Shown: positions 1-45,801 of the stretch, in pieces
How the letters are laid out: each line of letters opens with the position of its first letter
Numbering within the stretch: position 1 is the stretch's first letter
DNA from: Candidatus Omnitrophota bacterium
GTDB taxonomy: Bacteria > Omnitrophota > Gorgyraeia > Gygaellales > Profunditerraquicolaceae
Assembly: GCA_041649385.1 (NCBI GenBank)
Contig: JBAZNG010000002.1
Span: 1 to 45,801, forward strand
Direction of reading: 5' to 3'
DNA length: 45,801 nt
The notes under the pieces: model-generated
The model's database searches: none
What the model saw: the letters and a program-made list of their open reading frames with translations, nothing else
Told to the model about the DNA's origin: nothing
Translations under genes and position numbers: made by a program

Positions 1-457
1 CGAATTTCTCCTCGTAAATGAAAAAAGGGACATCGCTGCCGACTTTTCCGGCCAGCTTGGCCAATTCATCACGGGAAAGCCTTAAACCCCATAGCCTGTT
101 CAACCCCAAAAGCACTGCCGCGGCATTACCTGAACCTCCCCCCAAACCGGCAGCCACAGGAATGCGCTTTTTTATCGCTATATCCAGGCCCTGTTTTAAG
201 TTAAATCTCTGCTGCAAAAGCTTCGCGCTGCGCACGCAGACATTATGCTCATCAAGCGGGACGAGCGCATTGTCGCATCTGATTTTTATCAGGTTGTCTT
301 TAGCGCGCGTCTTAAGGTTTATCTGGTCGGTAAGGCTGATACGGGCGAATAAGGTCTTGAGGTTATGAAAACCATCTTTACGCTTATTCACGACTTCTAA
401 ATAAAGGTTTACTTTGGAAAATGATTGAACAGTTAGTGAGGAGACTGCAGCAGCCAT
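1..457 (-). CDS. ispE: 4-diphosphocytidyl-2-C-methyl-D-erythritol kinase, partial (C-terminus runs off the window start)
   Basis: Manual minus-strand translation from the ATG at 457 gives MAAAVSSLTVQSFSKVNLYLEVVNKRKDGFHNL...KRIPVAAGLGGGSGNAAAVLLGLNRLWGL...VGSDVPFF. This is the GHMP-kinase/IspE glycine-rich motif. It is absent from the ORF track because it is open at the window edge. Confidence 0.8.
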   Translation of the reverse strand, partial: MAAAVSSLTVQSFSKVNLYLEVVNKRKDGFHNLKTLFARISLTDQINLKTRAKDNLIKIRCDNALVPLDEHNVCVRSAKLLQQRFNLKQGLDIAIKKRIPVAAGLGGGSGNAAAVLLGLNRLWGLRLSRDELAKLAGKVGSDVPFFIYEEKF

Positions 458-472
458 GGATTCCTACGACTT

Positions 473-1399
473 TCAGGAGATACCCGATAACACCGTATTC
501 TCTATATCCAAACTGGTAAGGTTGTATTCTTTGAGAAGCTGCGCCGGATCACCGGACTGGCCGAACCGTGCACGTATCCCCAGGCGCATTACTTTCACAG
601 GCGTATCCCGGGAGACTACTTCATCAATAGCGCTGGCTAAACCGCCGACAACGCTGTGCTCTTCGCAGACAACAAAAAACTTTGTTTCTTTAGCGGCCTT
701 CAGGATGGCTTCTGTGTCCAGGGGCCGGATAGTGTGTATATTGATAAGGCGCGCGCTAATGCCCTTGGCGCTTAAATTCTTCACCGCAAGAAGCGCCTCA
801 TTGGCCAGCACGCCACAGGTAAAAATAGTCACCTGGCTGCCCTCAGCAAGGACCTGCGCTTTGCCAAAAGTAAAAACGGGCTTCTCTATGGTAGGCACTT
901 TAGAACGGCCCAGGCGCACGTAAAACGGCCCGCTGATAGAAGCGGCGACGGAAATCGCCTCGGCAGTCTGCGGACCATCGCAGGGAACAATAATATTCAT
1001 CCTGGGCAAAACGCGCATCAACGCGATATCCTCTAACGCCTGGTGGCTTGCCCCGTCCGGCCCGACAGTAAGCCCGGCGTGGGTAGCGACGATCTTAACA
1101 TCAAAATTATTATAACTTATGGAGTTTTTTACCTGATCCCATGCCCTGCCGGAAGCGAATACCGCGAAGGTGGAAACAAAAACTGTTTTCCCGCAGGAAG
1201 CTAACCCTGCGGCGGTAGCCATCATATTTTGTTCGGCCACCCCGAAATTAAAGAAACGCTCCGGGAACTCCCTGGCAAAAAGGCAGGTTTTCGTGGAACT
1301 GGAAAGGTCGGCGTCTAAAACAACGATGTTCTTATTCTCTTTGCCTAGGCGCACTAACGTTTCGCCGTAAATATCGCGCTGGAACAACTGTTCGCTCAT
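473..1399 (-). CDS. transketolase, C-terminal (pyrimidine-binding) subunit of a split enzyme
   Basis: 308 aa with GVAEQNMMATAAGLA and THAGLTVGPDGASHQALEDIALMRVLP motifs. Its start abuts and overlaps the stop of the N-terminal subunit gene. Confidence 0.9.
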   Translation of the reverse strand: MSEQLFQRDIYGETLVRLGKENKNIVVLDADLSSSTKTCLFAREFPERFFNFGVAEQNMMATAAGLASCGKTVFVSTFAVFASGRAWDQVKNSISYNNFDVKIVATHAGLTVGPDGASHQALEDIALMRVLPRMNIIVPCDGPQTAEAISVAASISGPFYVRLGRSKVPTIEKPVFTFGKAQVLAEGSQVTIFTCGVLANEALLAVKNLSAKGISARLINIHTIRPLDTEAILKAAKETKFFVVCEEHSVVGGLASAIDEVVSRDTPVKVMRLGIRARFGQSGDPAQLLKEYNLTSLDIENTVLSGIS

Positions 1400-2220
1400 T
1401 ATGCTAATTCCTTTAAAGCTTTTTCTGCTTCTTCTTTGGTAGGCGCGCGGCCATGGAAACCCACAACGCCCTCCATAAACGACACGCCCTTGCCTTTAAC
1501 GGTGCGGGCGATAATTATTGTCGGCTTGCCTTTAACGGTTTTGGCCTGCTCGTAAGCCGAAAGTATCTGCTGCATGGAGTGGCCATCAATATCAATGACA
1601 TGCCAGCCAAAAGCAGACCATTTCGCAGCTAACGGTTCAAGCCCCATCACATCTTCGCATCTGCCGTCAATCTGGCAACCGTTATAATCCAGGATAGCGC
1701 AGATGTTGTCGCAGGCAAAATGCCCGGCGGCCATAGCCGCTTCCCAGATGTTGCCTTCCTGCGATTCACCGTCGCCGATCAGAACATAGACCCGGTAAGA
1801 TTTCTTATCCATCCTGGCAGCCAGGCTCATGCCTAAACCCACGGATAACCCCTGGCCTAAAGAACCGGAAGCAGATTCCACTCCGGGAGTCCGGCGGTCA
1901 GGATGCCCCTGTAAAAGCGAGCCGAATTTACGCAAAGTCATCAGCTCTTTCTTCTCAAAATATCCTCTTTCAGCCAAGACCGCGTACCAAAGAGGGCAAG
2001 CGTGGCCCTTGGACATATGGAACCTGTCGCGATCCGGCCATTGCGGATTACGCGGGTCGTGGCGCAAAACATTAAAATACAAAGCTGTCACCAGGTCTGC
2101 GGCAGACAAGCTTCCTCCAGGATGCCCGGAACCTGCTTCAGCGAGCATCTGGATGATCAGCCTGCGCACCTGGCGGGCTTTATCGTTTAATTCCTGGATG
2201 GATAACGGATTATTTTCCAT
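1399..2220 (-). CDS. transketolase, N-terminal (thiamine diphosphate-binding) subunit
   Basis: 273 aa with GHPGGSLS and the GDGESQEGNIWEA ThDP-binding motif. It is translationally coupled to the downstream subunit. Confidence 0.9.
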   Translation of the reverse strand: MENNPLSIQELNDKARQVRRLIIQMLAEAGSGHPGGSLSAADLVTALYFNVLRHDPRNPQWPDRDRFHMSKGHACPLWYAVLAERGYFEKKELMTLRKFGSLLQGHPDRRTPGVESASGSLGQGLSVGLGMSLAARMDKKSYRVYVLIGDGESQEGNIWEAAMAAGHFACDNICAILDYNGCQIDGRCEDVMGLEPLAAKWSAFGWHVIDIDGHSMQQILSAYEQAKTVKGKPTIIIARTVKGKGVSFMEGVVGFHGRAPTKEEAEKALKELA

Positions 2221-3178
2221 TAAGTTTTTCTAATTTGCTTTTTATCATTACCTGGGACGGATCAAGCGCCAACGCATGCTCCCAGTTTAACCTTGCCTTA
2301 AGCGTATCGCCTGTCTTTAGATAAAGGTCGCCTAAATGGTCAAAGATGACCGGGTCTTCAAGAAGTAAAGAAGCCCTCTCTAACTCCTCCTGGGCTTCTT
2401 TAAACCTTCCTTTTTTAAAATAAAACCACCCCAGGCTGTCCATATAGGCGGGGTTATCCGGGTCAAGCTCAAGCGCCTTTTTGATCAGCTTGCCGGCTGC
2501 CGCGATATTTTTGCCCTCTTCCAGGTAAGCATAACCCAGGAAATTCAAAGCTTCGTGGTAATCCGGTTTTAATCTTAAAGCCGCCTTAAGATCCTTTTCC
2601 GCGGCAGGCAAGTCCTTTAATTCATAGTTGACGCTGCCTGAATAAAAATATGCCTCCGGGTCTTTCGGGTTTAAGCCAATAAGCAGCTTATAAACACCTT
2701 TAGCCTGGATAAGCTTATTTTGCCGGACGTAAACAGCGCCCAACCCCTTATAAAGATCGGTATTCTCCGGCTGAAGGACAGAGGCGTTCTTCAAAGCAGC
2801 CTCATATTCAACCAAAGCCGGCCCTTCCTGCTTTTGCACAGAATATAGCAAGGAAAGTAAAACATGCGGCTGGACAATAGTAGGATCAAGCGCAATCACC
2901 AGCTTAAGCTCTTTTATCGCCGCCTCAATTTCGTTCTTCTTGATATAGCTTGAGGCCAGCTTAAGCCGCAGTTCCGTATTTTGCGTTTCAGATTGAATTG
3001 CTTTCTGGTATTCCTGGATGGCCTGGTCAAAATCTTCCAGGTCCTCGTAGAGGACGCCCATAATATAATGGCTTAAACTCCGGGCGGCAACCTTATCCCA
3101 TGCTTCTGCGGCTGTAAAATGCGCCGGCAGGAGGCTGAAAATAACCGCAACCAAAAAGCGCTTAAAATTCAGAAACAT
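2210..3178 (-). CDS. secreted/periplasmic TPR-repeat protein
   Basis: 322 aa. An N-terminal hydrophobic signal-like segment is followed by tandem 34-aa TPR-like repeats (for example ...AEKDLKAALRLKPDYHEALNFLGYAYLE...). Confidence 0.75.
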   Translation of the reverse strand: MFLNFKRFLVAVIFSLLPAHFTAAEAWDKVAARSLSHYIMGVLYEDLEDFDQAIQEYQKAIQSETQNTELRLKLASSYIKKNEIEAAIKELKLVIALDPTIVQPHVLLSLLYSVQKQEGPALVEYEAALKNASVLQPENTDLYKGLGAVYVRQNKLIQAKGVYKLLIGLNPKDPEAYFYSGSVNYELKDLPAAEKDLKAALRLKPDYHEALNFLGYAYLEEGKNIAAAGKLIKKALELDPDNPAYMDSLGWFYFKKGRFKEAQEELERASLLLEDPVIFDHLGDLYLKTGDTLKARLNWEHALALDPSQVMIKSKLEKLNGK

Positions 3179-3199
3179 TTTTTTAAGAAGAGCTGCCTG

Positions 3200-3301
3200 T
3201 TAACCCCAGGCTCTCTTCTTCAAGTGGCGAAGTTTCCGGCGCATTTTCTTGCGTTTATGCGTCTTGATCTTCTGCCTCTTTCTTTTTTTTCCACAAGGCA
3301 T
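3200..3301 (-). CDS. 33-aa Lys/Arg-rich small protein (possible small ribosome-associated protein; family not verified)
   Basis: Manual translation gives MPCGKKRKRQKIKTHKRKKMRRKLRHLKKRAWG*. It is preceded by AAAGGAGCAAGC (a GGAG Shine-Dalgarno) and lies in the hisG-TPR intergenic gap. It is below the ORF-track size cut-off. Confidence 0.45.
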   Translation of the reverse strand: MPCGKKRKRQKIKTHKRKKMRRKLRHLKKRAWG

Positions 3302-3311
3302 GCTTGCTCCT

Positions 3312-4202
3312 TTAATAAATCACTTTATTCAACGGGTATTCAATGATCCCCTGGGCGCCGCTCTTCTTAAGCTCCGGGATAAGCACCCGCACCACCTTTT
3401 CATCAATGATCGTTTCAATGGCGAACCATCCATCGTCGGATAAGCCGGAGATCGTCGGTTTTTTTAAAGCGGGGAGTTTAGCAATCACTTTTTTCAGGTC
3501 GGTTTTTCTGACATTCATCTTTAAGCCGACCTTCTCTTCAGCGGAGATCGCCCCTTTTAAAAGGATAACAATCTCTTCCATCTTCTCCTTCTTCCAGCTG
3601 TCCTTATAGGCCTTCTTATTGGCGACAAACTGCGTGATCGATTCACAAAGCGTGGCGATCTCAACCAGTTTATTCGCCCTTAATGAGCTGCCCGTTTCGG
3701 TAAGTTCAACAATAGCGTCCACAAGCCCGGCGCTGACCTTGACCTCCGTAGCGCCCCAGCTGAATTCTATCTCCACATCCACCTTATTTTTCTTGAAATA
3801 TTCCCTGGTGACATTGACTAACTCGGTGGCAATGCGCTTGCCGGCAAGGTCTTTTACTTTCTTAATGCCGGAATTCTGCGGGACAGCCAAAACCCAGCGC
3901 ACCTTGTTCAGGCTTTGCTTGGAATAACTCAAATCCGTGACTCTGACAACATCGGAGTTGTTCTCTAAAATCCAGTCATTGCCGGTGATCCCGCAATCCA
4001 AAGCGCCATCCTGCACGTAGCGGGACATCTCCTGCGCGCGCAAGAGGACCACCTGGATCTGGGGGTCATCTATAGACGGGAAATAAGAGCGGGAATTCGG
4101 CAGAGTAACATTAAAACCCGCTTTCTTCAGCATCTTGAATGTGGATTCCTGCAGGCTGCCTTTAGGCAACCCTAATTTTAATACTTTGGCATTATCGCTC
4201 AT
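3312..4202 (-). CDS. hisG: ATP phosphoribosyltransferase (long form)
   Basis: 296 aa with [17 protein letters not shown] and [18 protein letters not shown] motifs plus a C-terminal regulatory domain. Confidence 0.9.
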
Positions 4203-4286
4203 ATTCTTTCCTTATGATAATTAGAATGGAAATCAGGTTTTTATTATATCCGGATATAAAACTTTTGTAAAGCAAAAATATTCGGG

Positions 4287-6959
4287 TCAGCCTAAATGGA
4301 TATCCAGGGTATTTGGCTTGGACTTCGGCAGGTTAAGGACGACCTCGCGGGTAAAAACCGCCCGCGCTGCCTGGGGGACAGGCAAAAGTTGAGAATTCAA
4401 TATAACCTTCGTGAGCTTATATTTACCGAATGCAAGCCGACGGGGATTAAAAAAATTCACGCAGATCCTCCTGCCGGCAAAAACACGCTGGATGCTTATT
4501 TTAGAAGAACGCTCAAACTGCTCCGCGGATAATTTAGGTTCGATGACCAGGTCGCCGTCCTCACCCTTTATGCCGAACGCTTCGGTAAGCAGCGTAAGCA
4601 CGAACCAGCTGGCTGAACCGGTAAGGTAAGCGTACATACCCCGGCCGTCCAGGTCAAAGTATTCAGGAAGGCAGGGGTAAACCTTGCTCGTCTTAGTGTG
4701 GGAAGCCATTTTGTAAAGCGAATCCAATATGCGCCAGGCGCTTTCTGTAAAAGATTTCTTGTATAGCGCGTAAGCGAACATCACGACCATATGGCTGAAC
4801 ACCGCCCCGTTCTCTTTCTCCCCGTAAGCAAAAGAAAACGCCCTTCCTAAATCACGTTGCTCTGCGCCAAAATCCGTGTTTAAGCGTATGCCTCCTGCCC
4901 GGCTATCCAGAAGATATTTTCTTACGCTATTTAAGATCTCCGCAGATTGTTTTTGGGTAGCTACGCCGGAAAGGATAGCAAACACCTGGGAGGTCAAGGT
5001 CATTCGCGTTATGCCCCTGGTTTTACCTTCCAGCCGCTTCTTACGGTTATCGTAATAACCATTGAAAAATCCTTCCTTAAGCCATTCAGTCTTACGGATA
5101 TGCTCCTTCATCCATAAAGATTTTGCCTTGAGGTTGCGCGCCAAAACAGTTACGCTGACAGAAGCCTGTTCGCCGGAAATGGCAAAGCAGGCCTTGGAAA
5201 AATAACGCTTAAGCAATTTTTGTTTTGCTGCGGGAGCGCTGAAACCTGTCGCATTAAGCAAGATGCGGATTTCGCGGGCAAGCAAGACATCTTTCCTGCC
5301 TGTTCTTAAGAGAAGTTGCGCTAAAAGTTCCAGGTTATGCGCGTACATCGCGCTGAAAGCCACGCTTTCGCCGTTTTGAGCAGCCATATCCAGCCCGTCG
5401 TTCCAGTCTGCGCCTTCCAAGCGGACATGATTATGGCTGCCGACATTAAAAAACTGCACCAGATTTTCTACGAGCAGGTGTTCAAATACAGAACCCCGGT
5501 AGACCTTGCCGGATACGGTTTTAAGCTGGTTGCCGCAGGCGCTGTTCCAAAGCCGGTCAATGCCCTGCGCGCGGTTAATCTCATGATTGCGAAAGTACGC
5601 CGCTTTTTCAAAGAGAATGCCGGTATCCCCTGTTTCGTTGATATAAAGGTCCAGGGTCAACAGCGGCCAGACCCCATGGTCCATCCATACACGGCTTAAA
5701 TTATTACGGTCAGCAATAAACCTGTTGCTTTTCGAACACTCTTTACAGATGATCGTGGCGTTTGAACCGTCAATCTTTACGCCGCAGAAATTATCCACCA
5801 GGGTTTGGCGGATCGGCCCCGGGTCATTCAAAATAAGGCTTAAAGAATCTTGCCATAGGTCGCGCCATCCTCGGCCGCCTTTGCCATAATCAAAATCAGG
5901 CAAAAATGAACAACCGAATATCCTCCTTAGAACCGGCTGAATATTTACCCAGGAGAACCAATTGTTAAAATCGCTCTCCGGGGTATCCAGGGTTATTTTC
6001 TTGCTCTGGCTGATCCAATATTTTTTGGTCTCCTCAAAAGAAAATTGGACTTTTGAAAACGAAGCAAACCTCTTCTTTAAGGCCGCCAGGTCCGGCGAGC
6101 CTTCTTTAATGCCCATGACAATTATATAAGTAACCGACTTTCCCGGAGCCAAAGTGACATCGGCAAAACGCAAAGCAGCCATAGGTTCTTTACCCTGGAC
6201 AGAACCGCGGCAGGGGATTTTGTTTTCTAAGACCGTTTCCGGCGCCTCCAGGTCGCCTGAATCGCCGCAAAAACTTTCCAAAGTAGGGTAAATATACCGC
6301 GGCGAACAACCGGCCTGGTCCCAACCCAGGACAAAATAACTTGTTTTATTCGGTTTGTGGCCGGATTCATCGAACAAAAGAGTAGGTTTTACCAGGACGC
6401 CGGATTTATCAATTTTTACGCGGGTTAATAAAGAACTCACATGCCGGTGATCGCGCAGGGAACCTGCGCCCCGCGCATAAAGAGGTATTGCCGCATAAGG
6501 AGTAAAAGACACCCTCTGCCGGGAGATATTGGTCAGCTCAACCTGCATCAGTTCAACAGCGTCTTTGCCTACAGGCACAAATGAGAGTATCTCTGACCTT
6601 AAACCTACAGAATTATTGCTTCTTTCTACGCGCTGCCAAAGAAGCCCAGCCTCAAGGGTGAATTTATCAGCGCGGATCTGTTTGATATCTTTAGAAACGC
6701 CGCTGGCTGACCAGATTTTGTTTTTATTGATATGTACCCAGAAATTACGCGAATATTTTTCCTCTGAAAGGTCTATGCGGGTTGCTGGAGGCATAAGGAA
6801 AGAATCCTGGCCGGTTTTGATATCGCCGTGCAGATCCGGCGTAATCGCAGAGGCCAACGCTTCATTACAAAGCGGCAGATACAAACTGTTAAATTTATAC
6901 GCGTTGTCCGAGCGGAAACTTCCGCAATCATCCGTAAAATGATAGAGAGTATTTTCCAT
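4287..6959 (-). CDS. large glycoside phosphorylase/hydrolase, GH94-like (cellobiose/chitobiose phosphorylase superfamily); family-level call only
   Basis: 890 aa. The size and the EGADWNDGLD-type motif are reminiscent of the GH94 catalytic domain. No signal peptide is apparent. Confidence 0.55.
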   Translation of the reverse strand: MENTLYHFTDDCGSFRSDNAYKFNSLYLPLCNEALASAITPDLHGDIKTGQDSFLMPPATRIDLSEEKYSRNFWVHINKNKIWSASGVSKDIKQIRADKFTLEAGLLWQRVERSNNSVGLRSEILSFVPVGKDAVELMQVELTNISRQRVSFTPYAAIPLYARGAGSLRDHRHVSSLLTRVKIDKSGVLVKPTLLFDESGHKPNKTSYFVLGWDQAGCSPRYIYPTLESFCGDSGDLEAPETVLENKIPCRGSVQGKEPMAALRFADVTLAPGKSVTYIIVMGIKEGSPDLAALKKRFASFSKVQFSFEETKKYWISQSKKITLDTPESDFNNWFSWVNIQPVLRRIFGCSFLPDFDYGKGGRGWRDLWQDSLSLILNDPGPIRQTLVDNFCGVKIDGSNATIICKECSKSNRFIADRNNLSRVWMDHGVWPLLTLDLYINETGDTGILFEKAAYFRNHEINRAQGIDRLWNSACGNQLKTVSGKVYRGSVFEHLLVENLVQFFNVGSHNHVRLEGADWNDGLDMAAQNGESVAFSAMYAHNLELLAQLLLRTGRKDVLLAREIRILLNATGFSAPAAKQKLLKRYFSKACFAISGEQASVSVTVLARNLKAKSLWMKEHIRKTEWLKEGFFNGYYDNRKKRLEGKTRGITRMTLTSQVFAILSGVATQKQSAEILNSVRKYLLDSRAGGIRLNTDFGAEQRDLGRAFSFAYGEKENGAVFSHMVVMFAYALYKKSFTESAWRILDSLYKMASHTKTSKVYPCLPEYFDLDGRGMYAYLTGSASWFVLTLLTEAFGIKGEDGDLVIEPKLSAEQFERSSKISIQRVFAGRRICVNFFNPRRLAFGKYKLTKVILNSQLLPVPQAARAVFTREVVLNLPKSKPNTLDIHLG

Positions 6960-7027
6960 AGGATTTTAAGTTAGCATAGAGGAATGCCTTTTTCAAGGGA
7001 TTTTAGGGAAATCCCCGCCAAATGCAT

Positions 7028-7061
7028 AAAACCCGCTTGAGCACTGAACAAAGCGGGTTTT
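7028..7061. terminator. bidirectional-looking stem-loop terminator
   Basis: AAAACCCGCTT / AAGCGGGTTTT forms an 11-bp stem around a 12-nt loop, with A/T runs on both sides. It lies between the small membrane ORF and the GH94-like gene. Confidence 0.5.
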
Positions 7062-7093
7062 ATGGTTAGCGAAGACAGGCTGTCGGATAAAGG

Positions 7094-7231
7094 CTATTTC
7101 TTTATCGCCCCATGCACATCCTCATATTTCTTCATTAATTTCACGATATTGTTGTTGACCCTGCGCAGGTTGAGTGAAATATCCACAAGAAAAACAAAAA
7201 TAAAAACCAGGATCATTGCCAATGTCACCAT
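7094..7231 (-). CDS. 45-aa small membrane protein
   Basis: Manual translation gives MVTLAMILVFIFVFLVDISLNLRRVNNNIVKLMKKYEDVHGAIKK*. A strong AAGGAGG Shine-Dalgarno lies 6 nt upstream. One N-terminal TM helix is apparent. The opposite-strand track ORF 7062..7253 looks spurious. Confidence 0.4.
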   Translation of the reverse strand: MVTLAMILVFIFVFLVDISLNLRRVNNNIVKLMKKYEDVHGAIKK

Positions 7232-7257
7232 CGCTACCTCCTTTTTGGATTAACCAG

Positions 7258-8013
7258 TTACCCCCGGAAATAAGGCGTTTCAAAAAACCGGGAGTTCAAC
7301 ACTTCTATAAAACAGCCTTCTTTGGCCGTCCTTCTTATCGCAAAACACAAAGCTACCGCGCACATGGGAAAGACTTTGCATAATATTTTAGCCAGGCCCA
7401 GCGGAAAAGGATAAAACCCGCTGCCTCTTGCCGTAAGGACCTCAAAGTAACCGTCGGCCTGGATAAACCTTTCAAAAGAAGGCCGCATAATCCCACGCAC
7501 ATGCGGCCCAAGCAGCTCCAATGAACCGGGGGGCTGGCCAAACAGGAATCGTATCCGGTTATGCCAGGAGGCGATATTCGGCACAGCCACGATCAAAAGC
7601 CCGCCCTTTTTCAGCACGCGGGAAACCTCCGAAAAAACCCAGAATATCTCCTTAGTGTGCTCAATGATCTGATTAGCGATAACTACATCAAAATACCCGT
7701 CCGGAGAAGGGATGGCCGCGGCCTCTAAATTAATATTGTAAGCGGTGATCCCCTCTGAAGAAATTTTCTGGCAATGCGGCGCGAAAGAATCAACTCCGTA
7801 TAAAGAGATGCCCTCTGTCGGCCAATGCTTACGGATATTCTGCAGGTCCTTGCCCTGGCCGCAACCTAAATCCAGGATCTTCAGGTTTGGCGAAGGCGTA
7901 TGAAGAACAGCAAACCTGTCCAAAAGTTCAATGATCAAACTCCTGCAATACTCCTGTTCATCAGGATGAGAATAGATGGTTTTAAAAAACCTGGATATTG
8001 ATCTGGGCAGCAT
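7258..8013 (-). CDS. class I SAM-dependent methyltransferase
   Basis: 251 aa with motif I ILDLGCGQG and post-I/II elements (VVIANQIIEH, LKKGGLLIV). Confidence 0.8.
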   Translation of the reverse strand: MLPRSISRFFKTIYSHPDEQEYCRSLIIELLDRFAVLHTPSPNLKILDLGCGQGKDLQNIRKHWPTEGISLYGVDSFAPHCQKISSEGITAYNINLEAAAIPSPDGYFDVVIANQIIEHTKEIFWVFSEVSRVLKKGGLLIVAVPNIASWHNRIRFLFGQPPGSLELLGPHVRGIMRPSFERFIQADGYFEVLTARGSGFYPFPLGLAKILCKVFPMCAVALCFAIRRTAKEGCFIEVLNSRFFETPYFRG

Positions 8014-8043
8014 CTTTTAAACCATCCGCAATCTACTTTGGCC

Positions 8044-8271
8044 TTAACTGGAAAGTAACTGGTAATAATTATTGATAGCGTTTAATGACCTGACAAAAAC
8101 AACACCCAAAAGGTAGCTTAAAACAATCACCGCCGCGCTTGAGATGATCTTTACCTTTTTGCTGAAATTAGGATTGGCCCAGAGCAAAGGCAGGACAAAC
8201 GGTCCGACGCATAAAAAAAAGATGACCAGAGCGGAAATACTGAAATACCATTTATCTTTGCGCAGCCCCAT
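8044..8271 (-). CDS. small two-TM membrane protein, unknown function
   Basis: 75 aa with two hydrophobic helices. The reading frame appears codon-consistent. Confidence 0.5.
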   Translation of the reverse strand: MGLRKDKWYFSISALVIFFLCVGPFVLPLLWANPNFSKKVKIISSAAVIVLSYLLGVVFVRSLNAINNYYQLLSS

Positions 8272-8307
8272 CCTTGACCTCTTGCTTTACCGCCTGAAGC
8301 GGGCATC

Positions 8308-8484
8308 TCAACGCACTAACTCCGATATCTTCTTTTCAATTAATTTCTTATGCTTCTGTTCCTCGGTAACAAGCAAAGAAAGCAGCTCTTTGAGCTGGGG
8401 ATGGCCGATAAGCATATCCTGGTACATCCCGATCGCCTCTTCCTCCTTGCTCAAAGCCAGCCTAAGCACTTCCATATCGATCAT
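8308..8484 (-). CDS. 58-aa ferritin/rubrerythrin-like helical protein
   Basis: Manual translation gives MIDMEVLRLALSKEEEAIGMYQDMLIGHPQLKELLSLLVTEEQKHKKLIEKKISELVR*. The E-x-x-A...E-E-x-x-H pattern resembles a single ferritin-like helix pair. Confidence 0.4.
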   Translation of the reverse strand: MIDMEVLRLALSKEEEAIGMYQDMLIGHPQLKELLSLLVTEEQKHKKLIEKKISELVR

Positions 8485-8515
8485 GCCTGCCCCCTTATGT
8501 TTTAGGACCGTTTTT

Positions 8516-8905
8516 TTAGAACTTTAACAAGGCAACATCCCAATCCCGGCTGTTAAACTGTTTGTAGAACTCCTCATTATTAGCATTAAGCCATTCATTG
8601 AATGCTTTCAGATCAGAGAACTTCTTATCGGGCTTGCCGTCGTAGTCGGTATCCGCCTCGGCAGAAACGAACTTTCCATTCTTGGCGTGCACGGTTATAT
8701 CGGCCTTGCCGTCGTAGTTGGTATCCGCCTCGATCTTGCCAACGTATTCGCCATCCTTATGATAAGTGATATCCGGCTTGCCGTCCTTGTTCACATCCGT
8801 TGACCGGGTTACCGGCCCTTTTGAGGCGCAAGGTGTTTGCGCGTAAACATTTGCGCAAAATAATACCAAGAAAAATATAATGATTACGTTAATCTTATTC
8901 ATCAC
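8516..8905 (-). CDS. secreted protein with three D-x-N/D-x-DGKxD calcium-binding-like repeats
   Basis: 129 aa. A signal peptide (IIFFLVLFCANVYA-QT) is followed by DVNKDGKPDI, DTNYDGKADI and DTDYDGKPDK repeats. Confidence 0.65.
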   Translation of the reverse strand: MMNKINVIIIFFLVLFCANVYAQTPCASKGPVTRSTDVNKDGKPDITYHKDGEYVGKIEADTNYDGKADITVHAKNGKFVSAEADTDYDGKPDKKFSDLKAFNEWLNANNEEFYKQFNSRDWDVALLKF

Positions 8906-8920
8906 CCCTCCTTTTAAGTC

Positions 8921-8955
8921 TAATTATACACTAATTAAGTTTAATTATACACTAA
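8921..8955 (-). promoter_or_regulatory. tandemly duplicated extended -10 promoter (TGTATAAT) for the 8516..8905 gene
   Basis: The 14-bp direct repeat TAATTATACACTAA occurs at 8921-8934 and 8942-8955. On the minus strand each copy reads TTAGTGTATAATTA, which contains TGnTATAAT. Confidence 0.35.
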
Positions 8956-8974
8956 CCACGTATGGAAAACAATA

Positions 8975-9005
8975 AAAAACCCGCTTAAAATTTAAGCGGG
9001 TTTTC
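8975..9005 (-). terminator. rho-independent terminator downstream of tRNA-Met
   Basis: AAAACCCGCTTAAA / TTTAAGCGGGTTTT forms a stem followed by a T-run on the minus strand. Confidence 0.7.
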
Positions 9006-9021
9006 TCATGGTTGCGGGGAT

Positions 9022-9045
9022 TCCCTGCCTGCCGTCAGGCAGGGA
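9022..9045. repeat. perfect 10-bp-stem hairpin TCCCTGCCTG-CCGT-CAGGCAGGGA (CCTGCCTG/CAGGCAGG repeat family)
   Basis: Read directly from the sequence. Related CAGGCAGG-rich segments occur at 20924-20963 and 38896-38928. Confidence 0.7.
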
Positions 9046-9066
9046 CTTGAGCGCTTCCAGAATTAA

Positions 9067-9140
9067 TTGCGGGGGACTGATTTGAACAGTCGACCTCAAG
9101 GTTATGAGCCTTGCGAGCTACCAGGCTGCTCCACCCCGCG
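9067..9140 (-). tRNA. tRNA-Met(CAU), initiator-type
   Basis: The minus strand reads CGCGGGGTGGAGCAGCCTGGTAGCTCGCAAGGCTCATAACCTTGAGGTCGACTGTTCAAATCAGTCCCCCGCAA. Initiator hallmarks are a C1:A72 mismatch and A11:U24. The anticodon stem has only two consecutive G:C pairs rather than three. No CCA is encoded. Confidence 0.85.
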
Positions 9141-9398
9141 AAATCTAATCTCAAAGAAATACTTCAGTTGTTTTCTAATGAATCTATGACCGGAACCGCT
9201 TTTTAGAAATATCTCCCTACCTTCTGCATCACGTTTATCTAAATATGCTTCGTAATAAATTAACTCTAACGGTCTTCTGCGCTTTGTCGCTTTAACACTA
9301 CCACTGCAATGTTTTTCGAAGCGGCTATGAACATCTTCTGAAAAACCGATATATAGCTTATTGTCCTTCTTACTTAAAAGAATGTAGACAAAATACAT
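9102..9398 (-). CDS. GIY-YIG nuclease family protein
   Basis: 98 aa, MYFVYILLSKKDNKLYIGFSEDVHSRFEKH...RRRPLELIYYEAY...REIFLKSGSG, the canonical GIY...YIG...R...E pattern. The last 13 codons are read through the 5' part of the tRNA-Met gene. Confidence 0.8.
   Translation of the reverse strand: MYFVYILLSKKDNKLYIGFSEDVHSRFEKHCSGSVKATKRRRPLELIYYEAYLDKRDAEGREIFLKSGSGHRFIRKQLKYFFEIRFRGVEQPGSSQGS
9122..9145. repeat. 24-bp direct repeat copy A (5' 19 nt of tRNA-Met plus 5 nt of leader)
   Basis: CAGGCTGCTCCACCCCGCGAAATC is identical to 9478-9501. Confidence 0.9.
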
Positions 9399-9410
9399 TA
9401 TAGTCTACCA

Positions 9411-9477
9411 CCACGTAAAATGGCCTTCGGCCATTACGTGGTTGCCCCGTGGACGCGCTTCGCGCGTCTTTACGGGG
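9411..9477. repeat. two adjacent two-tier hairpins with a TTC triloop
   Basis: 9411-9441 reads CCACGTA(AA)ATGGCC-TTC-GGCCATTACGTGG. 9445-9477 reads CCCCGT(G)GACGCGC-TTC-GCGCGTC(TTT)ACGGGG. Confidence 0.8.
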
Positions 9478-9501
9478 CAGGCTGCTCCACCCCGCGAAAT
9501 C
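9478..9501. repeat. 24-bp direct repeat copy B (orphan tRNA-Met 5' fragment directly after the ftsB stop)
   Basis: CAGGCTGCTCCACCCCGCGAAATC is identical to 9122-9145. Confidence 0.9.
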
Positions 9502-9505
9502 AAAT

Positions 9506-9787
9506 TTACCTTTGATGCTCCGAGATTATCTTTACGGGTATCTCGCCTTTTCTGACCACGCCCATTTTTTCCCGGGCGATCTTTTCCTGGTAAACCGGGT
9601 CGCTCTCGGCGCGTTTAAGCTCTTCCTGCAAAAGAAAATTCTCTACTGTGATCTTCTTGAATTTATCCTCTAAGTCCCTGTTCTTATCCCTTAATTCCTG
9701 CAGTTTAGTGTACCCCGGCAGGAATAAGACCAAAAACAGAACAGCGATCCCAAAAAGCCAGAATGCTTTTTTTAACGAGGAGAACAT
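9506..9787 (-). CDS. ftsB: septum formation initiator (FtsB/DivIC family)
   Basis: 93 aa with an N-terminal TM helix then a coiled coil (LQELRDKNRDLEDKFKK...). The position immediately downstream of eno is a common arrangement. Confidence 0.7.
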   Translation of the reverse strand: MFSSLKKAFWLFGIAVLFLVLFLPGYTKLQELRDKNRDLEDKFKKITVENFLLQEELKRAESDPVYQEKIAREKMGVVRKGEIPVKIISEHQR

Positions 9788-11080
<1,293 letters not shown>

Positions 11081-11123
11081 TTAAGGCTTATGAAATAAGT
11101 TTGGGAAATTTATTAACTTCATA

Positions 11124-11131
11124 ATTATACA
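11124..11131 (-). promoter_or_regulatory. extended -10 (TGTATAAT) candidate promoter for eno
   Basis: The minus strand reads TGTGTATAATTAT about 65 nt upstream of the eno ATG. The same box is used upstream of the 8516..8905 gene. Confidence 0.35.
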
Positions 11132-11151
11132 CATAAAATAACCTAAGTCAA

Positions 11152-11223
11152 GGAAACTGTTTCCAACCCAAAGGAGAAACTGTTTTCCTCACAAAATGGA
11201 AACAGTTTCCGGTGGCAGTTTCC
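11152..11223. promoter_or_regulatory. array of GGAAAC-N-GTTTCC palindromes (putative operator array) in the eno / ftsH-like divergent region
   Basis: GGAAACTGTTTCC lies at 11152-11164, GGAGAAACTGTTTTCC at 11173-11188 and GGAAACAGTTTCC at 11198-11210. Their centres are 23 bp apart. An extra half-site GCAGTTTCC lies at 11215-11223. Confidence 0.5.
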
Positions 11224-11303
11224 GGTGGAAAAAGATAATGTTTGACTTGCCTTTTAGGATATGCTATTTTTTATGTAACCTTAAAGCATAAAAGAGGTAA
11301 ACG

Positions 11304-12953
11304 ATGAATTGGAAGAAATTCAGGTTCTACATAAAGCTCCATTGGTTAAAAGCGCTGCTTACTCTGGTGTTAGGCGGCTTAGGCATATCTTTAATATTCT
11401 TCATCATCATCGGCCTGCGCGCCTGGAATGAATCAGAATCTTACCTGCGCCAATCACAGCTGGCCATGGTGCCGCTGCAGCTATACCTGCAGATCATTAT
11501 GGCGATCATCTTCGGCTTTGTGTATACCTTCCTTATGTACTGGCTTTATTTTAAGCGCGGCGCCCAGTCCTTTGCCCAGGCCCAAAAGAAATCCGTTGCT
11601 GGAAAAGAAATAGGCATTACCTGGAATGATGTCATCGGTATGGATGAAGCTAAAGAAGAGGCGCTGGAAGTTGTCAAACTGATCACTGACCGCGCCAGCC
11701 TCCAGCGCATCGGAGGAAAGATCTTAAGGGGCATCCTGATGCTCGGGCCGCCGGGATGCGGAAAAACTTACCTGGCCAAAGCCATTGCCACAGAAGCAAA
11801 ACTTCCTTTTATCTCCATGTCCGGCTCTGAATTCGTCGAGATGTTCGTCGGCGTAGGCGCCGGCCGCGTGCGCAGTTTGTTCAAAAAAGCCCAGCAGCTT
11901 GCCGAGCTTGAAGGCGGCTGCATCATCTTTATTGACGAGATCGACGCTATCGGGGCGCAGCGCTCCATGGACCGCGGTTTCGGCGGTACAACAGAACACA
12001 ATACGACGCTTAACCAGTTGCTCGTGGAGATGGACGGATTAAAGGACAAAGACCACAATATCGTGCTCATCGGCGCGACCAACGCGCCGGATATGTATTT
12101 AGACCAGGCGCTCTTAAGGCCGGGAAGATTTGACCGCAAGATCATCGTGGATATGCCTAACCTGGAAGACCGGCAGAAACTTTTCGCTTATTACCTTAAA
12201 ACCGTAAAATACGACCCGGCGGATATAAAAATAGACCGCTTGGCCAGGATTACCGTTGGCCAAAGCCCGGCGGATATCGCCAATATCGTACGCGAGGCGG
12301 CGCTGATCACCGTGCGTAACCAGCATGAATCTATCTCGATGAAGGAGATTGATGAAGCCAGGGAAAGGATCGCTTTAGGGATAAAACGCAGGATCAAATT
12401 AAGCGATAAGGAAAAATGGCAGACCGCCTATCACGAAGCAGGCCATGCCATTACCACTTACCTTCTGGCTCCCACTCAAGATGTCTTCAAGATCACGATC
12501 ACCCCGCGCGGGCCGACTGGCGGGGCGACCTGGACCCCGGAAAGAGAAGATACTTTCATTAAGGATTCAAATAAAATGCTCAGCCAGATCAAAATATGCC
12601 TGGGCTCATACGCGGCGGAAAAGATCAAATATAACGCCACGACCAACGGCGTATTCGGCGATTTCTCCACGGCCATGCATTACGCCCACCAGATGGTCTG
12701 GAACGTAGGCATGGGTAAATCCGGCCTGCTGGGAAACTGGGAGATACTAAGGAATGTCTCCGAAGAGATCAAGGCCAGGCTGGATACGGATGTTCAGGAT
12801 ATCTTAAAAACCTGTTTGGAAGAAGTAACTGCTTTGCTTAAAAAAGAAGAAGCTTTATTAGACCGGCTGGCCAAAGAGCTGGTGGAGAAAAACGAGCTTA
12901 ACTATGATGAAATCGAGGCTATCTTTAAAGAGTTTGGCAAGAACCGGCCTTAA
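11304..12953 (+). CDS. ftsH: FtsH-family ATP-dependent zinc metalloprotease (short periplasmic loop variant)
   Basis: 549 aa with two N-terminal TM helices, Walker A GPPGCGKT, Walker B IIFIDEID, second region of homology ATNAPDMYLDQALLRPGRFD, and zinc motif HEAGHA. Confidence 0.85.
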   Translation: MNWKKFRFYIKLHWLKALLTLVLGGLGISLIFFIIIGLRAWNESESYLRQSQLAMVPLQLYLQIIMAIIFGFVYTFLMYWLYFKRGAQSFAQAQKKSVAGKEIGITWNDVIGMDEAKEEALEVVKLITDRASLQRIGGKILRGILMLGPPGCGKTYLAKAIATEAKLPFISMSGSEFVEMFVGVGAGRVRSLFKKAQQLAELEGGCIIFIDEIDAIGAQRSMDRGFGGTTEHNTTLNQLLVEMDGLKDKDHNIVLIGATNAPDMYLDQALLRPGRFDRKIIVDMPNLEDRQKLFAYYLKTVKYDPADIKIDRLARITVGQSPADIANIVREAALITVRNQHESISMKEIDEARERIALGIKRRIKLSDKEKWQTAYHEAGHAITTYLLAPTQDVFKITITPRGPTGGATWTPEREDTFIKDSNKMLSQIKICLGSYAAEKIKYNATTNGVFGDFSTAMHYAHQMVWNVGMGKSGLLGNWEILRNVSEEIKARLDTDVQDILKTCLEEVTALLKKEEALLDRLAKELVEKNELNYDEIEAIFKEFGKNRP

Positions 12954-13791
12954 ACTTTTCATCATTGCCTGTATCAGCTGCGGCTGCAACGCCAGCACCA
13001 AACCCTCCTTCTTAAAAGAAGAAGCCCCCCAGGCGATCCAGGAGATCTGCAAAAACGAATACAAACTGGATGTAAAAGCTAGGCTTGTCGGCCAGACCCT
13101 ATGGATCTACCTGCCCTTAAAGAACCTGCTCTCCCGCCCGGATAAACCGGAAAAGTATACTGAACGTTTCATCGTTGAGAAAACCAACATCATTTTCAGG
13201 GATAAGCGGATCAAGGCAGATTACCTGATCAGGCCTATCCCGGAAAAAGAAAGCCTGCAGGATATGTCTATTGATAAACAGGCGGCAGAAAGCATTTTTA
13301 ATATCCTTCAGGTGGCCCGGCGCGTACTTTTTAGCATTGACCAGGCGCACGATAAAGCACCGCTCTTCTTCTGTATCGTAGTCGCGGATATCAAGAACGG
13401 TTTTGAGATCAAGGAAGTATTCTATTATTTAGACCTTAAAAAGATCTCTTATGGTTTTATATCCCAGACAGAATACCATCACCGCATCGTCCAGGAAACA
13501 AACATCTCCCCTTTAATTATCGGAGACAGCGAAGGCAAACATTTAGACTATACGGACATAACAGAGGAAGAGTTTCTTGCCGCGCAGATACAGCATCGCA
13601 TAAGGCTCAAATTCCAGAAACCGGAAGTGCAAAGAAACGCGGATATTGATAAAGAAATACTCAAGGTAATCGCCTATACTTTAGATGCCTATAAATATAA
13701 AAACCTGCTCACCCTGGAAACCGATAACCTCTCCAGCGGCAACAGGTCAATCTTAAACCAGGCGGCTTTACGCGCCAACTCTAACGATTAA
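12904..13791 (+). CDS. hypothetical exported/lipoprotein-like protein
   Basis: 295 aa with an N-terminal basic-then-hydrophobic segment ending ...IIACISCGC. The start overlaps the ftsH 3' end by 50 nt and no in-frame alternative start lies after the ftsH stop. Confidence 0.55.
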   Translation: MMKSRLSLKSLARTGLKLFIIACISCGCNASTKPSFLKEEAPQAIQEICKNEYKLDVKARLVGQTLWIYLPLKNLLSRPDKPEKYTERFIVEKTNIIFRDKRIKADYLIRPIPEKESLQDMSIDKQAAESIFNILQVARRVLFSIDQAHDKAPLFFCIVVADIKNGFEIKEVFYYLDLKKISYGFISQTEYHHRIVQETNISPLIIGDSEGKHLDYTDITEEEFLAAQIQHRIRLKFQKPEVQRNADIDKEILKVIAYTLDAYKYKNLLTLETDNLSSGNRSILNQAALRANSND

Positions 13792-14413
13792 GCGCTTTCC
13801 CCTTCCTGCCACGAACCTTTAACTTTCCTTTTACGAATAACCGGATCGCTTCCGGATAGAGTTTATGCTCTATCGCATGGATCTTTTTTTCCAAAACAGG
13901 CAAAGTATCCCGGCGGCCGATCTTCAATGACTCCTGCAGTATGATCGGCCCATGATCCATCAATGCGTCCACAAAATGCACAGTCACTCCGGTATTTCCC
14001 ACTCCAGAGATAAACGCGTCGCGTATGGCAGTTGAACCTTTGAAAGCTGGTAGTAGCGAAGGATGAATATTTAAGATCCTTGAAGGGAAACTCTTTACGA
14101 ATTTAGCGCTTAACATGCGCATGAAACCGGCTAATACCACAAGGCCAATGCGCTCTTCCTTTAAACGCTGGGCGATCGCCTGCTCAAAAGAAGCGCGGTC
14201 GCAAAAATCCTCGCGGCAGGCCAAAAGCGTCTTTATTTTAAACGCTTTAGCCCGGCGGATAACTAAAGCGCTCGGATTATCACAAACCAGCAAAGCAATA
14301 CGCGCGCCGGCCAGTTCACCTTTTTTGGCTGCCCGGGCAATAGCGCTAAAATTACTTCCGCGCCCAGAAGCAAATACAGCTATCTTCAACCTTGCATTCC
14401 TTTCCGCTCTCAA
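13781..14413 (-). CDS. purN: phosphoribosylglycinamide formyltransferase
   Basis: 210 aa with FASGRGSNF, LAGFMRML, NIHPSLLPAFKG and TGVTVHFVD motifs. Confidence 0.9.
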   Translation of the reverse strand: MRAERNARLKIAVFASGRGSNFSAIARAAKKGELAGARIALLVCDNPSALVIRRAKAFKIKTLLACREDFCDRASFEQAIAQRLKEERIGLVVLAGFMRMLSAKFVKSFPSRILNIHPSLLPAFKGSTAIRDAFISGVGNTGVTVHFVDALMDHGPIILQESLKIGRRDTLPVLEKKIHAIEHKLYPEAIRLFVKGKLKVRGRKGKALNR

Positions 14414-14424
14414 AGCCCTATGTT

Positions 14425-15231
14425 TTAGGTAAACTTTTGGGCCTCAACAGGCATTTTTATCGCGTGAGTAGGGCAAACCTTAACGCACTCTCCGCAAGAA
14501 GTACATTTATGATAATCTATCACTGCTAAATTATCTATGACAGTCAAGGCGCTGAATTTACAGGCTTTTTCGCAAAGCTTGCAGCCGATACAGCCTACAG
14601 AACAGGCCATCTTGACCTCTTTACCGAAATCATGCGAATTACAACAAACCGTGACAACCCCGGTTATCGGGGCAAGGGCAATAAGCTTCTTTGGGCAGGC
14701 CAGGACGCATTTATTGCAGGCGCGGCATTTATTTTGATCTATCACAGGAAGCTTTTCTTCCGACATGGAGATAGCGCCAAAAGGGCAGGCCTTTGCGCAT
14801 GTCCCAAACCCTAAGCATCCGAAAACGCAGGCCTTGCTGCCGCCGGCAACAAGATTTGCCGCCAGGCAATCATTTATCCCGCTATAAATAAACCTCTCTT
14901 TGACTTTTGCGCCACCCTGGCAATGCAAAACAGCGGTCCGCCTTATCTTCTTCTCCAGGCTTGTGCCAAGGATCCTGGCAATCTCCTCCCTGGACGCTTC
15001 ATTGCTTACGCGGCAGGCATCAACTACGGCTTTGGAACTGACTAAACTCTCCGCAAAACCGAAACAACCGGGGTTACCGCAGGCGCCACAGTTGGCTCCG
15101 GGCAAAAGATGAAAAACCTTTTCCACTTTCTCATCAATATGCACAGCCAGCTTCTTGGAAGCAATAGCCAGGCCAATGCCAAAAAACAGGCCCAAGAAAC
15201 CCAGAACCAGGATAGCGAAAATTATTTCCAT
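14425..15231 (-). CDS. rnfB: Rnf electron transport complex subunit B
   Basis: 268 aa with an N-terminal TM helix, the GANCGACGNPGC cluster, and several CxxCxxCxxxCP 4Fe-4S motifs. Confidence 0.85.
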   Translation of the reverse strand: MEIIFAILVLGFLGLFFGIGLAIASKKLAVHIDEKVEKVFHLLPGANCGACGNPGCFGFAESLVSSKAVVDACRVSNEASREEIARILGTSLEKKIRRTAVLHCQGGAKVKERFIYSGINDCLAANLVAGGSKACVFGCLGFGTCAKACPFGAISMSEEKLPVIDQNKCRACNKCVLACPKKLIALAPITGVVTVCCNSHDFGKEVKMACSVGCIGCKLCEKACKFSALTVIDNLAVIDYHKCTSCGECVKVCPTHAIKMPVEAQKFT

Positions 15232-15233
15232 TT

Positions 15234-15842
15234 TTAAAATTTAAACCCGTTAAAACCCATGAAACTTAAGCTCAATATGGCGGCGATGATAAAGGCCAGG
15301 GGGAACTCCTTGAAACTTTCCGGGACTTTGCAAAACTCCAGCCTCTCCCTTATCCCGGACATTAAAAGCATGGCCAGCGTATAACCGATCCCGACGCAAA
15401 TACCCTGGAAAAGCGAATAATAGAAACTACCTGCCACAGCCTTGCCGTTAATAAAAAACATATCGATATTCAATACGGCTACGCCTAAAACAGCGCAGTT
15501 GACCGTGATCAGCGGCAGGTATATGCCAAAAGCGCGGTACATCTGCGGATTGGTCTTTCGGATCACCATCTCCACTAATTGTACGCTGGTGGCGATGACT
15601 AAAATAAAAGAAATTGTCCGCAGGTAAGTCAACTCAAGCGGCATCAAGAGAAACCGGTAAACAAACCAGGTGATCACAGAAGACATCACGATCACAAACA
15701 TTACCGCGCCGCTCATCGCCAAAGCGGGCTTTGTTTCCTTGGAGATAGCGATAAAAGAACATAGCCCCAGGAAACGCGAAAGTATGACGTTATAAATAAA
15801 TACCGAAGATATGAATATGGTCAAAAATTCCTGCAGGTTCAT
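15234..15842 (-). CDS. rnfA: Rnf complex subunit A
   Basis: 202-aa polytopic membrane protein, RnfA/NqrE-like (FGIYLPLITVNCAVLG). Confidence 0.85.
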   Translation of the reverse strand: MNLQEFLTIFISSVFIYNVILSRFLGLCSFIAISKETKPALAMSGAVMFVIVMSSVITWFVYRFLLMPLELTYLRTISFILVIATSVQLVEMVIRKTNPQMYRAFGIYLPLITVNCAVLGVAVLNIDMFFINGKAVAGSFYYSLFQGICVGIGYTLAMLLMSGIRERLEFCKVPESFKEFPLAFIIAAILSLSFMGFNGFKF

Positions 15843-16432
15843 GCCTTCCTTCTTTTTAAGTAATTAAAGAAACCTAACAATAACCCGATGACTAAAAGCG
15901 CTCCCGGCGGCCCGGCAAAAACAAATACCGGCTCAAATGAACCGATCAGGGTATGGCCGAATATTTTGCCTGTGCCAAGCAGCTCGCGAATAGCCGAAAT
16001 AAGCAAGAGCGCAAGGGTAAAACCTACGCCCATGCCTAAGCCATCAAAGAAAGAAGCAGCTACGCTGTTCTTGCAGGCGAACGCTTCCGCCCTGCCTAAA
16101 ACCATGCAGTTGACCACGATCAAAGGCACATAGATACCCAGCGCCCTGTCTAAGACCGGGCTATAAGCTTTCATGCAAAGCTCGGCAATAGTCACAAAAG
16201 TGGCAATCACCACGATATAACAGGGTATGCGCACCTTATCCGGGATAAATTTCTTTATCAAAGAAATGATCATACTCGAGCCCAAAAGCACAAATGTCGC
16301 GGCTATCCCCATGCCAATTCCATTAGAGACCGAGACAGAGACAGCCAAAGTCGGGCACAAGCCCAAAGCCAGCACAAATGTGGGGTTTTCCCTGATAATA
16401 CCTTTGATAAATTCCTGGAATAGTTTCTTCAT
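15839..16432 (-). CDS. rnfE: Rnf complex subunit E
   Basis: 197 aa, RnfE/NqrD-like (NPTFVLALGLCPTLAVS; LGIYVPLIVVNCMVLGRAEAFA). Confidence 0.85.
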   Translation of the reverse strand: MKKLFQEFIKGIIRENPTFVLALGLCPTLAVSVSVSNGIGMGIAATFVLLGSSMIISLIKKFIPDKVRIPCYIVVIATFVTIAELCMKAYSPVLDRALGIYVPLIVVNCMVLGRAEAFACKNSVAASFFDGLGMGVGFTLALLLISAIRELLGTGKIFGHTLIGSFEPVFVFAGPPGALLVIGLLLGFFNYLKRRKA

Positions 16433-16480
16433 ATTAAATCCTTCGCCTTCACCTAAAAACTAGAACCTAACACCTATCAC

Positions 16481-17428
16481 CTAAATAGTCCCGTAAACTC
16501 TACTCTTGGTATAGCGGTCAATAAAAGGCGTTGCCGCGTTCATCATCAGTATAGAATAAGCCACGCCTTCCGGGTATCCTCCCCAGAGACGGATCACTCC
16601 CGTCAATAATCCGCAGCCGACAGCAAAGATGATCTGCCCCTTTCTGGTCAGCGGCGTAGCAACATAATCCGTGGCCATAAAAAACGCACCCAGGATCAGG
16701 CCGCCGGACAAAATATGGAATAACCAATCACCGGCAAACAGGTGTTTACCGCCAAATATATAGATGAATACGCCTGTGGTAGCGATATAGGTAAACGGGA
16801 TATGCCAGGAGATATAACCTTTGATCAACAAGATTACCGCGCCAAGCAGCAATGCAAGTATGCACACTTCGCCGATACATCCGCCGCGCAAGCCTAAAAG
16901 AAGATCCCACGTTGATAGATGCTCTATGACCTTGCCTTCTTTCAGGGCGGCAAGAGGAGTAGCGCTGGTCACAGTATCATAAGCTAAAGGCCTGATAAAA
17001 GAAGTCATATAATGCGGCCAGGAAGCCATTAAAAAAACCCTGCCGACAAGCGCGGGATTAAAAACATTCTGCCCCAGCCCGCCGAATAACTGCTTTCCGA
17101 TAATAATGGAAAAAACCGCGCCAACTACAGGCATCCATAAAGGTACTCCGGGCGGAAGATTATAAGCTAAGATCAAACCCGTGAGAAAAGCGCTGCCGTC
17201 AAGGACAGTGACCTTCCTTTTAGTGGTTACCTGCCATAATAACTCAGCCAGAAGTGCCGAAAGCACACAAAGAATGATCACCCACAATGCGCTTAATCCA
17301 AAAATAAAGACTCCGGCGCAGCCTGCAGGAATAAGGCTTGCCGCCACCCACCACATGATCTTGGCAGTGGTTTCCCGCGTATGGATATGCGGAGATACGC
17401 TACATTGAAGGTTATTTTTCATAAGCAA
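16481..17428 (-). CDS. rnfD: Rnf complex subunit D
   Basis: 315 aa, RnfD/NqrB-like (SGGLILGAFFMATDYVATP; GGYPEGVAYSILMMNAATPFIDR). Confidence 0.85.
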   Translation of the reverse strand: MLMKNNLQCSVSPHIHTRETTAKIMWWVAASLIPAGCAGVFIFGLSALWVIILCVLSALLAELLWQVTTKRKVTVLDGSAFLTGLILAYNLPPGVPLWMPVVGAVFSIIIGKQLFGGLGQNVFNPALVGRVFLMASWPHYMTSFIRPLAYDTVTSATPLAALKEGKVIEHLSTWDLLLGLRGGCIGEVCILALLLGAVILLIKGYISWHIPFTYIATTGVFIYIFGGKHLFAGDWLFHILSGGLILGAFFMATDYVATPLTRKGQIIFAVGCGLLTGVIRLWGGYPEGVAYSILMMNAATPFIDRYTKSRVYGTI

Positions 17429-17933
17429 TCAATTTTTTTATTTCATTTGCTTTTTCTTTTACGCAAGTTATCACCGCGCGGCTGGAGATCGTCGCGCCGG
17501 TGACCGCCTGCACACCGGAAAGCGCGCTGTCTTTACCGGAGAATTGGCCGGTAAACTTATCCTCGCTTACCTGCGAACCAAGCCCGGGAGTTTCATTCTG
17601 GGAAAGGACTTTAATGGCAACGATCTTGCCGCTTTTAAGCATGCCCGTTAAAACCTCGATCGTGCTGGAGTAACCTTTGGCGCTGGACTTAAAAACCGCG
17701 CCAAGAAATCTACCCGACTTGTCAAAAGCCTTATAGTAATCCGGTTTTCCCGGCCCTTTCATCATCTCAAATCTATCAGCCTGCGGCATGACCTCTTCTA
17801 AAGCCGCCTTTTCCTCATTCGCCTTCTGCTGTGCTATTTTAGGCTTAGTGAGCATATTTACGCCGGCCAGAAGCCCGCCGGATATAGCGCAGATCAAAGC
17901 AAGGATTAACCCGTAACGTAGCATTTCTTTCAT
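17412..17933 (-). CDS. rnfG: Rnf complex subunit G (FMN-binding)
   Basis: 173 aa with an N-terminal TM helix and an FMN_bind-type C-terminus (ETPGLG...VTGATISSRAV). Confidence 0.8.
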   Translation of the reverse strand: MKEMLRYGLILALICAISGGLLAGVNMLTKPKIAQQKANEEKAALEEVMPQADRFEMMKGPGKPDYYKAFDKSGRFLGAVFKSSAKGYSSTIEVLTGMLKSGKIVAIKVLSQNETPGLGSQVSEDKFTGQFSGKDSALSGVQAVTGATISSRAVITCVKEKANEIKKLIAYEK

Positions 17934-19207
17934 TTGATCGTCACCGCCTTCAGTTTCGCCATTTTAATTGACTGGACAAGATTCCTGTTCGCCGGGCAGA
18001 CATAACTGCACAAACCGCACTCTATGCAATCAATAGCCGCGTAATCCTTAGCCGTAGCCCAAAGCTCTTTTTCCGCCGCCAAGTTTATCATGCACGGCAT
18101 CAACCCAGCAGGGCAAGCCCGCACGCAGGCGCCGCAACGGATACAGACATTTTCTTCTAAGACTTTGCTTTCCTCTTTATCCAATAAAAGCACACCATTG
18201 GTAGACTTGATCACCGGGGCATCAAGCGTAAACTGGGAGATCCCCATCATCGGGCCTCCGGTAATCACCTTGACCGGGTCTTTCTTTAAGGGACCGCAGA
18301 AATCGATCAACTCCCTGATCGGCGTGCCTATGCGCACCAATAAATTCTTAGGGTTGCTCAAACAATTTCCCGTAACAGAAACCACCCTCTCGTAAAGAGG
18401 CTTACCTCTATAAACAGCCTCATAAATAGCGTAAACTGTCGCGATATTCTGCACAACTACCCCGATATCAAAAGGCAGCTTGCCCCGCGGTATCTCTTTC
18501 GCCAATATGCTCTGCACCAGTTGTTTCTCCCCGCCCTGAGGATACACTGATTTTAATACCTTGACGATAAAACCATAACGGTTATCAAGGAATTTTCTTA
18601 TCGCCTGGGGCTTATTCTCTTCGATGCCAATATAGATGTTCTTTACTCCCAGGCATTGAGCGGCAAGCCTTATACCAGAATATACCTGCTCTGTCTTTTC
18701 AACCATCAAGCGGTAATCCGCAGCCAGGTAAGGCTCACATTCGGCAGCGTTAATGATCAAGGTATCCACGGGTTTTGAAGGATTAAGTTTTATGTGCGTA
18801 GGAAAGCTTGCCCCGCCCATACCGACGATACCGGCTTCCCGGACTATTCTGATCATCTCAACTTTGCCCAGGCGCGACACTTCATCTTCGCTTCTTAAAC
18901 TCCCCTGCCAATCCTGCGGCTGGCTGTCAGTGTCAATTGTTATTGCGCGCGCTTTGCCTAAAACAGGATGCGCGTAATCCTGCACACTGACCACCTTGCC
19001 GGAGACAGAAGAATGCACTAAAGCGGACAACCCGCTATCCAGCCCTGCGATACGCTGGCCAACCTTGACGATATCCCCGCTTTTTACTTCCGGGTTACAT
19101 ACTTTACCTAAATGCTGGATCAGCGGGATATAGACCCTTGCCGGCAACGGAAGCGCCTCTATCGGCTTATCCTGGACATATTCTTTATTCTCTTTTATTC
19201 TAACCAT
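17930..19207 (-). CDS. rnfC: Rnf complex subunit C
   Basis: 425 aa with GMGGASFPTHIKL and two ferredoxin motifs (CIRCGACVRACP and CIECGLCSYVCP). Confidence 0.9.
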   Translation of the reverse strand: MVRIKENKEYVQDKPIEALPLPARVYIPLIQHLGKVCNPEVKSGDIVKVGQRIAGLDSGLSALVHSSVSGKVVSVQDYAHPVLGKARAITIDTDSQPQDWQGSLRSEDEVSRLGKVEMIRIVREAGIVGMGGASFPTHIKLNPSKPVDTLIINAAECEPYLAADYRLMVEKTEQVYSGIRLAAQCLGVKNIYIGIEENKPQAIRKFLDNRYGFIVKVLKSVYPQGGEKQLVQSILAKEIPRGKLPFDIGVVVQNIATVYAIYEAVYRGKPLYERVVSVTGNCLSNPKNLLVRIGTPIRELIDFCGPLKKDPVKVITGGPMMGISQFTLDAPVIKSTNGVLLLDKEESKVLEENVCIRCGACVRACPAGLMPCMINLAAEKELWATAKDYAAIDCIECGLCSYVCPANRNLVQSIKMAKLKAVTIK

Positions 19208-20448
19208 GATAGTTTACGGTTAATGATCAAGTTCACTAAACCTAAAATACTGAAGATGCACCCGACGATGACCAAGATCGCCAGCTGGGAGAATCTCTCC
19301 GCTAAAAGGCTGCTGATGAACATAAACAACAAAAACCCCAGATGCATGACAATTTCCAGGGAACTGAAGATCTTGCCCAGCATCTCATTATCGCTGGCAT
19401 TATGGATGATCGTATTGGAAGCGATCATGATTGGGGCGATAGCCAGGCCTAATAATAAAGCTAAACTCGCGGCTACGGCAAAATTCGGGTAATAGTATAT
19501 CCCCAAAGCGAAAATAATCAACATAAAACCGCTTAAGATCAGCGAACTAAAGATGGTCTTGTAATGGGAGATGCGCTGGCCGAACTTGCCGTAAACAAGC
19601 GAACCCAGAAACAGGCCGATACCTAAAAACATTGCCAATAAACCCAGGTCTTTTGTGGCTGAATGCAAGGTGTTCTGCACGAAAACTATCACCACAACAT
19701 AAACCGCGCCCAGCGCTGACCAGAGGGCAAAGATTATCCCGGCGGTAAAACGGATATTTTTATTGCGGATGAAATACAGGACGCCGTCCTTGATCTCCTG
19801 AAAAACGGATTTCCTGAGCACCTGGACGATCTCCTCGCTTACCTCCCGTAAATTAACCAGCGAATTGGATTTCTTGACGATCAGAAAAACTAAAGTTCCG
19901 GAAACCAGGAAACCAAAAGCATCAAGATAAAAACCGCCTTTTGCACCCAGCCACTCCACTACTACGCCGCTTATGCCAAAACCCAATATGGCGGCGATCA
20001 TTCCGGTAGTATTCACTAAGGAATTCGCAATCAAAAGGTCTTTTTTATCTACCAGTTCAGGGATGATGGAAAGCTTTGCCGGCACAAAGAACCTGCCTAT
20101 GGAAAAAACAATAAAGATGATCAGGTAAACAGGGATAAGGCTTCTGGAGTAAAATAAAAATAGCGGGATAGCCAGAATCAGCGCGCTGCGGATAAAATCA
20201 CAGACAAACATCGTCCGCCTCCTGTCCCAGCGGTCAACATAAACCCCGGCAAGCGGGCCAATGAGAAAAACGGGAATGATCGTAAAAGACAATATTTTAG
20301 CTATCTGCATGGCTGAACCTGGGGCACGCAGGTATACAAAAGCGATCAAAGCCATCTGGCCGAGCCTGTCGCCAAGCTGGGAAATTATCTGGCCCAGCCA
20401 AAGCAGGAAAAAATTACGGTTTCTTAGTACTTTGCGGAATTTGGACAT
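19195..20448 (-). CDS. MFS transporter
   Basis: 417 aa with about 12 TM helices and the loop 2-3 motif GVYVDRWDRRR. Its stop overlaps the rnfC start by 13 nt. Confidence 0.85.
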   Translation of the reverse strand: MSKFRKVLRNRNFFLLWLGQIISQLGDRLGQMALIAFVYLRAPGSAMQIAKILSFTIIPVFLIGPLAGVYVDRWDRRRTMFVCDFIRSALILAIPLFLFYSRSLIPVYLIIFIVFSIGRFFVPAKLSIIPELVDKKDLLIANSLVNTTGMIAAILGFGISGVVVEWLGAKGGFYLDAFGFLVSGTLVFLIVKKSNSLVNLREVSEEIVQVLRKSVFQEIKDGVLYFIRNKNIRFTAGIIFALWSALGAVYVVVIVFVQNTLHSATKDLGLLAMFLGIGLFLGSLVYGKFGQRISHYKTIFSSLILSGFMLIIFALGIYYYPNFAVAASLALLLGLAIAPIMIASNTIIHNASDNEMLGKIFSSLEIVMHLGFLLFMFISSLLAERFSQLAILVIVGCIFSILGLVNLIINRKLSWLE

Positions 20449-20493
20449 AAATTAAGACGATTTGGCCTCTGAAATGTTCAGGCCATAATTATA

Positions 20494-20566
20494 AGCCGAT
20501 GAGTGGAATCGAACCACCGACCTTGACTTTACGAAAGTCCTGCTCTACCAACTGAGCTACATCGGC
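20494..20566 (-). tRNA. tRNA-Thr(CGU)
   Basis: The minus strand reads GCCGATGTAGCTCAGTTGGTAGAGCAGGACTTTCGTAAAGTCAAGGTCGGTGGTTCGATTCCACTCATCGGCT. It folds as a cloverleaf with anticodon loop TTCGTAA. Confidence 0.85.
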
Positions 20567-20752
20567 AATCAATAAACTTATTGGTTAAATACCTGCCTGT
20601 TAAATTAAGCAAGCAACCATCGAAAAAAGCCTTCACCCTGCAAGCATAAGCTTCTATCGGCAATTTGCCCAATATTATACCAATTTCCTTAAAATAGTCA
20701 AACGATTAGCTTTTCCTTATAGCAACATCCTGACGCAAGTATCCACTATAAT

Positions 20753-20999
20753 GCGTGGATGGCTTGGCATATTTGGAGCTGGGCTCACTTGGGCCTGAGC
20801 GGGCATGGCCCTGGTAAAGAACTTTGGTTTGGAGCCAGTGGCCCCAAGGCCAAACACAGCAGGCCAGAAGGCCATACCGGCCGGTCATATACGCACGGGT
20901 AATTGCCGCGCTGGAGCAAACAAGCCTGCCTGGCGGCAGTCAGGGCAGGCAGGACAGGCAGGCGTCCCAACAAAAAATATGCCAAGGCATGGCCCACGC
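20753..20999. ncRNA. candidate structured RNA or GC-rich repeat cluster of unknown class
   Basis: A GC-rich block sits in an AT-rich spacer and carries only short overlapping ORFs in four frames. Long-range pairing is visible between CTTGGCATAT (20763-72) and ATATGCCAAG (20977-86), and between GCGTGG (20753-58) and CCACGC (20994-99), with several internal hairpins. On the plus strand a TATAAT box lies at 20747-52. No RNase P, tmRNA or SRP signature motifs were found. Confidence 0.3.
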
Positions 21000-21049
21000 T
21001 AAAAATATAATAAGTAGTTGATATTACACATATTTACCTTAAAAAATAG

Positions 21050-21077
21050 TTGACAAAAACCGGATTAATGATATATT
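21050..21077 (+). promoter_or_regulatory. sigma70-type promoter of csp (TTGACA-16-TATATT)
   Basis: TTGACA lies at 21050-55 and TATATT at 21072-77, leaving a 5' UTR of about 125 nt typical of cold-shock genes. Confidence 0.5.
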
Positions 21078-21209
21078 ATTTTTGTTATTAACAAATTTTG
21101 CAGGAGAAACAAAGAAATTGTTTAGTAGCAGATCGAACCGCAAGCAGAAAGACTAACAAAACATGCTTTGCGGCTTTTTTATTATCCTGAAGGAGGTGAG
21201 GAGTAAAAC

Positions 21210-21410
21210 ATGGCGAAAGGCAAAGTAAAGTGGTTCAGTAATCAAAAAGGTTACGGCTTTATTACTTCTGAAGATGGCAAAGATGTCTTTGTGCATTTCA
21301 GCGCTGTCAAAGGAGATGGTTATAAATCCTTAGCAGAAGGTGATGAAGTAGAATTTGAAGTCACTCAAGGCCCTAAAGGCGACCAGGCAACTAACGTAAG
21401 CAAAATATAA
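21210..21410 (+). CDS. cold-shock protein (CspA family)
   Basis: 66 aa, [18 protein letters not shown]...VFVHFSA, carrying the RNP1/RNP2 motifs. Confidence 0.95.
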
Positions 21411-21427
21411 GTTATTCTGCCCAAAAC

Positions 21428-21467
21428 AAAACCCCGCGCAAGATCGATCTTGCGCGGGGTTTTTCTT
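21428..21467 (+). terminator. rho-independent terminator of csp
   Basis: AAAACCCCGCGCAAGATC / GATCTTGCGCGGGGTTTT forms a perfect stem followed by a T-run. Confidence 0.85.
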
Positions 21468-21735
21468 TCTCTAGATAAAATCACTAATTATTCTTCGAAA
21501 CCTTGCTCCCGCCTCATAGAATATACTGGAATTATCTTCAGTAATTTGACATATTCGGCGGGATAAATTCGGCCAAACAACTTATGGAACGAGCGAAAGC
21601 AAGTGAACATAAGTTGCTGTGCGAATTAATCCCTGATGTTACGAGCCCCCCCCTAATGCCCGAGGCGAGGATTTAACATCAGGGAGGACCCCCCAAAAAA
21701 AAAATAAGCGCCATTATCTAACGCTTATAATATTA

Positions 21736-21752
21736 AAATGCCGAGAGAGGGA
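21736..21752. repeat. att repeat, distal copy (orphan tRNA-Phe 3' fragment)
   Basis: AAATGCCGAGAGAGGGA is identical to 31597-31613. On the minus strand it is followed by the hairpin ATAAGCG...CGCTTAT plus a T10 run, which looks like the original tRNA terminator. Confidence 0.8.
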
Positions 21753-21811
21753 TAAGGTATTTCTTTTTTTATAACTACTAATTATATCAATCATTTATAT
21801 CTCCCACAAGT

Positions 21812-22978
21812 TTATTTTTGAGCCTTTAAAGAGCCCTTATCTTCTGCTTGGCTACCTAAAAAAATTGTTTTCTTATAAATATCCGCCATATAATCCGGCG
21901 CAAGGTGTTTGTATCTTTCAATCATATCTTTCTCTTTCCATCCGCCGATCGCCTGAACCACATCTGAAGGGCAGCCTTTCATAATAGAATGCGCAGTCCA
22001 AGTATGCCTAAAGCTATGCAGCTTGCCGGGCTTGATCCCTGCCTTACTGCACAGTTTCTTTAACTTCTGCCTTATCGCGTCATTAGAAAACGGTTTGCCC
22101 CTTGAATTAACAAACACAAAATCTCCGTCTCCCTGATCATTGCGAATACCCTCACCACCGTCATTGCGAGCCCCGAAGGGGCGAAGCAATCTCAAAATCG
22201 ATACCAACTCCGGATGAATAGGAATCGCCCTTGGCCTATCAGTCTTCGGCTTAAACCCCTCTTTGTGCCGTATAAGTATAATTCCTTTGTCAAAATCAAT
22301 ATCCCCCCTCCTAAGGGACATCAATTCCCTTTTACGCATACCTGTATAATAATAGGTAGCGAATATAACATACCAATTTATCCTTGTTTTCTCACTTCTG
22401 GCTATTTCAAAAATTTTCCGAATCTCCTCTTCAGTAAACCAGCGCTCTTCCTTGTATGGTTCCTGCAATCTCTTAACTTTAGATAAAGGATTATAATTAA
22501 GATAATCTTTTTCCATTAAACGTTTAAATAAATTACTTAACATATCTAATTCAAAATTAATCGTCCTTTCCTTTTTACCTTTAATGTTCTTGCGGTATTC
22601 TTTAAATTCCTCAAAGTGTTTTTGTGCCAATTCATCCATATACTCTAAAGCTAAAAATTTGTCCTTGAGAAATTCTGCGAAATTATTCATAATTTCTTCA
22701 TACCGGGCAACGGTTTTCTTATTACTTAATTCGGTTCTTTTTTGCTCAAGCCACGATTGCACGCCTTGGCTGACAGTAATCCTATAAGAAAATGACTGCC
22801 TCTTAAGGCCAGCGTACATTCTATTAAATTCAGGCAAATTCCTTTTTACTTCATCATACGTTATGCCTAACTTATAATATTCCCTTTTTTGGGTTCGAGG
22901 ATTAGTATAACGGATCTCAAAGAACTTGCCCCGCTTAACCACACTCTTAAGGTTAAATTGCCTTAAACGATAGGTCAT
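21812..22978 (-). CDS. tyrosine recombinase / phage-type integrase
   Basis: 388 aa with GMRKRELMSL (Arg I), HSFRHTWTAH (His-x-x-Arg) and ERYKHL (catalytic Tyr region). It contains an in-frame 33-nt hairpin-repeat insertion that encodes ...RLLRPFGARND.... Confidence 0.9.
   Translation of the reverse strand: MTYRLRQFNLKSVVKRGKFFEIRYTNPRTQKREYYKLGITYDEVKRNLPEFNRMYAGLKRQSFSYRITVSQGVQSWLEQKRTELSNKKTVARYEEIMNNFAEFLKDKFLALEYMDELAQKHFEEFKEYRKNIKGKKERTINFELDMLSNLFKRLMEKDYLNYNPLSKVKRLQEPYKEERWFTEEEIRKIFEIARSEKTRINWYVIFATYYYTGMRKRELMSLRRGDIDFDKGIILIRHKEGFKPKTDRPRAIPIHPELVSILRLLRPFGARNDGGEGIRNDQGDGDFVFVNSRGKPFSNDAIRQKLKKLCSKAGIKPGKLHSFRHTWTAHSIMKGCPSDVVQAIGGWKEKDMIERYKHLAPDYMADIYKKTIFLGSQAEDKGSLKAQK
22160..22192. 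repeat. 33-nt two-tier hairpin element embedded in the integrase ORF
   Basis: The sequence is GTCATTGCGAG-CCCCGAAGGGGC-GAAGCAATCT. The same flanks occur with a compensatory inner stem (GCGCGAAGCGCC) at 31388-31420 in the opposite orientation. Confidence 0.85.
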
Positions 22979-23154
22979 ATTAATTTAATACTGCTTGCCT
23001 CTCCGCTCTCCCATTTCTCAAGCTCATCCGCCTTAAAACGTAAACCGCCTCTTTTAAGGTATGGTATTAAATTCTTTGAAGTCCACTGGTAAAGCGTATT
23101 CTTTTTAATACTATACCTCTGGCAAACTTCTTCTGGTGTTAACAATCTATCCAT
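22975..23154 (-). CDS. excisionase-family helix-turn-helix protein
   Basis: Manual translation gives MDRLLTPEEVCQRYSIKKNTLYQWTSKNLIPYLKRGGLRFKADELEKWESGEASSIKLI* (59 aa). This is the typical HTH_17/Xis pattern. Its stop overlaps the integrase start (ATGA). Confidence 0.6.
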   Translation of the reverse strand: MDRLLTPEEVCQRYSIKKNTLYQWTSKNLIPYLKRGGLRFKADELEKWESGEASSIKLI

Positions 23155-23330
23155 GTTTCCACCCCCTTACCTTTAATTAATATTGAATAGCTAATTTCAA
23201 TTTCTTTTTCTTGCCTAATCTTTTCGTGAAACTCCCTTAATTGCCTAATGGTAATGCCTACCGCATTAGCATATTTAGCCTTATCCCACCCCATTAAATA
23301 ATTTCTTTTACAACAGATGTTAATCATCAT
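23139..23330 (-). CDS. hypothetical small protein
   Basis: 63-aa track ORF that overlaps the xis-like start by 16 nt. There is no recognisable motif and the start is uncertain. Confidence 0.3.
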   Translation of the reverse strand: MMINICCKRNYLMGWDKAKYANAVGITIRQLREFHEKIRQEKEIEISYSILIKGKGVETWIDC

Positions 23331-23388
23331 GTCCCCCCTTCCTTATATCGTGTGTAATTACACTTGTAATATCAAAGGGCAAAAAAAT

Positions 23389-23583
23389 TTACCAGTTAAT
23401 TCCTAATGCCTTTATCTCCTGAATCACCCTGTCTTGTTTCGGCACACTCATCCCCAATTCCCACCGCGCAACTGTTGTGGTAGTAGTCATCAACTTCCCA
23501 GCTAATTCCTTCTGAGTAAGATCCTTCTCTTCTCTATATCTCTTAATTGCTCTAGCAAATTTTTGCCTGTCTATCGTCGTCAT
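23389..23583 (-). CDS. XRE-family HTH transcriptional regulator
   Basis: 64 aa with FARAIKRYREEKDLTQKELAGKLMTTTTTVARWELG, the Cro/C1-type HTH. Confidence 0.8.
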   Translation of the reverse strand: MTTIDRQKFARAIKRYREEKDLTQKELAGKLMTTTTTVARWELGMSVPKQDRVIQEIKALGINW

Positions 23584-23709
23584 CTCTTCCCTTTTTTCAG
23601 ATTACTTGTATCCTACCACATGTAATTACATCTGTCAAGTATTATTTTTTTTATAAGTTTTTTAAAAAAATCTAATAATTTTAAAGTGTAGGTATCAGAG
23701 TGGCTAACT

Positions 23710-24159
23710 CTATTTTGATTTCTGCAAGAATAGCACTCTATCAAGTAGTCTATCAATATTACCAATTATTGACTGCAAGGTAAGCTTAATATCGTTCTGA
23801 CCAGTTATTAATTCCTTGGATGTGCTATCCATCTTATTTTCCAAAATCATTGTCTTTGACTTTACATCAGTCACTGATGCATTTAAAGACCAACAAAACC
23901 AAAGAACAGCAGCTAAAAGTGGTCCCCAAATTAAGAAATGTTTTAACCACCTAGGCATTTCCCATGCCTTAATATCGGAGGGCGGTATAATAACATTACC
24001 CAAAGGAGTATCTGTAGACGTTATTCTTTCCTGATTCTCTTCGCCGTCTACAAGAGCAGATGTTTCTCCAGATTTCGCTCTATCAAAACTATCTAAATAC
24101 TTTTCAGGAGTTCGAGATGGAGCACTAAAAGGGGATTTCTTTCTATTTTTACTACTCAT
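23710..24159 (-). CDS. hypothetical single-pass membrane protein (disordered basic N-terminus, TM helix, C-terminal coiled coil)
   Basis: 149 aa with TM segment FLIWGPLLAAVLWFCWSL. Its start overlaps the stop of the upstream 246-aa ORF by 4 nt. Confidence 0.6.
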   Translation of the reverse strand: MSSKNRKKSPFSAPSRTPEKYLDSFDRAKSGETSALVDGEENQERITSTDTPLGNVIIPPSDIKAWEMPRWLKHFLIWGPLLAAVLWFCWSLNASVTDVKSKTMILENKMDSTSKELITGQNDIKLTLQSIIGNIDRLLDRVLFLQKSK

Positions 24160-24896
24160 AAATTAATCTCCACTCCTTTTGCCTTAAATGCGGGCAAAAC
24201 CACAGTCTGCAAATGATCTATAGCAAATTCATAGTGATCATCAACATCGACTACCTTTTGCATTGGTTCAAAAATCCTCTGAACATCAATACTTACAAAA
24301 AGACATTTATTTTCTTTACCATCTTCATTAATCCCCTTGGATTGATTCAAAATAACAATCACATTGCGATAATCTTTAAGGTCTTTGATAACCAACCCTC
24401 CAGGAATCTGAAGCTTATAGACAAATCGTAAACTTGCTTCGCTTCCCTCTTCTTGCCCATGAAAATCTATGAAATTGTTATAAATAAATTTACCAAAATT
24501 CTCATTAACGATACCATTAAACTCCGGTATACGAAATTCAAATATCATTCCAATTCTGGAATAATCTTTGTCCAGCTCAAATCTCTTACTAACTACGGGA
24601 AGACATCCTTTCATCATATTAATGACTTTTAATTTATTAACCTCGACATAACTTCTTTTTTCCCCGTCAAATAATTTCCTATTCTCCACTATAATATCAT
24701 CAATACTTACTTTTGTTATCAAAGAGTTATCAGTATCGCTTAAGGCAATCTCGTTAACCGTAGGAACTTCTTCAATCTTAACGAAATCTTTTGGGTAAAC
24801 TTTTATTAAATCATCTGCAATTTGACCAGAAAGACTCCGCACCCTAAACACCCGCGTATGGCGTATTCCTATTAAAAAACGAGATAGATGTATCAT
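24156..24896 (-). CDS. hypothetical 246-aa soluble protein
   Basis: Long ORF with an AGGAGG-like Shine-Dalgarno (TAAGGAGGTATGAAATG). I cannot assign a family motif. It is translationally coupled to the 149-aa membrane protein. Confidence 0.65.
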   Translation of the reverse strand: MIHLSRFLIGIRHTRVFRVRSLSGQIADDLIKVYPKDFVKIEEVPTVNEIALSDTDNSLITKVSIDDIIVENRKLFDGEKRSYVEVNKLKVINMMKGCLPVVSKRFELDKDYSRIGMIFEFRIPEFNGIVNENFGKFIYNNFIDFHGQEEGSEASLRFVYKLQIPGGLVIKDLKDYRNVIVILNQSKGINEDGKENKCLFVSIDVQRIFEPMQKVVDVDDHYEFAIDHLQTVVLPAFKAKGVEINL

Positions 24897-25194
24897 TTCA
24901 TACCTCCTTAGAATTTCTTATAACAGCTATTCCTTCCGCTAATAATATCCTTCAAGTGTTTACCTTTAAAATGTCTTTATTTTACGGCTTCACCTCACTA
25001 CATTCAAGTTATTTGTCATCCATTGCTTAATTGACAACGTTAAACGCTTATCATGCTTTAAGCATTTATTTAGTTAGAAATGGTTAACTTAATAGATTGC
25101 TTCTATAAATTTTTTAAAAATAAAAGGGGGCGCTTATATTTTCCAGCTTTAGCATCAAAAAATAGAAACGACCACTTTTTTCCTACCTTAAAGG

Positions 25195-27672
25195 TTAATA
25201 ATTAGATTCCCCATAAACCTTCTTTATTTTACTTGCTATCGCTATCAACGCCTCTTCAGGCATATTTCTTAATTTTTTATTTATTAAATCTAAAGCCTTA
25301 TCTAAAAATCCCTGTTTCGCAAAAAGAACAGCTTCTCTCTTTATTAGGCTATTATAATGATAGGATTTTTCATTAATTTTAGAATCTAAAACATTTATTG
25401 CACTTTGCATCCCTTCGATATCATTAAATGTTTCATATATATCAAATTTCGCTAATTCAAAATAGATTGCATTTGTAAACTTGGCAATACCTTCTTCTAA
25501 TATTTGCAATGCACTTTCTTTTTTATTATTAATAAAAGCTTCAAATTGTGCTCTTAAATAAAAATCGATTTCTTCACCTTTATCTGATTTTATAAGCTTG
25601 GTGCTCCGAAGAAGTTGTTCTAATTTTTTAACTGTTTCGGGTTTCCTCTTTTCATTTTTAATTAAACAGTCAAAAAAAGCTTGTACATGAAAAGGATTAT
25701 CCTTTTCAAGTTGATAATTTTCTTCTGCTAAATCTGTGGCTTTCTCATATTGTGAAGTATGAATATATGCTTGGACTAACTCTCTTTTAGCTGCCCTGTG
25801 TTTCGAATCTATACTTAATACTTTTGTTAAGCGTTCTATCGCCTTAACTCCATTACCAGAAAGCCGGTAATAGAAACCAAACAAAAAATCATGTTGCAAA
25901 CCAGTAACTTTTTGCACTTCACTTAAGAATCGCGGATCTCTTAATCTTGCTAGAGATGCACACAGAAAATATCTTGTTTCTTTTTTAATACAATCATCCA
26001 TGTATCCCTCGTTTACTAAAACCCTATCTGCTAATTTTACAACGTCTTCGTAGCGTTTACGCCTATGGTATAATTCTGCCATCGCTTCCAGAAAATGAGA
26101 TGGAATCAAGAATCTTGGATCAACTGGTTTTCCTGTTAAAATTGCTGTTTTTATAGAAAAAATTAAATCAGCAACGTCTTTATCTTCTGATTGATATTCA
26201 TTCAAAAACTTGTTAACATGGGTTTCTAGTTTTTCCTGATATACTGAAGTAAGATCTTTTTTATTTCTAATTACATAATCCTGTATTGTGTCATTTAATC
26301 TGACATACTCTCTATTAGCACCCAATAACTCACATATCCCAGAAGCAAAGAATTCTGATAATAAATCTCTATAGAACTTATCCTCACCTACTATCTCAAA
26401 AATTAAATCATACCCTATGAAAGGAAAAATTGAGAGTAAATACAAAAAGTCAAGAGCCCTTTTATTGCTTTCATATTTATTTATAACTCTAGCTGCTTTC
26501 TCTGTGTTAAAATCAACTATTAAATAAGTGTTTTTCTTAACGGCAGGCAAACCTATTTCGTTAATCAAATCAACAGTATAAAAAATTTGCTCAGGATATC
26601 CGTTTAGCAAATCCCTGAAATAATTCAAATCTTCCGAAGATAATGGCAGTTTTTCCAATTCAGCATATCTTTTTAATAAGCCTAATCTTTCTGTTATAGA
26701 AAGCTCTGGTACCTCTATTGTAAAAAGATGCTCTAGATTTCTAAAATTATGCTTGAATATTCTAAATTGGGAGACAATCACGAAAGTAATTTGGTTGTCT
26801 TTATTCATCTCGTTTAATATATCTACAAACCAATTGCTTATAATCCTATCAGAAGTCACTATGCATCCATTATCAACAATAAGTAAAATATGTTTAGCTA
26901 TTTGAATATCTTTTATAAGTCGTAAGGATATCTTTACTTTATCTTCCATCTTCTTGTTAATCAGGTTACTTAAATCAATATCTGATGAAAAACCTAAATC
27001 ATATATTTGATAGATAAAATCTTCTATGCTTTCTCTTCTGCCTAGAGCAATTTCTGGCGGTCTGTAAGAAAGGGGGATGACATTAGCTTTTTTTAAACAA
27101 TGTATACATAGCGATCTTCTTCCTATCTGATGGAAACCTGCAGCGATAAAACATACGGGAGAGGGAAGGTCAAGAGAATCAAATCTTTCTTCGAATATTT
27201 TTATCAAATCATTTCTTCCTACAAATATATTCGACTTCTCAAATAATCTAGGATGAAAATCCCAACTTATTTCTCTCAATCGTAACTCAATTCTTCTTAC
27301 TGCTACCTTAGGCTTTCCAGTATATTGTAAATTAAAACTTTCTTCCCTCATCCATAATGGAATTCTTTTATCTAGGTAATTAATTGAAGGATCAATAATT
27401 ATAGGATAAATCCTCTTTAAAAAACCGCTATTTGCTAATTTTTTTGCTCTCTCTAATTCAATTTTTACCCATTCTGAATCTAAAGCATCGCTAGAGAGGA
27501 AAACCACAAACAGATCTGTTTTCTCCAATCCTTTGTCAATTTCTTCTATATTTTTCATTCCTTCTTCAAACGTAAATTTGTCATATACGCATCTATTCTT
27601 ACCAAGAATTTTGGCTATTTCACTAACATAATTTTTATCTTTACTACTATGTGCTAAATAAGCTATTGGCAT
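25195..27672 (-). CDS. TIR-domain protein with a central degenerate P-loop (STAND-like) region and C-terminal TPR-like repeats
   Basis: 825 aa. The N-terminus AYLAHSSKDKNYV...DLFVVFLSSDALDSEWVKIELERA matches the bacterial TIR pattern. The central region has GFHQIGRRS (a Walker A-like motif with Arg in place of Lys) and LLIVDN. The C-terminal ~300 aa are helical and repeat-like. Confidence 0.75.
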   Translation of the reverse strand: MPIAYLAHSSKDKNYVSEIAKILGKNRCVYDKFTFEEGMKNIEEIDKGLEKTDLFVVFLSSDALDSEWVKIELERAKKLANSGFLKRIYPIIIDPSINYLDKRIPLWMREESFNLQYTGKPKVAVRRIELRLREISWDFHPRLFEKSNIFVGRNDLIKIFEERFDSLDLPSPVCFIAAGFHQIGRRSLCIHCLKKANVIPLSYRPPEIALGRRESIEDFIYQIYDLGFSSDIDLSNLINKKMEDKVKISLRLIKDIQIAKHILLIVDNGCIVTSDRIISNWFVDILNEMNKDNQITFVIVSQFRIFKHNFRNLEHLFTIEVPELSITERLGLLKRYAELEKLPLSSEDLNYFRDLLNGYPEQIFYTVDLINEIGLPAVKKNTYLIVDFNTEKAARVINKYESNKRALDFLYLLSIFPFIGYDLIFEIVGEDKFYRDLLSEFFASGICELLGANREYVRLNDTIQDYVIRNKKDLTSVYQEKLETHVNKFLNEYQSEDKDVADLIFSIKTAILTGKPVDPRFLIPSHFLEAMAELYHRRKRYEDVVKLADRVLVNEGYMDDCIKKETRYFLCASLARLRDPRFLSEVQKVTGLQHDFLFGFYYRLSGNGVKAIERLTKVLSIDSKHRAAKRELVQAYIHTSQYEKATDLAEENYQLEKDNPFHVQAFFDCLIKNEKRKPETVKKLEQLLRSTKLIKSDKGEEIDFYLRAQFEAFINNKKESALQILEEGIAKFTNAIYFELAKFDIYETFNDIEGMQSAINVLDSKINEKSYHYNSLIKREAVLFAKQGFLDKALDLINKKLRNMPEEALIAIASKIKKVYGESNY

Positions 27673-27720
27673 ATTGCACTTCCCCTCTTTAGTGAGCTAG
27701 CTATTAAAAAAAACTTCTAT

Positions 27721-28101
27721 TCATTTTCTTAGTTTTCTGTAATGAGTATACTTATGTATCTTACCCTTTACTATGCGAACCGGATATTTCCTTGCTGTTT
27801 TATCTAACTTCCTGACAATGCTTTCCTCTATATTAATGTTAAATAAATTGCAGAAATCTAAAACGTAAATTGCTATATCAGCAAGTTCGTCTTCTATCTC
27901 TACCCGCTTCTTCTTATCTCTTAGGAGTTTTCTTGACTGCTCTATGGTAAGCCACTGAAAATGCTCCATAAGTTCTGCGGCTTCTATTGATATGGACATG
28001 CTAATGTTCTTGGGGGAGTGGAACTGTTCCCAGTCTCGCTCTTTGATGAATTGCTTAATGTGGGCTTTAATTTCCTGGAGAGTAACTTCTGACTTTTTCA
28101 T
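27721..28101 (-). CDS. MazG-type all-alpha NTP pyrophosphohydrolase, DCTPP1/YpjD-like
   Basis: 126 aa with ERDWEQFHSPKN...EAAELMEHFQW...EDELADIAIYVLDF...KYP. Confidence 0.75.
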   Translation of the reverse strand: MKKSEVTLQEIKAHIKQFIKERDWEQFHSPKNISMSISIEAAELMEHFQWLTIEQSRKLLRDKKKRVEIEDELADIAIYVLDFCNLFNINIEESIVRKLDKTARKYPVRIVKGKIHKYTHYRKLRK

Positions 28102-28201
28102 AGAGATATTACTCTCCTCTACTGATATAAAGATTTATATAAGATATTAAATATAAAGGGAAATAAAAAACACCAGTAGTAATTAAGGAAGTAGTCAATT
28201 T

Positions 28202-29392
28202 TCAGTAAGAAGATTTTGCAATAGTAACCAATTCTCTATCAAGTTCTCTTTTTGACTTAAATAATATAGTCGTGCCCTTTTTTGTTTTTATAATTTTTTT
28301 GATATTATTAATCTTCGTTTCTTCGGTTTTAATAGTTCTTTTATACACTTGTAAATCTAAAGCGATTTTTTCTGCAAGAGCCTGTGCGAAATTAGGTGGA
28401 ACAGCATTACCAACCATCTTATATCCATCTGCAACATCGGTATATTTAAAAAGAAAGGTGTCCGGAAATGTTTGAATCCTTGCGCATTCCCTTACTGAAA
28501 GCCGCCTATACAAATCTTTTTTGCCTTCTACAAATTCTCTTTTATTTTGTTCAATAAATTTCATCTTTGGCGCTTTCGGATGAATCGGCGCATGCCTACC
28601 ACCAGCTTGTATCGTAAATGATTGTTCGTCCCAACTTCTTACCCTGTTCCTAGACATATAAATTGTTGAGAAACTACCAATCATATATTCATGATTGGGT
28701 ACCTCAAGGCAATCACCATTAGTTTTATTATATTTTAGTGCCGGCTTAGGCTCTTTTAGATCGCCAATTGCATCGCGCAAAGTCAAAAACTTATTGGTGC
28801 CCTCCGGGAACTCAAATGTTTTGCCCATTTTTTTATGGTACCCAACTATAATAACCCTTTCCCTATCCTGCGGAACATTATAATTTTTTGCATTAAGTAA
28901 TTTATAAACTACATTGTAACCAGCAGCTGAAAAATCTTTCAGAATCTTTTGAAAAGCTTCTTTATGTATATTAGCAAGAATACCTGAAACATTTTCAGCC
29001 AAAAAGAATAACGGCTGTTTATCTTTTAGAACTCTTACATAGTCAAAAAATAACTGCCCCCTATGGTCATTAATCCCCCTACAGGCGCCTGCTTCGCTCC
29101 AGCTCTGGCATGGAGGCCCGCCAATTATCCCATCTGCGCTAGGGATATCGGAAGAGGGTATTTCAGTGATACTTCGCTTATCAAGAGGGGTTTTTGGAAA
29201 ATTTAAGGCAAATGTTTCCCAAATAGCTTTATCAAACTCATTTGCCCAACTAACTTCAAACCCGGCTTTCTCAAACCCAAGGTCCAAACCGCCGCATCCA
29301 CTAAAAAGCGATACTATTTTAAACTTCTCTTCATTATTTTCTTGATTTTCTCTATACATTTTGGTAAATCCTTTATTATTTGATGCTGCCAA
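28202..29392 (-). CDS. dcm: DNA (cytosine-5)-methyltransferase
   Basis: 396 aa with motif I LFSGCGG, IV GGPPCQSWS, VI LAENV, VIII QDRERVIIVG and X GNAVPP, plus a lysine-rich C-terminal tail of about 55 aa. The true start may be the internal Met at 29359. Confidence 0.95.
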   Translation of the reverse strand: MAASNNKGFTKMYRENQENNEEKFKIVSLFSGCGGLDLGFEKAGFEVSWANEFDKAIWETFALNFPKTPLDKRSITEIPSSDIPSADGIIGGPPCQSWSEAGACRGINDHRGQLFFDYVRVLKDKQPLFFLAENVSGILANIHKEAFQKILKDFSAAGYNVVYKLLNAKNYNVPQDRERVIIVGYHKKMGKTFEFPEGTNKFLTLRDAIGDLKEPKPALKYNKTNGDCLEVPNHEYMIGSFSTIYMSRNRVRSWDEQSFTIQAGGRHAPIHPKAPKMKFIEQNKREFVEGKKDLYRRLSVRECARIQTFPDTFLFKYTDVADGYKMVGNAVPPNFAQALAEKIALDLQVYKRTIKTEETKINNIKKIIKTKKGTTILFKSKRELDRELVTIAKSSY

Positions 29393-29736
29393 AACCTAAG
29401 CACTTTCCAACCAGTTCTTTTTAATTTTTTATTATTGTCCTTGTCCCTTGCAATAGTTCTTTCAATCTTAGGTATCCAATACGCCCTATTACTCTTTATT
29501 TTTTTCTTTTTTTCATCCCAGCGATAACCATGCCAAAATTCACCATCAATAAAAATAGCTATCTTTTGTTTATTTAAAACTATATCTGGCTTGCCAAGCA
29601 CTATACTTGGCTTCCTACTAAACCTAATACCGCTTCCCCACAACTTATTTTTTAAAACCAATTCGGGAGAAGTATTATTACTTCTAATCCTGGCCATTAA
29701 TTTAGACCGTTGTTTAGAAGTAATAAACTTGTACAT
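29314..29736 (-). CDS. vsr: very short patch repair endonuclease
   Basis: 140 aa with SKLMARIRSNNTSPE...GKPDIVLNKQKIAIFIDGEFWHG...LRFW. Confidence 0.9.
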   Translation of the reverse strand: MYKFITSKQRSKLMARIRSNNTSPELVLKNKLWGSGIRFSRKPSIVLGKPDIVLNKQKIAIFIDGEFWHGYRWDEKKKKIKSNRAYWIPKIERTIARDKDNNKKLKRTGWKVLRFWQHQIIKDLPKCIEKIKKIMKRSLK

Positions 29737-29738
29737 AC

Positions 29739-30587
29739 TTAAAACGATATCCTAAATAACTTAGCAGGAATATACTTAACTGGATTATTAGGGTCCTTCA
29801 CCTCTACATCTTTTATTGATAGGTTCTTATTTTTTATCGATTCGATACTATCTCTATCTTCTTTTGGTAAAGAATTATACTTTTGAGAACTCATTATAGC
29901 ATAAGCTACTAAATTATTAGCTTTGTAATCTTTGGCTAAATAATCAAAAACCTTCATAGGAGATTCAATAGCCCACATCCCCCTTACTCGTAGGCAAGTA
30001 ATCCCAAGGGGGTCAACTTTATTAACCCTCCCAAGTTCTTTAGTTTTAGACAACTCAACGCCTCTAATATCCTTCACCCCAGCGACAATAGTATTTCTAA
30101 CTCTCTCATACACTCCCCTATCAGCAGCATAGCAATCTCCATAAGCAAACCAAATTGATTTAACTTTCCCGCCAACCACGACCCCAACTAAATATATAAT
30201 ATCTTTTTCCGACCATTTCTCGCAATTCTTGCAATGCTTAGTGATCATTGGGCTATCAGCATGCAATTTTGACTTTGGATAAGAACTATTTAAAGCAAGG
30301 GAAGTACCAAAACCTGCCAATTTCTTAACCTCTATAGCATCTCCTTGTTTTATTATAAAATCAGGCGGGTTATTTTGGTTGCCCCTGTAAGAAAAATATT
30401 CGCCATACTTTCTATTTTTCTTTTCAATATCAACCTCTTTAAGGCTATCGCAAAATAAATCTTTGGCATAATATTCTAAAGCATCCCCCATTGCATTAGC
30501 CCTATTGCCCCCCTTATATATGGATTTTAAATCATTATCTTGGTATTTCGCTAAATTATATAAAGCTTTTAAAATATTTGTCTTCAT
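29739..30587 (-). CDS. type II restriction endonuclease candidate (PD-(D/E)xK)
   Basis: 282 aa. NPPDFIIKQGDAIEVKK fits PD...E-x-K. The gene ends 2 nt before vsr and heads the R-vsr-M string. Specificity is unknown. Confidence 0.6.
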   Translation of the reverse strand: MKTNILKALYNLAKYQDNDLKSIYKGGNRANAMGDALEYYAKDLFCDSLKEVDIEKKNRKYGEYFSYRGNQNNPPDFIIKQGDAIEVKKLAGFGTSLALNSSYPKSKLHADSPMITKHCKNCEKWSEKDIIYLVGVVVGGKVKSIWFAYGDCYAADRGVYERVRNTIVAGVKDIRGVELSKTKELGRVNKVDPLGITCLRVRGMWAIESPMKVFDYLAKDYKANNLVAYAIMSSQKYNSLPKEDRDSIESIKNKNLSIKDVEVKDPNNPVKYIPAKLFRISF

Positions 30588-30656
30588 CTTTCTTAATACC
30601 TTTCTAATTATAATAGACGTAGAATCTATTAGTTTCTAACATAATATTTAAAGAAA

Positions 30657-30692
30657 AAACCTCCGCCTTGTGAGCGAAGGTTTTGATTATTT
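30657..30692 (-). terminator. terminator after the winged-helix gene
   Basis: The minus strand reads AAAACCTTCGC-TCACAAG-GCGGAGGTTTTTT (one mismatch in the stem). Confidence 0.5.
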
Positions 30693-30856
30693 TAACGTGG
30701 CAGTTCCCCCTTCAAACAATACCACACCTGATTGTTGATTATTTTTACCATGAAAATCTTTATTCGTCAACTGTTTCCTAATTTTATTCTTGTACTTATT
30801 ATAACGCTAAGAAATATTAAAGCAACACAAATACCTGGCGCATTTTTTCTCTAATC

Positions 30857-31375
30857 TTATATCCGGTATCTCCCACTTTCTACAAGGTCTTTGCGCATTT
30901 GCGTTAGGTAATCAGGTTCAGTTTTCTCGCCAGGCTTATTAAAAGAATTAGTTATAGTTGTATTGTTTATTGTATAGTTAATATGGTGGTGAATATGGCT
31001 GCACCCATCTGCGCGCTCCTGTTCACCTGTTTTAGCAAAATCTGCACCTATCCAGTCAATTAGTGCACTTTTTGCACCTATTGAGCTTGTAGCCATTTTA
31101 AAAAGATAATCAAAGATTTGATAATAATTCTTGCGGCCTTTCTTAACAACCCTGATCAATCCTTTCTTCTTTAGTTTCTCTACGGCGTAAATAACGCCTC
31201 TCCGGGAAAGGTGAGTTTCTTCAGCAAGAGTACTTATGGCAGGATACGCCTCTAATCTCTGCCAATTCCAGTGGCTACATATAGCGACATAAACTCTAAC
31301 TTCAGACAGGGTCATTTCATACCAGACGCCGCTGGCGAATAGAGTATTTAATATTCTAATGTGATCATAAGCCAT
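30857..31375 (-). CDS. winged-helix DNA-binding protein (plasmid/phage replication- or regulator-like)
   Basis: 172 aa with AYPAISTLAEETHLSRRGVIYAVEKLKKKGLIRVVKKGRKNYYQI, a wHTH pattern. Confidence 0.55.
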   Translation of the reverse strand: MAYDHIRILNTLFASGVWYEMTLSEVRVYVAICSHWNWQRLEAYPAISTLAEETHLSRRGVIYAVEKLKKKGLIRVVKKGRKNYYQIFDYLFKMATSSIGAKSALIDWIGADFAKTGEQERADGCSHIHHHINYTINNTTITNSFNKPGEKTEPDYLTQMRKDLVESGRYRI

Positions 31376-31387
31376 AGATCCTCCATA

Positions 31388-31420
31388 AGATTGCTTCGGC
31401 GCTTCGCGCCTCGCAATGAC
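31388..31420. repeat. 33-nt two-tier hairpin element, second copy
   Basis: The sequence is AGATTGCTTC-GGCGCTTCGCGC-CTCGCAATGAC. It is the reverse complement of the 22160-22192 element, with two compensatory base-pair changes in the inner stem. Confidence 0.85.
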
Positions 31421-31561
31421 ACGTTAACAATTCTGCTTGAGCCATTAATGAGCCAATAACTATAAAGAAAATACAAATTCATACAAAAATAACTAATTAA
31501 GTATAAGAAAACAAAAAGGCGTAACTGTATGTTTTCCACACAATTACGCCACAACATAAAC

Positions 31562-31596
31562 AAAAAAGAGGGGTTGCAAAAACCCCTCTTTTTATT
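31562..31596 (-). terminator. stem-loop terminator immediately 3' of tRNA-Phe (island-borne)
   Basis: AAGAGGGGTT-GCAAA-AACCCCTCTT forms a 10-bp stem flanked by A/T runs. Confidence 0.7.
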
Positions 31597-31613
31597 AAAT
31601 GCCGAGAGAGGGA
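31597..31613. repeat. att repeat, tRNA-proximal copy
   Basis: AAATGCCGAGAGAGGGA is identical to 21736-21752. Confidence 0.8.
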
Positions 31614-31671
31614 ATCGGACCCCCCACGCCGGCCTTTTCAGGGCCGCGCTCTACCACTGAGCTATCTCGGC
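31600..31671 (-). tRNA. tRNA-Phe(GAA), with an unusual T-loop
   Basis: The minus strand reads GCCGAGATAGCTCAGTGGTAGAGCGCGGCCCTGAAAAGGCCGGCGTGGGGGGTCCGATTCCCTCTCTCGGCA. The cloverleaf fits and the anticodon loop is CTGAAAA. The T-loop reads TCCGATT, so position 55 is C instead of the near-universal U. Confidence 0.75.
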
Positions 31672-31756
31672 TATAAATCCAATGTTTTATATATTGTACA
31701 CAACTTTTCTAAAAAGAAAAGGAGAATTTCTTATGCCCTTCTCCTTTTATGTATCC

Positions 31757-32140
31757 TTATTGGGCTTCCGAAACGATCTTCACATAGATATCCTGGGCAA
31801 GGTCAAGTTTCGGAAGATGATATTTTCTTGCGGAGACCCTTATCCGCGTAGTGGCCTGGGTAAGCCGGATAATATTGATCCATATGTAAGCGCCATCAAC
31901 AACGCATTCAATATGCCCCCTTAATACGTCATCCTGTTTGATCAAGCCCTTAATCCTGGATACGTTCACCGCTGATTCCCAAAGCGCGTCAAAAGATCTA
32001 TCCGATTCCCCTTGCACAGTATCTTTACTGATCGCATAAGCGCCCAGCCCGCCTGCAGCCGCCCCGATGATTAAAGGAGCGCAGCCAATAAGATTAACCG
32101 AAAATAACGCAAGGACAAAAAATACAACCGCTTTTCTCAC
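31757..32140 (-). CDS. small lipoprotein, unknown function
   Basis: 127 aa with lipobox NLIGC. It uses a GTG start that overlaps the stop of the upstream 34-aa ORF (GTGA). Confidence 0.65.
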   Translation of the reverse strand: MRKAVVFFVLALFSVNLIGCAPLIIGAAAGGLGAYAISKDTVQGESDRSFDALWESAVNVSRIKGLIKQDDVLRGHIECVVDGAYIWINIIRLTQATTRIRVSARKYHLPKLDLAQDIYVKIVSEAQ

Positions 32141-32241
32141 CGCATCTCCTTCTTTGAGAATATTTTCTTAAAACAAAAAACTGCTAAACCCAGGATAAAA
32201 CCCCAGGATAACAACAGGATGATCCAGCCGCTTATCTTCAT
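32137..32241 (-). CDS. 34-aa membrane peptide, candidate NSS-transporter small subunit (MetS-like)
   Basis: Manual translation gives MKISGWIILLLSWGFILGLAVFCFKKIFSKKEMR*. Its start overlaps the NSS transporter stop (ATGA). Confidence 0.5.
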   Translation of the reverse strand: MKISGWIILLLSWGFILGLAVFCFKKIFSKKEMR

Positions 32242-33806
32242 CTTGCCCCTCTTGGCTTTAAGCCGCCTTTACGCTCCCAGGCGATCTTGACCAGGATTAT
32301 TAAGACCAGCAACAACGCTACTAACGCAAGCCGCGTGCCCAATATATACGGTTTATCCGCCAGGGAAACATCCTTCATGAATATCTTCGGCATCCATTCC
32401 TGCCAGAACCAGGCGCCCAGGATGAGAAACAAAAACAACGGAGTAACGTATTTAATGATGAATTTATAGATCCCCGGCACGCGCATGTCCGCGCCCCGGT
32501 GTATCTCATCCCATGCCCGTTCCATACCGAAAACCCAGGCAAAAAGCAATATTTCTATCGTAGCAAAGAGCACCAGGAAAAAAGTGCCTCCCCAAAAGTC
32601 CAGTTCATCAACCACGCCGCGGCCAAGAAAGAATATCACCGGCTGGCATAAAATGAATGTGGCGGCAGCAAATATAGAAACAGCTTTCTTGCGGCCGATA
32701 TCAAACTCGTCCTCCAGAAACGCCACCGCCGGCTGGGCAAGCGATACAGAAGAGGTGACCCCGGCCAAAAATAACAGGAAAAACCAGAAAAAACCGAATA
32801 TTTGCGGCCAGGGAAGTTTATTCAAAACTAAAGGCATGGTCACAAACCCTAAATTGAATACCCCGGAACGCGCGATAGATTGTATCTCCACTGGCCCGAA
32901 GAAAACAAACGCTGCCGGAATGACAATGCTTGCTCCAATGATCACCTCGGCGGTCGCGTTAGTCGTCGCAGCAGTAAGCCCCGAAAGCACAATATCGTCG
33001 CCCTTGGACAGGTAACTGGCGTATGTAAGGATCACTCCTATGCCTACGCTTAAGGTAAAAAATATCTGGCCGGCGGCTTCCAGCCAGACTTTCGCGGAAA
33101 ACAAGCTTGAGAAATCGGCGTTCCAGAGAAATCCGAAACCATTGTTAACATTCCACTCTGGTTTAGCCGCGTCCGGCGCGCCAAGAAAAAACACCCGCAA
33201 CATCAATAAGATGCCGAATGCAAATAAAAGCGGTAAAGCCCACTTGCAAAGCCTTTCTATGCCGCCTTTTATGCCGTAATAAATAACTGCGATATTCAAA
33301 ACAAAAGTAATTATAAAGAACAGATACGCCGTGGCGATGCCATCAAAATATTGATTACGGGATAAACCCTGGAAAGCGCTTAAAAAACTACCCATGGAAA
33401 CCTGGTCAGTCAAAGCGCTGTATCTGCCAGTCAGCGCAAAATAGCTATAGGCCAAAGTCCAGGATTCAATAAAAGTATAATATATGAAGATGACCAGCGG
33501 CCCGAAAATACCGATCACGCCGAAGTATTTGATGAACCGGTTCTTCTGCCATAAGCTGTGGAATATGCCCGGGCCGGTACCATGCTCAAAACCACCGCCA
33601 TAACGGCCAAGCGTCCACTCTACCCAGATCAAAGGTATGCCTAACAAAAGAAAAGAGATAAAATACGGTATGATGAACACGCCGCCGCCGTTAGAAGCAG
33701 CCTTAGCGGGGAAACGCAGGAAATTACCCAAACCAATGGCTGAACCTGCGACAGCCATAATAATGCCTAAACGCGAACCCCAACTATCTCTTATCTTCTT
33801 GCCCAA
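32238..33806 (-). CDS. sodium-dependent transporter, NSS/SNF family
   Basis: 522 aa with WGSRLGIIMAVAGSAIGLGNFLRFP, the signature N-terminus, and about 12 TM helices. Confidence 0.9.
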   Translation of the reverse strand: MGKKIRDSWGSRLGIIMAVAGSAIGLGNFLRFPAKAASNGGGVFIIPYFISFLLLGIPLIWVEWTLGRYGGGFEHGTGPGIFHSLWQKNRFIKYFGVIGIFGPLVIFIYYTFIESWTLAYSYFALTGRYSALTDQVSMGSFLSAFQGLSRNQYFDGIATAYLFFIITFVLNIAVIYYGIKGGIERLCKWALPLLFAFGILLMLRVFFLGAPDAAKPEWNVNNGFGFLWNADFSSLFSAKVWLEAAGQIFFTLSVGIGVILTYASYLSKGDDIVLSGLTAATTNATAEVIIGASIVIPAAFVFFGPVEIQSIARSGVFNLGFVTMPLVLNKLPWPQIFGFFWFFLLFLAGVTSSVSLAQPAVAFLEDEFDIGRKKAVSIFAAATFILCQPVIFFLGRGVVDELDFWGGTFFLVLFATIEILLFAWVFGMERAWDEIHRGADMRVPGIYKFIIKYVTPLFLFLILGAWFWQEWMPKIFMKDVSLADKPYILGTRLALVALLLVLIILVKIAWERKGGLKPRGAR

Positions 33807-33822
33807 AGCCCCTGGCTCCCGT

Positions 33823-34056
33823 TTACATAGACTTCAGCGCTTCCTGGATCAACGGCAATATCCCCTCCGCCTCTTCTTTGGTCAACCTGCCTAATTTCGC
33901 AAAAGCAAACTCGCCGTTCTTATCTTTGATCTCCCTGACGATCTGTAATTTCTTGGCGCCGTTATTATAAGAATAAACACTGACAACCACCTTACCTGAA
34001 TCATTCTCCCAGAACCGCGTAAAAACCTGCACATCCAGATTGCTATCGTATGGCAT
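33823..34056 (-). CDS. small PC4/YdbC-like protein (tentative)
   Basis: I prefer the internal start MPYDSN... (77 aa), which is preceded by AAGGAGG, over the track start at 34122. The pattern ...VVVSVYSYNNGAKKLQIVRE...FAKLGRLTKEEA... is YdbC-like. Confidence 0.45.
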   Translation of the reverse strand: MPYDSNLDVQVFTRFWENDSGKVVVSVYSYNNGAKKLQIVREIKDKNGEFAFAKLGRLTKEEAEGILPLIQEALKSM

Positions 34057-34222
34057 ATGATCCTCCTTGTCCACCAGGACAACACCGCCGCAATTTGCGC
34101 CACGAGGCGAACACTGGCCCAATTCCTATCTGGGTCAGGTGCCAATTAGCGGCGGGTGTAACTTTATAAACACAACCCCGTACAGCTCCAATTAGCGCGG
34201 AGTGTCAAAACCTTAAACGCCG
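34057..34222 (-). promoter_or_regulatory. promoter/leader of the NSS operon with repeated CCGC(C)GCTAATTGG boxes
   Basis: On the minus strand, TTGGAG (34186-91) and TATAAA (34163-68) are separated by 17 bp. GCTAATTGG boxes lie at 34188-34200 and 34142-34155. A hairpin TTGTCC-TGGT-GGACAA abuts the Shine-Dalgarno. Confidence 0.4.
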
Positions 34223-34531
34223 TTAGAACTTCTTCCCGTGCCTGTATGGCCGGGTCTTATTGTACTCTATCTTCTTTAATAAAGCTTTCTCTAAATCGAT
34301 CTTCCGGGAACCGCAATAATCAAATATGCGGATGCAGCAATCCGCCAGCTCCTCAGCGAGTTCCTCTTTTCCCAGATGGTTGCGCATCGCTTCCAGCGCT
34401 TCGGAAAGTTCCGAATGCATCAAAGCGATCAACTCGCCATCATTACGCTCATCGACCCACCAGCCCTTGCTTTTGGCTACCGCGTGGCAACGCTTGATCA
34501 AATCATTTACCGAGGTTTTCTGCTTGGGCAT
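34223..34531 (-). CDS. small MazG-like nucleoside triphosphate pyrophosphohydrolase
   Basis: 102 aa with KGWW...LIALMHSELSEALEAMR...EELADCCIRIFDY...YNKTRPYRHGK. Confidence 0.7.
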   Translation of the reverse strand: MPKQKTSVNDLIKRCHAVAKSKGWWVDERNDGELIALMHSELSEALEAMRNHLGKEELAEELADCCIRIFDYCGSRKIDLEKALLKKIEYNKTRPYRHGKKF

Positions 34532-35045
34532 CTATCTTCCTTTCCGTAACATCCTCTTTAACAACATATTGTTTCATCGCGCCGAATACGGCTTTGGCTA
34601 TAATTTCTTTGGCGTACGTGCTGGGGCTGCTGACTTCCACTAAAGTTTGATTTGTCTGCTTTGTGCTAAAAAACAAACCTACAGGAGTAGTATCGTCCAT
34701 AGGAGAAGTACCATCCACAGGGGCAGTATCTTTCACGGAAAGGTAAACCGCGATCATTCTTGGAGAAAGCTTTTCCGCGTAAACATAGGCATGATTCTCT
34801 ATCAAAGCTGATTTTACCTTCTCATAACAACTATCCATATCTATGGCGAATACTTCTTTCTTTGCGTTGGGCAGGCCTTCTTCCAGGACCTTAGTGGAAA
34901 TACCCAAAAAACCCCTGCCGGCTTCCTTGACTGTGGCGCAACCTGAAAAAACAAAAAGCAATGCAATAATAATAAGCGATCTTAAATATTTACTTTGCCG
35001 ATGTAAAAAACACCTGGGTAAATTCATTAAGGCCTCCTTATTCAT
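34503..35045 (-). CDS. lipoprotein, unknown function
   Basis: 180 aa with lipobox VFSGC. It overlaps the upstream patatin gene by 8 nt and the downstream MazG-like gene by 29 nt. Confidence 0.65.
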   Translation of the reverse strand: MNKEALMNLPRCFLHRQSKYLRSLIIIALLFVFSGCATVKEAGRGFLGISTKVLEEGLPNAKKEVFAIDMDSCYEKVKSALIENHAYVYAEKLSPRMIAVYLSVKDTAPVDGTSPMDDTTPVGLFFSTKQTNQTLVEVSSPSTYAKEIIAKAVFGAMKQYVVKEDVTERKIDAQAENLGK

Positions 35046-37071
35046 TGACCAATTGGCGGATCCTATCTAAATTCTTGCGCGTCTCTATCTCGCCTCTTGC
35101 GGCGAATTCTTTAGCCTTGTGCAAGTCCAGCCAGAACAGGCCTTGCGTATCAGGATGTAATACAACATCGGCAAGTTCGCCTTCTTTCCTGGCTACCTCT
35201 GATTGCAGGACTTCCACACTGCTAAAGATTATATCAACAATATTGATCTTGAAAATGTTTTTTAATCTGCCGGCAAGATCAAACCACCTTAATTTTTTCT
35301 CGCCAAGCTGGTTTGCGCCGGATACCTGGTCCTTAAGCATATTGATCTGGCGCAAGACATCCTCGCGCGAAGGCGTAACGTTTACGGCAATGATCTTTTT
35401 TACGCCGATATTAAGCAGGGCCTCCGTAGGTAAAGGATTGATCACGCCGCCATCAAAAAGCATCTCTCCTTTGAACTTAAACGGGGCGAACACGCCCGGC
35501 ATGGCGCAGCTGGCCATTACAGCGTCTACCAAAAGGCCTTTATCAAAGACCTTCGGCTCTTTCCTGCGCACATCGCTGGCAATGATCTTTAAGGGAAGGC
35601 GTACATCATAAAAAGTTTTGTCCCCAAGATGGCGCTTAAGAAAACTGTGGAGTTTATTGCCTTTAATAAATCCCAGAAGCGGGAAAGTCACATCGACCAA
35701 ACCCCAGATACGCTTGGGCTCCTGGAATTCGCTGGTAATCTTTAATATTTCATCGCTGTTCTTGCCTATCGCCCAGAGGCTGGCGATCAGCGAACCAATG
35801 CTGGAGCCGGCAATAACATCGATCGGGATACCCTCCTCCTCAATGACTTTAAGCACGCCGATATGGCAGAAACCGTAGCCTACGCCTACCCCCAGGACCA
35901 ATCCGACCAGAGAATCACCCAGGCAGCGCGCGATCCTGCGCACAGCCTTGGCGTACTCCCCTTCTGGCTGGTCGATCACCAGCCTGTCGGCGGATTCAAA
36001 ATCTATTTTAGGCACCGTGGCAAAAATATCCTGGCCGAGTATATTAAGCTGCTGGGCATGGGTGATCTTGGATAACTTGTATTCGTTAACCACGATATCG
36101 ATCTTACCGGGATTAAAGTTGAATTCTTTTTGCAGCCTTTCTATCAGGTTATTCGTGCGCTTTAAGTCCACCGGGTCAGGGCTGCTTAAGATATGTATGC
36201 GGTCGGACTGATTAAGCATATTGATAATCGAACGGTCCATGATTGAAGGAAGGTCCATGACTATATAATGGTAGTCATTAACCAAAACGCTGATGATCTC
36301 AACCAGTTTCTTAAGGCAAAGTACATCCTCTTCCCGGTAATAAAAACAGATCAGGTCTACCCCAAACTCGCTCTTCATGAGATAACCGGAAAACTGCCCC
36401 TGGTTTTGCGGCGCGTCGCAGGAAAGATCATATACCTGCTCCTGCTCCATGTTTAATTTACCCGGCAAGGTATGCACCCTCTCCCTGGGCAAAAGATCAA
36501 GTATGACCACTGATTTATGCGTTTCTTTATGCAGGCTTAAAGCCAGGTTCAATGCGTAAACTGTTTTGCCTGCCTGGGAATAAGAGCTGAACACTGAAAC
36601 CACCGTGCTTTCAAATATCGTCTTCTGGTGGATATCCTTGCGCTTGAGCCTGCGGCTTAACGTGCGGCTTAAGTCTATCGCCAGAGCGGGAATAGCCTGC
36701 AGCAGAAAATCAAAATCATCTTTTTTGACTACCAGAATCAGGCAATCATTAATCGCTTCGGCGCTGACAGAGTGCGGTTCATTGGTAAGAAGCGAAATGA
36801 TTCCGAAATATTTACCTCTATGCAGGTATTCCAGCACAGTGCGCCCCTTTTGCGGGGTTTGGGTATAAACAAGCACCCTGCCGGAAATAATACAGTAAAA
36901 AGCGCTCGGGGCTGAACCCTCCGCATAGATCAACGCGCCTTTTTTATACTCTACGATACTGGAACGTTCTAAGATCACCGCTAACTCCTTAGGCGTACTT
37001 TGGGAGAATAAAGGCAACTCTTTGATCAGGGATTCTTTTTCCATCATAAAGGTATCCTGCCAGTCTTGCAA
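35038..37071 (-). CDS. CAP-effector-like (cNMP-binding fold) / ParA-MinD-like / patatin phospholipase fusion protein
   Basis: 677 aa. The N-terminal CAP_ED-like region has GKYFGIISLL...PHSVSAEA. The middle region has VVSVFSSYSQAGKTVYALNLALSL...VVILDL. The C-terminal patatin domain has GVGVGYG, GSSIGS (GxSxG) and FDGGV (DGG). Confidence 0.8.
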   Translation of the reverse strand: MQDWQDTFMMEKESLIKELPLFSQSTPKELAVILERSSIVEYKKGALIYAEGSAPSAFYCIISGRVLVYTQTPQKGRTVLEYLHRGKYFGIISLLTNEPHSVSAEAINDCLILVVKKDDFDFLLQAIPALAIDLSRTLSRRLKRKDIHQKTIFESTVVSVFSSYSQAGKTVYALNLALSLHKETHKSVVILDLLPRERVHTLPGKLNMEQEQVYDLSCDAPQNQGQFSGYLMKSEFGVDLICFYYREEDVLCLKKLVEIISVLVNDYHYIVMDLPSIMDRSIINMLNQSDRIHILSSPDPVDLKRTNNLIERLQKEFNFNPGKIDIVVNEYKLSKITHAQQLNILGQDIFATVPKIDFESADRLVIDQPEGEYAKAVRRIARCLGDSLVGLVLGVGVGYGFCHIGVLKVIEEEGIPIDVIAGSSIGSLIASLWAIGKNSDEILKITSEFQEPKRIWGLVDVTFPLLGFIKGNKLHSFLKRHLGDKTFYDVRLPLKIIASDVRRKEPKVFDKGLLVDAVMASCAMPGVFAPFKFKGEMLFDGGVINPLPTEALLNIGVKKIIAVNVTPSREDVLRQINMLKDQVSGANQLGEKKLRWFDLAGRLKNIFKINIVDIIFSSVEVLQSEVARKEGELADVVLHPDTQGLFWLDLHKAKEFAARGEIETRKNLDRIRQLVNE

Positions 37072-38270
37072 ACATCCGCCAGGCGCCTGGCGCTTTCTCT
37101 TATCGTGCGTTTATAATCATTATAATCCACATGGACCAGGCCGAAACGCGGGCCAAAACCTTTATCCCACTCAAAATTATCCAGTAATGACCAGTAGATA
37201 TAGCCTATGACATTAGCGCCATCAGCCGCCGCGCGAAGGGTCTCTTGCAAATGCCCCTGGATATACTCCCAGCGCAAAGAATCATCCTCTGTGCATATCC
37301 CGTTTTCCGTGATCAAAACCGGCAGCTTGTATTTTTTAAGCTGCATCAAAAGTTTATAAAGCCCCAAAGGGTAAATATCCCAACCCAGGGAATTCTTTTT
37401 TAAAGGCAGGTGATTATCCTGGCAAACATCCATAAAAAGATGCGTGATCCCCGCCTTCCGGACATCGACAAGCGAGCGGCCGTAATAATTCAGGCCGATA
37501 TAATCCAGGCTGCGCCGGGCTACCAGCCGGTCAATAAAATACAAATTAAAAAATTTATTCCTTAAATAGACGGCGAGTTTATTAGCCAGCGTGGGCCGGC
37601 AGTATTCAAACGCCTGAAGGTTTGCGCTAATACTGACCATCGGCGCAGCAAGATCATTTCTTTTATAAATATCGTGGATCAGGCGGTATGCCCGAATATG
37701 GGTAGCAGAAAGGTTATCTAGCACTGCTTTGGCTTTCAGCAATGACCTTTCCTGCGGCGGCCAATCACCTACAAGATAACCGTAATATGCGTAAATAGTG
37801 GGTTCATTGATCGTAACCCAGAACTTTACATCTTTGGCAAATTCATTGGCCATTTTTTCCGCAAAATGCAGGAAATAGTGGCGGGCCTTCTGGTTTAACC
37901 AGCCTCCCATCTGCATAAACCATACGGGGCTGGTAAAGTGGTGCAAAGTAACTACCGGCTCAATACCGCGTTCTTTCAAGGCATCCAGCACGCCGCGGTA
38001 ATGCGCAATCTCCTCTTCCGAAAACTTTCCCGGTTCAGGTTCAACGCGGCTCCACTCTAAAGATAAACGATGACAATTGTGCCCTAACTCTCTGGCAAGG
38101 TCAAAATCTTCTTTGTAAAGATCATAATGCCTGCAGGCTGCCAGGGAACGCACCCTGCCGCCAGAAGCATTTTCCCATGCCCACCAATCGTTATTTGTGT
38201 TATTGCCTTCAACCTGATGGGCGGATGTAGCAGCCCCCCAGAAAAAGTTTCTTCCAAATTCCATTGCCAT
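37044..38270 (-). CDS. GH1 beta-glucosidase
   Basis: 408 aa with WVTINEP (acid/base Glu) and LITENG (nucleophile Glu). Confidence 0.9.
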   Translation of the reverse strand: MAMEFGRNFFWGAATSAHQVEGNNTNNDWWAWENASGGRVRSLAACRHYDLYKEDFDLARELGHNCHRLSLEWSRVEPEPGKFSEEEIAHYRGVLDALKERGIEPVVTLHHFTSPVWFMQMGGWLNQKARHYFLHFAEKMANEFAKDVKFWVTINEPTIYAYYGYLVGDWPPQERSLLKAKAVLDNLSATHIRAYRLIHDIYKRNDLAAPMVSISANLQAFEYCRPTLANKLAVYLRNKFFNLYFIDRLVARRSLDYIGLNYYGRSLVDVRKAGITHLFMDVCQDNHLPLKKNSLGWDIYPLGLYKLLMQLKKYKLPVLITENGICTEDDSLRWEYIQGHLQETLRAAADGANVIGYIYWSLLDNFEWDKGFGPRFGLVHVDYNDYKRTIRESARRLADVCKTGRIPL

Positions 38271-38355
38271 GGCTGTTATTATAACATCGGAAAAAAGAAA
38301 ATCCCAACAAATATGTTGGGATTTTCTTATACTTCCCTATATGTATATGCGTATT

Positions 38356-38799
38356 CTATCTTTTGGACATCTCCGCAGGAACATTCAAGTGCCTGCTTAA
38401 AACTTCCCAGGTCTTGGGGCCAACCTTGCCGTCAACCTTCAAACCATTTGCCGCCTGAAACTCTTCAATGGCTTTCTTGCTCTTCGGGCCGATCTTACCG
38501 TCTATCGCCCCTGCATAATAACCGGCATGCTGTAATGCTGACTGTATCTCTTGCGCTGTTGGCTTATAAGGGCCGGGGGGAGGCAAAACGCCTAATTCCC
38601 TGGTGACTGCCGGGGTAACAGGGCTTATCGCTTTTGTTTCCTGCGCCTTTAGGTCCGGTGAAACTTGCGAAACCGCAGTCATCGTGCTCAAGGAATCCAT
38701 CGTGATCGGCTGCATATCCTCAACTTCCTGTTTCTTGCCGCAGCCGGCGATCGCTGCCGCCACTAAAACTACCAAAATTATGCTTAAAAACCTTTTCAT
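38356..38799 (-). CDS. lipoprotein with a C-terminal peptidoglycan-binding (PG_binding_1) domain
   Basis: 147 aa with lipobox IAGC and LQHAGYYAGAIDGKIGPKSKKAIEEFQAANGLKVDGKVGPKTW. Confidence 0.75.
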   Translation of the reverse strand: MKRFLSIILVVLVAAAIAGCGKKQEVEDMQPITMDSLSTMTAVSQVSPDLKAQETKAISPVTPAVTRELGVLPPPGPYKPTAQEIQSALQHAGYYAGAIDGKIGPKSKKAIEEFQAANGLKVDGKVGPKTWEVLSRHLNVPAEMSKR

Positions 38800-38895
38800 T
38801 GACGCTTCTCCTCTCTATGTTATCGTTAAATAATTTTTATAAATAACCTATATTATACCGATTTAATTCCTTAAACGGCCGGAATCTGCTCACCT

Positions 38896-38928
38896 CCCTG
38901 CCTGCCGCCTGCCTGACAGCAGCCAGGC
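38896..38928. repeat. CCTGCCTG-rich repeat segment
   Basis: CCCTGCCTGCCGCCTGCCTGACAGCAGCCAGGC. Its reverse complement resembles 20924-20963 (GCCTG..GT CAGG(G)CAGGC..GCAGGCAGG). Confidence 0.6.
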
Positions 38929-38980
38929 TTATTAATACTAATCTTAACAAAATATCCCCAGAAATCAAATAAAATCTTGA

Positions 38981-40174
38981 TTAGAGGCTTTTGATCTCTG
39001 CGAAAAATATGTTCATCGTTAAAAAGAGCACCGCGCATATGCAGCCGCTTAATAAAAGCGCCGAAGACACGCCCAAGGTTTGCGCGAGCGTCCCGGCGAT
39101 CAGATTGCCGAACGGCATGATCCCGGCAAAAGTGACCATAAACAAGCTCATGATCCGGCCGCGCAGCTTATCCGGCACATTGATTTGCAAAAGCGTATTC
39201 ACCAAAGATATCGCCATAACGCTTGAGCTGCCTACGAAGATCAGCGAGAACAGCGCGAAGAAATAGTTACGCGATAAAGAAAAAACGATCAAGGAAACGG
39301 AAAAGAGGAATCCCGCGTAGATGAGCAGCTTTCCTTTATAGCGGAAATCGCCTAAGCGCGCCAAAACCAAAGCGCCGGCCAGAGCGCCAATGCCAGTGCC
39401 GGACATCAATATGCCCAAGCCCCTGACCCCAGCGCCGAGGATATCATTAACGAAAACAGGCATAAGTATCACATAAGATATGCCGAATAAACTTATCGCG
39501 GCAACCATGCTTAATAACGCCAGGACCAGGCGCCTTGCGCGCACAAAGACCAAAAGATCCTTCATATCCTTGAACGCTGAACTGCTTTTTCCCTGCTTAA
39601 AACCCTGGAATTTGATCCAGAACAAAGCGGCGATCACCGCGCAGAAACTCAGGCCATTAAGATAAAAACACCCGCTCATGCCTACCGCGGAGATCAAAAG
39701 CCCGGCGATCGCCGGCCCGATGATCCTGGAGGAATTGAAAGCGACCGAATTCAGGGCTATCGCGTTAAAAAGCTGTTGTTTACCGACCATCTCCACCACG
39801 ATCGCCTGCCTGGCAGGCGCGTCAAAAGACATAATAATGCCATTGGCCAGGGCAATGAACATGATCTGTAGCGGAGTGATCAACTTAAATTGGGTAAGCA
39901 GCGCCAGCAAAAACGCCAGGCACATAAAAGAAACCTGCGTAAAGATGAGGATATTCCTTTTATTCGCCCTGTCGGCCAGCACGCCGCCGAAGATAGAGAA
40001 TAAAAACACCGGGATTGAACCCAAAAAACCCACAAACCCGAGCAAGAAAGCCGAGCGAGTCAGTTCAAACACCAGCCAGCTTAAGGCAATATTCTGTACC
40101 CATGTGCCGATCAGGGAAATGAACATCCCCAGCCAATATATCCTGAAATTCTTTATCTTTAGAGAAGAGAACAT
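38981..40174 (-). CDS. MFS transporter
   Basis: 397 aa with about 12 TM helices and the GGVLADRANKR loop motif. Confidence 0.85.
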   Translation of the reverse strand: MFSSLKIKNFRIYWLGMFISLIGTWVQNIALSWLVFELTRSAFLLGFVGFLGSIPVFLFSIFGGVLADRANKRNILIFTQVSFMCLAFLLALLTQFKLITPLQIMFIALANGIIMSFDAPARQAIVVEMVGKQQLFNAIALNSVAFNSSRIIGPAIAGLLISAVGMSGCFYLNGLSFCAVIAALFWIKFQGFKQGKSSSAFKDMKDLLVFVRARRLVLALLSMVAAISLFGISYVILMPVFVNDILGAGVRGLGILMSGTGIGALAGALVLARLGDFRYKGKLLIYAGFLFSVSLIVFSLSRNYFFALFSLIFVGSSSVMAISLVNTLLQINVPDKLRGRIMSLFMVTFAGIMPFGNLIAGTLAQTLGVSSALLLSGCICAVLFLTMNIFFAEIKSL

Positions 40175-40179
40175 CTTTC

Positions 40180-40632
40180 TTAGGCAGGATTGGATAAGCT
40201 TTGTTTAACCAGCTCGGCTACCAGTTTGCCATCCGCCTGGCCGGCTAGCTTGGCATTTACTTCTTTCATTACCCGGCCCATATCTTTCATGCTGCTGGCG
40301 CCTGTTTCAGAAACTACCTGCGCGATCACTTTCTTAACCTCATCTTCAGCAAGCTCCGGTGGCAGGTAAGCCTTTAAGATCTCCAACTCGCTTTTTTCTT
40401 TCTCGGCCATTTCAAGCCTGTTGCCTTTGGTAAACTGCTCAATGGAATCCTGCCGCTGCTTAATCTGCTTCTTGATCACGGAAACCGCTTCCGGGTCATC
40501 AAGTGCGTTTTTCTTTTTAGCCACCGCCAGATTCATTAAGTCTGCGCGCAGGAAACTCAAAACAGAGCTTTTTAAAGCGTCCCTGGCCTTCATCGCTTCT
40601 TTATAATCATTCAATATTTTCTCTTCTAACAT
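40180..40632 (-). CDS. GatB/YqeY domain protein
   Basis: I prefer the start MLEEKILNDYKEAMKARD..., which is preceded by GGAGG, over the track start at 40668. The sequence shows the typical YqeY pattern (...EILKAYLP...). Confidence 0.8.
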   Translation of the reverse strand: MLEEKILNDYKEAMKARDALKSSVLSFLRADLMNLAVAKKKNALDDPEAVSVIKKQIKQRQDSIEQFTKGNRLEMAEKEKSELEILKAYLPPELAEDEVKKVIAQVVSETGASSMKDMGRVMKEVNAKLAGQADGKLVAELVKQSLSNPA

Positions 40633-40692
40633 ATCATCCTCCATCAATTTTAACCTGCAGAAGATCACTTAAGCAGATAACCGTTACTATTG

Positions 40693-41592
40693 CTAAAACA
40701 AGACACATTTCTTAAAATCATTTACCCTTTTTTGCAGTTCTTTATATGTCAGTCCGGCGGTGCGCCGTAAACCGAAATCTTCAATGTTAAATGAGGCGGC
40801 GATTGTCCCATAAGCAAGCGCTTTTTTTATCGCCAGCGGCGTGATCTTGCCGGATTTAGCCAGATACCCCATGAACCCGCCGGCAAAAGTATCGCCTGCG
40901 CCCGTGGGGTCAACTACAGTCTCCGCTGGATACGCCGGAAGCGAAAAGGTGAACTTATCGCTTAGAAACAACACCCCATGTTCGCCCTTCTTGATCAATA
41001 CCATCTTCGCTCCGAAAGATAAACAGGCGCGCGCAGCTTTAATCAGGTTTGACTCGCCCGAAAGCATCCTGGCCTCCTGGTCATTAGCCACATAGATATC
41101 CACATCTTTAAGCAATCTGACCAGTGAGCGGCGTTTATGATTAATCCAATAATTCATACTGTCTAAACCCACCAATTTCGGCGAGGACATCTTCTTCAGT
41201 AAATGCCTTTGGATATCCGGATCGACATTGGCCAGGAAAATATGGCTGATCCGGCGCTGCCGGTCAGAGATACGCGGCTTAAACCCCGCAAGCACACCCA
41301 ATTCGGTGCTTAGGGTGATTGCTGTATTCAGGTCGCCCTCATACCGGCCTTCCCACCTGAATGTCCTGCCGTTATCGGTGATCAAAGAAGCCAATTCCAG
41401 GTTCTTCCCCTTTAGGAAATGGATATACTTCTTGGGAAAATCCTTGCCAACTATGGCGACAAGGTGCACCTGCGTAAAAAGGCGCGCGGCCATGGAAAAA
41501 TGCGCAGCGCTGCCCCCAAGCAAATGTTTCTCATTTCCAAAAGGAGTTTTTACCGAATCCAGCGCAACAGTACCCAGGACTACGATGCTCAT
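40693..41592 (-). CDS. PfkB-family carbohydrate kinase
   Basis: 299 aa with the DPTGAGDTFAGGF signature. Substrate is unknown. Confidence 0.85.
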   Translation of the reverse strand: MSIVVLGTVALDSVKTPFGNEKHLLGGSAAHFSMAARLFTQVHLVAIVGKDFPKKYIHFLKGKNLELASLITDNGRTFRWEGRYEGDLNTAITLSTELGVLAGFKPRISDRQRRISHIFLANVDPDIQRHLLKKMSSPKLVGLDSMNYWINHKRRSLVRLLKDVDIYVANDQEARMLSGESNLIKAARACLSFGAKMVLIKKGEHGVLFLSDKFTFSLPAYPAETVVDPTGAGDTFAGGFMGYLAKSGKITPLAIKKALAYGTIAASFNIEDFGLRRTAGLTYKELQKRVNDFKKCVLF

Positions 41593-41605
41593 ATCGATCT
41601 CCTAT

Positions 41606-42376
41606 TTATCTTATGATCAACCAAAAAACCAGGGCTATGAATATACGGTATACGCCAAAGGATATGAAACTATGCCGCTTGATAAAAGCCAACAAAAATT
41701 TTATTGTGACAGCCGCGACAAGGAAAGAAACTACAAACCCCAGGCCAAGTGAAAGGAAATCACCGCGCGTAAAAACATGCGCGCTCTTATAAAGATCCAG
41801 GGAAACAGCCGCCAGCACCGTGGGTATTGCCAATAAAAATGAAAACTCCACGATTGTTTTTCGTTTTAAACCGGCTAAAAGCCCGCCGATGATCGTTGCC
41901 GCTGAGCGTGATACGCCCGGGATCATGGCAAAACACTGAAAAAAACCGATGCATAAAGCCTGGGGGTAGCTGATCGCTGAAAGCTCATCAATATCCGTGG
42001 GTTTTTCCCGGTGCAGCAACTCAAATACTATTAAAAAAATACCCCCTAAAAACAGCGACCAAAGCACGATACCATTATTGCCCAGAAGGTGTTCTTTGAC
42101 CAGTTTATATAGAAAAACGCCGATCACGCCTGCGGGAATGAAAGCGATAAAAAGTTTCTTCCAGATATCAATACCATTGACAAGCTTTCGCCAGTACAAA
42201 ACCACCACGGAGATTATCGCCCCCAGCTGGATGGAGATCTCAAAGCTCTTGGCGAACTCCGACTGGCTTAGATTAAGTAGTTTTGCCGCAAGCATCAGGT
42301 GGCCGGTAGAGGATATCGGTAAGAATTCAGTTACTCCCTCTATTAAACCAAGGACCAAAACTTGCAGGATACCCAT
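41606..42376 (-). CDS. uppP: undecaprenyl-diphosphate phosphatase
   Basis: 256 aa with EGVTEFLPISSTGHL and PGVSRSAATI motifs. Confidence 0.9.
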   Translation of the reverse strand: MGILQVLVLGLIEGVTEFLPISSTGHLMLAAKLLNLSQSEFAKSFEISIQLGAIISVVVLYWRKLVNGIDIWKKLFIAFIPAGVIGVFLYKLVKEHLLGNNGIVLWSLFLGGIFLIVFELLHREKPTDIDELSAISYPQALCIGFFQCFAMIPGVSRSAATIIGGLLAGLKRKTIVEFSFLLAIPTVLAAVSLDLYKSAHVFTRGDFLSLGLGFVVSFLVAAVTIKFLLAFIKRHSFISFGVYRIFIALVFWLIIR

Positions 42377-42384
42377 AAAAACTC

Positions 42385-43014
42385 CTAATTGCAGTGCTCT
42401 TCCAGAAATTTCTGCATATCCGGGGGTAAAGGCGAACTTACTATAACGGCATTGCCTGTCCAGGGATGTTTAAAACTTAAATACCCGGCGTGCAGGCAAA
42501 CCCTCTTGGCGCGCAATAGAAAATCCTTACGGAAGGCAAACTTGCTTTCGCCGACCAAAGGATGCCCGATCTTTTTGAAATGTATGCGGATCTGGTTAGT
42601 CCTCCCGGTCAAAGGAGTCACTTCTATAATGCTAAAATTACTTAAAACCCGGGTCACCTTGTATTTTGTTAAAGCATTCTTGCCTTCCAAGGGAAAATTT
42701 ATCTGGCCAACCTGCTGAGACAGCGATCCTTGCACAAAAGCAATGTATTGCTTATGCACAGCTCTTTCTTTGAACATCTGCATCATTTTTTCCTGCTGTG
42801 CCTTTCCTTTGGCGTAAATGATCAAACCGGATGTCTCACGGTCTAAACGGTGGCAGGGATGCAGCTTGTAAGCAATATGCCTATCCCCTAAATCATCGTT
42901 CAATATACCGGTGAGCGTGCGTTTTCCGGCGCAACCGTCAGGCACGCTTAACAAACCCGCCGGTTTATCCGCGATGAGCAACCAGTTGTCTTCATAGGCA
43001 ACCGGTATATTCAT
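42385..43014 (-). CDS. RluA-family pseudouridine synthase
   Basis: 209 aa with HRLDRETSGL, which contains the catalytic Asp, and GRTNQIR. Confidence 0.85.
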   Translation of the reverse strand: MNIPVAYEDNWLLIADKPAGLLSVPDGCAGKRTLTGILNDDLGDRHIAYKLHPCHRLDRETSGLIIYAKGKAQQEKMMQMFKERAVHKQYIAFVQGSLSQQVGQINFPLEGKNALTKYKVTRVLSNFSIIEVTPLTGRTNQIRIHFKKIGHPLVGESKFAFRKDFLLRAKRVCLHAGYLSFKHPWTGNAVIVSSPLPPDMQKFLEEHCN

Positions 43015-43932
43015 CTAAACAATCTCCAGCATGCGGTCAATGGCCAGTTTTGCCTTGCGCCGTATATCCGCGCTTATCCTAACTTCCTCTTTAAGCTCCT
43101 CTAAAGCCCAGAGCACCTTCTCCTGGGTCGTGCGTTTCATATTCGGGCACACCGCGCGTTCGCTGGCAGCATAAAACTCCTTACCCGGATTATCCGCCTT
43201 AAGCCGGTAAACCAGGCCTGTCTCCGTGCCGACGATAAATTCTCGCGCCGTGCTTTCTTTTGCCAATTTTGACATCTGCCCCGTAGAGATCACCGCGTCA
43301 GCAAGCGCGGCGACAGAAGAAAGGCACTCCGGATGCACCATAACTTTGGCGTGGGCATGGAACCTCTTTTCGCGCAGGACATCTTCCGGCAGGATCTTTA
43401 CGTGCGTCGGACAAAATGCGTTCCAGGTGATCAATTTTCTGCCGGTTTGTTTGGAGACATATTCCGCCAGGTATTTGTCGGGGATAAAAATAATCTCCTT
43501 TTTGTCTTTTAAGGCATTCACCACCGCTACGGCATTGCTGGAAGTGCAGCAATAATCCAGCTCTGCCTTGACTTCCGCGGAAGTATTCACATACCCTATT
43601 GACACAGCCTGGGGGTATTTAGCTTTGAGTTTCCTTAAGTCGTCGGCATTAATCATATCAGCCATGGGGCACGACGCTGAGGCGTCCGGCATGATCACTA
43701 ATTTTTCCGGAGAAAGCACTTTAGCTGTTTCGGCCATAAAATGCACTCCACAGAAAACAATTACCTGCGCTTCTGTCTTTGCGGCGATCCTGGAAAGTTC
43801 TAAGCTGTCGCCACGGAAATCTGCGATATCCTGCACTTCAGGCAGCTGGTAATTATGCGCCAGGATTACCGCGTTGCGTTTTTTTTTCAGTTCCTTGATT
43901 CTTTTAATCAACTGTTTATCTTCTTTAATCAT
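43015..43932 (-). CDS. nadA: quinolinate synthase
   Basis: 305 aa with ILAHNYQ, CGVHFMAETA, CPMA and HPEC motifs. Confidence 0.9.
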   Translation of the reverse strand: MIKEDKQLIKRIKELKKKRNAVILAHNYQLPEVQDIADFRGDSLELSRIAAKTEAQVIVFCGVHFMAETAKVLSPEKLVIMPDASASCPMADMINADDLRKLKAKYPQAVSIGYVNTSAEVKAELDYCCTSSNAVAVVNALKDKKEIIFIPDKYLAEYVSKQTGRKLITWNAFCPTHVKILPEDVLREKRFHAHAKVMVHPECLSSVAALADAVISTGQMSKLAKESTAREFIVGTETGLVYRLKADNPGKEFYAASERAVCPNMKRTTQEKVLWALEELKEEVRISADIRRKAKLAIDRMLEIV

Positions 43933-43936
43933 AAAA

Positions 43937-45004
43937 TCAAAATATCCTTTCTATGATACCTCCGCCTAAAACTGTGCCTCGTAAATAAAATACTGCGGAT
44001 TGGCCGGGAGTTATAGCGAATTGCGGCTTGTGAAAAATAACCCTGAATTTGTCTTTAACAGGATAGATATCTGCTTTTGCTTCTTTATGATTATACCTTA
44101 TACGCACCTTAATCTCAACTTTCTTTTTAAAAGGCTGCCCGGTGGTAAAATGCACGCTATTCAGCAGGCAATCTAAAGCATACGCCTCCTGCCTGGGCCC
44201 CACAACAACCAGGTTCTCCTTCTGACGGATACCCGTCACATATAAAGGATGTTTCGCAGCGATACCCAACCCCTGGCGTTGGCCGATAGTATAGAAAGCC
44301 GCACCCTGGTGTCGGCCCAGCAGTTTTCCCTGCCGGTCGACTATTGCGCCTGGTTTGAACGACCCTTTAGATGAGGATTTTAAAAAATCCCGGTAATCAT
44401 TACCGGGAAGAAAGCATACTTCCTGGCTGTCTGGCTTTTGCGCCACAGGTAATCCAAGCGCCCCTGCCAGGCGGCGGACTTCTTCCTTATAATAACCGCC
44501 CAGCGGCAATAACGTGTATTTTAACTCATCCTGGCCTAACCGGTATAAGAAATACGACTGGTCTTTGCGCAAATCCCTGGCCTTCTTAAGCAACCAGCCG
44601 CTTTTTCCTTTAGCAATCTTTGCGTAATGGCCCGTGGCCAGAAAATCCGCCCCCAAAGCGCGCGCTTTTCTAAGCAAAGAGCCGAATTTGATGAACTGGT
44701 TGCAGCGCACACAGGGGTTAGGCGTAAACCCGGCTAAATACTCGCCGCGAAAATTATCGATCACTTCTTTCTGAAAAACCTTCTGCAAGTTCAATACGTA
44801 ATGCTTGATGCCTAATAGATGCGCCACCCTGCGGGCGTCCTCTATGCCCGAGAGGCCGCAACAACCGGGTTTCTTGCCGCCTGTTTCAGCTACGTTAAAA
44901 CACATAGTGATCCCGATGGTTTCAAAACCTTTTTTCTGTAATAAGGCGGCGGCTACTGAAGAATCCACGCCACCACTCATTGCCACAAATACGCGTTTTT
45001 TCAT
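43937..45004 (-). CDS. mnmA: tRNA 2-thiouridine(34) synthase
   Basis: 355 aa with VAMSGGVDSSVAA (PP-loop), NPCVRCN and DQSYFL motifs. Confidence 0.92.
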   Translation of the reverse strand: MKKRVFVAMSGGVDSSVAAALLQKKGFETIGITMCFNVAETGGKKPGCCGLSGIEDARRVAHLLGIKHYVLNLQKVFQKEVIDNFRGEYLAGFTPNPCVRCNQFIKFGSLLRKARALGADFLATGHYAKIAKGKSGWLLKKARDLRKDQSYFLYRLGQDELKYTLLPLGGYYKEEVRRLAGALGLPVAQKPDSQEVCFLPGNDYRDFLKSSSKGSFKPGAIVDRQGKLLGRHQGAAFYTIGQRQGLGIAAKHPLYVTGIRQKENLVVVGPRQEAYALDCLLNSVHFTTGQPFKKKVEIKVRIRYNHKEAKADIYPVKDKFRVIFHKPQFAITPGQSAVFYLRGTVLGGGIIERIF

Positions 45005-45057
45005 GGAGTTTATTATAACATACCTGGATCAAACCGCTAAATCTTAAAGATAACGAT

Positions 45058-45090
45058 AAAAAAAGGCCCGACATTTTCATGCCGGGCCGG
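45058..45090 (-). terminator. terminator of the second csp gene
   Basis: The minus strand reads GGCCCGGC-ATGAAAAT-GTCGGGCC followed by a T-run. Confidence 0.6.
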
Positions 45091-45109
45091 GTGTTTCCTT
45101 GTTAAAGGC

Positions 45110-45310
45110 TTATAACTTGACTACTTTAGTAGCCTGTTCGCCTTTAGGACCTTTTTCGATATCAAACTCTACTTCCTGGCCCTCCTCTAAAGTCTTATAG
45201 CCATCACCCTGTATGGCGGTATGATGTACGAATACATCTGCACCGTTCTCAGGAGTAATAAACCCATAACCTTTTTGGTTGGAAAACCACTTTACTTTAC
45301 CTTTTGCCAT
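45110..45310 (-). CDS. cold-shock protein (CspA family), second copy
   Basis: I prefer the start [18 protein letters not shown] (66 aa), which is preceded by AAGGAGG. The track ORF's 15-aa N-terminal extension is unlikely to be real. Confidence 0.9.
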
Positions 45311-45434
45311 TTGTTCTGCTTCCTCCTTTCCACAAAATTTAGTAAATAACGGCAAGAAACAAAAAAACCGTAAGGTACTTGACTCTTTCTCCTTACGGTT
45401 AAAGACTTCTTTTCCCTTATTTACTACTTGAGTA

Positions 45435-45462
45435 AGTATACACTAACAAACAACTTTGTCAA
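45435..45462 (-). promoter_or_regulatory. sigma70-type promoter of the second csp (TTGACA-16-TATACT)
   Basis: On the minus strand TTGACA lies at 45457-62 and TATACT at 45435-40, leaving a long 5' UTR. Confidence 0.45.
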
Positions 45463-45554
45463 CAAAAAAATAGCTATTTTTTCTCTTATAATGGGCGATC
45501 TTACTGGATAAACCAGCTCAATATTCTTCGGCGGAGCAAAAAATAAAACAATAA

Positions 45555-45800
45555 TTATTTCAAGCTATCTATGGATTTAAGGTTAAAATAACCCAGGACT
45601 TTTACTTTTGCCTTGGATTTAGCCACCAGCCAATCATGGTATTTACGCATGAACCGGTCGTGATCAGCTTTTTCCTTCCACTGGTAGACTGAAATATATT
45701 GGCCGGGGTACGCATAACGCTTCATCGTATGATACGAGATGAACCCTCTGGCTTTCTTGGTGAAGCCTGCCCAGATCAGGCTGTCGCGGCGATATTTAGC
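45555..45800 (-). CDS. hypothetical protein, partial (N-terminus outside the window)
   Basis: Manual translation gives ...AKYRRDSLIWAGFTKKARGFISYHTMKRYAYPGQYISVYQWKEKADHDRFMRKYHDWLVAKSKAKVKVLGYFNLKSIDSLK*. It may be a dimeric alpha-beta-barrel (ABM-like) protein, unverified. Confidence 0.4.
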   Translation of the reverse strand, partial: AKYRRDSLIWAGFTKKARGFISYHTMKRYAYPGQYISVYQWKEKADHDRFMRKYHDWLVAKSKAKVKVLGYFNLKSIDSLK

Positions 45801-45801
45801 C

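What the first reader, a model, noticed from the sequence alone, without database searches (positions are those of the whole stretch)
25195..27672. 825-aa TIR / degenerate P-loop / TPR protein: an NLR-like immune architecture with a non-canonical nucleotide-binding site
Residues ~1-135 read as a bacterial TIR domain: HSSKDK start, DLFVVFLSS, and SEWVKIELERA with a conserved Glu in the position typical of TIR domains. The middle region has a Walker-A-like GFHQIGRRS, in which the invariant Lys is Arg, and a Walker-B-like LLIVDN (Asn after the Asp). The last ~300 aa are TPR-like helical repeats, the usual sensor part of STAND proteins.

TIR-STAND antiphage proteins are established (Avs-like, bacterial NLR-like, TIR-NLR). 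A version with both NTPase motifs degenerate may signal without ATP hydrolysis or may need a partner. It is flanked 48 nt upstream by a MazG-type pyrophosphohydrolase and downstream by the unknown gene pair. The functional unit could therefore be larger than one gene.
Basis: partly seen in the sequence, partly recalled or inferred. Interest (0 to 1): 0.75.

Follow-up and report, generated by a model that had tools for sequence, protein, structure and literature searches.

The report
Known TIR-NLR antiphage gene, new member
The 825-residue protein is a full-length member of the already validated single-gene "TIR-NLR" antiphage family, and its odd nucleotide-binding motif is the norm for that whole family, so the gene is ordinary.

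Summary
The ORF is real: 25195..27672, minus strand, 825 aa.

- **Architecture.** TIR (residues 1-139), a STAND-type nucleotide-binding oligomerisation domain (NOD, 140-475) and TPR repeats (476-825). This rests on Pfam, a high-confidence AlphaFold2 model (pLDDT 90) and Foldseek hits to STAND-TPR, RPP1, Apaf-1, CED-4 and NOD2.
- **Not a new variant.** It matches PADLOC's "TIR-NLR" model end to end (E = 8e-173). It is 36% identical over 817 residues to the Klebsiella P4-satellite TIR-NLR shown to defend as a single gene (Rousset 2022). That protein's sequence is the one deposited as PDB 9M0N/9UMD.
- **The motif is family-wide.** The validated protein carries the same GxxxxGRRS. Arg replaces the Walker-A Lys in 246 of 251 family members. 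Walker-B Asp, sensor-1 Arg, GxP and an MHD-like xND are conserved too, so the site is constrained rather than decayed.
- **No larger unit.** No neighbour is conserved across 84 homologous loci. The MazG-like gene travels with Vsr/Dcm restriction-modification modules. The unknown gene pair is an independent two-gene cassette.

The gene is cargo of a 9.9-kb tRNA-Phe integrative island in a Candidatus Omnitrophota genome. Verdict: new member of a known kind, low interest.

The parts
25195..27672 (-). TIR-NLR gene, 825 aa, complete (includes the stop codon)
   Evidence: ORF. PADLOC PDLC03015 'TIR-NLR' E = 8e-173, residues 3-820 against model positions 3-821 of 824. PDB 9m0n_A E = 1.6e-159, residues 4-822 against 4-823.
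27256..27672 (-). TIR effector domain, residues 1-139
   Evidence: Pfam TIR_2 E = 4.1e-14. Flavodoxin-like beta/alpha pattern in the model. PDB sequence hits to Cat1, AbTIR and other bacterial TIRs.
27457..27459 (-). Codon of Glu72, the presumed TIR catalytic glutamate in SxWVxxE
   Evidence: Glu in 107/107 and 238/238 family members. Coordinates verified.
26248..27255 (-). STAND-type NOD: nucleotide-binding domain, helical domain and winged helix, residues 140-475
   Evidence: Foldseek against PDB: 6mfv STAND-TPR 4.7e-10, RPP1 1.2e-7, Apaf-1, CED-4, NOD2, MalT, Orc1/Cdc6. Weak Pfam AAA_16 hits in 8 of 57 family members. HHpred AAA_35 at 99.7% for the validated homologue in Rousset's supplement.
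27211..27225 (-). FVGRN motif just upstream of the P-loop, residues 150-154
   Evidence: F150 106/107, G152 107/107, R153 106/107. This is the FVGRE-type motif typical of AAA_16/MalT-like STAND proteins (my own knowledge).
27112..27138 (-). Non-canonical P-loop GFHQIGRRS, residues 179-187; Arg185 occupies the Walker-A Lys position
   Evidence: Lies between strand 174-179 and helix 185-195. G184 251/251; R185 246/251, with K in the other 5. The same motif is present in 82 of the 83 loci that cover it, down to 22% identity.
26869..26886 (-). Walker-B-like LLIVDN, residues 263-268
   Evidence: Ends strand 263-269. D267 is in all 12 commonest residue-267/268 pairs, 245 sequences, and in 107/107 of alignment A1. 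The next residue is N 87, D 47, E 36.
26761..26763 (-). Arg304, sensor-1-like arginine after strand 297-301
   Evidence: R 99 / K 8 of 107; R 165 / K 44 of 250.
26593..26601 (-). GYP, a GxP motif like GLPL of NB-ARC, residues 358-360
   Evidence: G358 107/107 and P360 106/107. GxP in 244 of 247.
26290..26301 (-). RLND in the winged helix, at the position of the MHD motif of NLRs, residues 458-461
   Evidence: N460 99/107 and D461 85/107. The equivalence to MHD is my inference from the pattern xRLNDxIRDY against xRMHDLLRDL.
25198..26247 (-). C-terminal TPR / alpha-solenoid, residues 476-825, the presumed sensor
   Evidence: Pfam TPR_19. TPR families hit in 36 of 57 members. All-helical hairpins in the model. 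TPR_MalT 528-809 in the validated homologue.
21736..31613 (.). Carrier: 9.9-kb integrative island bounded by an exact 17-nt direct repeat AAATGCCGAGAGAGGGA (21736-21752 and 31597-31613)
   Evidence: Repeat D11, verified. The second copy overlaps the 3' end of tRNA-Phe at 31600-31671. GC is 30-38% against about 47% in the flanks. Integrase at 21812-22978 and a replication-initiator-like HTH protein at 30857-31375.

Best explanation
The gene encodes a member of the TIR-NLR family (DefenseFinder Rst_TIR-NLR, PADLOC TIR-NLR). This is a stand-alone bacterial NLR-like antiphage sensor-effector.

Proposed mechanism:
1. The C-terminal TPR solenoid recognises a phage-derived trigger, most likely a protein.
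2. That releases the central STAND NOD from an autoinhibited state and drives homo-oligomerisation.
3. Oligomerisation brings the N-terminal TIR domains together into active NADase sites around Glu72.
4. Cellular NAD+ is consumed and phage replication is aborted.

The NOD carries a family-specific P-loop, G-x4-G-R-[RKS]-[ST], followed by a single conserved Walker-B Asp. Most likely it binds a nucleotide as a conformational switch without needing hydrolysis.

Shown here: the architecture, the fold, full-length family membership, conservation of the catalytic and nucleotide-site residues, the absence of any conserved partner gene, and carriage on a mobile island beside a restriction-modification system.

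Shown by others for the 36%-identical homologue: single-gene antiphage defence.

Inferred: NADase output, protein trigger, oligomerisation, and nucleotide binding without hydrolysis.
For: - PADLOC TIR-NLR model matched end to end at 575 bits.
- PDB 9m0n/9umd matched over residues 4-822, E = 1.6e-159, 36% identity.
- That chain is identical over residues 4-399 to the pFR90 TIR-NLR of K. pneumoniae SB5442, which gave single-gene defence against many phages (PMC9122126).
- The AlphaFold2 model has pLDDT 90.2.
- Foldseek finds STAND-TPR, the plant TIR-NLR RPP1, Apaf-1, CED-4, NOD2 and MalT.
- The TIR Glu is invariant, and the NOD motifs FVGR, GxxxxGR, Walker-B D, sensor-1 R, GxP and xND are all conserved.
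- 84 homologous loci share no neighbour except integrases, which occur in 11 loci.
- Relatives at 57% and 51% identity have unrelated neighbours.
- The gene lies next to an NgoPII REase / Vsr / Dcm module on an att-flanked tRNA-Phe island.
- The two PDB entries hold 10 chains of this one sequence, a weak hint of homo-oligomers.
Against: - No biochemical or phage data exist for this protein or its uncultured Omnitrophota host.
- NADase activity, the trigger and the oligomeric state have not been shown for the family in any paper I could reach.
- Neither the window protein nor the family profile gives a significant sequence hit to any STAND family in Pfam or PDB over the NOD. The STAND assignment therefore rests on fold, motif layout and weak AAA_16 hits in relatives.
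- Arg at the Walker-A Lys position, and a basic residue where the Mg-binding Ser/Thr usually sits, could mean no nucleotide is bound at all.
- Weak ThsB_TIR similarity leaves open a signalling TIR rather than a depleting one.
Confidence: 0.85

Rival explanations
1. Multi-gene system. TIR-NLR would work together with the upstream MazG-like pyrophosphohydrolase, the downstream unknown pair (246 aa plus a 149-aa membrane protein), or both. The MazG could process a nucleotide signal and the membrane protein could act as effector.
For: Same strand, with only a 48-nt gap to MazG and no predicted terminator between them. All island genes are co-oriented. The 149-aa protein has one predicted transmembrane helix, as many defence effectors do (sequence).
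Against: - None of 84 TIR-NLR loci has a MazG, u246 or u149 homologue within 8 kb.
- None of 80 MazG loci has a TIR-NLR.
- The four closest MazG relatives with context sit directly after vsr/dcm, or after NgoPII REase plus dcm.
- A related Omnitrophota island (L166) has a different gene in the slot after MazG.
- u246 homologues always bring their own overlapping u149-like partner and never a TIR protein.
- The validated homologue defends alone (PMC9122126).
Confidence: 0.04
2. Signalling TIR. On activation the TIR domain makes a cADPR-isomer or ADPR-conjugate messenger, as Thoeris ThsB does, and the messenger activates an effector encoded elsewhere. NAD+ would not be depleted.
For: Pfam ThsB_TIR is hit at E = 3.3e-4 and by 51 of 57 family members at E <= 0.1. 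PADLOC ThsB models are hit at 1e-4 to 1e-3.
Against: No ThsA-like or other effector is conserved next to the gene in 84 loci. The homologue works as one gene in E. coli, far from its source context (PMC9122126). The ThsB similarity covers only the generic TIR core. The best PDB TIR match is Cat1, which is deposited as a filament assembly and which I recall is an NAD+-cleaving TIR.
Confidence: 0.08
3. Pseudo-NTPase. The NOD has lost nucleotide binding altogether and is only a structural oligomerisation scaffold. Activation would be purely by trigger-induced assembly.
For: Lys is replaced by Arg in 246/251 members. The residue after it is R, K or S rather than the Mg-binding S/T. The second Walker-B acid is present in only about a third of members, and is Asn here. 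Degenerate Walker motifs were taken to suggest lack of ATPase activity in KpAvs8 (PMC13581612).
Against: Every position that contacts nucleotide in canonical STAND proteins is under strong constraint. G179 and G184 are invariant or nearly so, R185 is 98%, D267 is conserved, sensor-1 is R or K in 84%, GxP is 99% and xND is conserved. A decayed pocket would drift. Elsewhere, K-to-R Walker-A substitutions typically keep binding and lose hydrolysis (general knowledge, not tested here).
Confidence: 0.2

Closest known systems
TIR-NLR single-gene defence system (Rousset et al. 2022, Cell Host Microbe; DefenseFinder Rst_TIR-NLR; PADLOC PDLC03015; PDB 9M0N/9UMD, deposited as 'Tetratricopeptide repeat protein')
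   Same: Same length (825 against 824 aa) and the same TIR-NOD-TPR order. Alignable end to end at 36% identity. Same P-loop GxxxxGRRS, same Walker-B hhhhD, same TIR SxWVxxE. Carried by a small integrase-bearing mobile element and not linked to any partner gene.
   Different: The host phylum is Candidatus Omnitrophota rather than Enterobacteriaceae. The carrier is a tRNA-Phe island with an RM module, not a P4-like satellite hotspot. Walker B is D-N here against D-D in the Klebsiella protein. No functional data exist for this protein.
Avs / AVAST antiviral STAND proteins (Gao 2020, 2022; Nature 2026, PMC13581612)
   Same: Tripartite logic of N-terminal effector, STAND NOD and C-terminal TPR-like sensor. 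Single-gene pattern-recognition receptors. At least one Avs (KpAvs8) also has degenerate Walker motifs.
   Different: No PADLOC Avs model is hit at E <= 0.01. The NOD alone retrieves only proteins of its own family: 395 clusters, and the top 150 all share the same layout. Avs1-5 are canonical GK[ST] ATPases, to my knowledge, whereas this family is GR[RKS][ST].
Plant TIR-NLRs (RPP1, ROQ1)
   Same: TIR plus a STAND NOD. Foldseek aligns 533 columns with RPP1 at E = 1.2e-7. GxP and MHD-like motifs sit in equivalent places. The expected logic is oligomerisation-induced TIR NADase activity.
   Different: The sensor is TPR rather than LRR. The P-loop is GR.. rather than GKTT, and xND replaces MHD. 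Sequence identity is 12-13%. This is an analogous architecture, not membership.
Archaeal/bacterial STAND-TPR proteins of the MalT / AAA_16 type (PDB 6mfv, MalT 8bob)
   Same: 6mfv is the best structural match for NOD plus TPR (E = 4.7e-10, 726 aligned columns). The FVGR motif precedes the P-loop. Weak AAA_16 hits occur in 8 of 57 family members.
   Different: Those proteins lack a TIR effector and, to my knowledge, have a canonical Walker A.
Other bacterial TIR effectors: Thoeris ThsB, CRISPR-associated Cat1, AbTIR
   Same: TIR core with the catalytic Glu. Cat1 E = 5e-7, AbTIR E = 6e-4, and ThsB models at about 1e-4.
   Different: Those are short TIR proteins activated by, or signalling to, separate components. 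Here the TIR is fused to its own NOD-TPR receptor.

Membership tests
TIR-NLR (Rst_TIR-NLR / PADLOC TIR-NLR) | Full-length match to the family profile | tested here: met
   PDLC03015 E = 8e-173, 575 bits, residues 3-820 against model positions 3-821 of 824.
TIR-NLR (Rst_TIR-NLR / PADLOC TIR-NLR) | End-to-end homology to the experimentally validated founder (K. pneumoniae SB5442 pFR90 protein = PDB 9m0n chain) | tested here: met
   phmmer E = 1.6e-159 over residues 4-822. 296 identities in 817 aligned positions, 36%. The founder equals the PDB chain over residues 4-399.
TIR-NLR (Rst_TIR-NLR / PADLOC TIR-NLR) | N-terminal TIR domain with the catalytic glutamate | tested here: met
   TIR_2 E = 4.1e-14. 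Glu72 is invariant in the family.
TIR-NLR (Rst_TIR-NLR / PADLOC TIR-NLR) | Central STAND-type NOD | tested here: met
   Foldseek hits to STAND-TPR, RPP1, Apaf-1, CED-4, NOD2 and MalT. P-loop, Walker B, sensor 1, GxP and a winged-helix motif occur in the right order on the model's secondary structure. There is no direct Pfam hit for this protein.
TIR-NLR (Rst_TIR-NLR / PADLOC TIR-NLR) | C-terminal TPR repeats | tested here: met
   TPR_19 E = 1.2e-5. Helical hairpins over residues 476-824.
TIR-NLR (Rst_TIR-NLR / PADLOC TIR-NLR) | Family-type P-loop G-x4-G-R-[RKS]-[ST] | tested here: met
   GFHQIGRRS here. Arg in 246 of 251 members, and the founder has GLIGVGRRS.
TIR-NLR (Rst_TIR-NLR / PADLOC TIR-NLR) | Single-gene system with no obligatory partner | tested here: met
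   No conserved neighbour in 84 loci or in closer relatives.
TIR-NLR (Rst_TIR-NLR / PADLOC TIR-NLR) | Confers antiphage defence; TIR-dependent NAD+ cleavage | not testable with these tools
   Needs cloning, phage challenge and NAD+ measurement. Only the Klebsiella homologue has defence data (PMC9122126).
Avs / AVAST types 1-5 | Match to an Avs family profile; canonical Walker A GK[ST] | tested here: not met
   No Avs model among the PADLOC hits at E <= 0.01. The P-loop has Arg.
Thoeris (ThsB + ThsA) | Stand-alone TIR protein with an adjacent ThsA (SIR2 or TM-Macro/SLOG) effector | tested here: not met
   The ThsB models hit only the TIR core, at E about 1e-4. No SIR2, SLOG or Macro protein is among the island genes.
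Plant-type TIR-NB-ARC-LRR | NB-ARC profile match and an LRR sensor | tested here: not met
   No NB-ARC or LRR Pfam hit. The sensor is TPR. The similarity is structural only.
BcTir/Tpr two-gene system (bioRxiv 10.1101/2023.05.26.542521) | 415-aa N-glycosidase-TPR protein plus a separate TIR protein, both required | tested here: not met
   BcTpr has no NOD and is half the length. Here the TIR, NOD and TPR are fused in one protein.

The most novel reading that the evidence does not exclude
The near-invariant Arg-for-Lys P-loop marks this TIR-NLR clade. The motif is G-x4-G-R-[RKS]-[ST], with Arg in 98% of 251 members down to 22-27% identity. The clade would be a natural 'K-to-R' STAND lineage whose NOD is locked into nucleotide binding without hydrolysis, or has been retuned to another phosphate-bearing ligand such as an NAD-derived or phage-made nucleotide. 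If the 9M0N/9UMD work does not already describe this, it would be a natural experiment on whether NLR-type switches need ATP hydrolysis. It is a property of the family, not of this locus.
Probability: 0.25. Interest if true: 0.5.

Novelty: new member of a known kind. Interest (0 to 1): 0.22.

Why it matters
For this locus, little. DefenseFinder or PADLOC would annotate the gene automatically as TIR-NLR.

Three things are useful:
- The family extends to Candidatus Omnitrophota, on a small tRNA-Phe island that stacks it with a type II restriction-modification system.
They are not evidence of a new variant or of a missing partner.
- The signature bears on a general question for NLR-like receptors: whether the switch needs hydrolysis. 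That question is best addressed on the Klebsiella protein, which already has a structure.

Tried and rejected
1. **Literature for the PDB entries.** A full-text search for '9M0N' found only unrelated papers. Searches for TIR-NLR with cryo-EM, Rst_TIR-NLR, TIR-STAND, TIR-TPR and similar terms found no structural or mechanistic paper on this family. The ligand state and oligomer of 9M0N/9UMD remain unknown to me.
2. **Foldseek library.** 9m0n is not among the listed Foldseek hits, and the library's entries stop at releases up to 2026-04-08. No direct structural superposition with it was possible.
3. **Sequence-profile route to STAND.** The family profile against PDB sequences gave only TIR and TPR hits at E <= 10 in the top 60. 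Pfam gave no NOD hit for the window protein and only weak AAA_16 hits in 8 of 57 relatives. The first attempt on 107 sequences exceeded the size limit.
4. **BcTir/Tpr.** Considered as a possible characterised relative and rejected. BcTpr is 415 aa with no NOD.
5. **TIR-II of PMC11350192.** This E. coli single-protein TIR plus TPR system has a TIR active-site mutant that abolishes defence. It is probably the same family, but no sequence or supplement is held, so this is unverified.
6. **Promoter and terminator scan.** Uninformative: 22 promoter-like sites against 21.3 expected.
7. **Phage and plasmid records.** No phage record matches at E <= 1e-5, and only 5 plasmids do.
8. **u246 pattern scan.** A scan of GTDB species genomes found nothing. 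The protein-database search was needed instead.
9. **NCBIfam and PHROGs.** Neither added anything for the TIR-NLR, u246 or u149.
Full report
**1. Observation**

The window has an ATG-to-stop ORF of 825 codons at 25195..27672 on the minus strand.
- HSSKDK at residues 8-13.
- DLFVVFLSS at residues 53-61.
- SEWVKIELERA at residues 66-76.
- GFHQIGRRS at residues 179-187 (27112-27138).
- LLIVDN at residues 263-268 (26869-26886).

Pfam finds TIR_2 over residues 6-95 (E = 4.1e-14) and TPR_19 over 605-648 (E = 1.2e-5). It finds nothing over the middle. The 48-nt spacer to an upstream MazG-like gene is correct. A good ribosome-binding site precedes the ATG.

**2. Fold**

I predicted the structure with AlphaFold2, using an alignment of 107 homologues. 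The result was pLDDT 90.2 and pTM 0.87, with no segment below 50.
- The N-terminus has a TIR-like beta/alpha pattern.
- Residues 174-321 form a five-stranded alpha/beta unit.
  - GFHQIGRRS lies between strand 174-179 and helix 185-195, the P-loop position.
  - LLIVD ends strand 263-269, the Walker-B position.
  - Arg304 follows strand 297-301, the sensor-1 position.
- A helical bundle and a winged helix follow, up to about residue 475.
- The rest is helical hairpins to the C-terminus.

Foldseek against the PDB gives these top hits:
- The STAND-TPR protein 6mfv, 4.7e-10 over 726 columns.
- The plant TIR-NLR RPP1, 1.2e-7.
- SAMD9, Apaf-1, CED-4, NLRPs, NOD2, MalT and Orc1/Cdc6.

**3. It is a known family**

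PADLOC's model PDLC03015, named 'TIR-NLR', matches residues 3-820 against model positions 3-821 of 824 at E = 8e-173.

The PDB sequence file holds an 824-residue chain, 9m0n_A (also in 9umd), deposited as 'Tetratricopeptide repeat protein'. It aligns with residues 4-822 at E = 1.6e-159 and is 36% identical over 817 positions.

Rousset et al. 2022 (PMC9122126) named and validated 'TIR-NLR'. It is a single gene from the hotspot of a P4-like satellite of Klebsiella pneumoniae SB5442 (plasmid pFR90). It protected E. coli against a broad phage panel, including P2-like phages. Their supplementary table prints the first 399 residues of that protein. Residues 4-399 are identical to the 9m0n chain. The window protein is therefore a moderately diverged, full-length homologue of a defence protein that has been validated genetically and solved structurally.

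**4. The 'degenerate' motifs are the family signature**

The validated protein has GLIGVGRRS and IFFLDDGCI at the same positions.

In 107 homologues of 38-82% identity:

| Position | Residues |
|---|---|
| G179, G184, R185 | invariant |
| 186 | R 44, K 34, S 20 |
| 187 | S 50, T 27, A 19 |
| D267 | invariant |
| 268 | N 33, D 25, E 16 |

In 83 genomic loci from many phyla that cover the motif, including relatives at only 22-30% identity, it reads G[IV]GR[RKS][ST] in all but two. Of those two, L057 has Lys and still fits the motif, and L046 reads GMGKKS.

Pooling 251 family proteins gives Arg 246 and Lys 5 at position 185, and Gly 251/251 at position 184.

The other nucleotide-site landmarks of STAND proteins are conserved too:
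- An FVGR motif before the P-loop.
- Sensor-1 Arg304: R 99 and K 8 of 107.
- GxP at 358-360: 244 of 247.
- RLND at 458-461 in the winged helix. This sits where NLRs have MHD; that equivalence is my inference.

A pocket that had lost its function would drift, and this one is under tight constraint. The window protein's D-N Walker B is simply the commonest family state.

The mechanistic idea of switching without hydrolysis remains reasonable for the family as a whole. Degenerate Walker motifs were taken to suggest lack of ATPase activity in KpAvs8 (PMC13581612).

**5. No larger functional unit**

- I fetched 80 homologous loci from species-representative genomes and 4 from metagenomes.
  - None has a homologue of the MazG-like gene, the 246-aa gene or the 149-aa gene within 8 kb.
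  - All-against-all clustering of neighbouring ORFs found only one recurrent family, a P4-type integrase, in 11 loci.
  - Relatives at 57% and 51% identity have entirely different neighbours.
- Conversely, none of 80 loci holding a MazG-like homologue has a TIR-NLR.
  - The closest relatives lie directly downstream of vsr/dcm. They are 81, 77, 66 and 57% identical and come mostly from Omnitrophota MAGs.
  - In one case the MazG gene follows NgoPII REase plus dcm.
  - So the MazG-like gene belongs, if anywhere, with the m5C restriction-modification module.
- In a related Omnitrophota island (L166), the slot after MazG holds a different 319-aa gene before an XRE/excisionase/integrase module. TIR-NLR therefore occupies a variable cargo position.
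- The 246-aa protein has a small family of 27 proteins.
  - In three other contexts it is always followed by an overlapping gene of 153-183 aa.
  - In the two loci with DNA, that partner is homologous to the 149-aa membrane protein (E about 1e-20).
  - A TIR protein is never present.
  - It is an independent two-gene cassette.

**6. Context**

An exact 17-nt direct repeat, AAATGCCGAGAGAGGGA, occurs at 21736-21752 and at 31597-31613. The second copy overlaps the 3' end of tRNA-Phe. The 9.9 kb between the repeats has 30-38% GC against about 47% outside.

All genes in it lie on the minus strand. In order they are:
1. A replication-initiator-like HTH protein.
2. NgoPII-type REase.
3. Vsr.
4. Dcm.
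5. MazG-like.
6. TIR-NLR.
7. The unknown pair.
8. XRE.
9. A tyrosine integrase.

The flanks encode enolase, Rnf, FtsH and MnmA. The enolase is 77-84% identical to those of Candidatus Omnitrophota MAGs. The gene is therefore cargo of a small integrative defence island in an uncultured Omnitrophota bacterium.

**7. Mechanism and rivals**

Best supported: a stand-alone NLR-like receptor.
1. The TPR solenoid senses a phage component.
2. The NOD oligomerises. Its R-type P-loop probably holds a nucleotide as a conformational cofactor.
3. The clustered TIR domains cleave NAD+ through Glu72 and abort infection.

| Step | Status |
|---|---|
| Architecture, conservation, autonomy | Shown here |
| Single-gene defence | Shown by others for the homologue |
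| NADase, trigger, oligomer, nucleotide role | Inferred |

Rivals:
- A multi-gene unit, confidence about 0.04. The neighbourhood data contradict it.
- A Thoeris-like signalling TIR with a remote effector, about 0.08. There is only generic TIR-core similarity, and the single gene works heterologously.
- A pure pseudo-NTPase scaffold, about 0.2. The tight conservation of every pocket residue argues against it.

**8. Family size and distribution**

The NOD alone retrieves 395 clusters (at 50% identity) at E <= 1e-3 from 1.84 billion representatives. The top 150 are mostly proteins of about 820 aa with the NOD at about 140-480; the shorter ones look like fragments or N-terminally shorter forms. 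At least 333 stretches in species-representative genomes encode relatives. These span Proteobacteria, Bacillota, Bacteroidota, Cyanobacteria, Desulfobacterota and others. No record in the phage collection matches, and five plasmids do.

**9. Verdict**

This is a new member of a known, validated and structurally solved defence family. Its apparent anomaly is the family norm, and the proposed extended unit is not supported. Interest is low. The one feature worth a specialist's attention is the invariant Arg P-loop, which belongs to the family and is best studied on the Klebsiella protein.

Noticed in passing
window 21736-21752 and 31597-31613; tRNA-Phe 31600-31671 (-): An exact 17-nt direct repeat, AAATGCCGAGAGAGGGA, bounds a 9.9-kb low-GC island inserted at the 3' end of tRNA-Phe. 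The integrase (21812-22978) is at the distal end and a replication-initiator-like HTH protein (30857-31375) is at the tRNA end. All cargo is on the minus strand.
   Followed up: yes
window 27721-28101 (-); loci L165, L166, L168, L170: The MazG-like pyrophosphohydrolase travels with m5C restriction-modification genes. Its closest relatives (57-81% identity) sit directly after vsr/dcm, and in L168 after NgoPII REase plus dcm. It might clear 5-methyl-dCTP, as human DCTPP1 does (my speculation). It is not linked to TIR-NLR.
   Followed up: partly
window 23710-24896 (-); loci L245 1091-2363, L247 6001-7300: The 246-aa gene and the overlapping 149-aa single-TM gene form a conserved two-gene cassette. 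The family is small (27 proteins) and has no Pfam, NCBIfam, PHROG or PADLOC hit. It occurs in unrelated contexts, once beside a resolvase and once in a region with PLD and Nmad2 genes. Function is unknown; it is a candidate toxin-antitoxin or defence module.
   Followed up: partly
L166 1-9343 (Candidatus Omnitrophota MAG JAPLLZ010000018.1): A related island has vsr, dcm, a 77%-identical MazG, then a 319-aa TM/TPR-like gene where the window has TIR-NLR. An XRE-like gene, an excisionase-like gene and a 37%-identical integrase follow. This looks like a cargo-swapping slot, comparable in logic to the P4 hotspot.
   Followed up: partly
family members P0204, P0218, P0244, P0248, P0252; loci L046, L057: A few family members (5 of 251 proteins, 2 of the 83 loci that cover the motif) have Lys instead of Arg at the P-loop position (GIGKKT, GIGKKS, GIGKRS). 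They still keep a basic residue before the Ser/Thr. This suggests the shifted hydroxyl is as much a family trait as the Arg.
   Followed up: no
window 20700-21000: A GC-rich stretch between tRNA-Thr (20494-20566) and a cold-shock gene (21210-21410) has overlapping ORFs of 60-70 aa on both strands and no Rfam family at gathering score. It could be an unannotated structured RNA or a remnant.
   Followed up: no
window 35038-37071 (-): A 677-aa protein combines a cyclic-nucleotide-binding domain, a ParA/CbiA-like segment and a patatin-like phospholipase domain. The architecture is reminiscent of cyclic-nucleotide-activated phospholipase effectors. It lies outside the island.
   Followed up: no
window 28202-29392 and 29314-29736 (-): The listed Dcm ORF starts at a TTG that overlaps vsr by 79 nt. 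The methylase Pfam match begins at residue 24 and an in-frame Met lies at residue 12, so the true start is probably downstream and the overlap smaller.
   Followed up: no
window 9788-11053 (-) and flanks: The host is a Candidatus Omnitrophota bacterium. Its enolase is 77-84% identical to those of Omnitrophota MAGs. The closest TIR-NLR relatives in genomes are from Omnitrophota and a Clostridia MAG, at 52-53% identity.
   Followed up: yes
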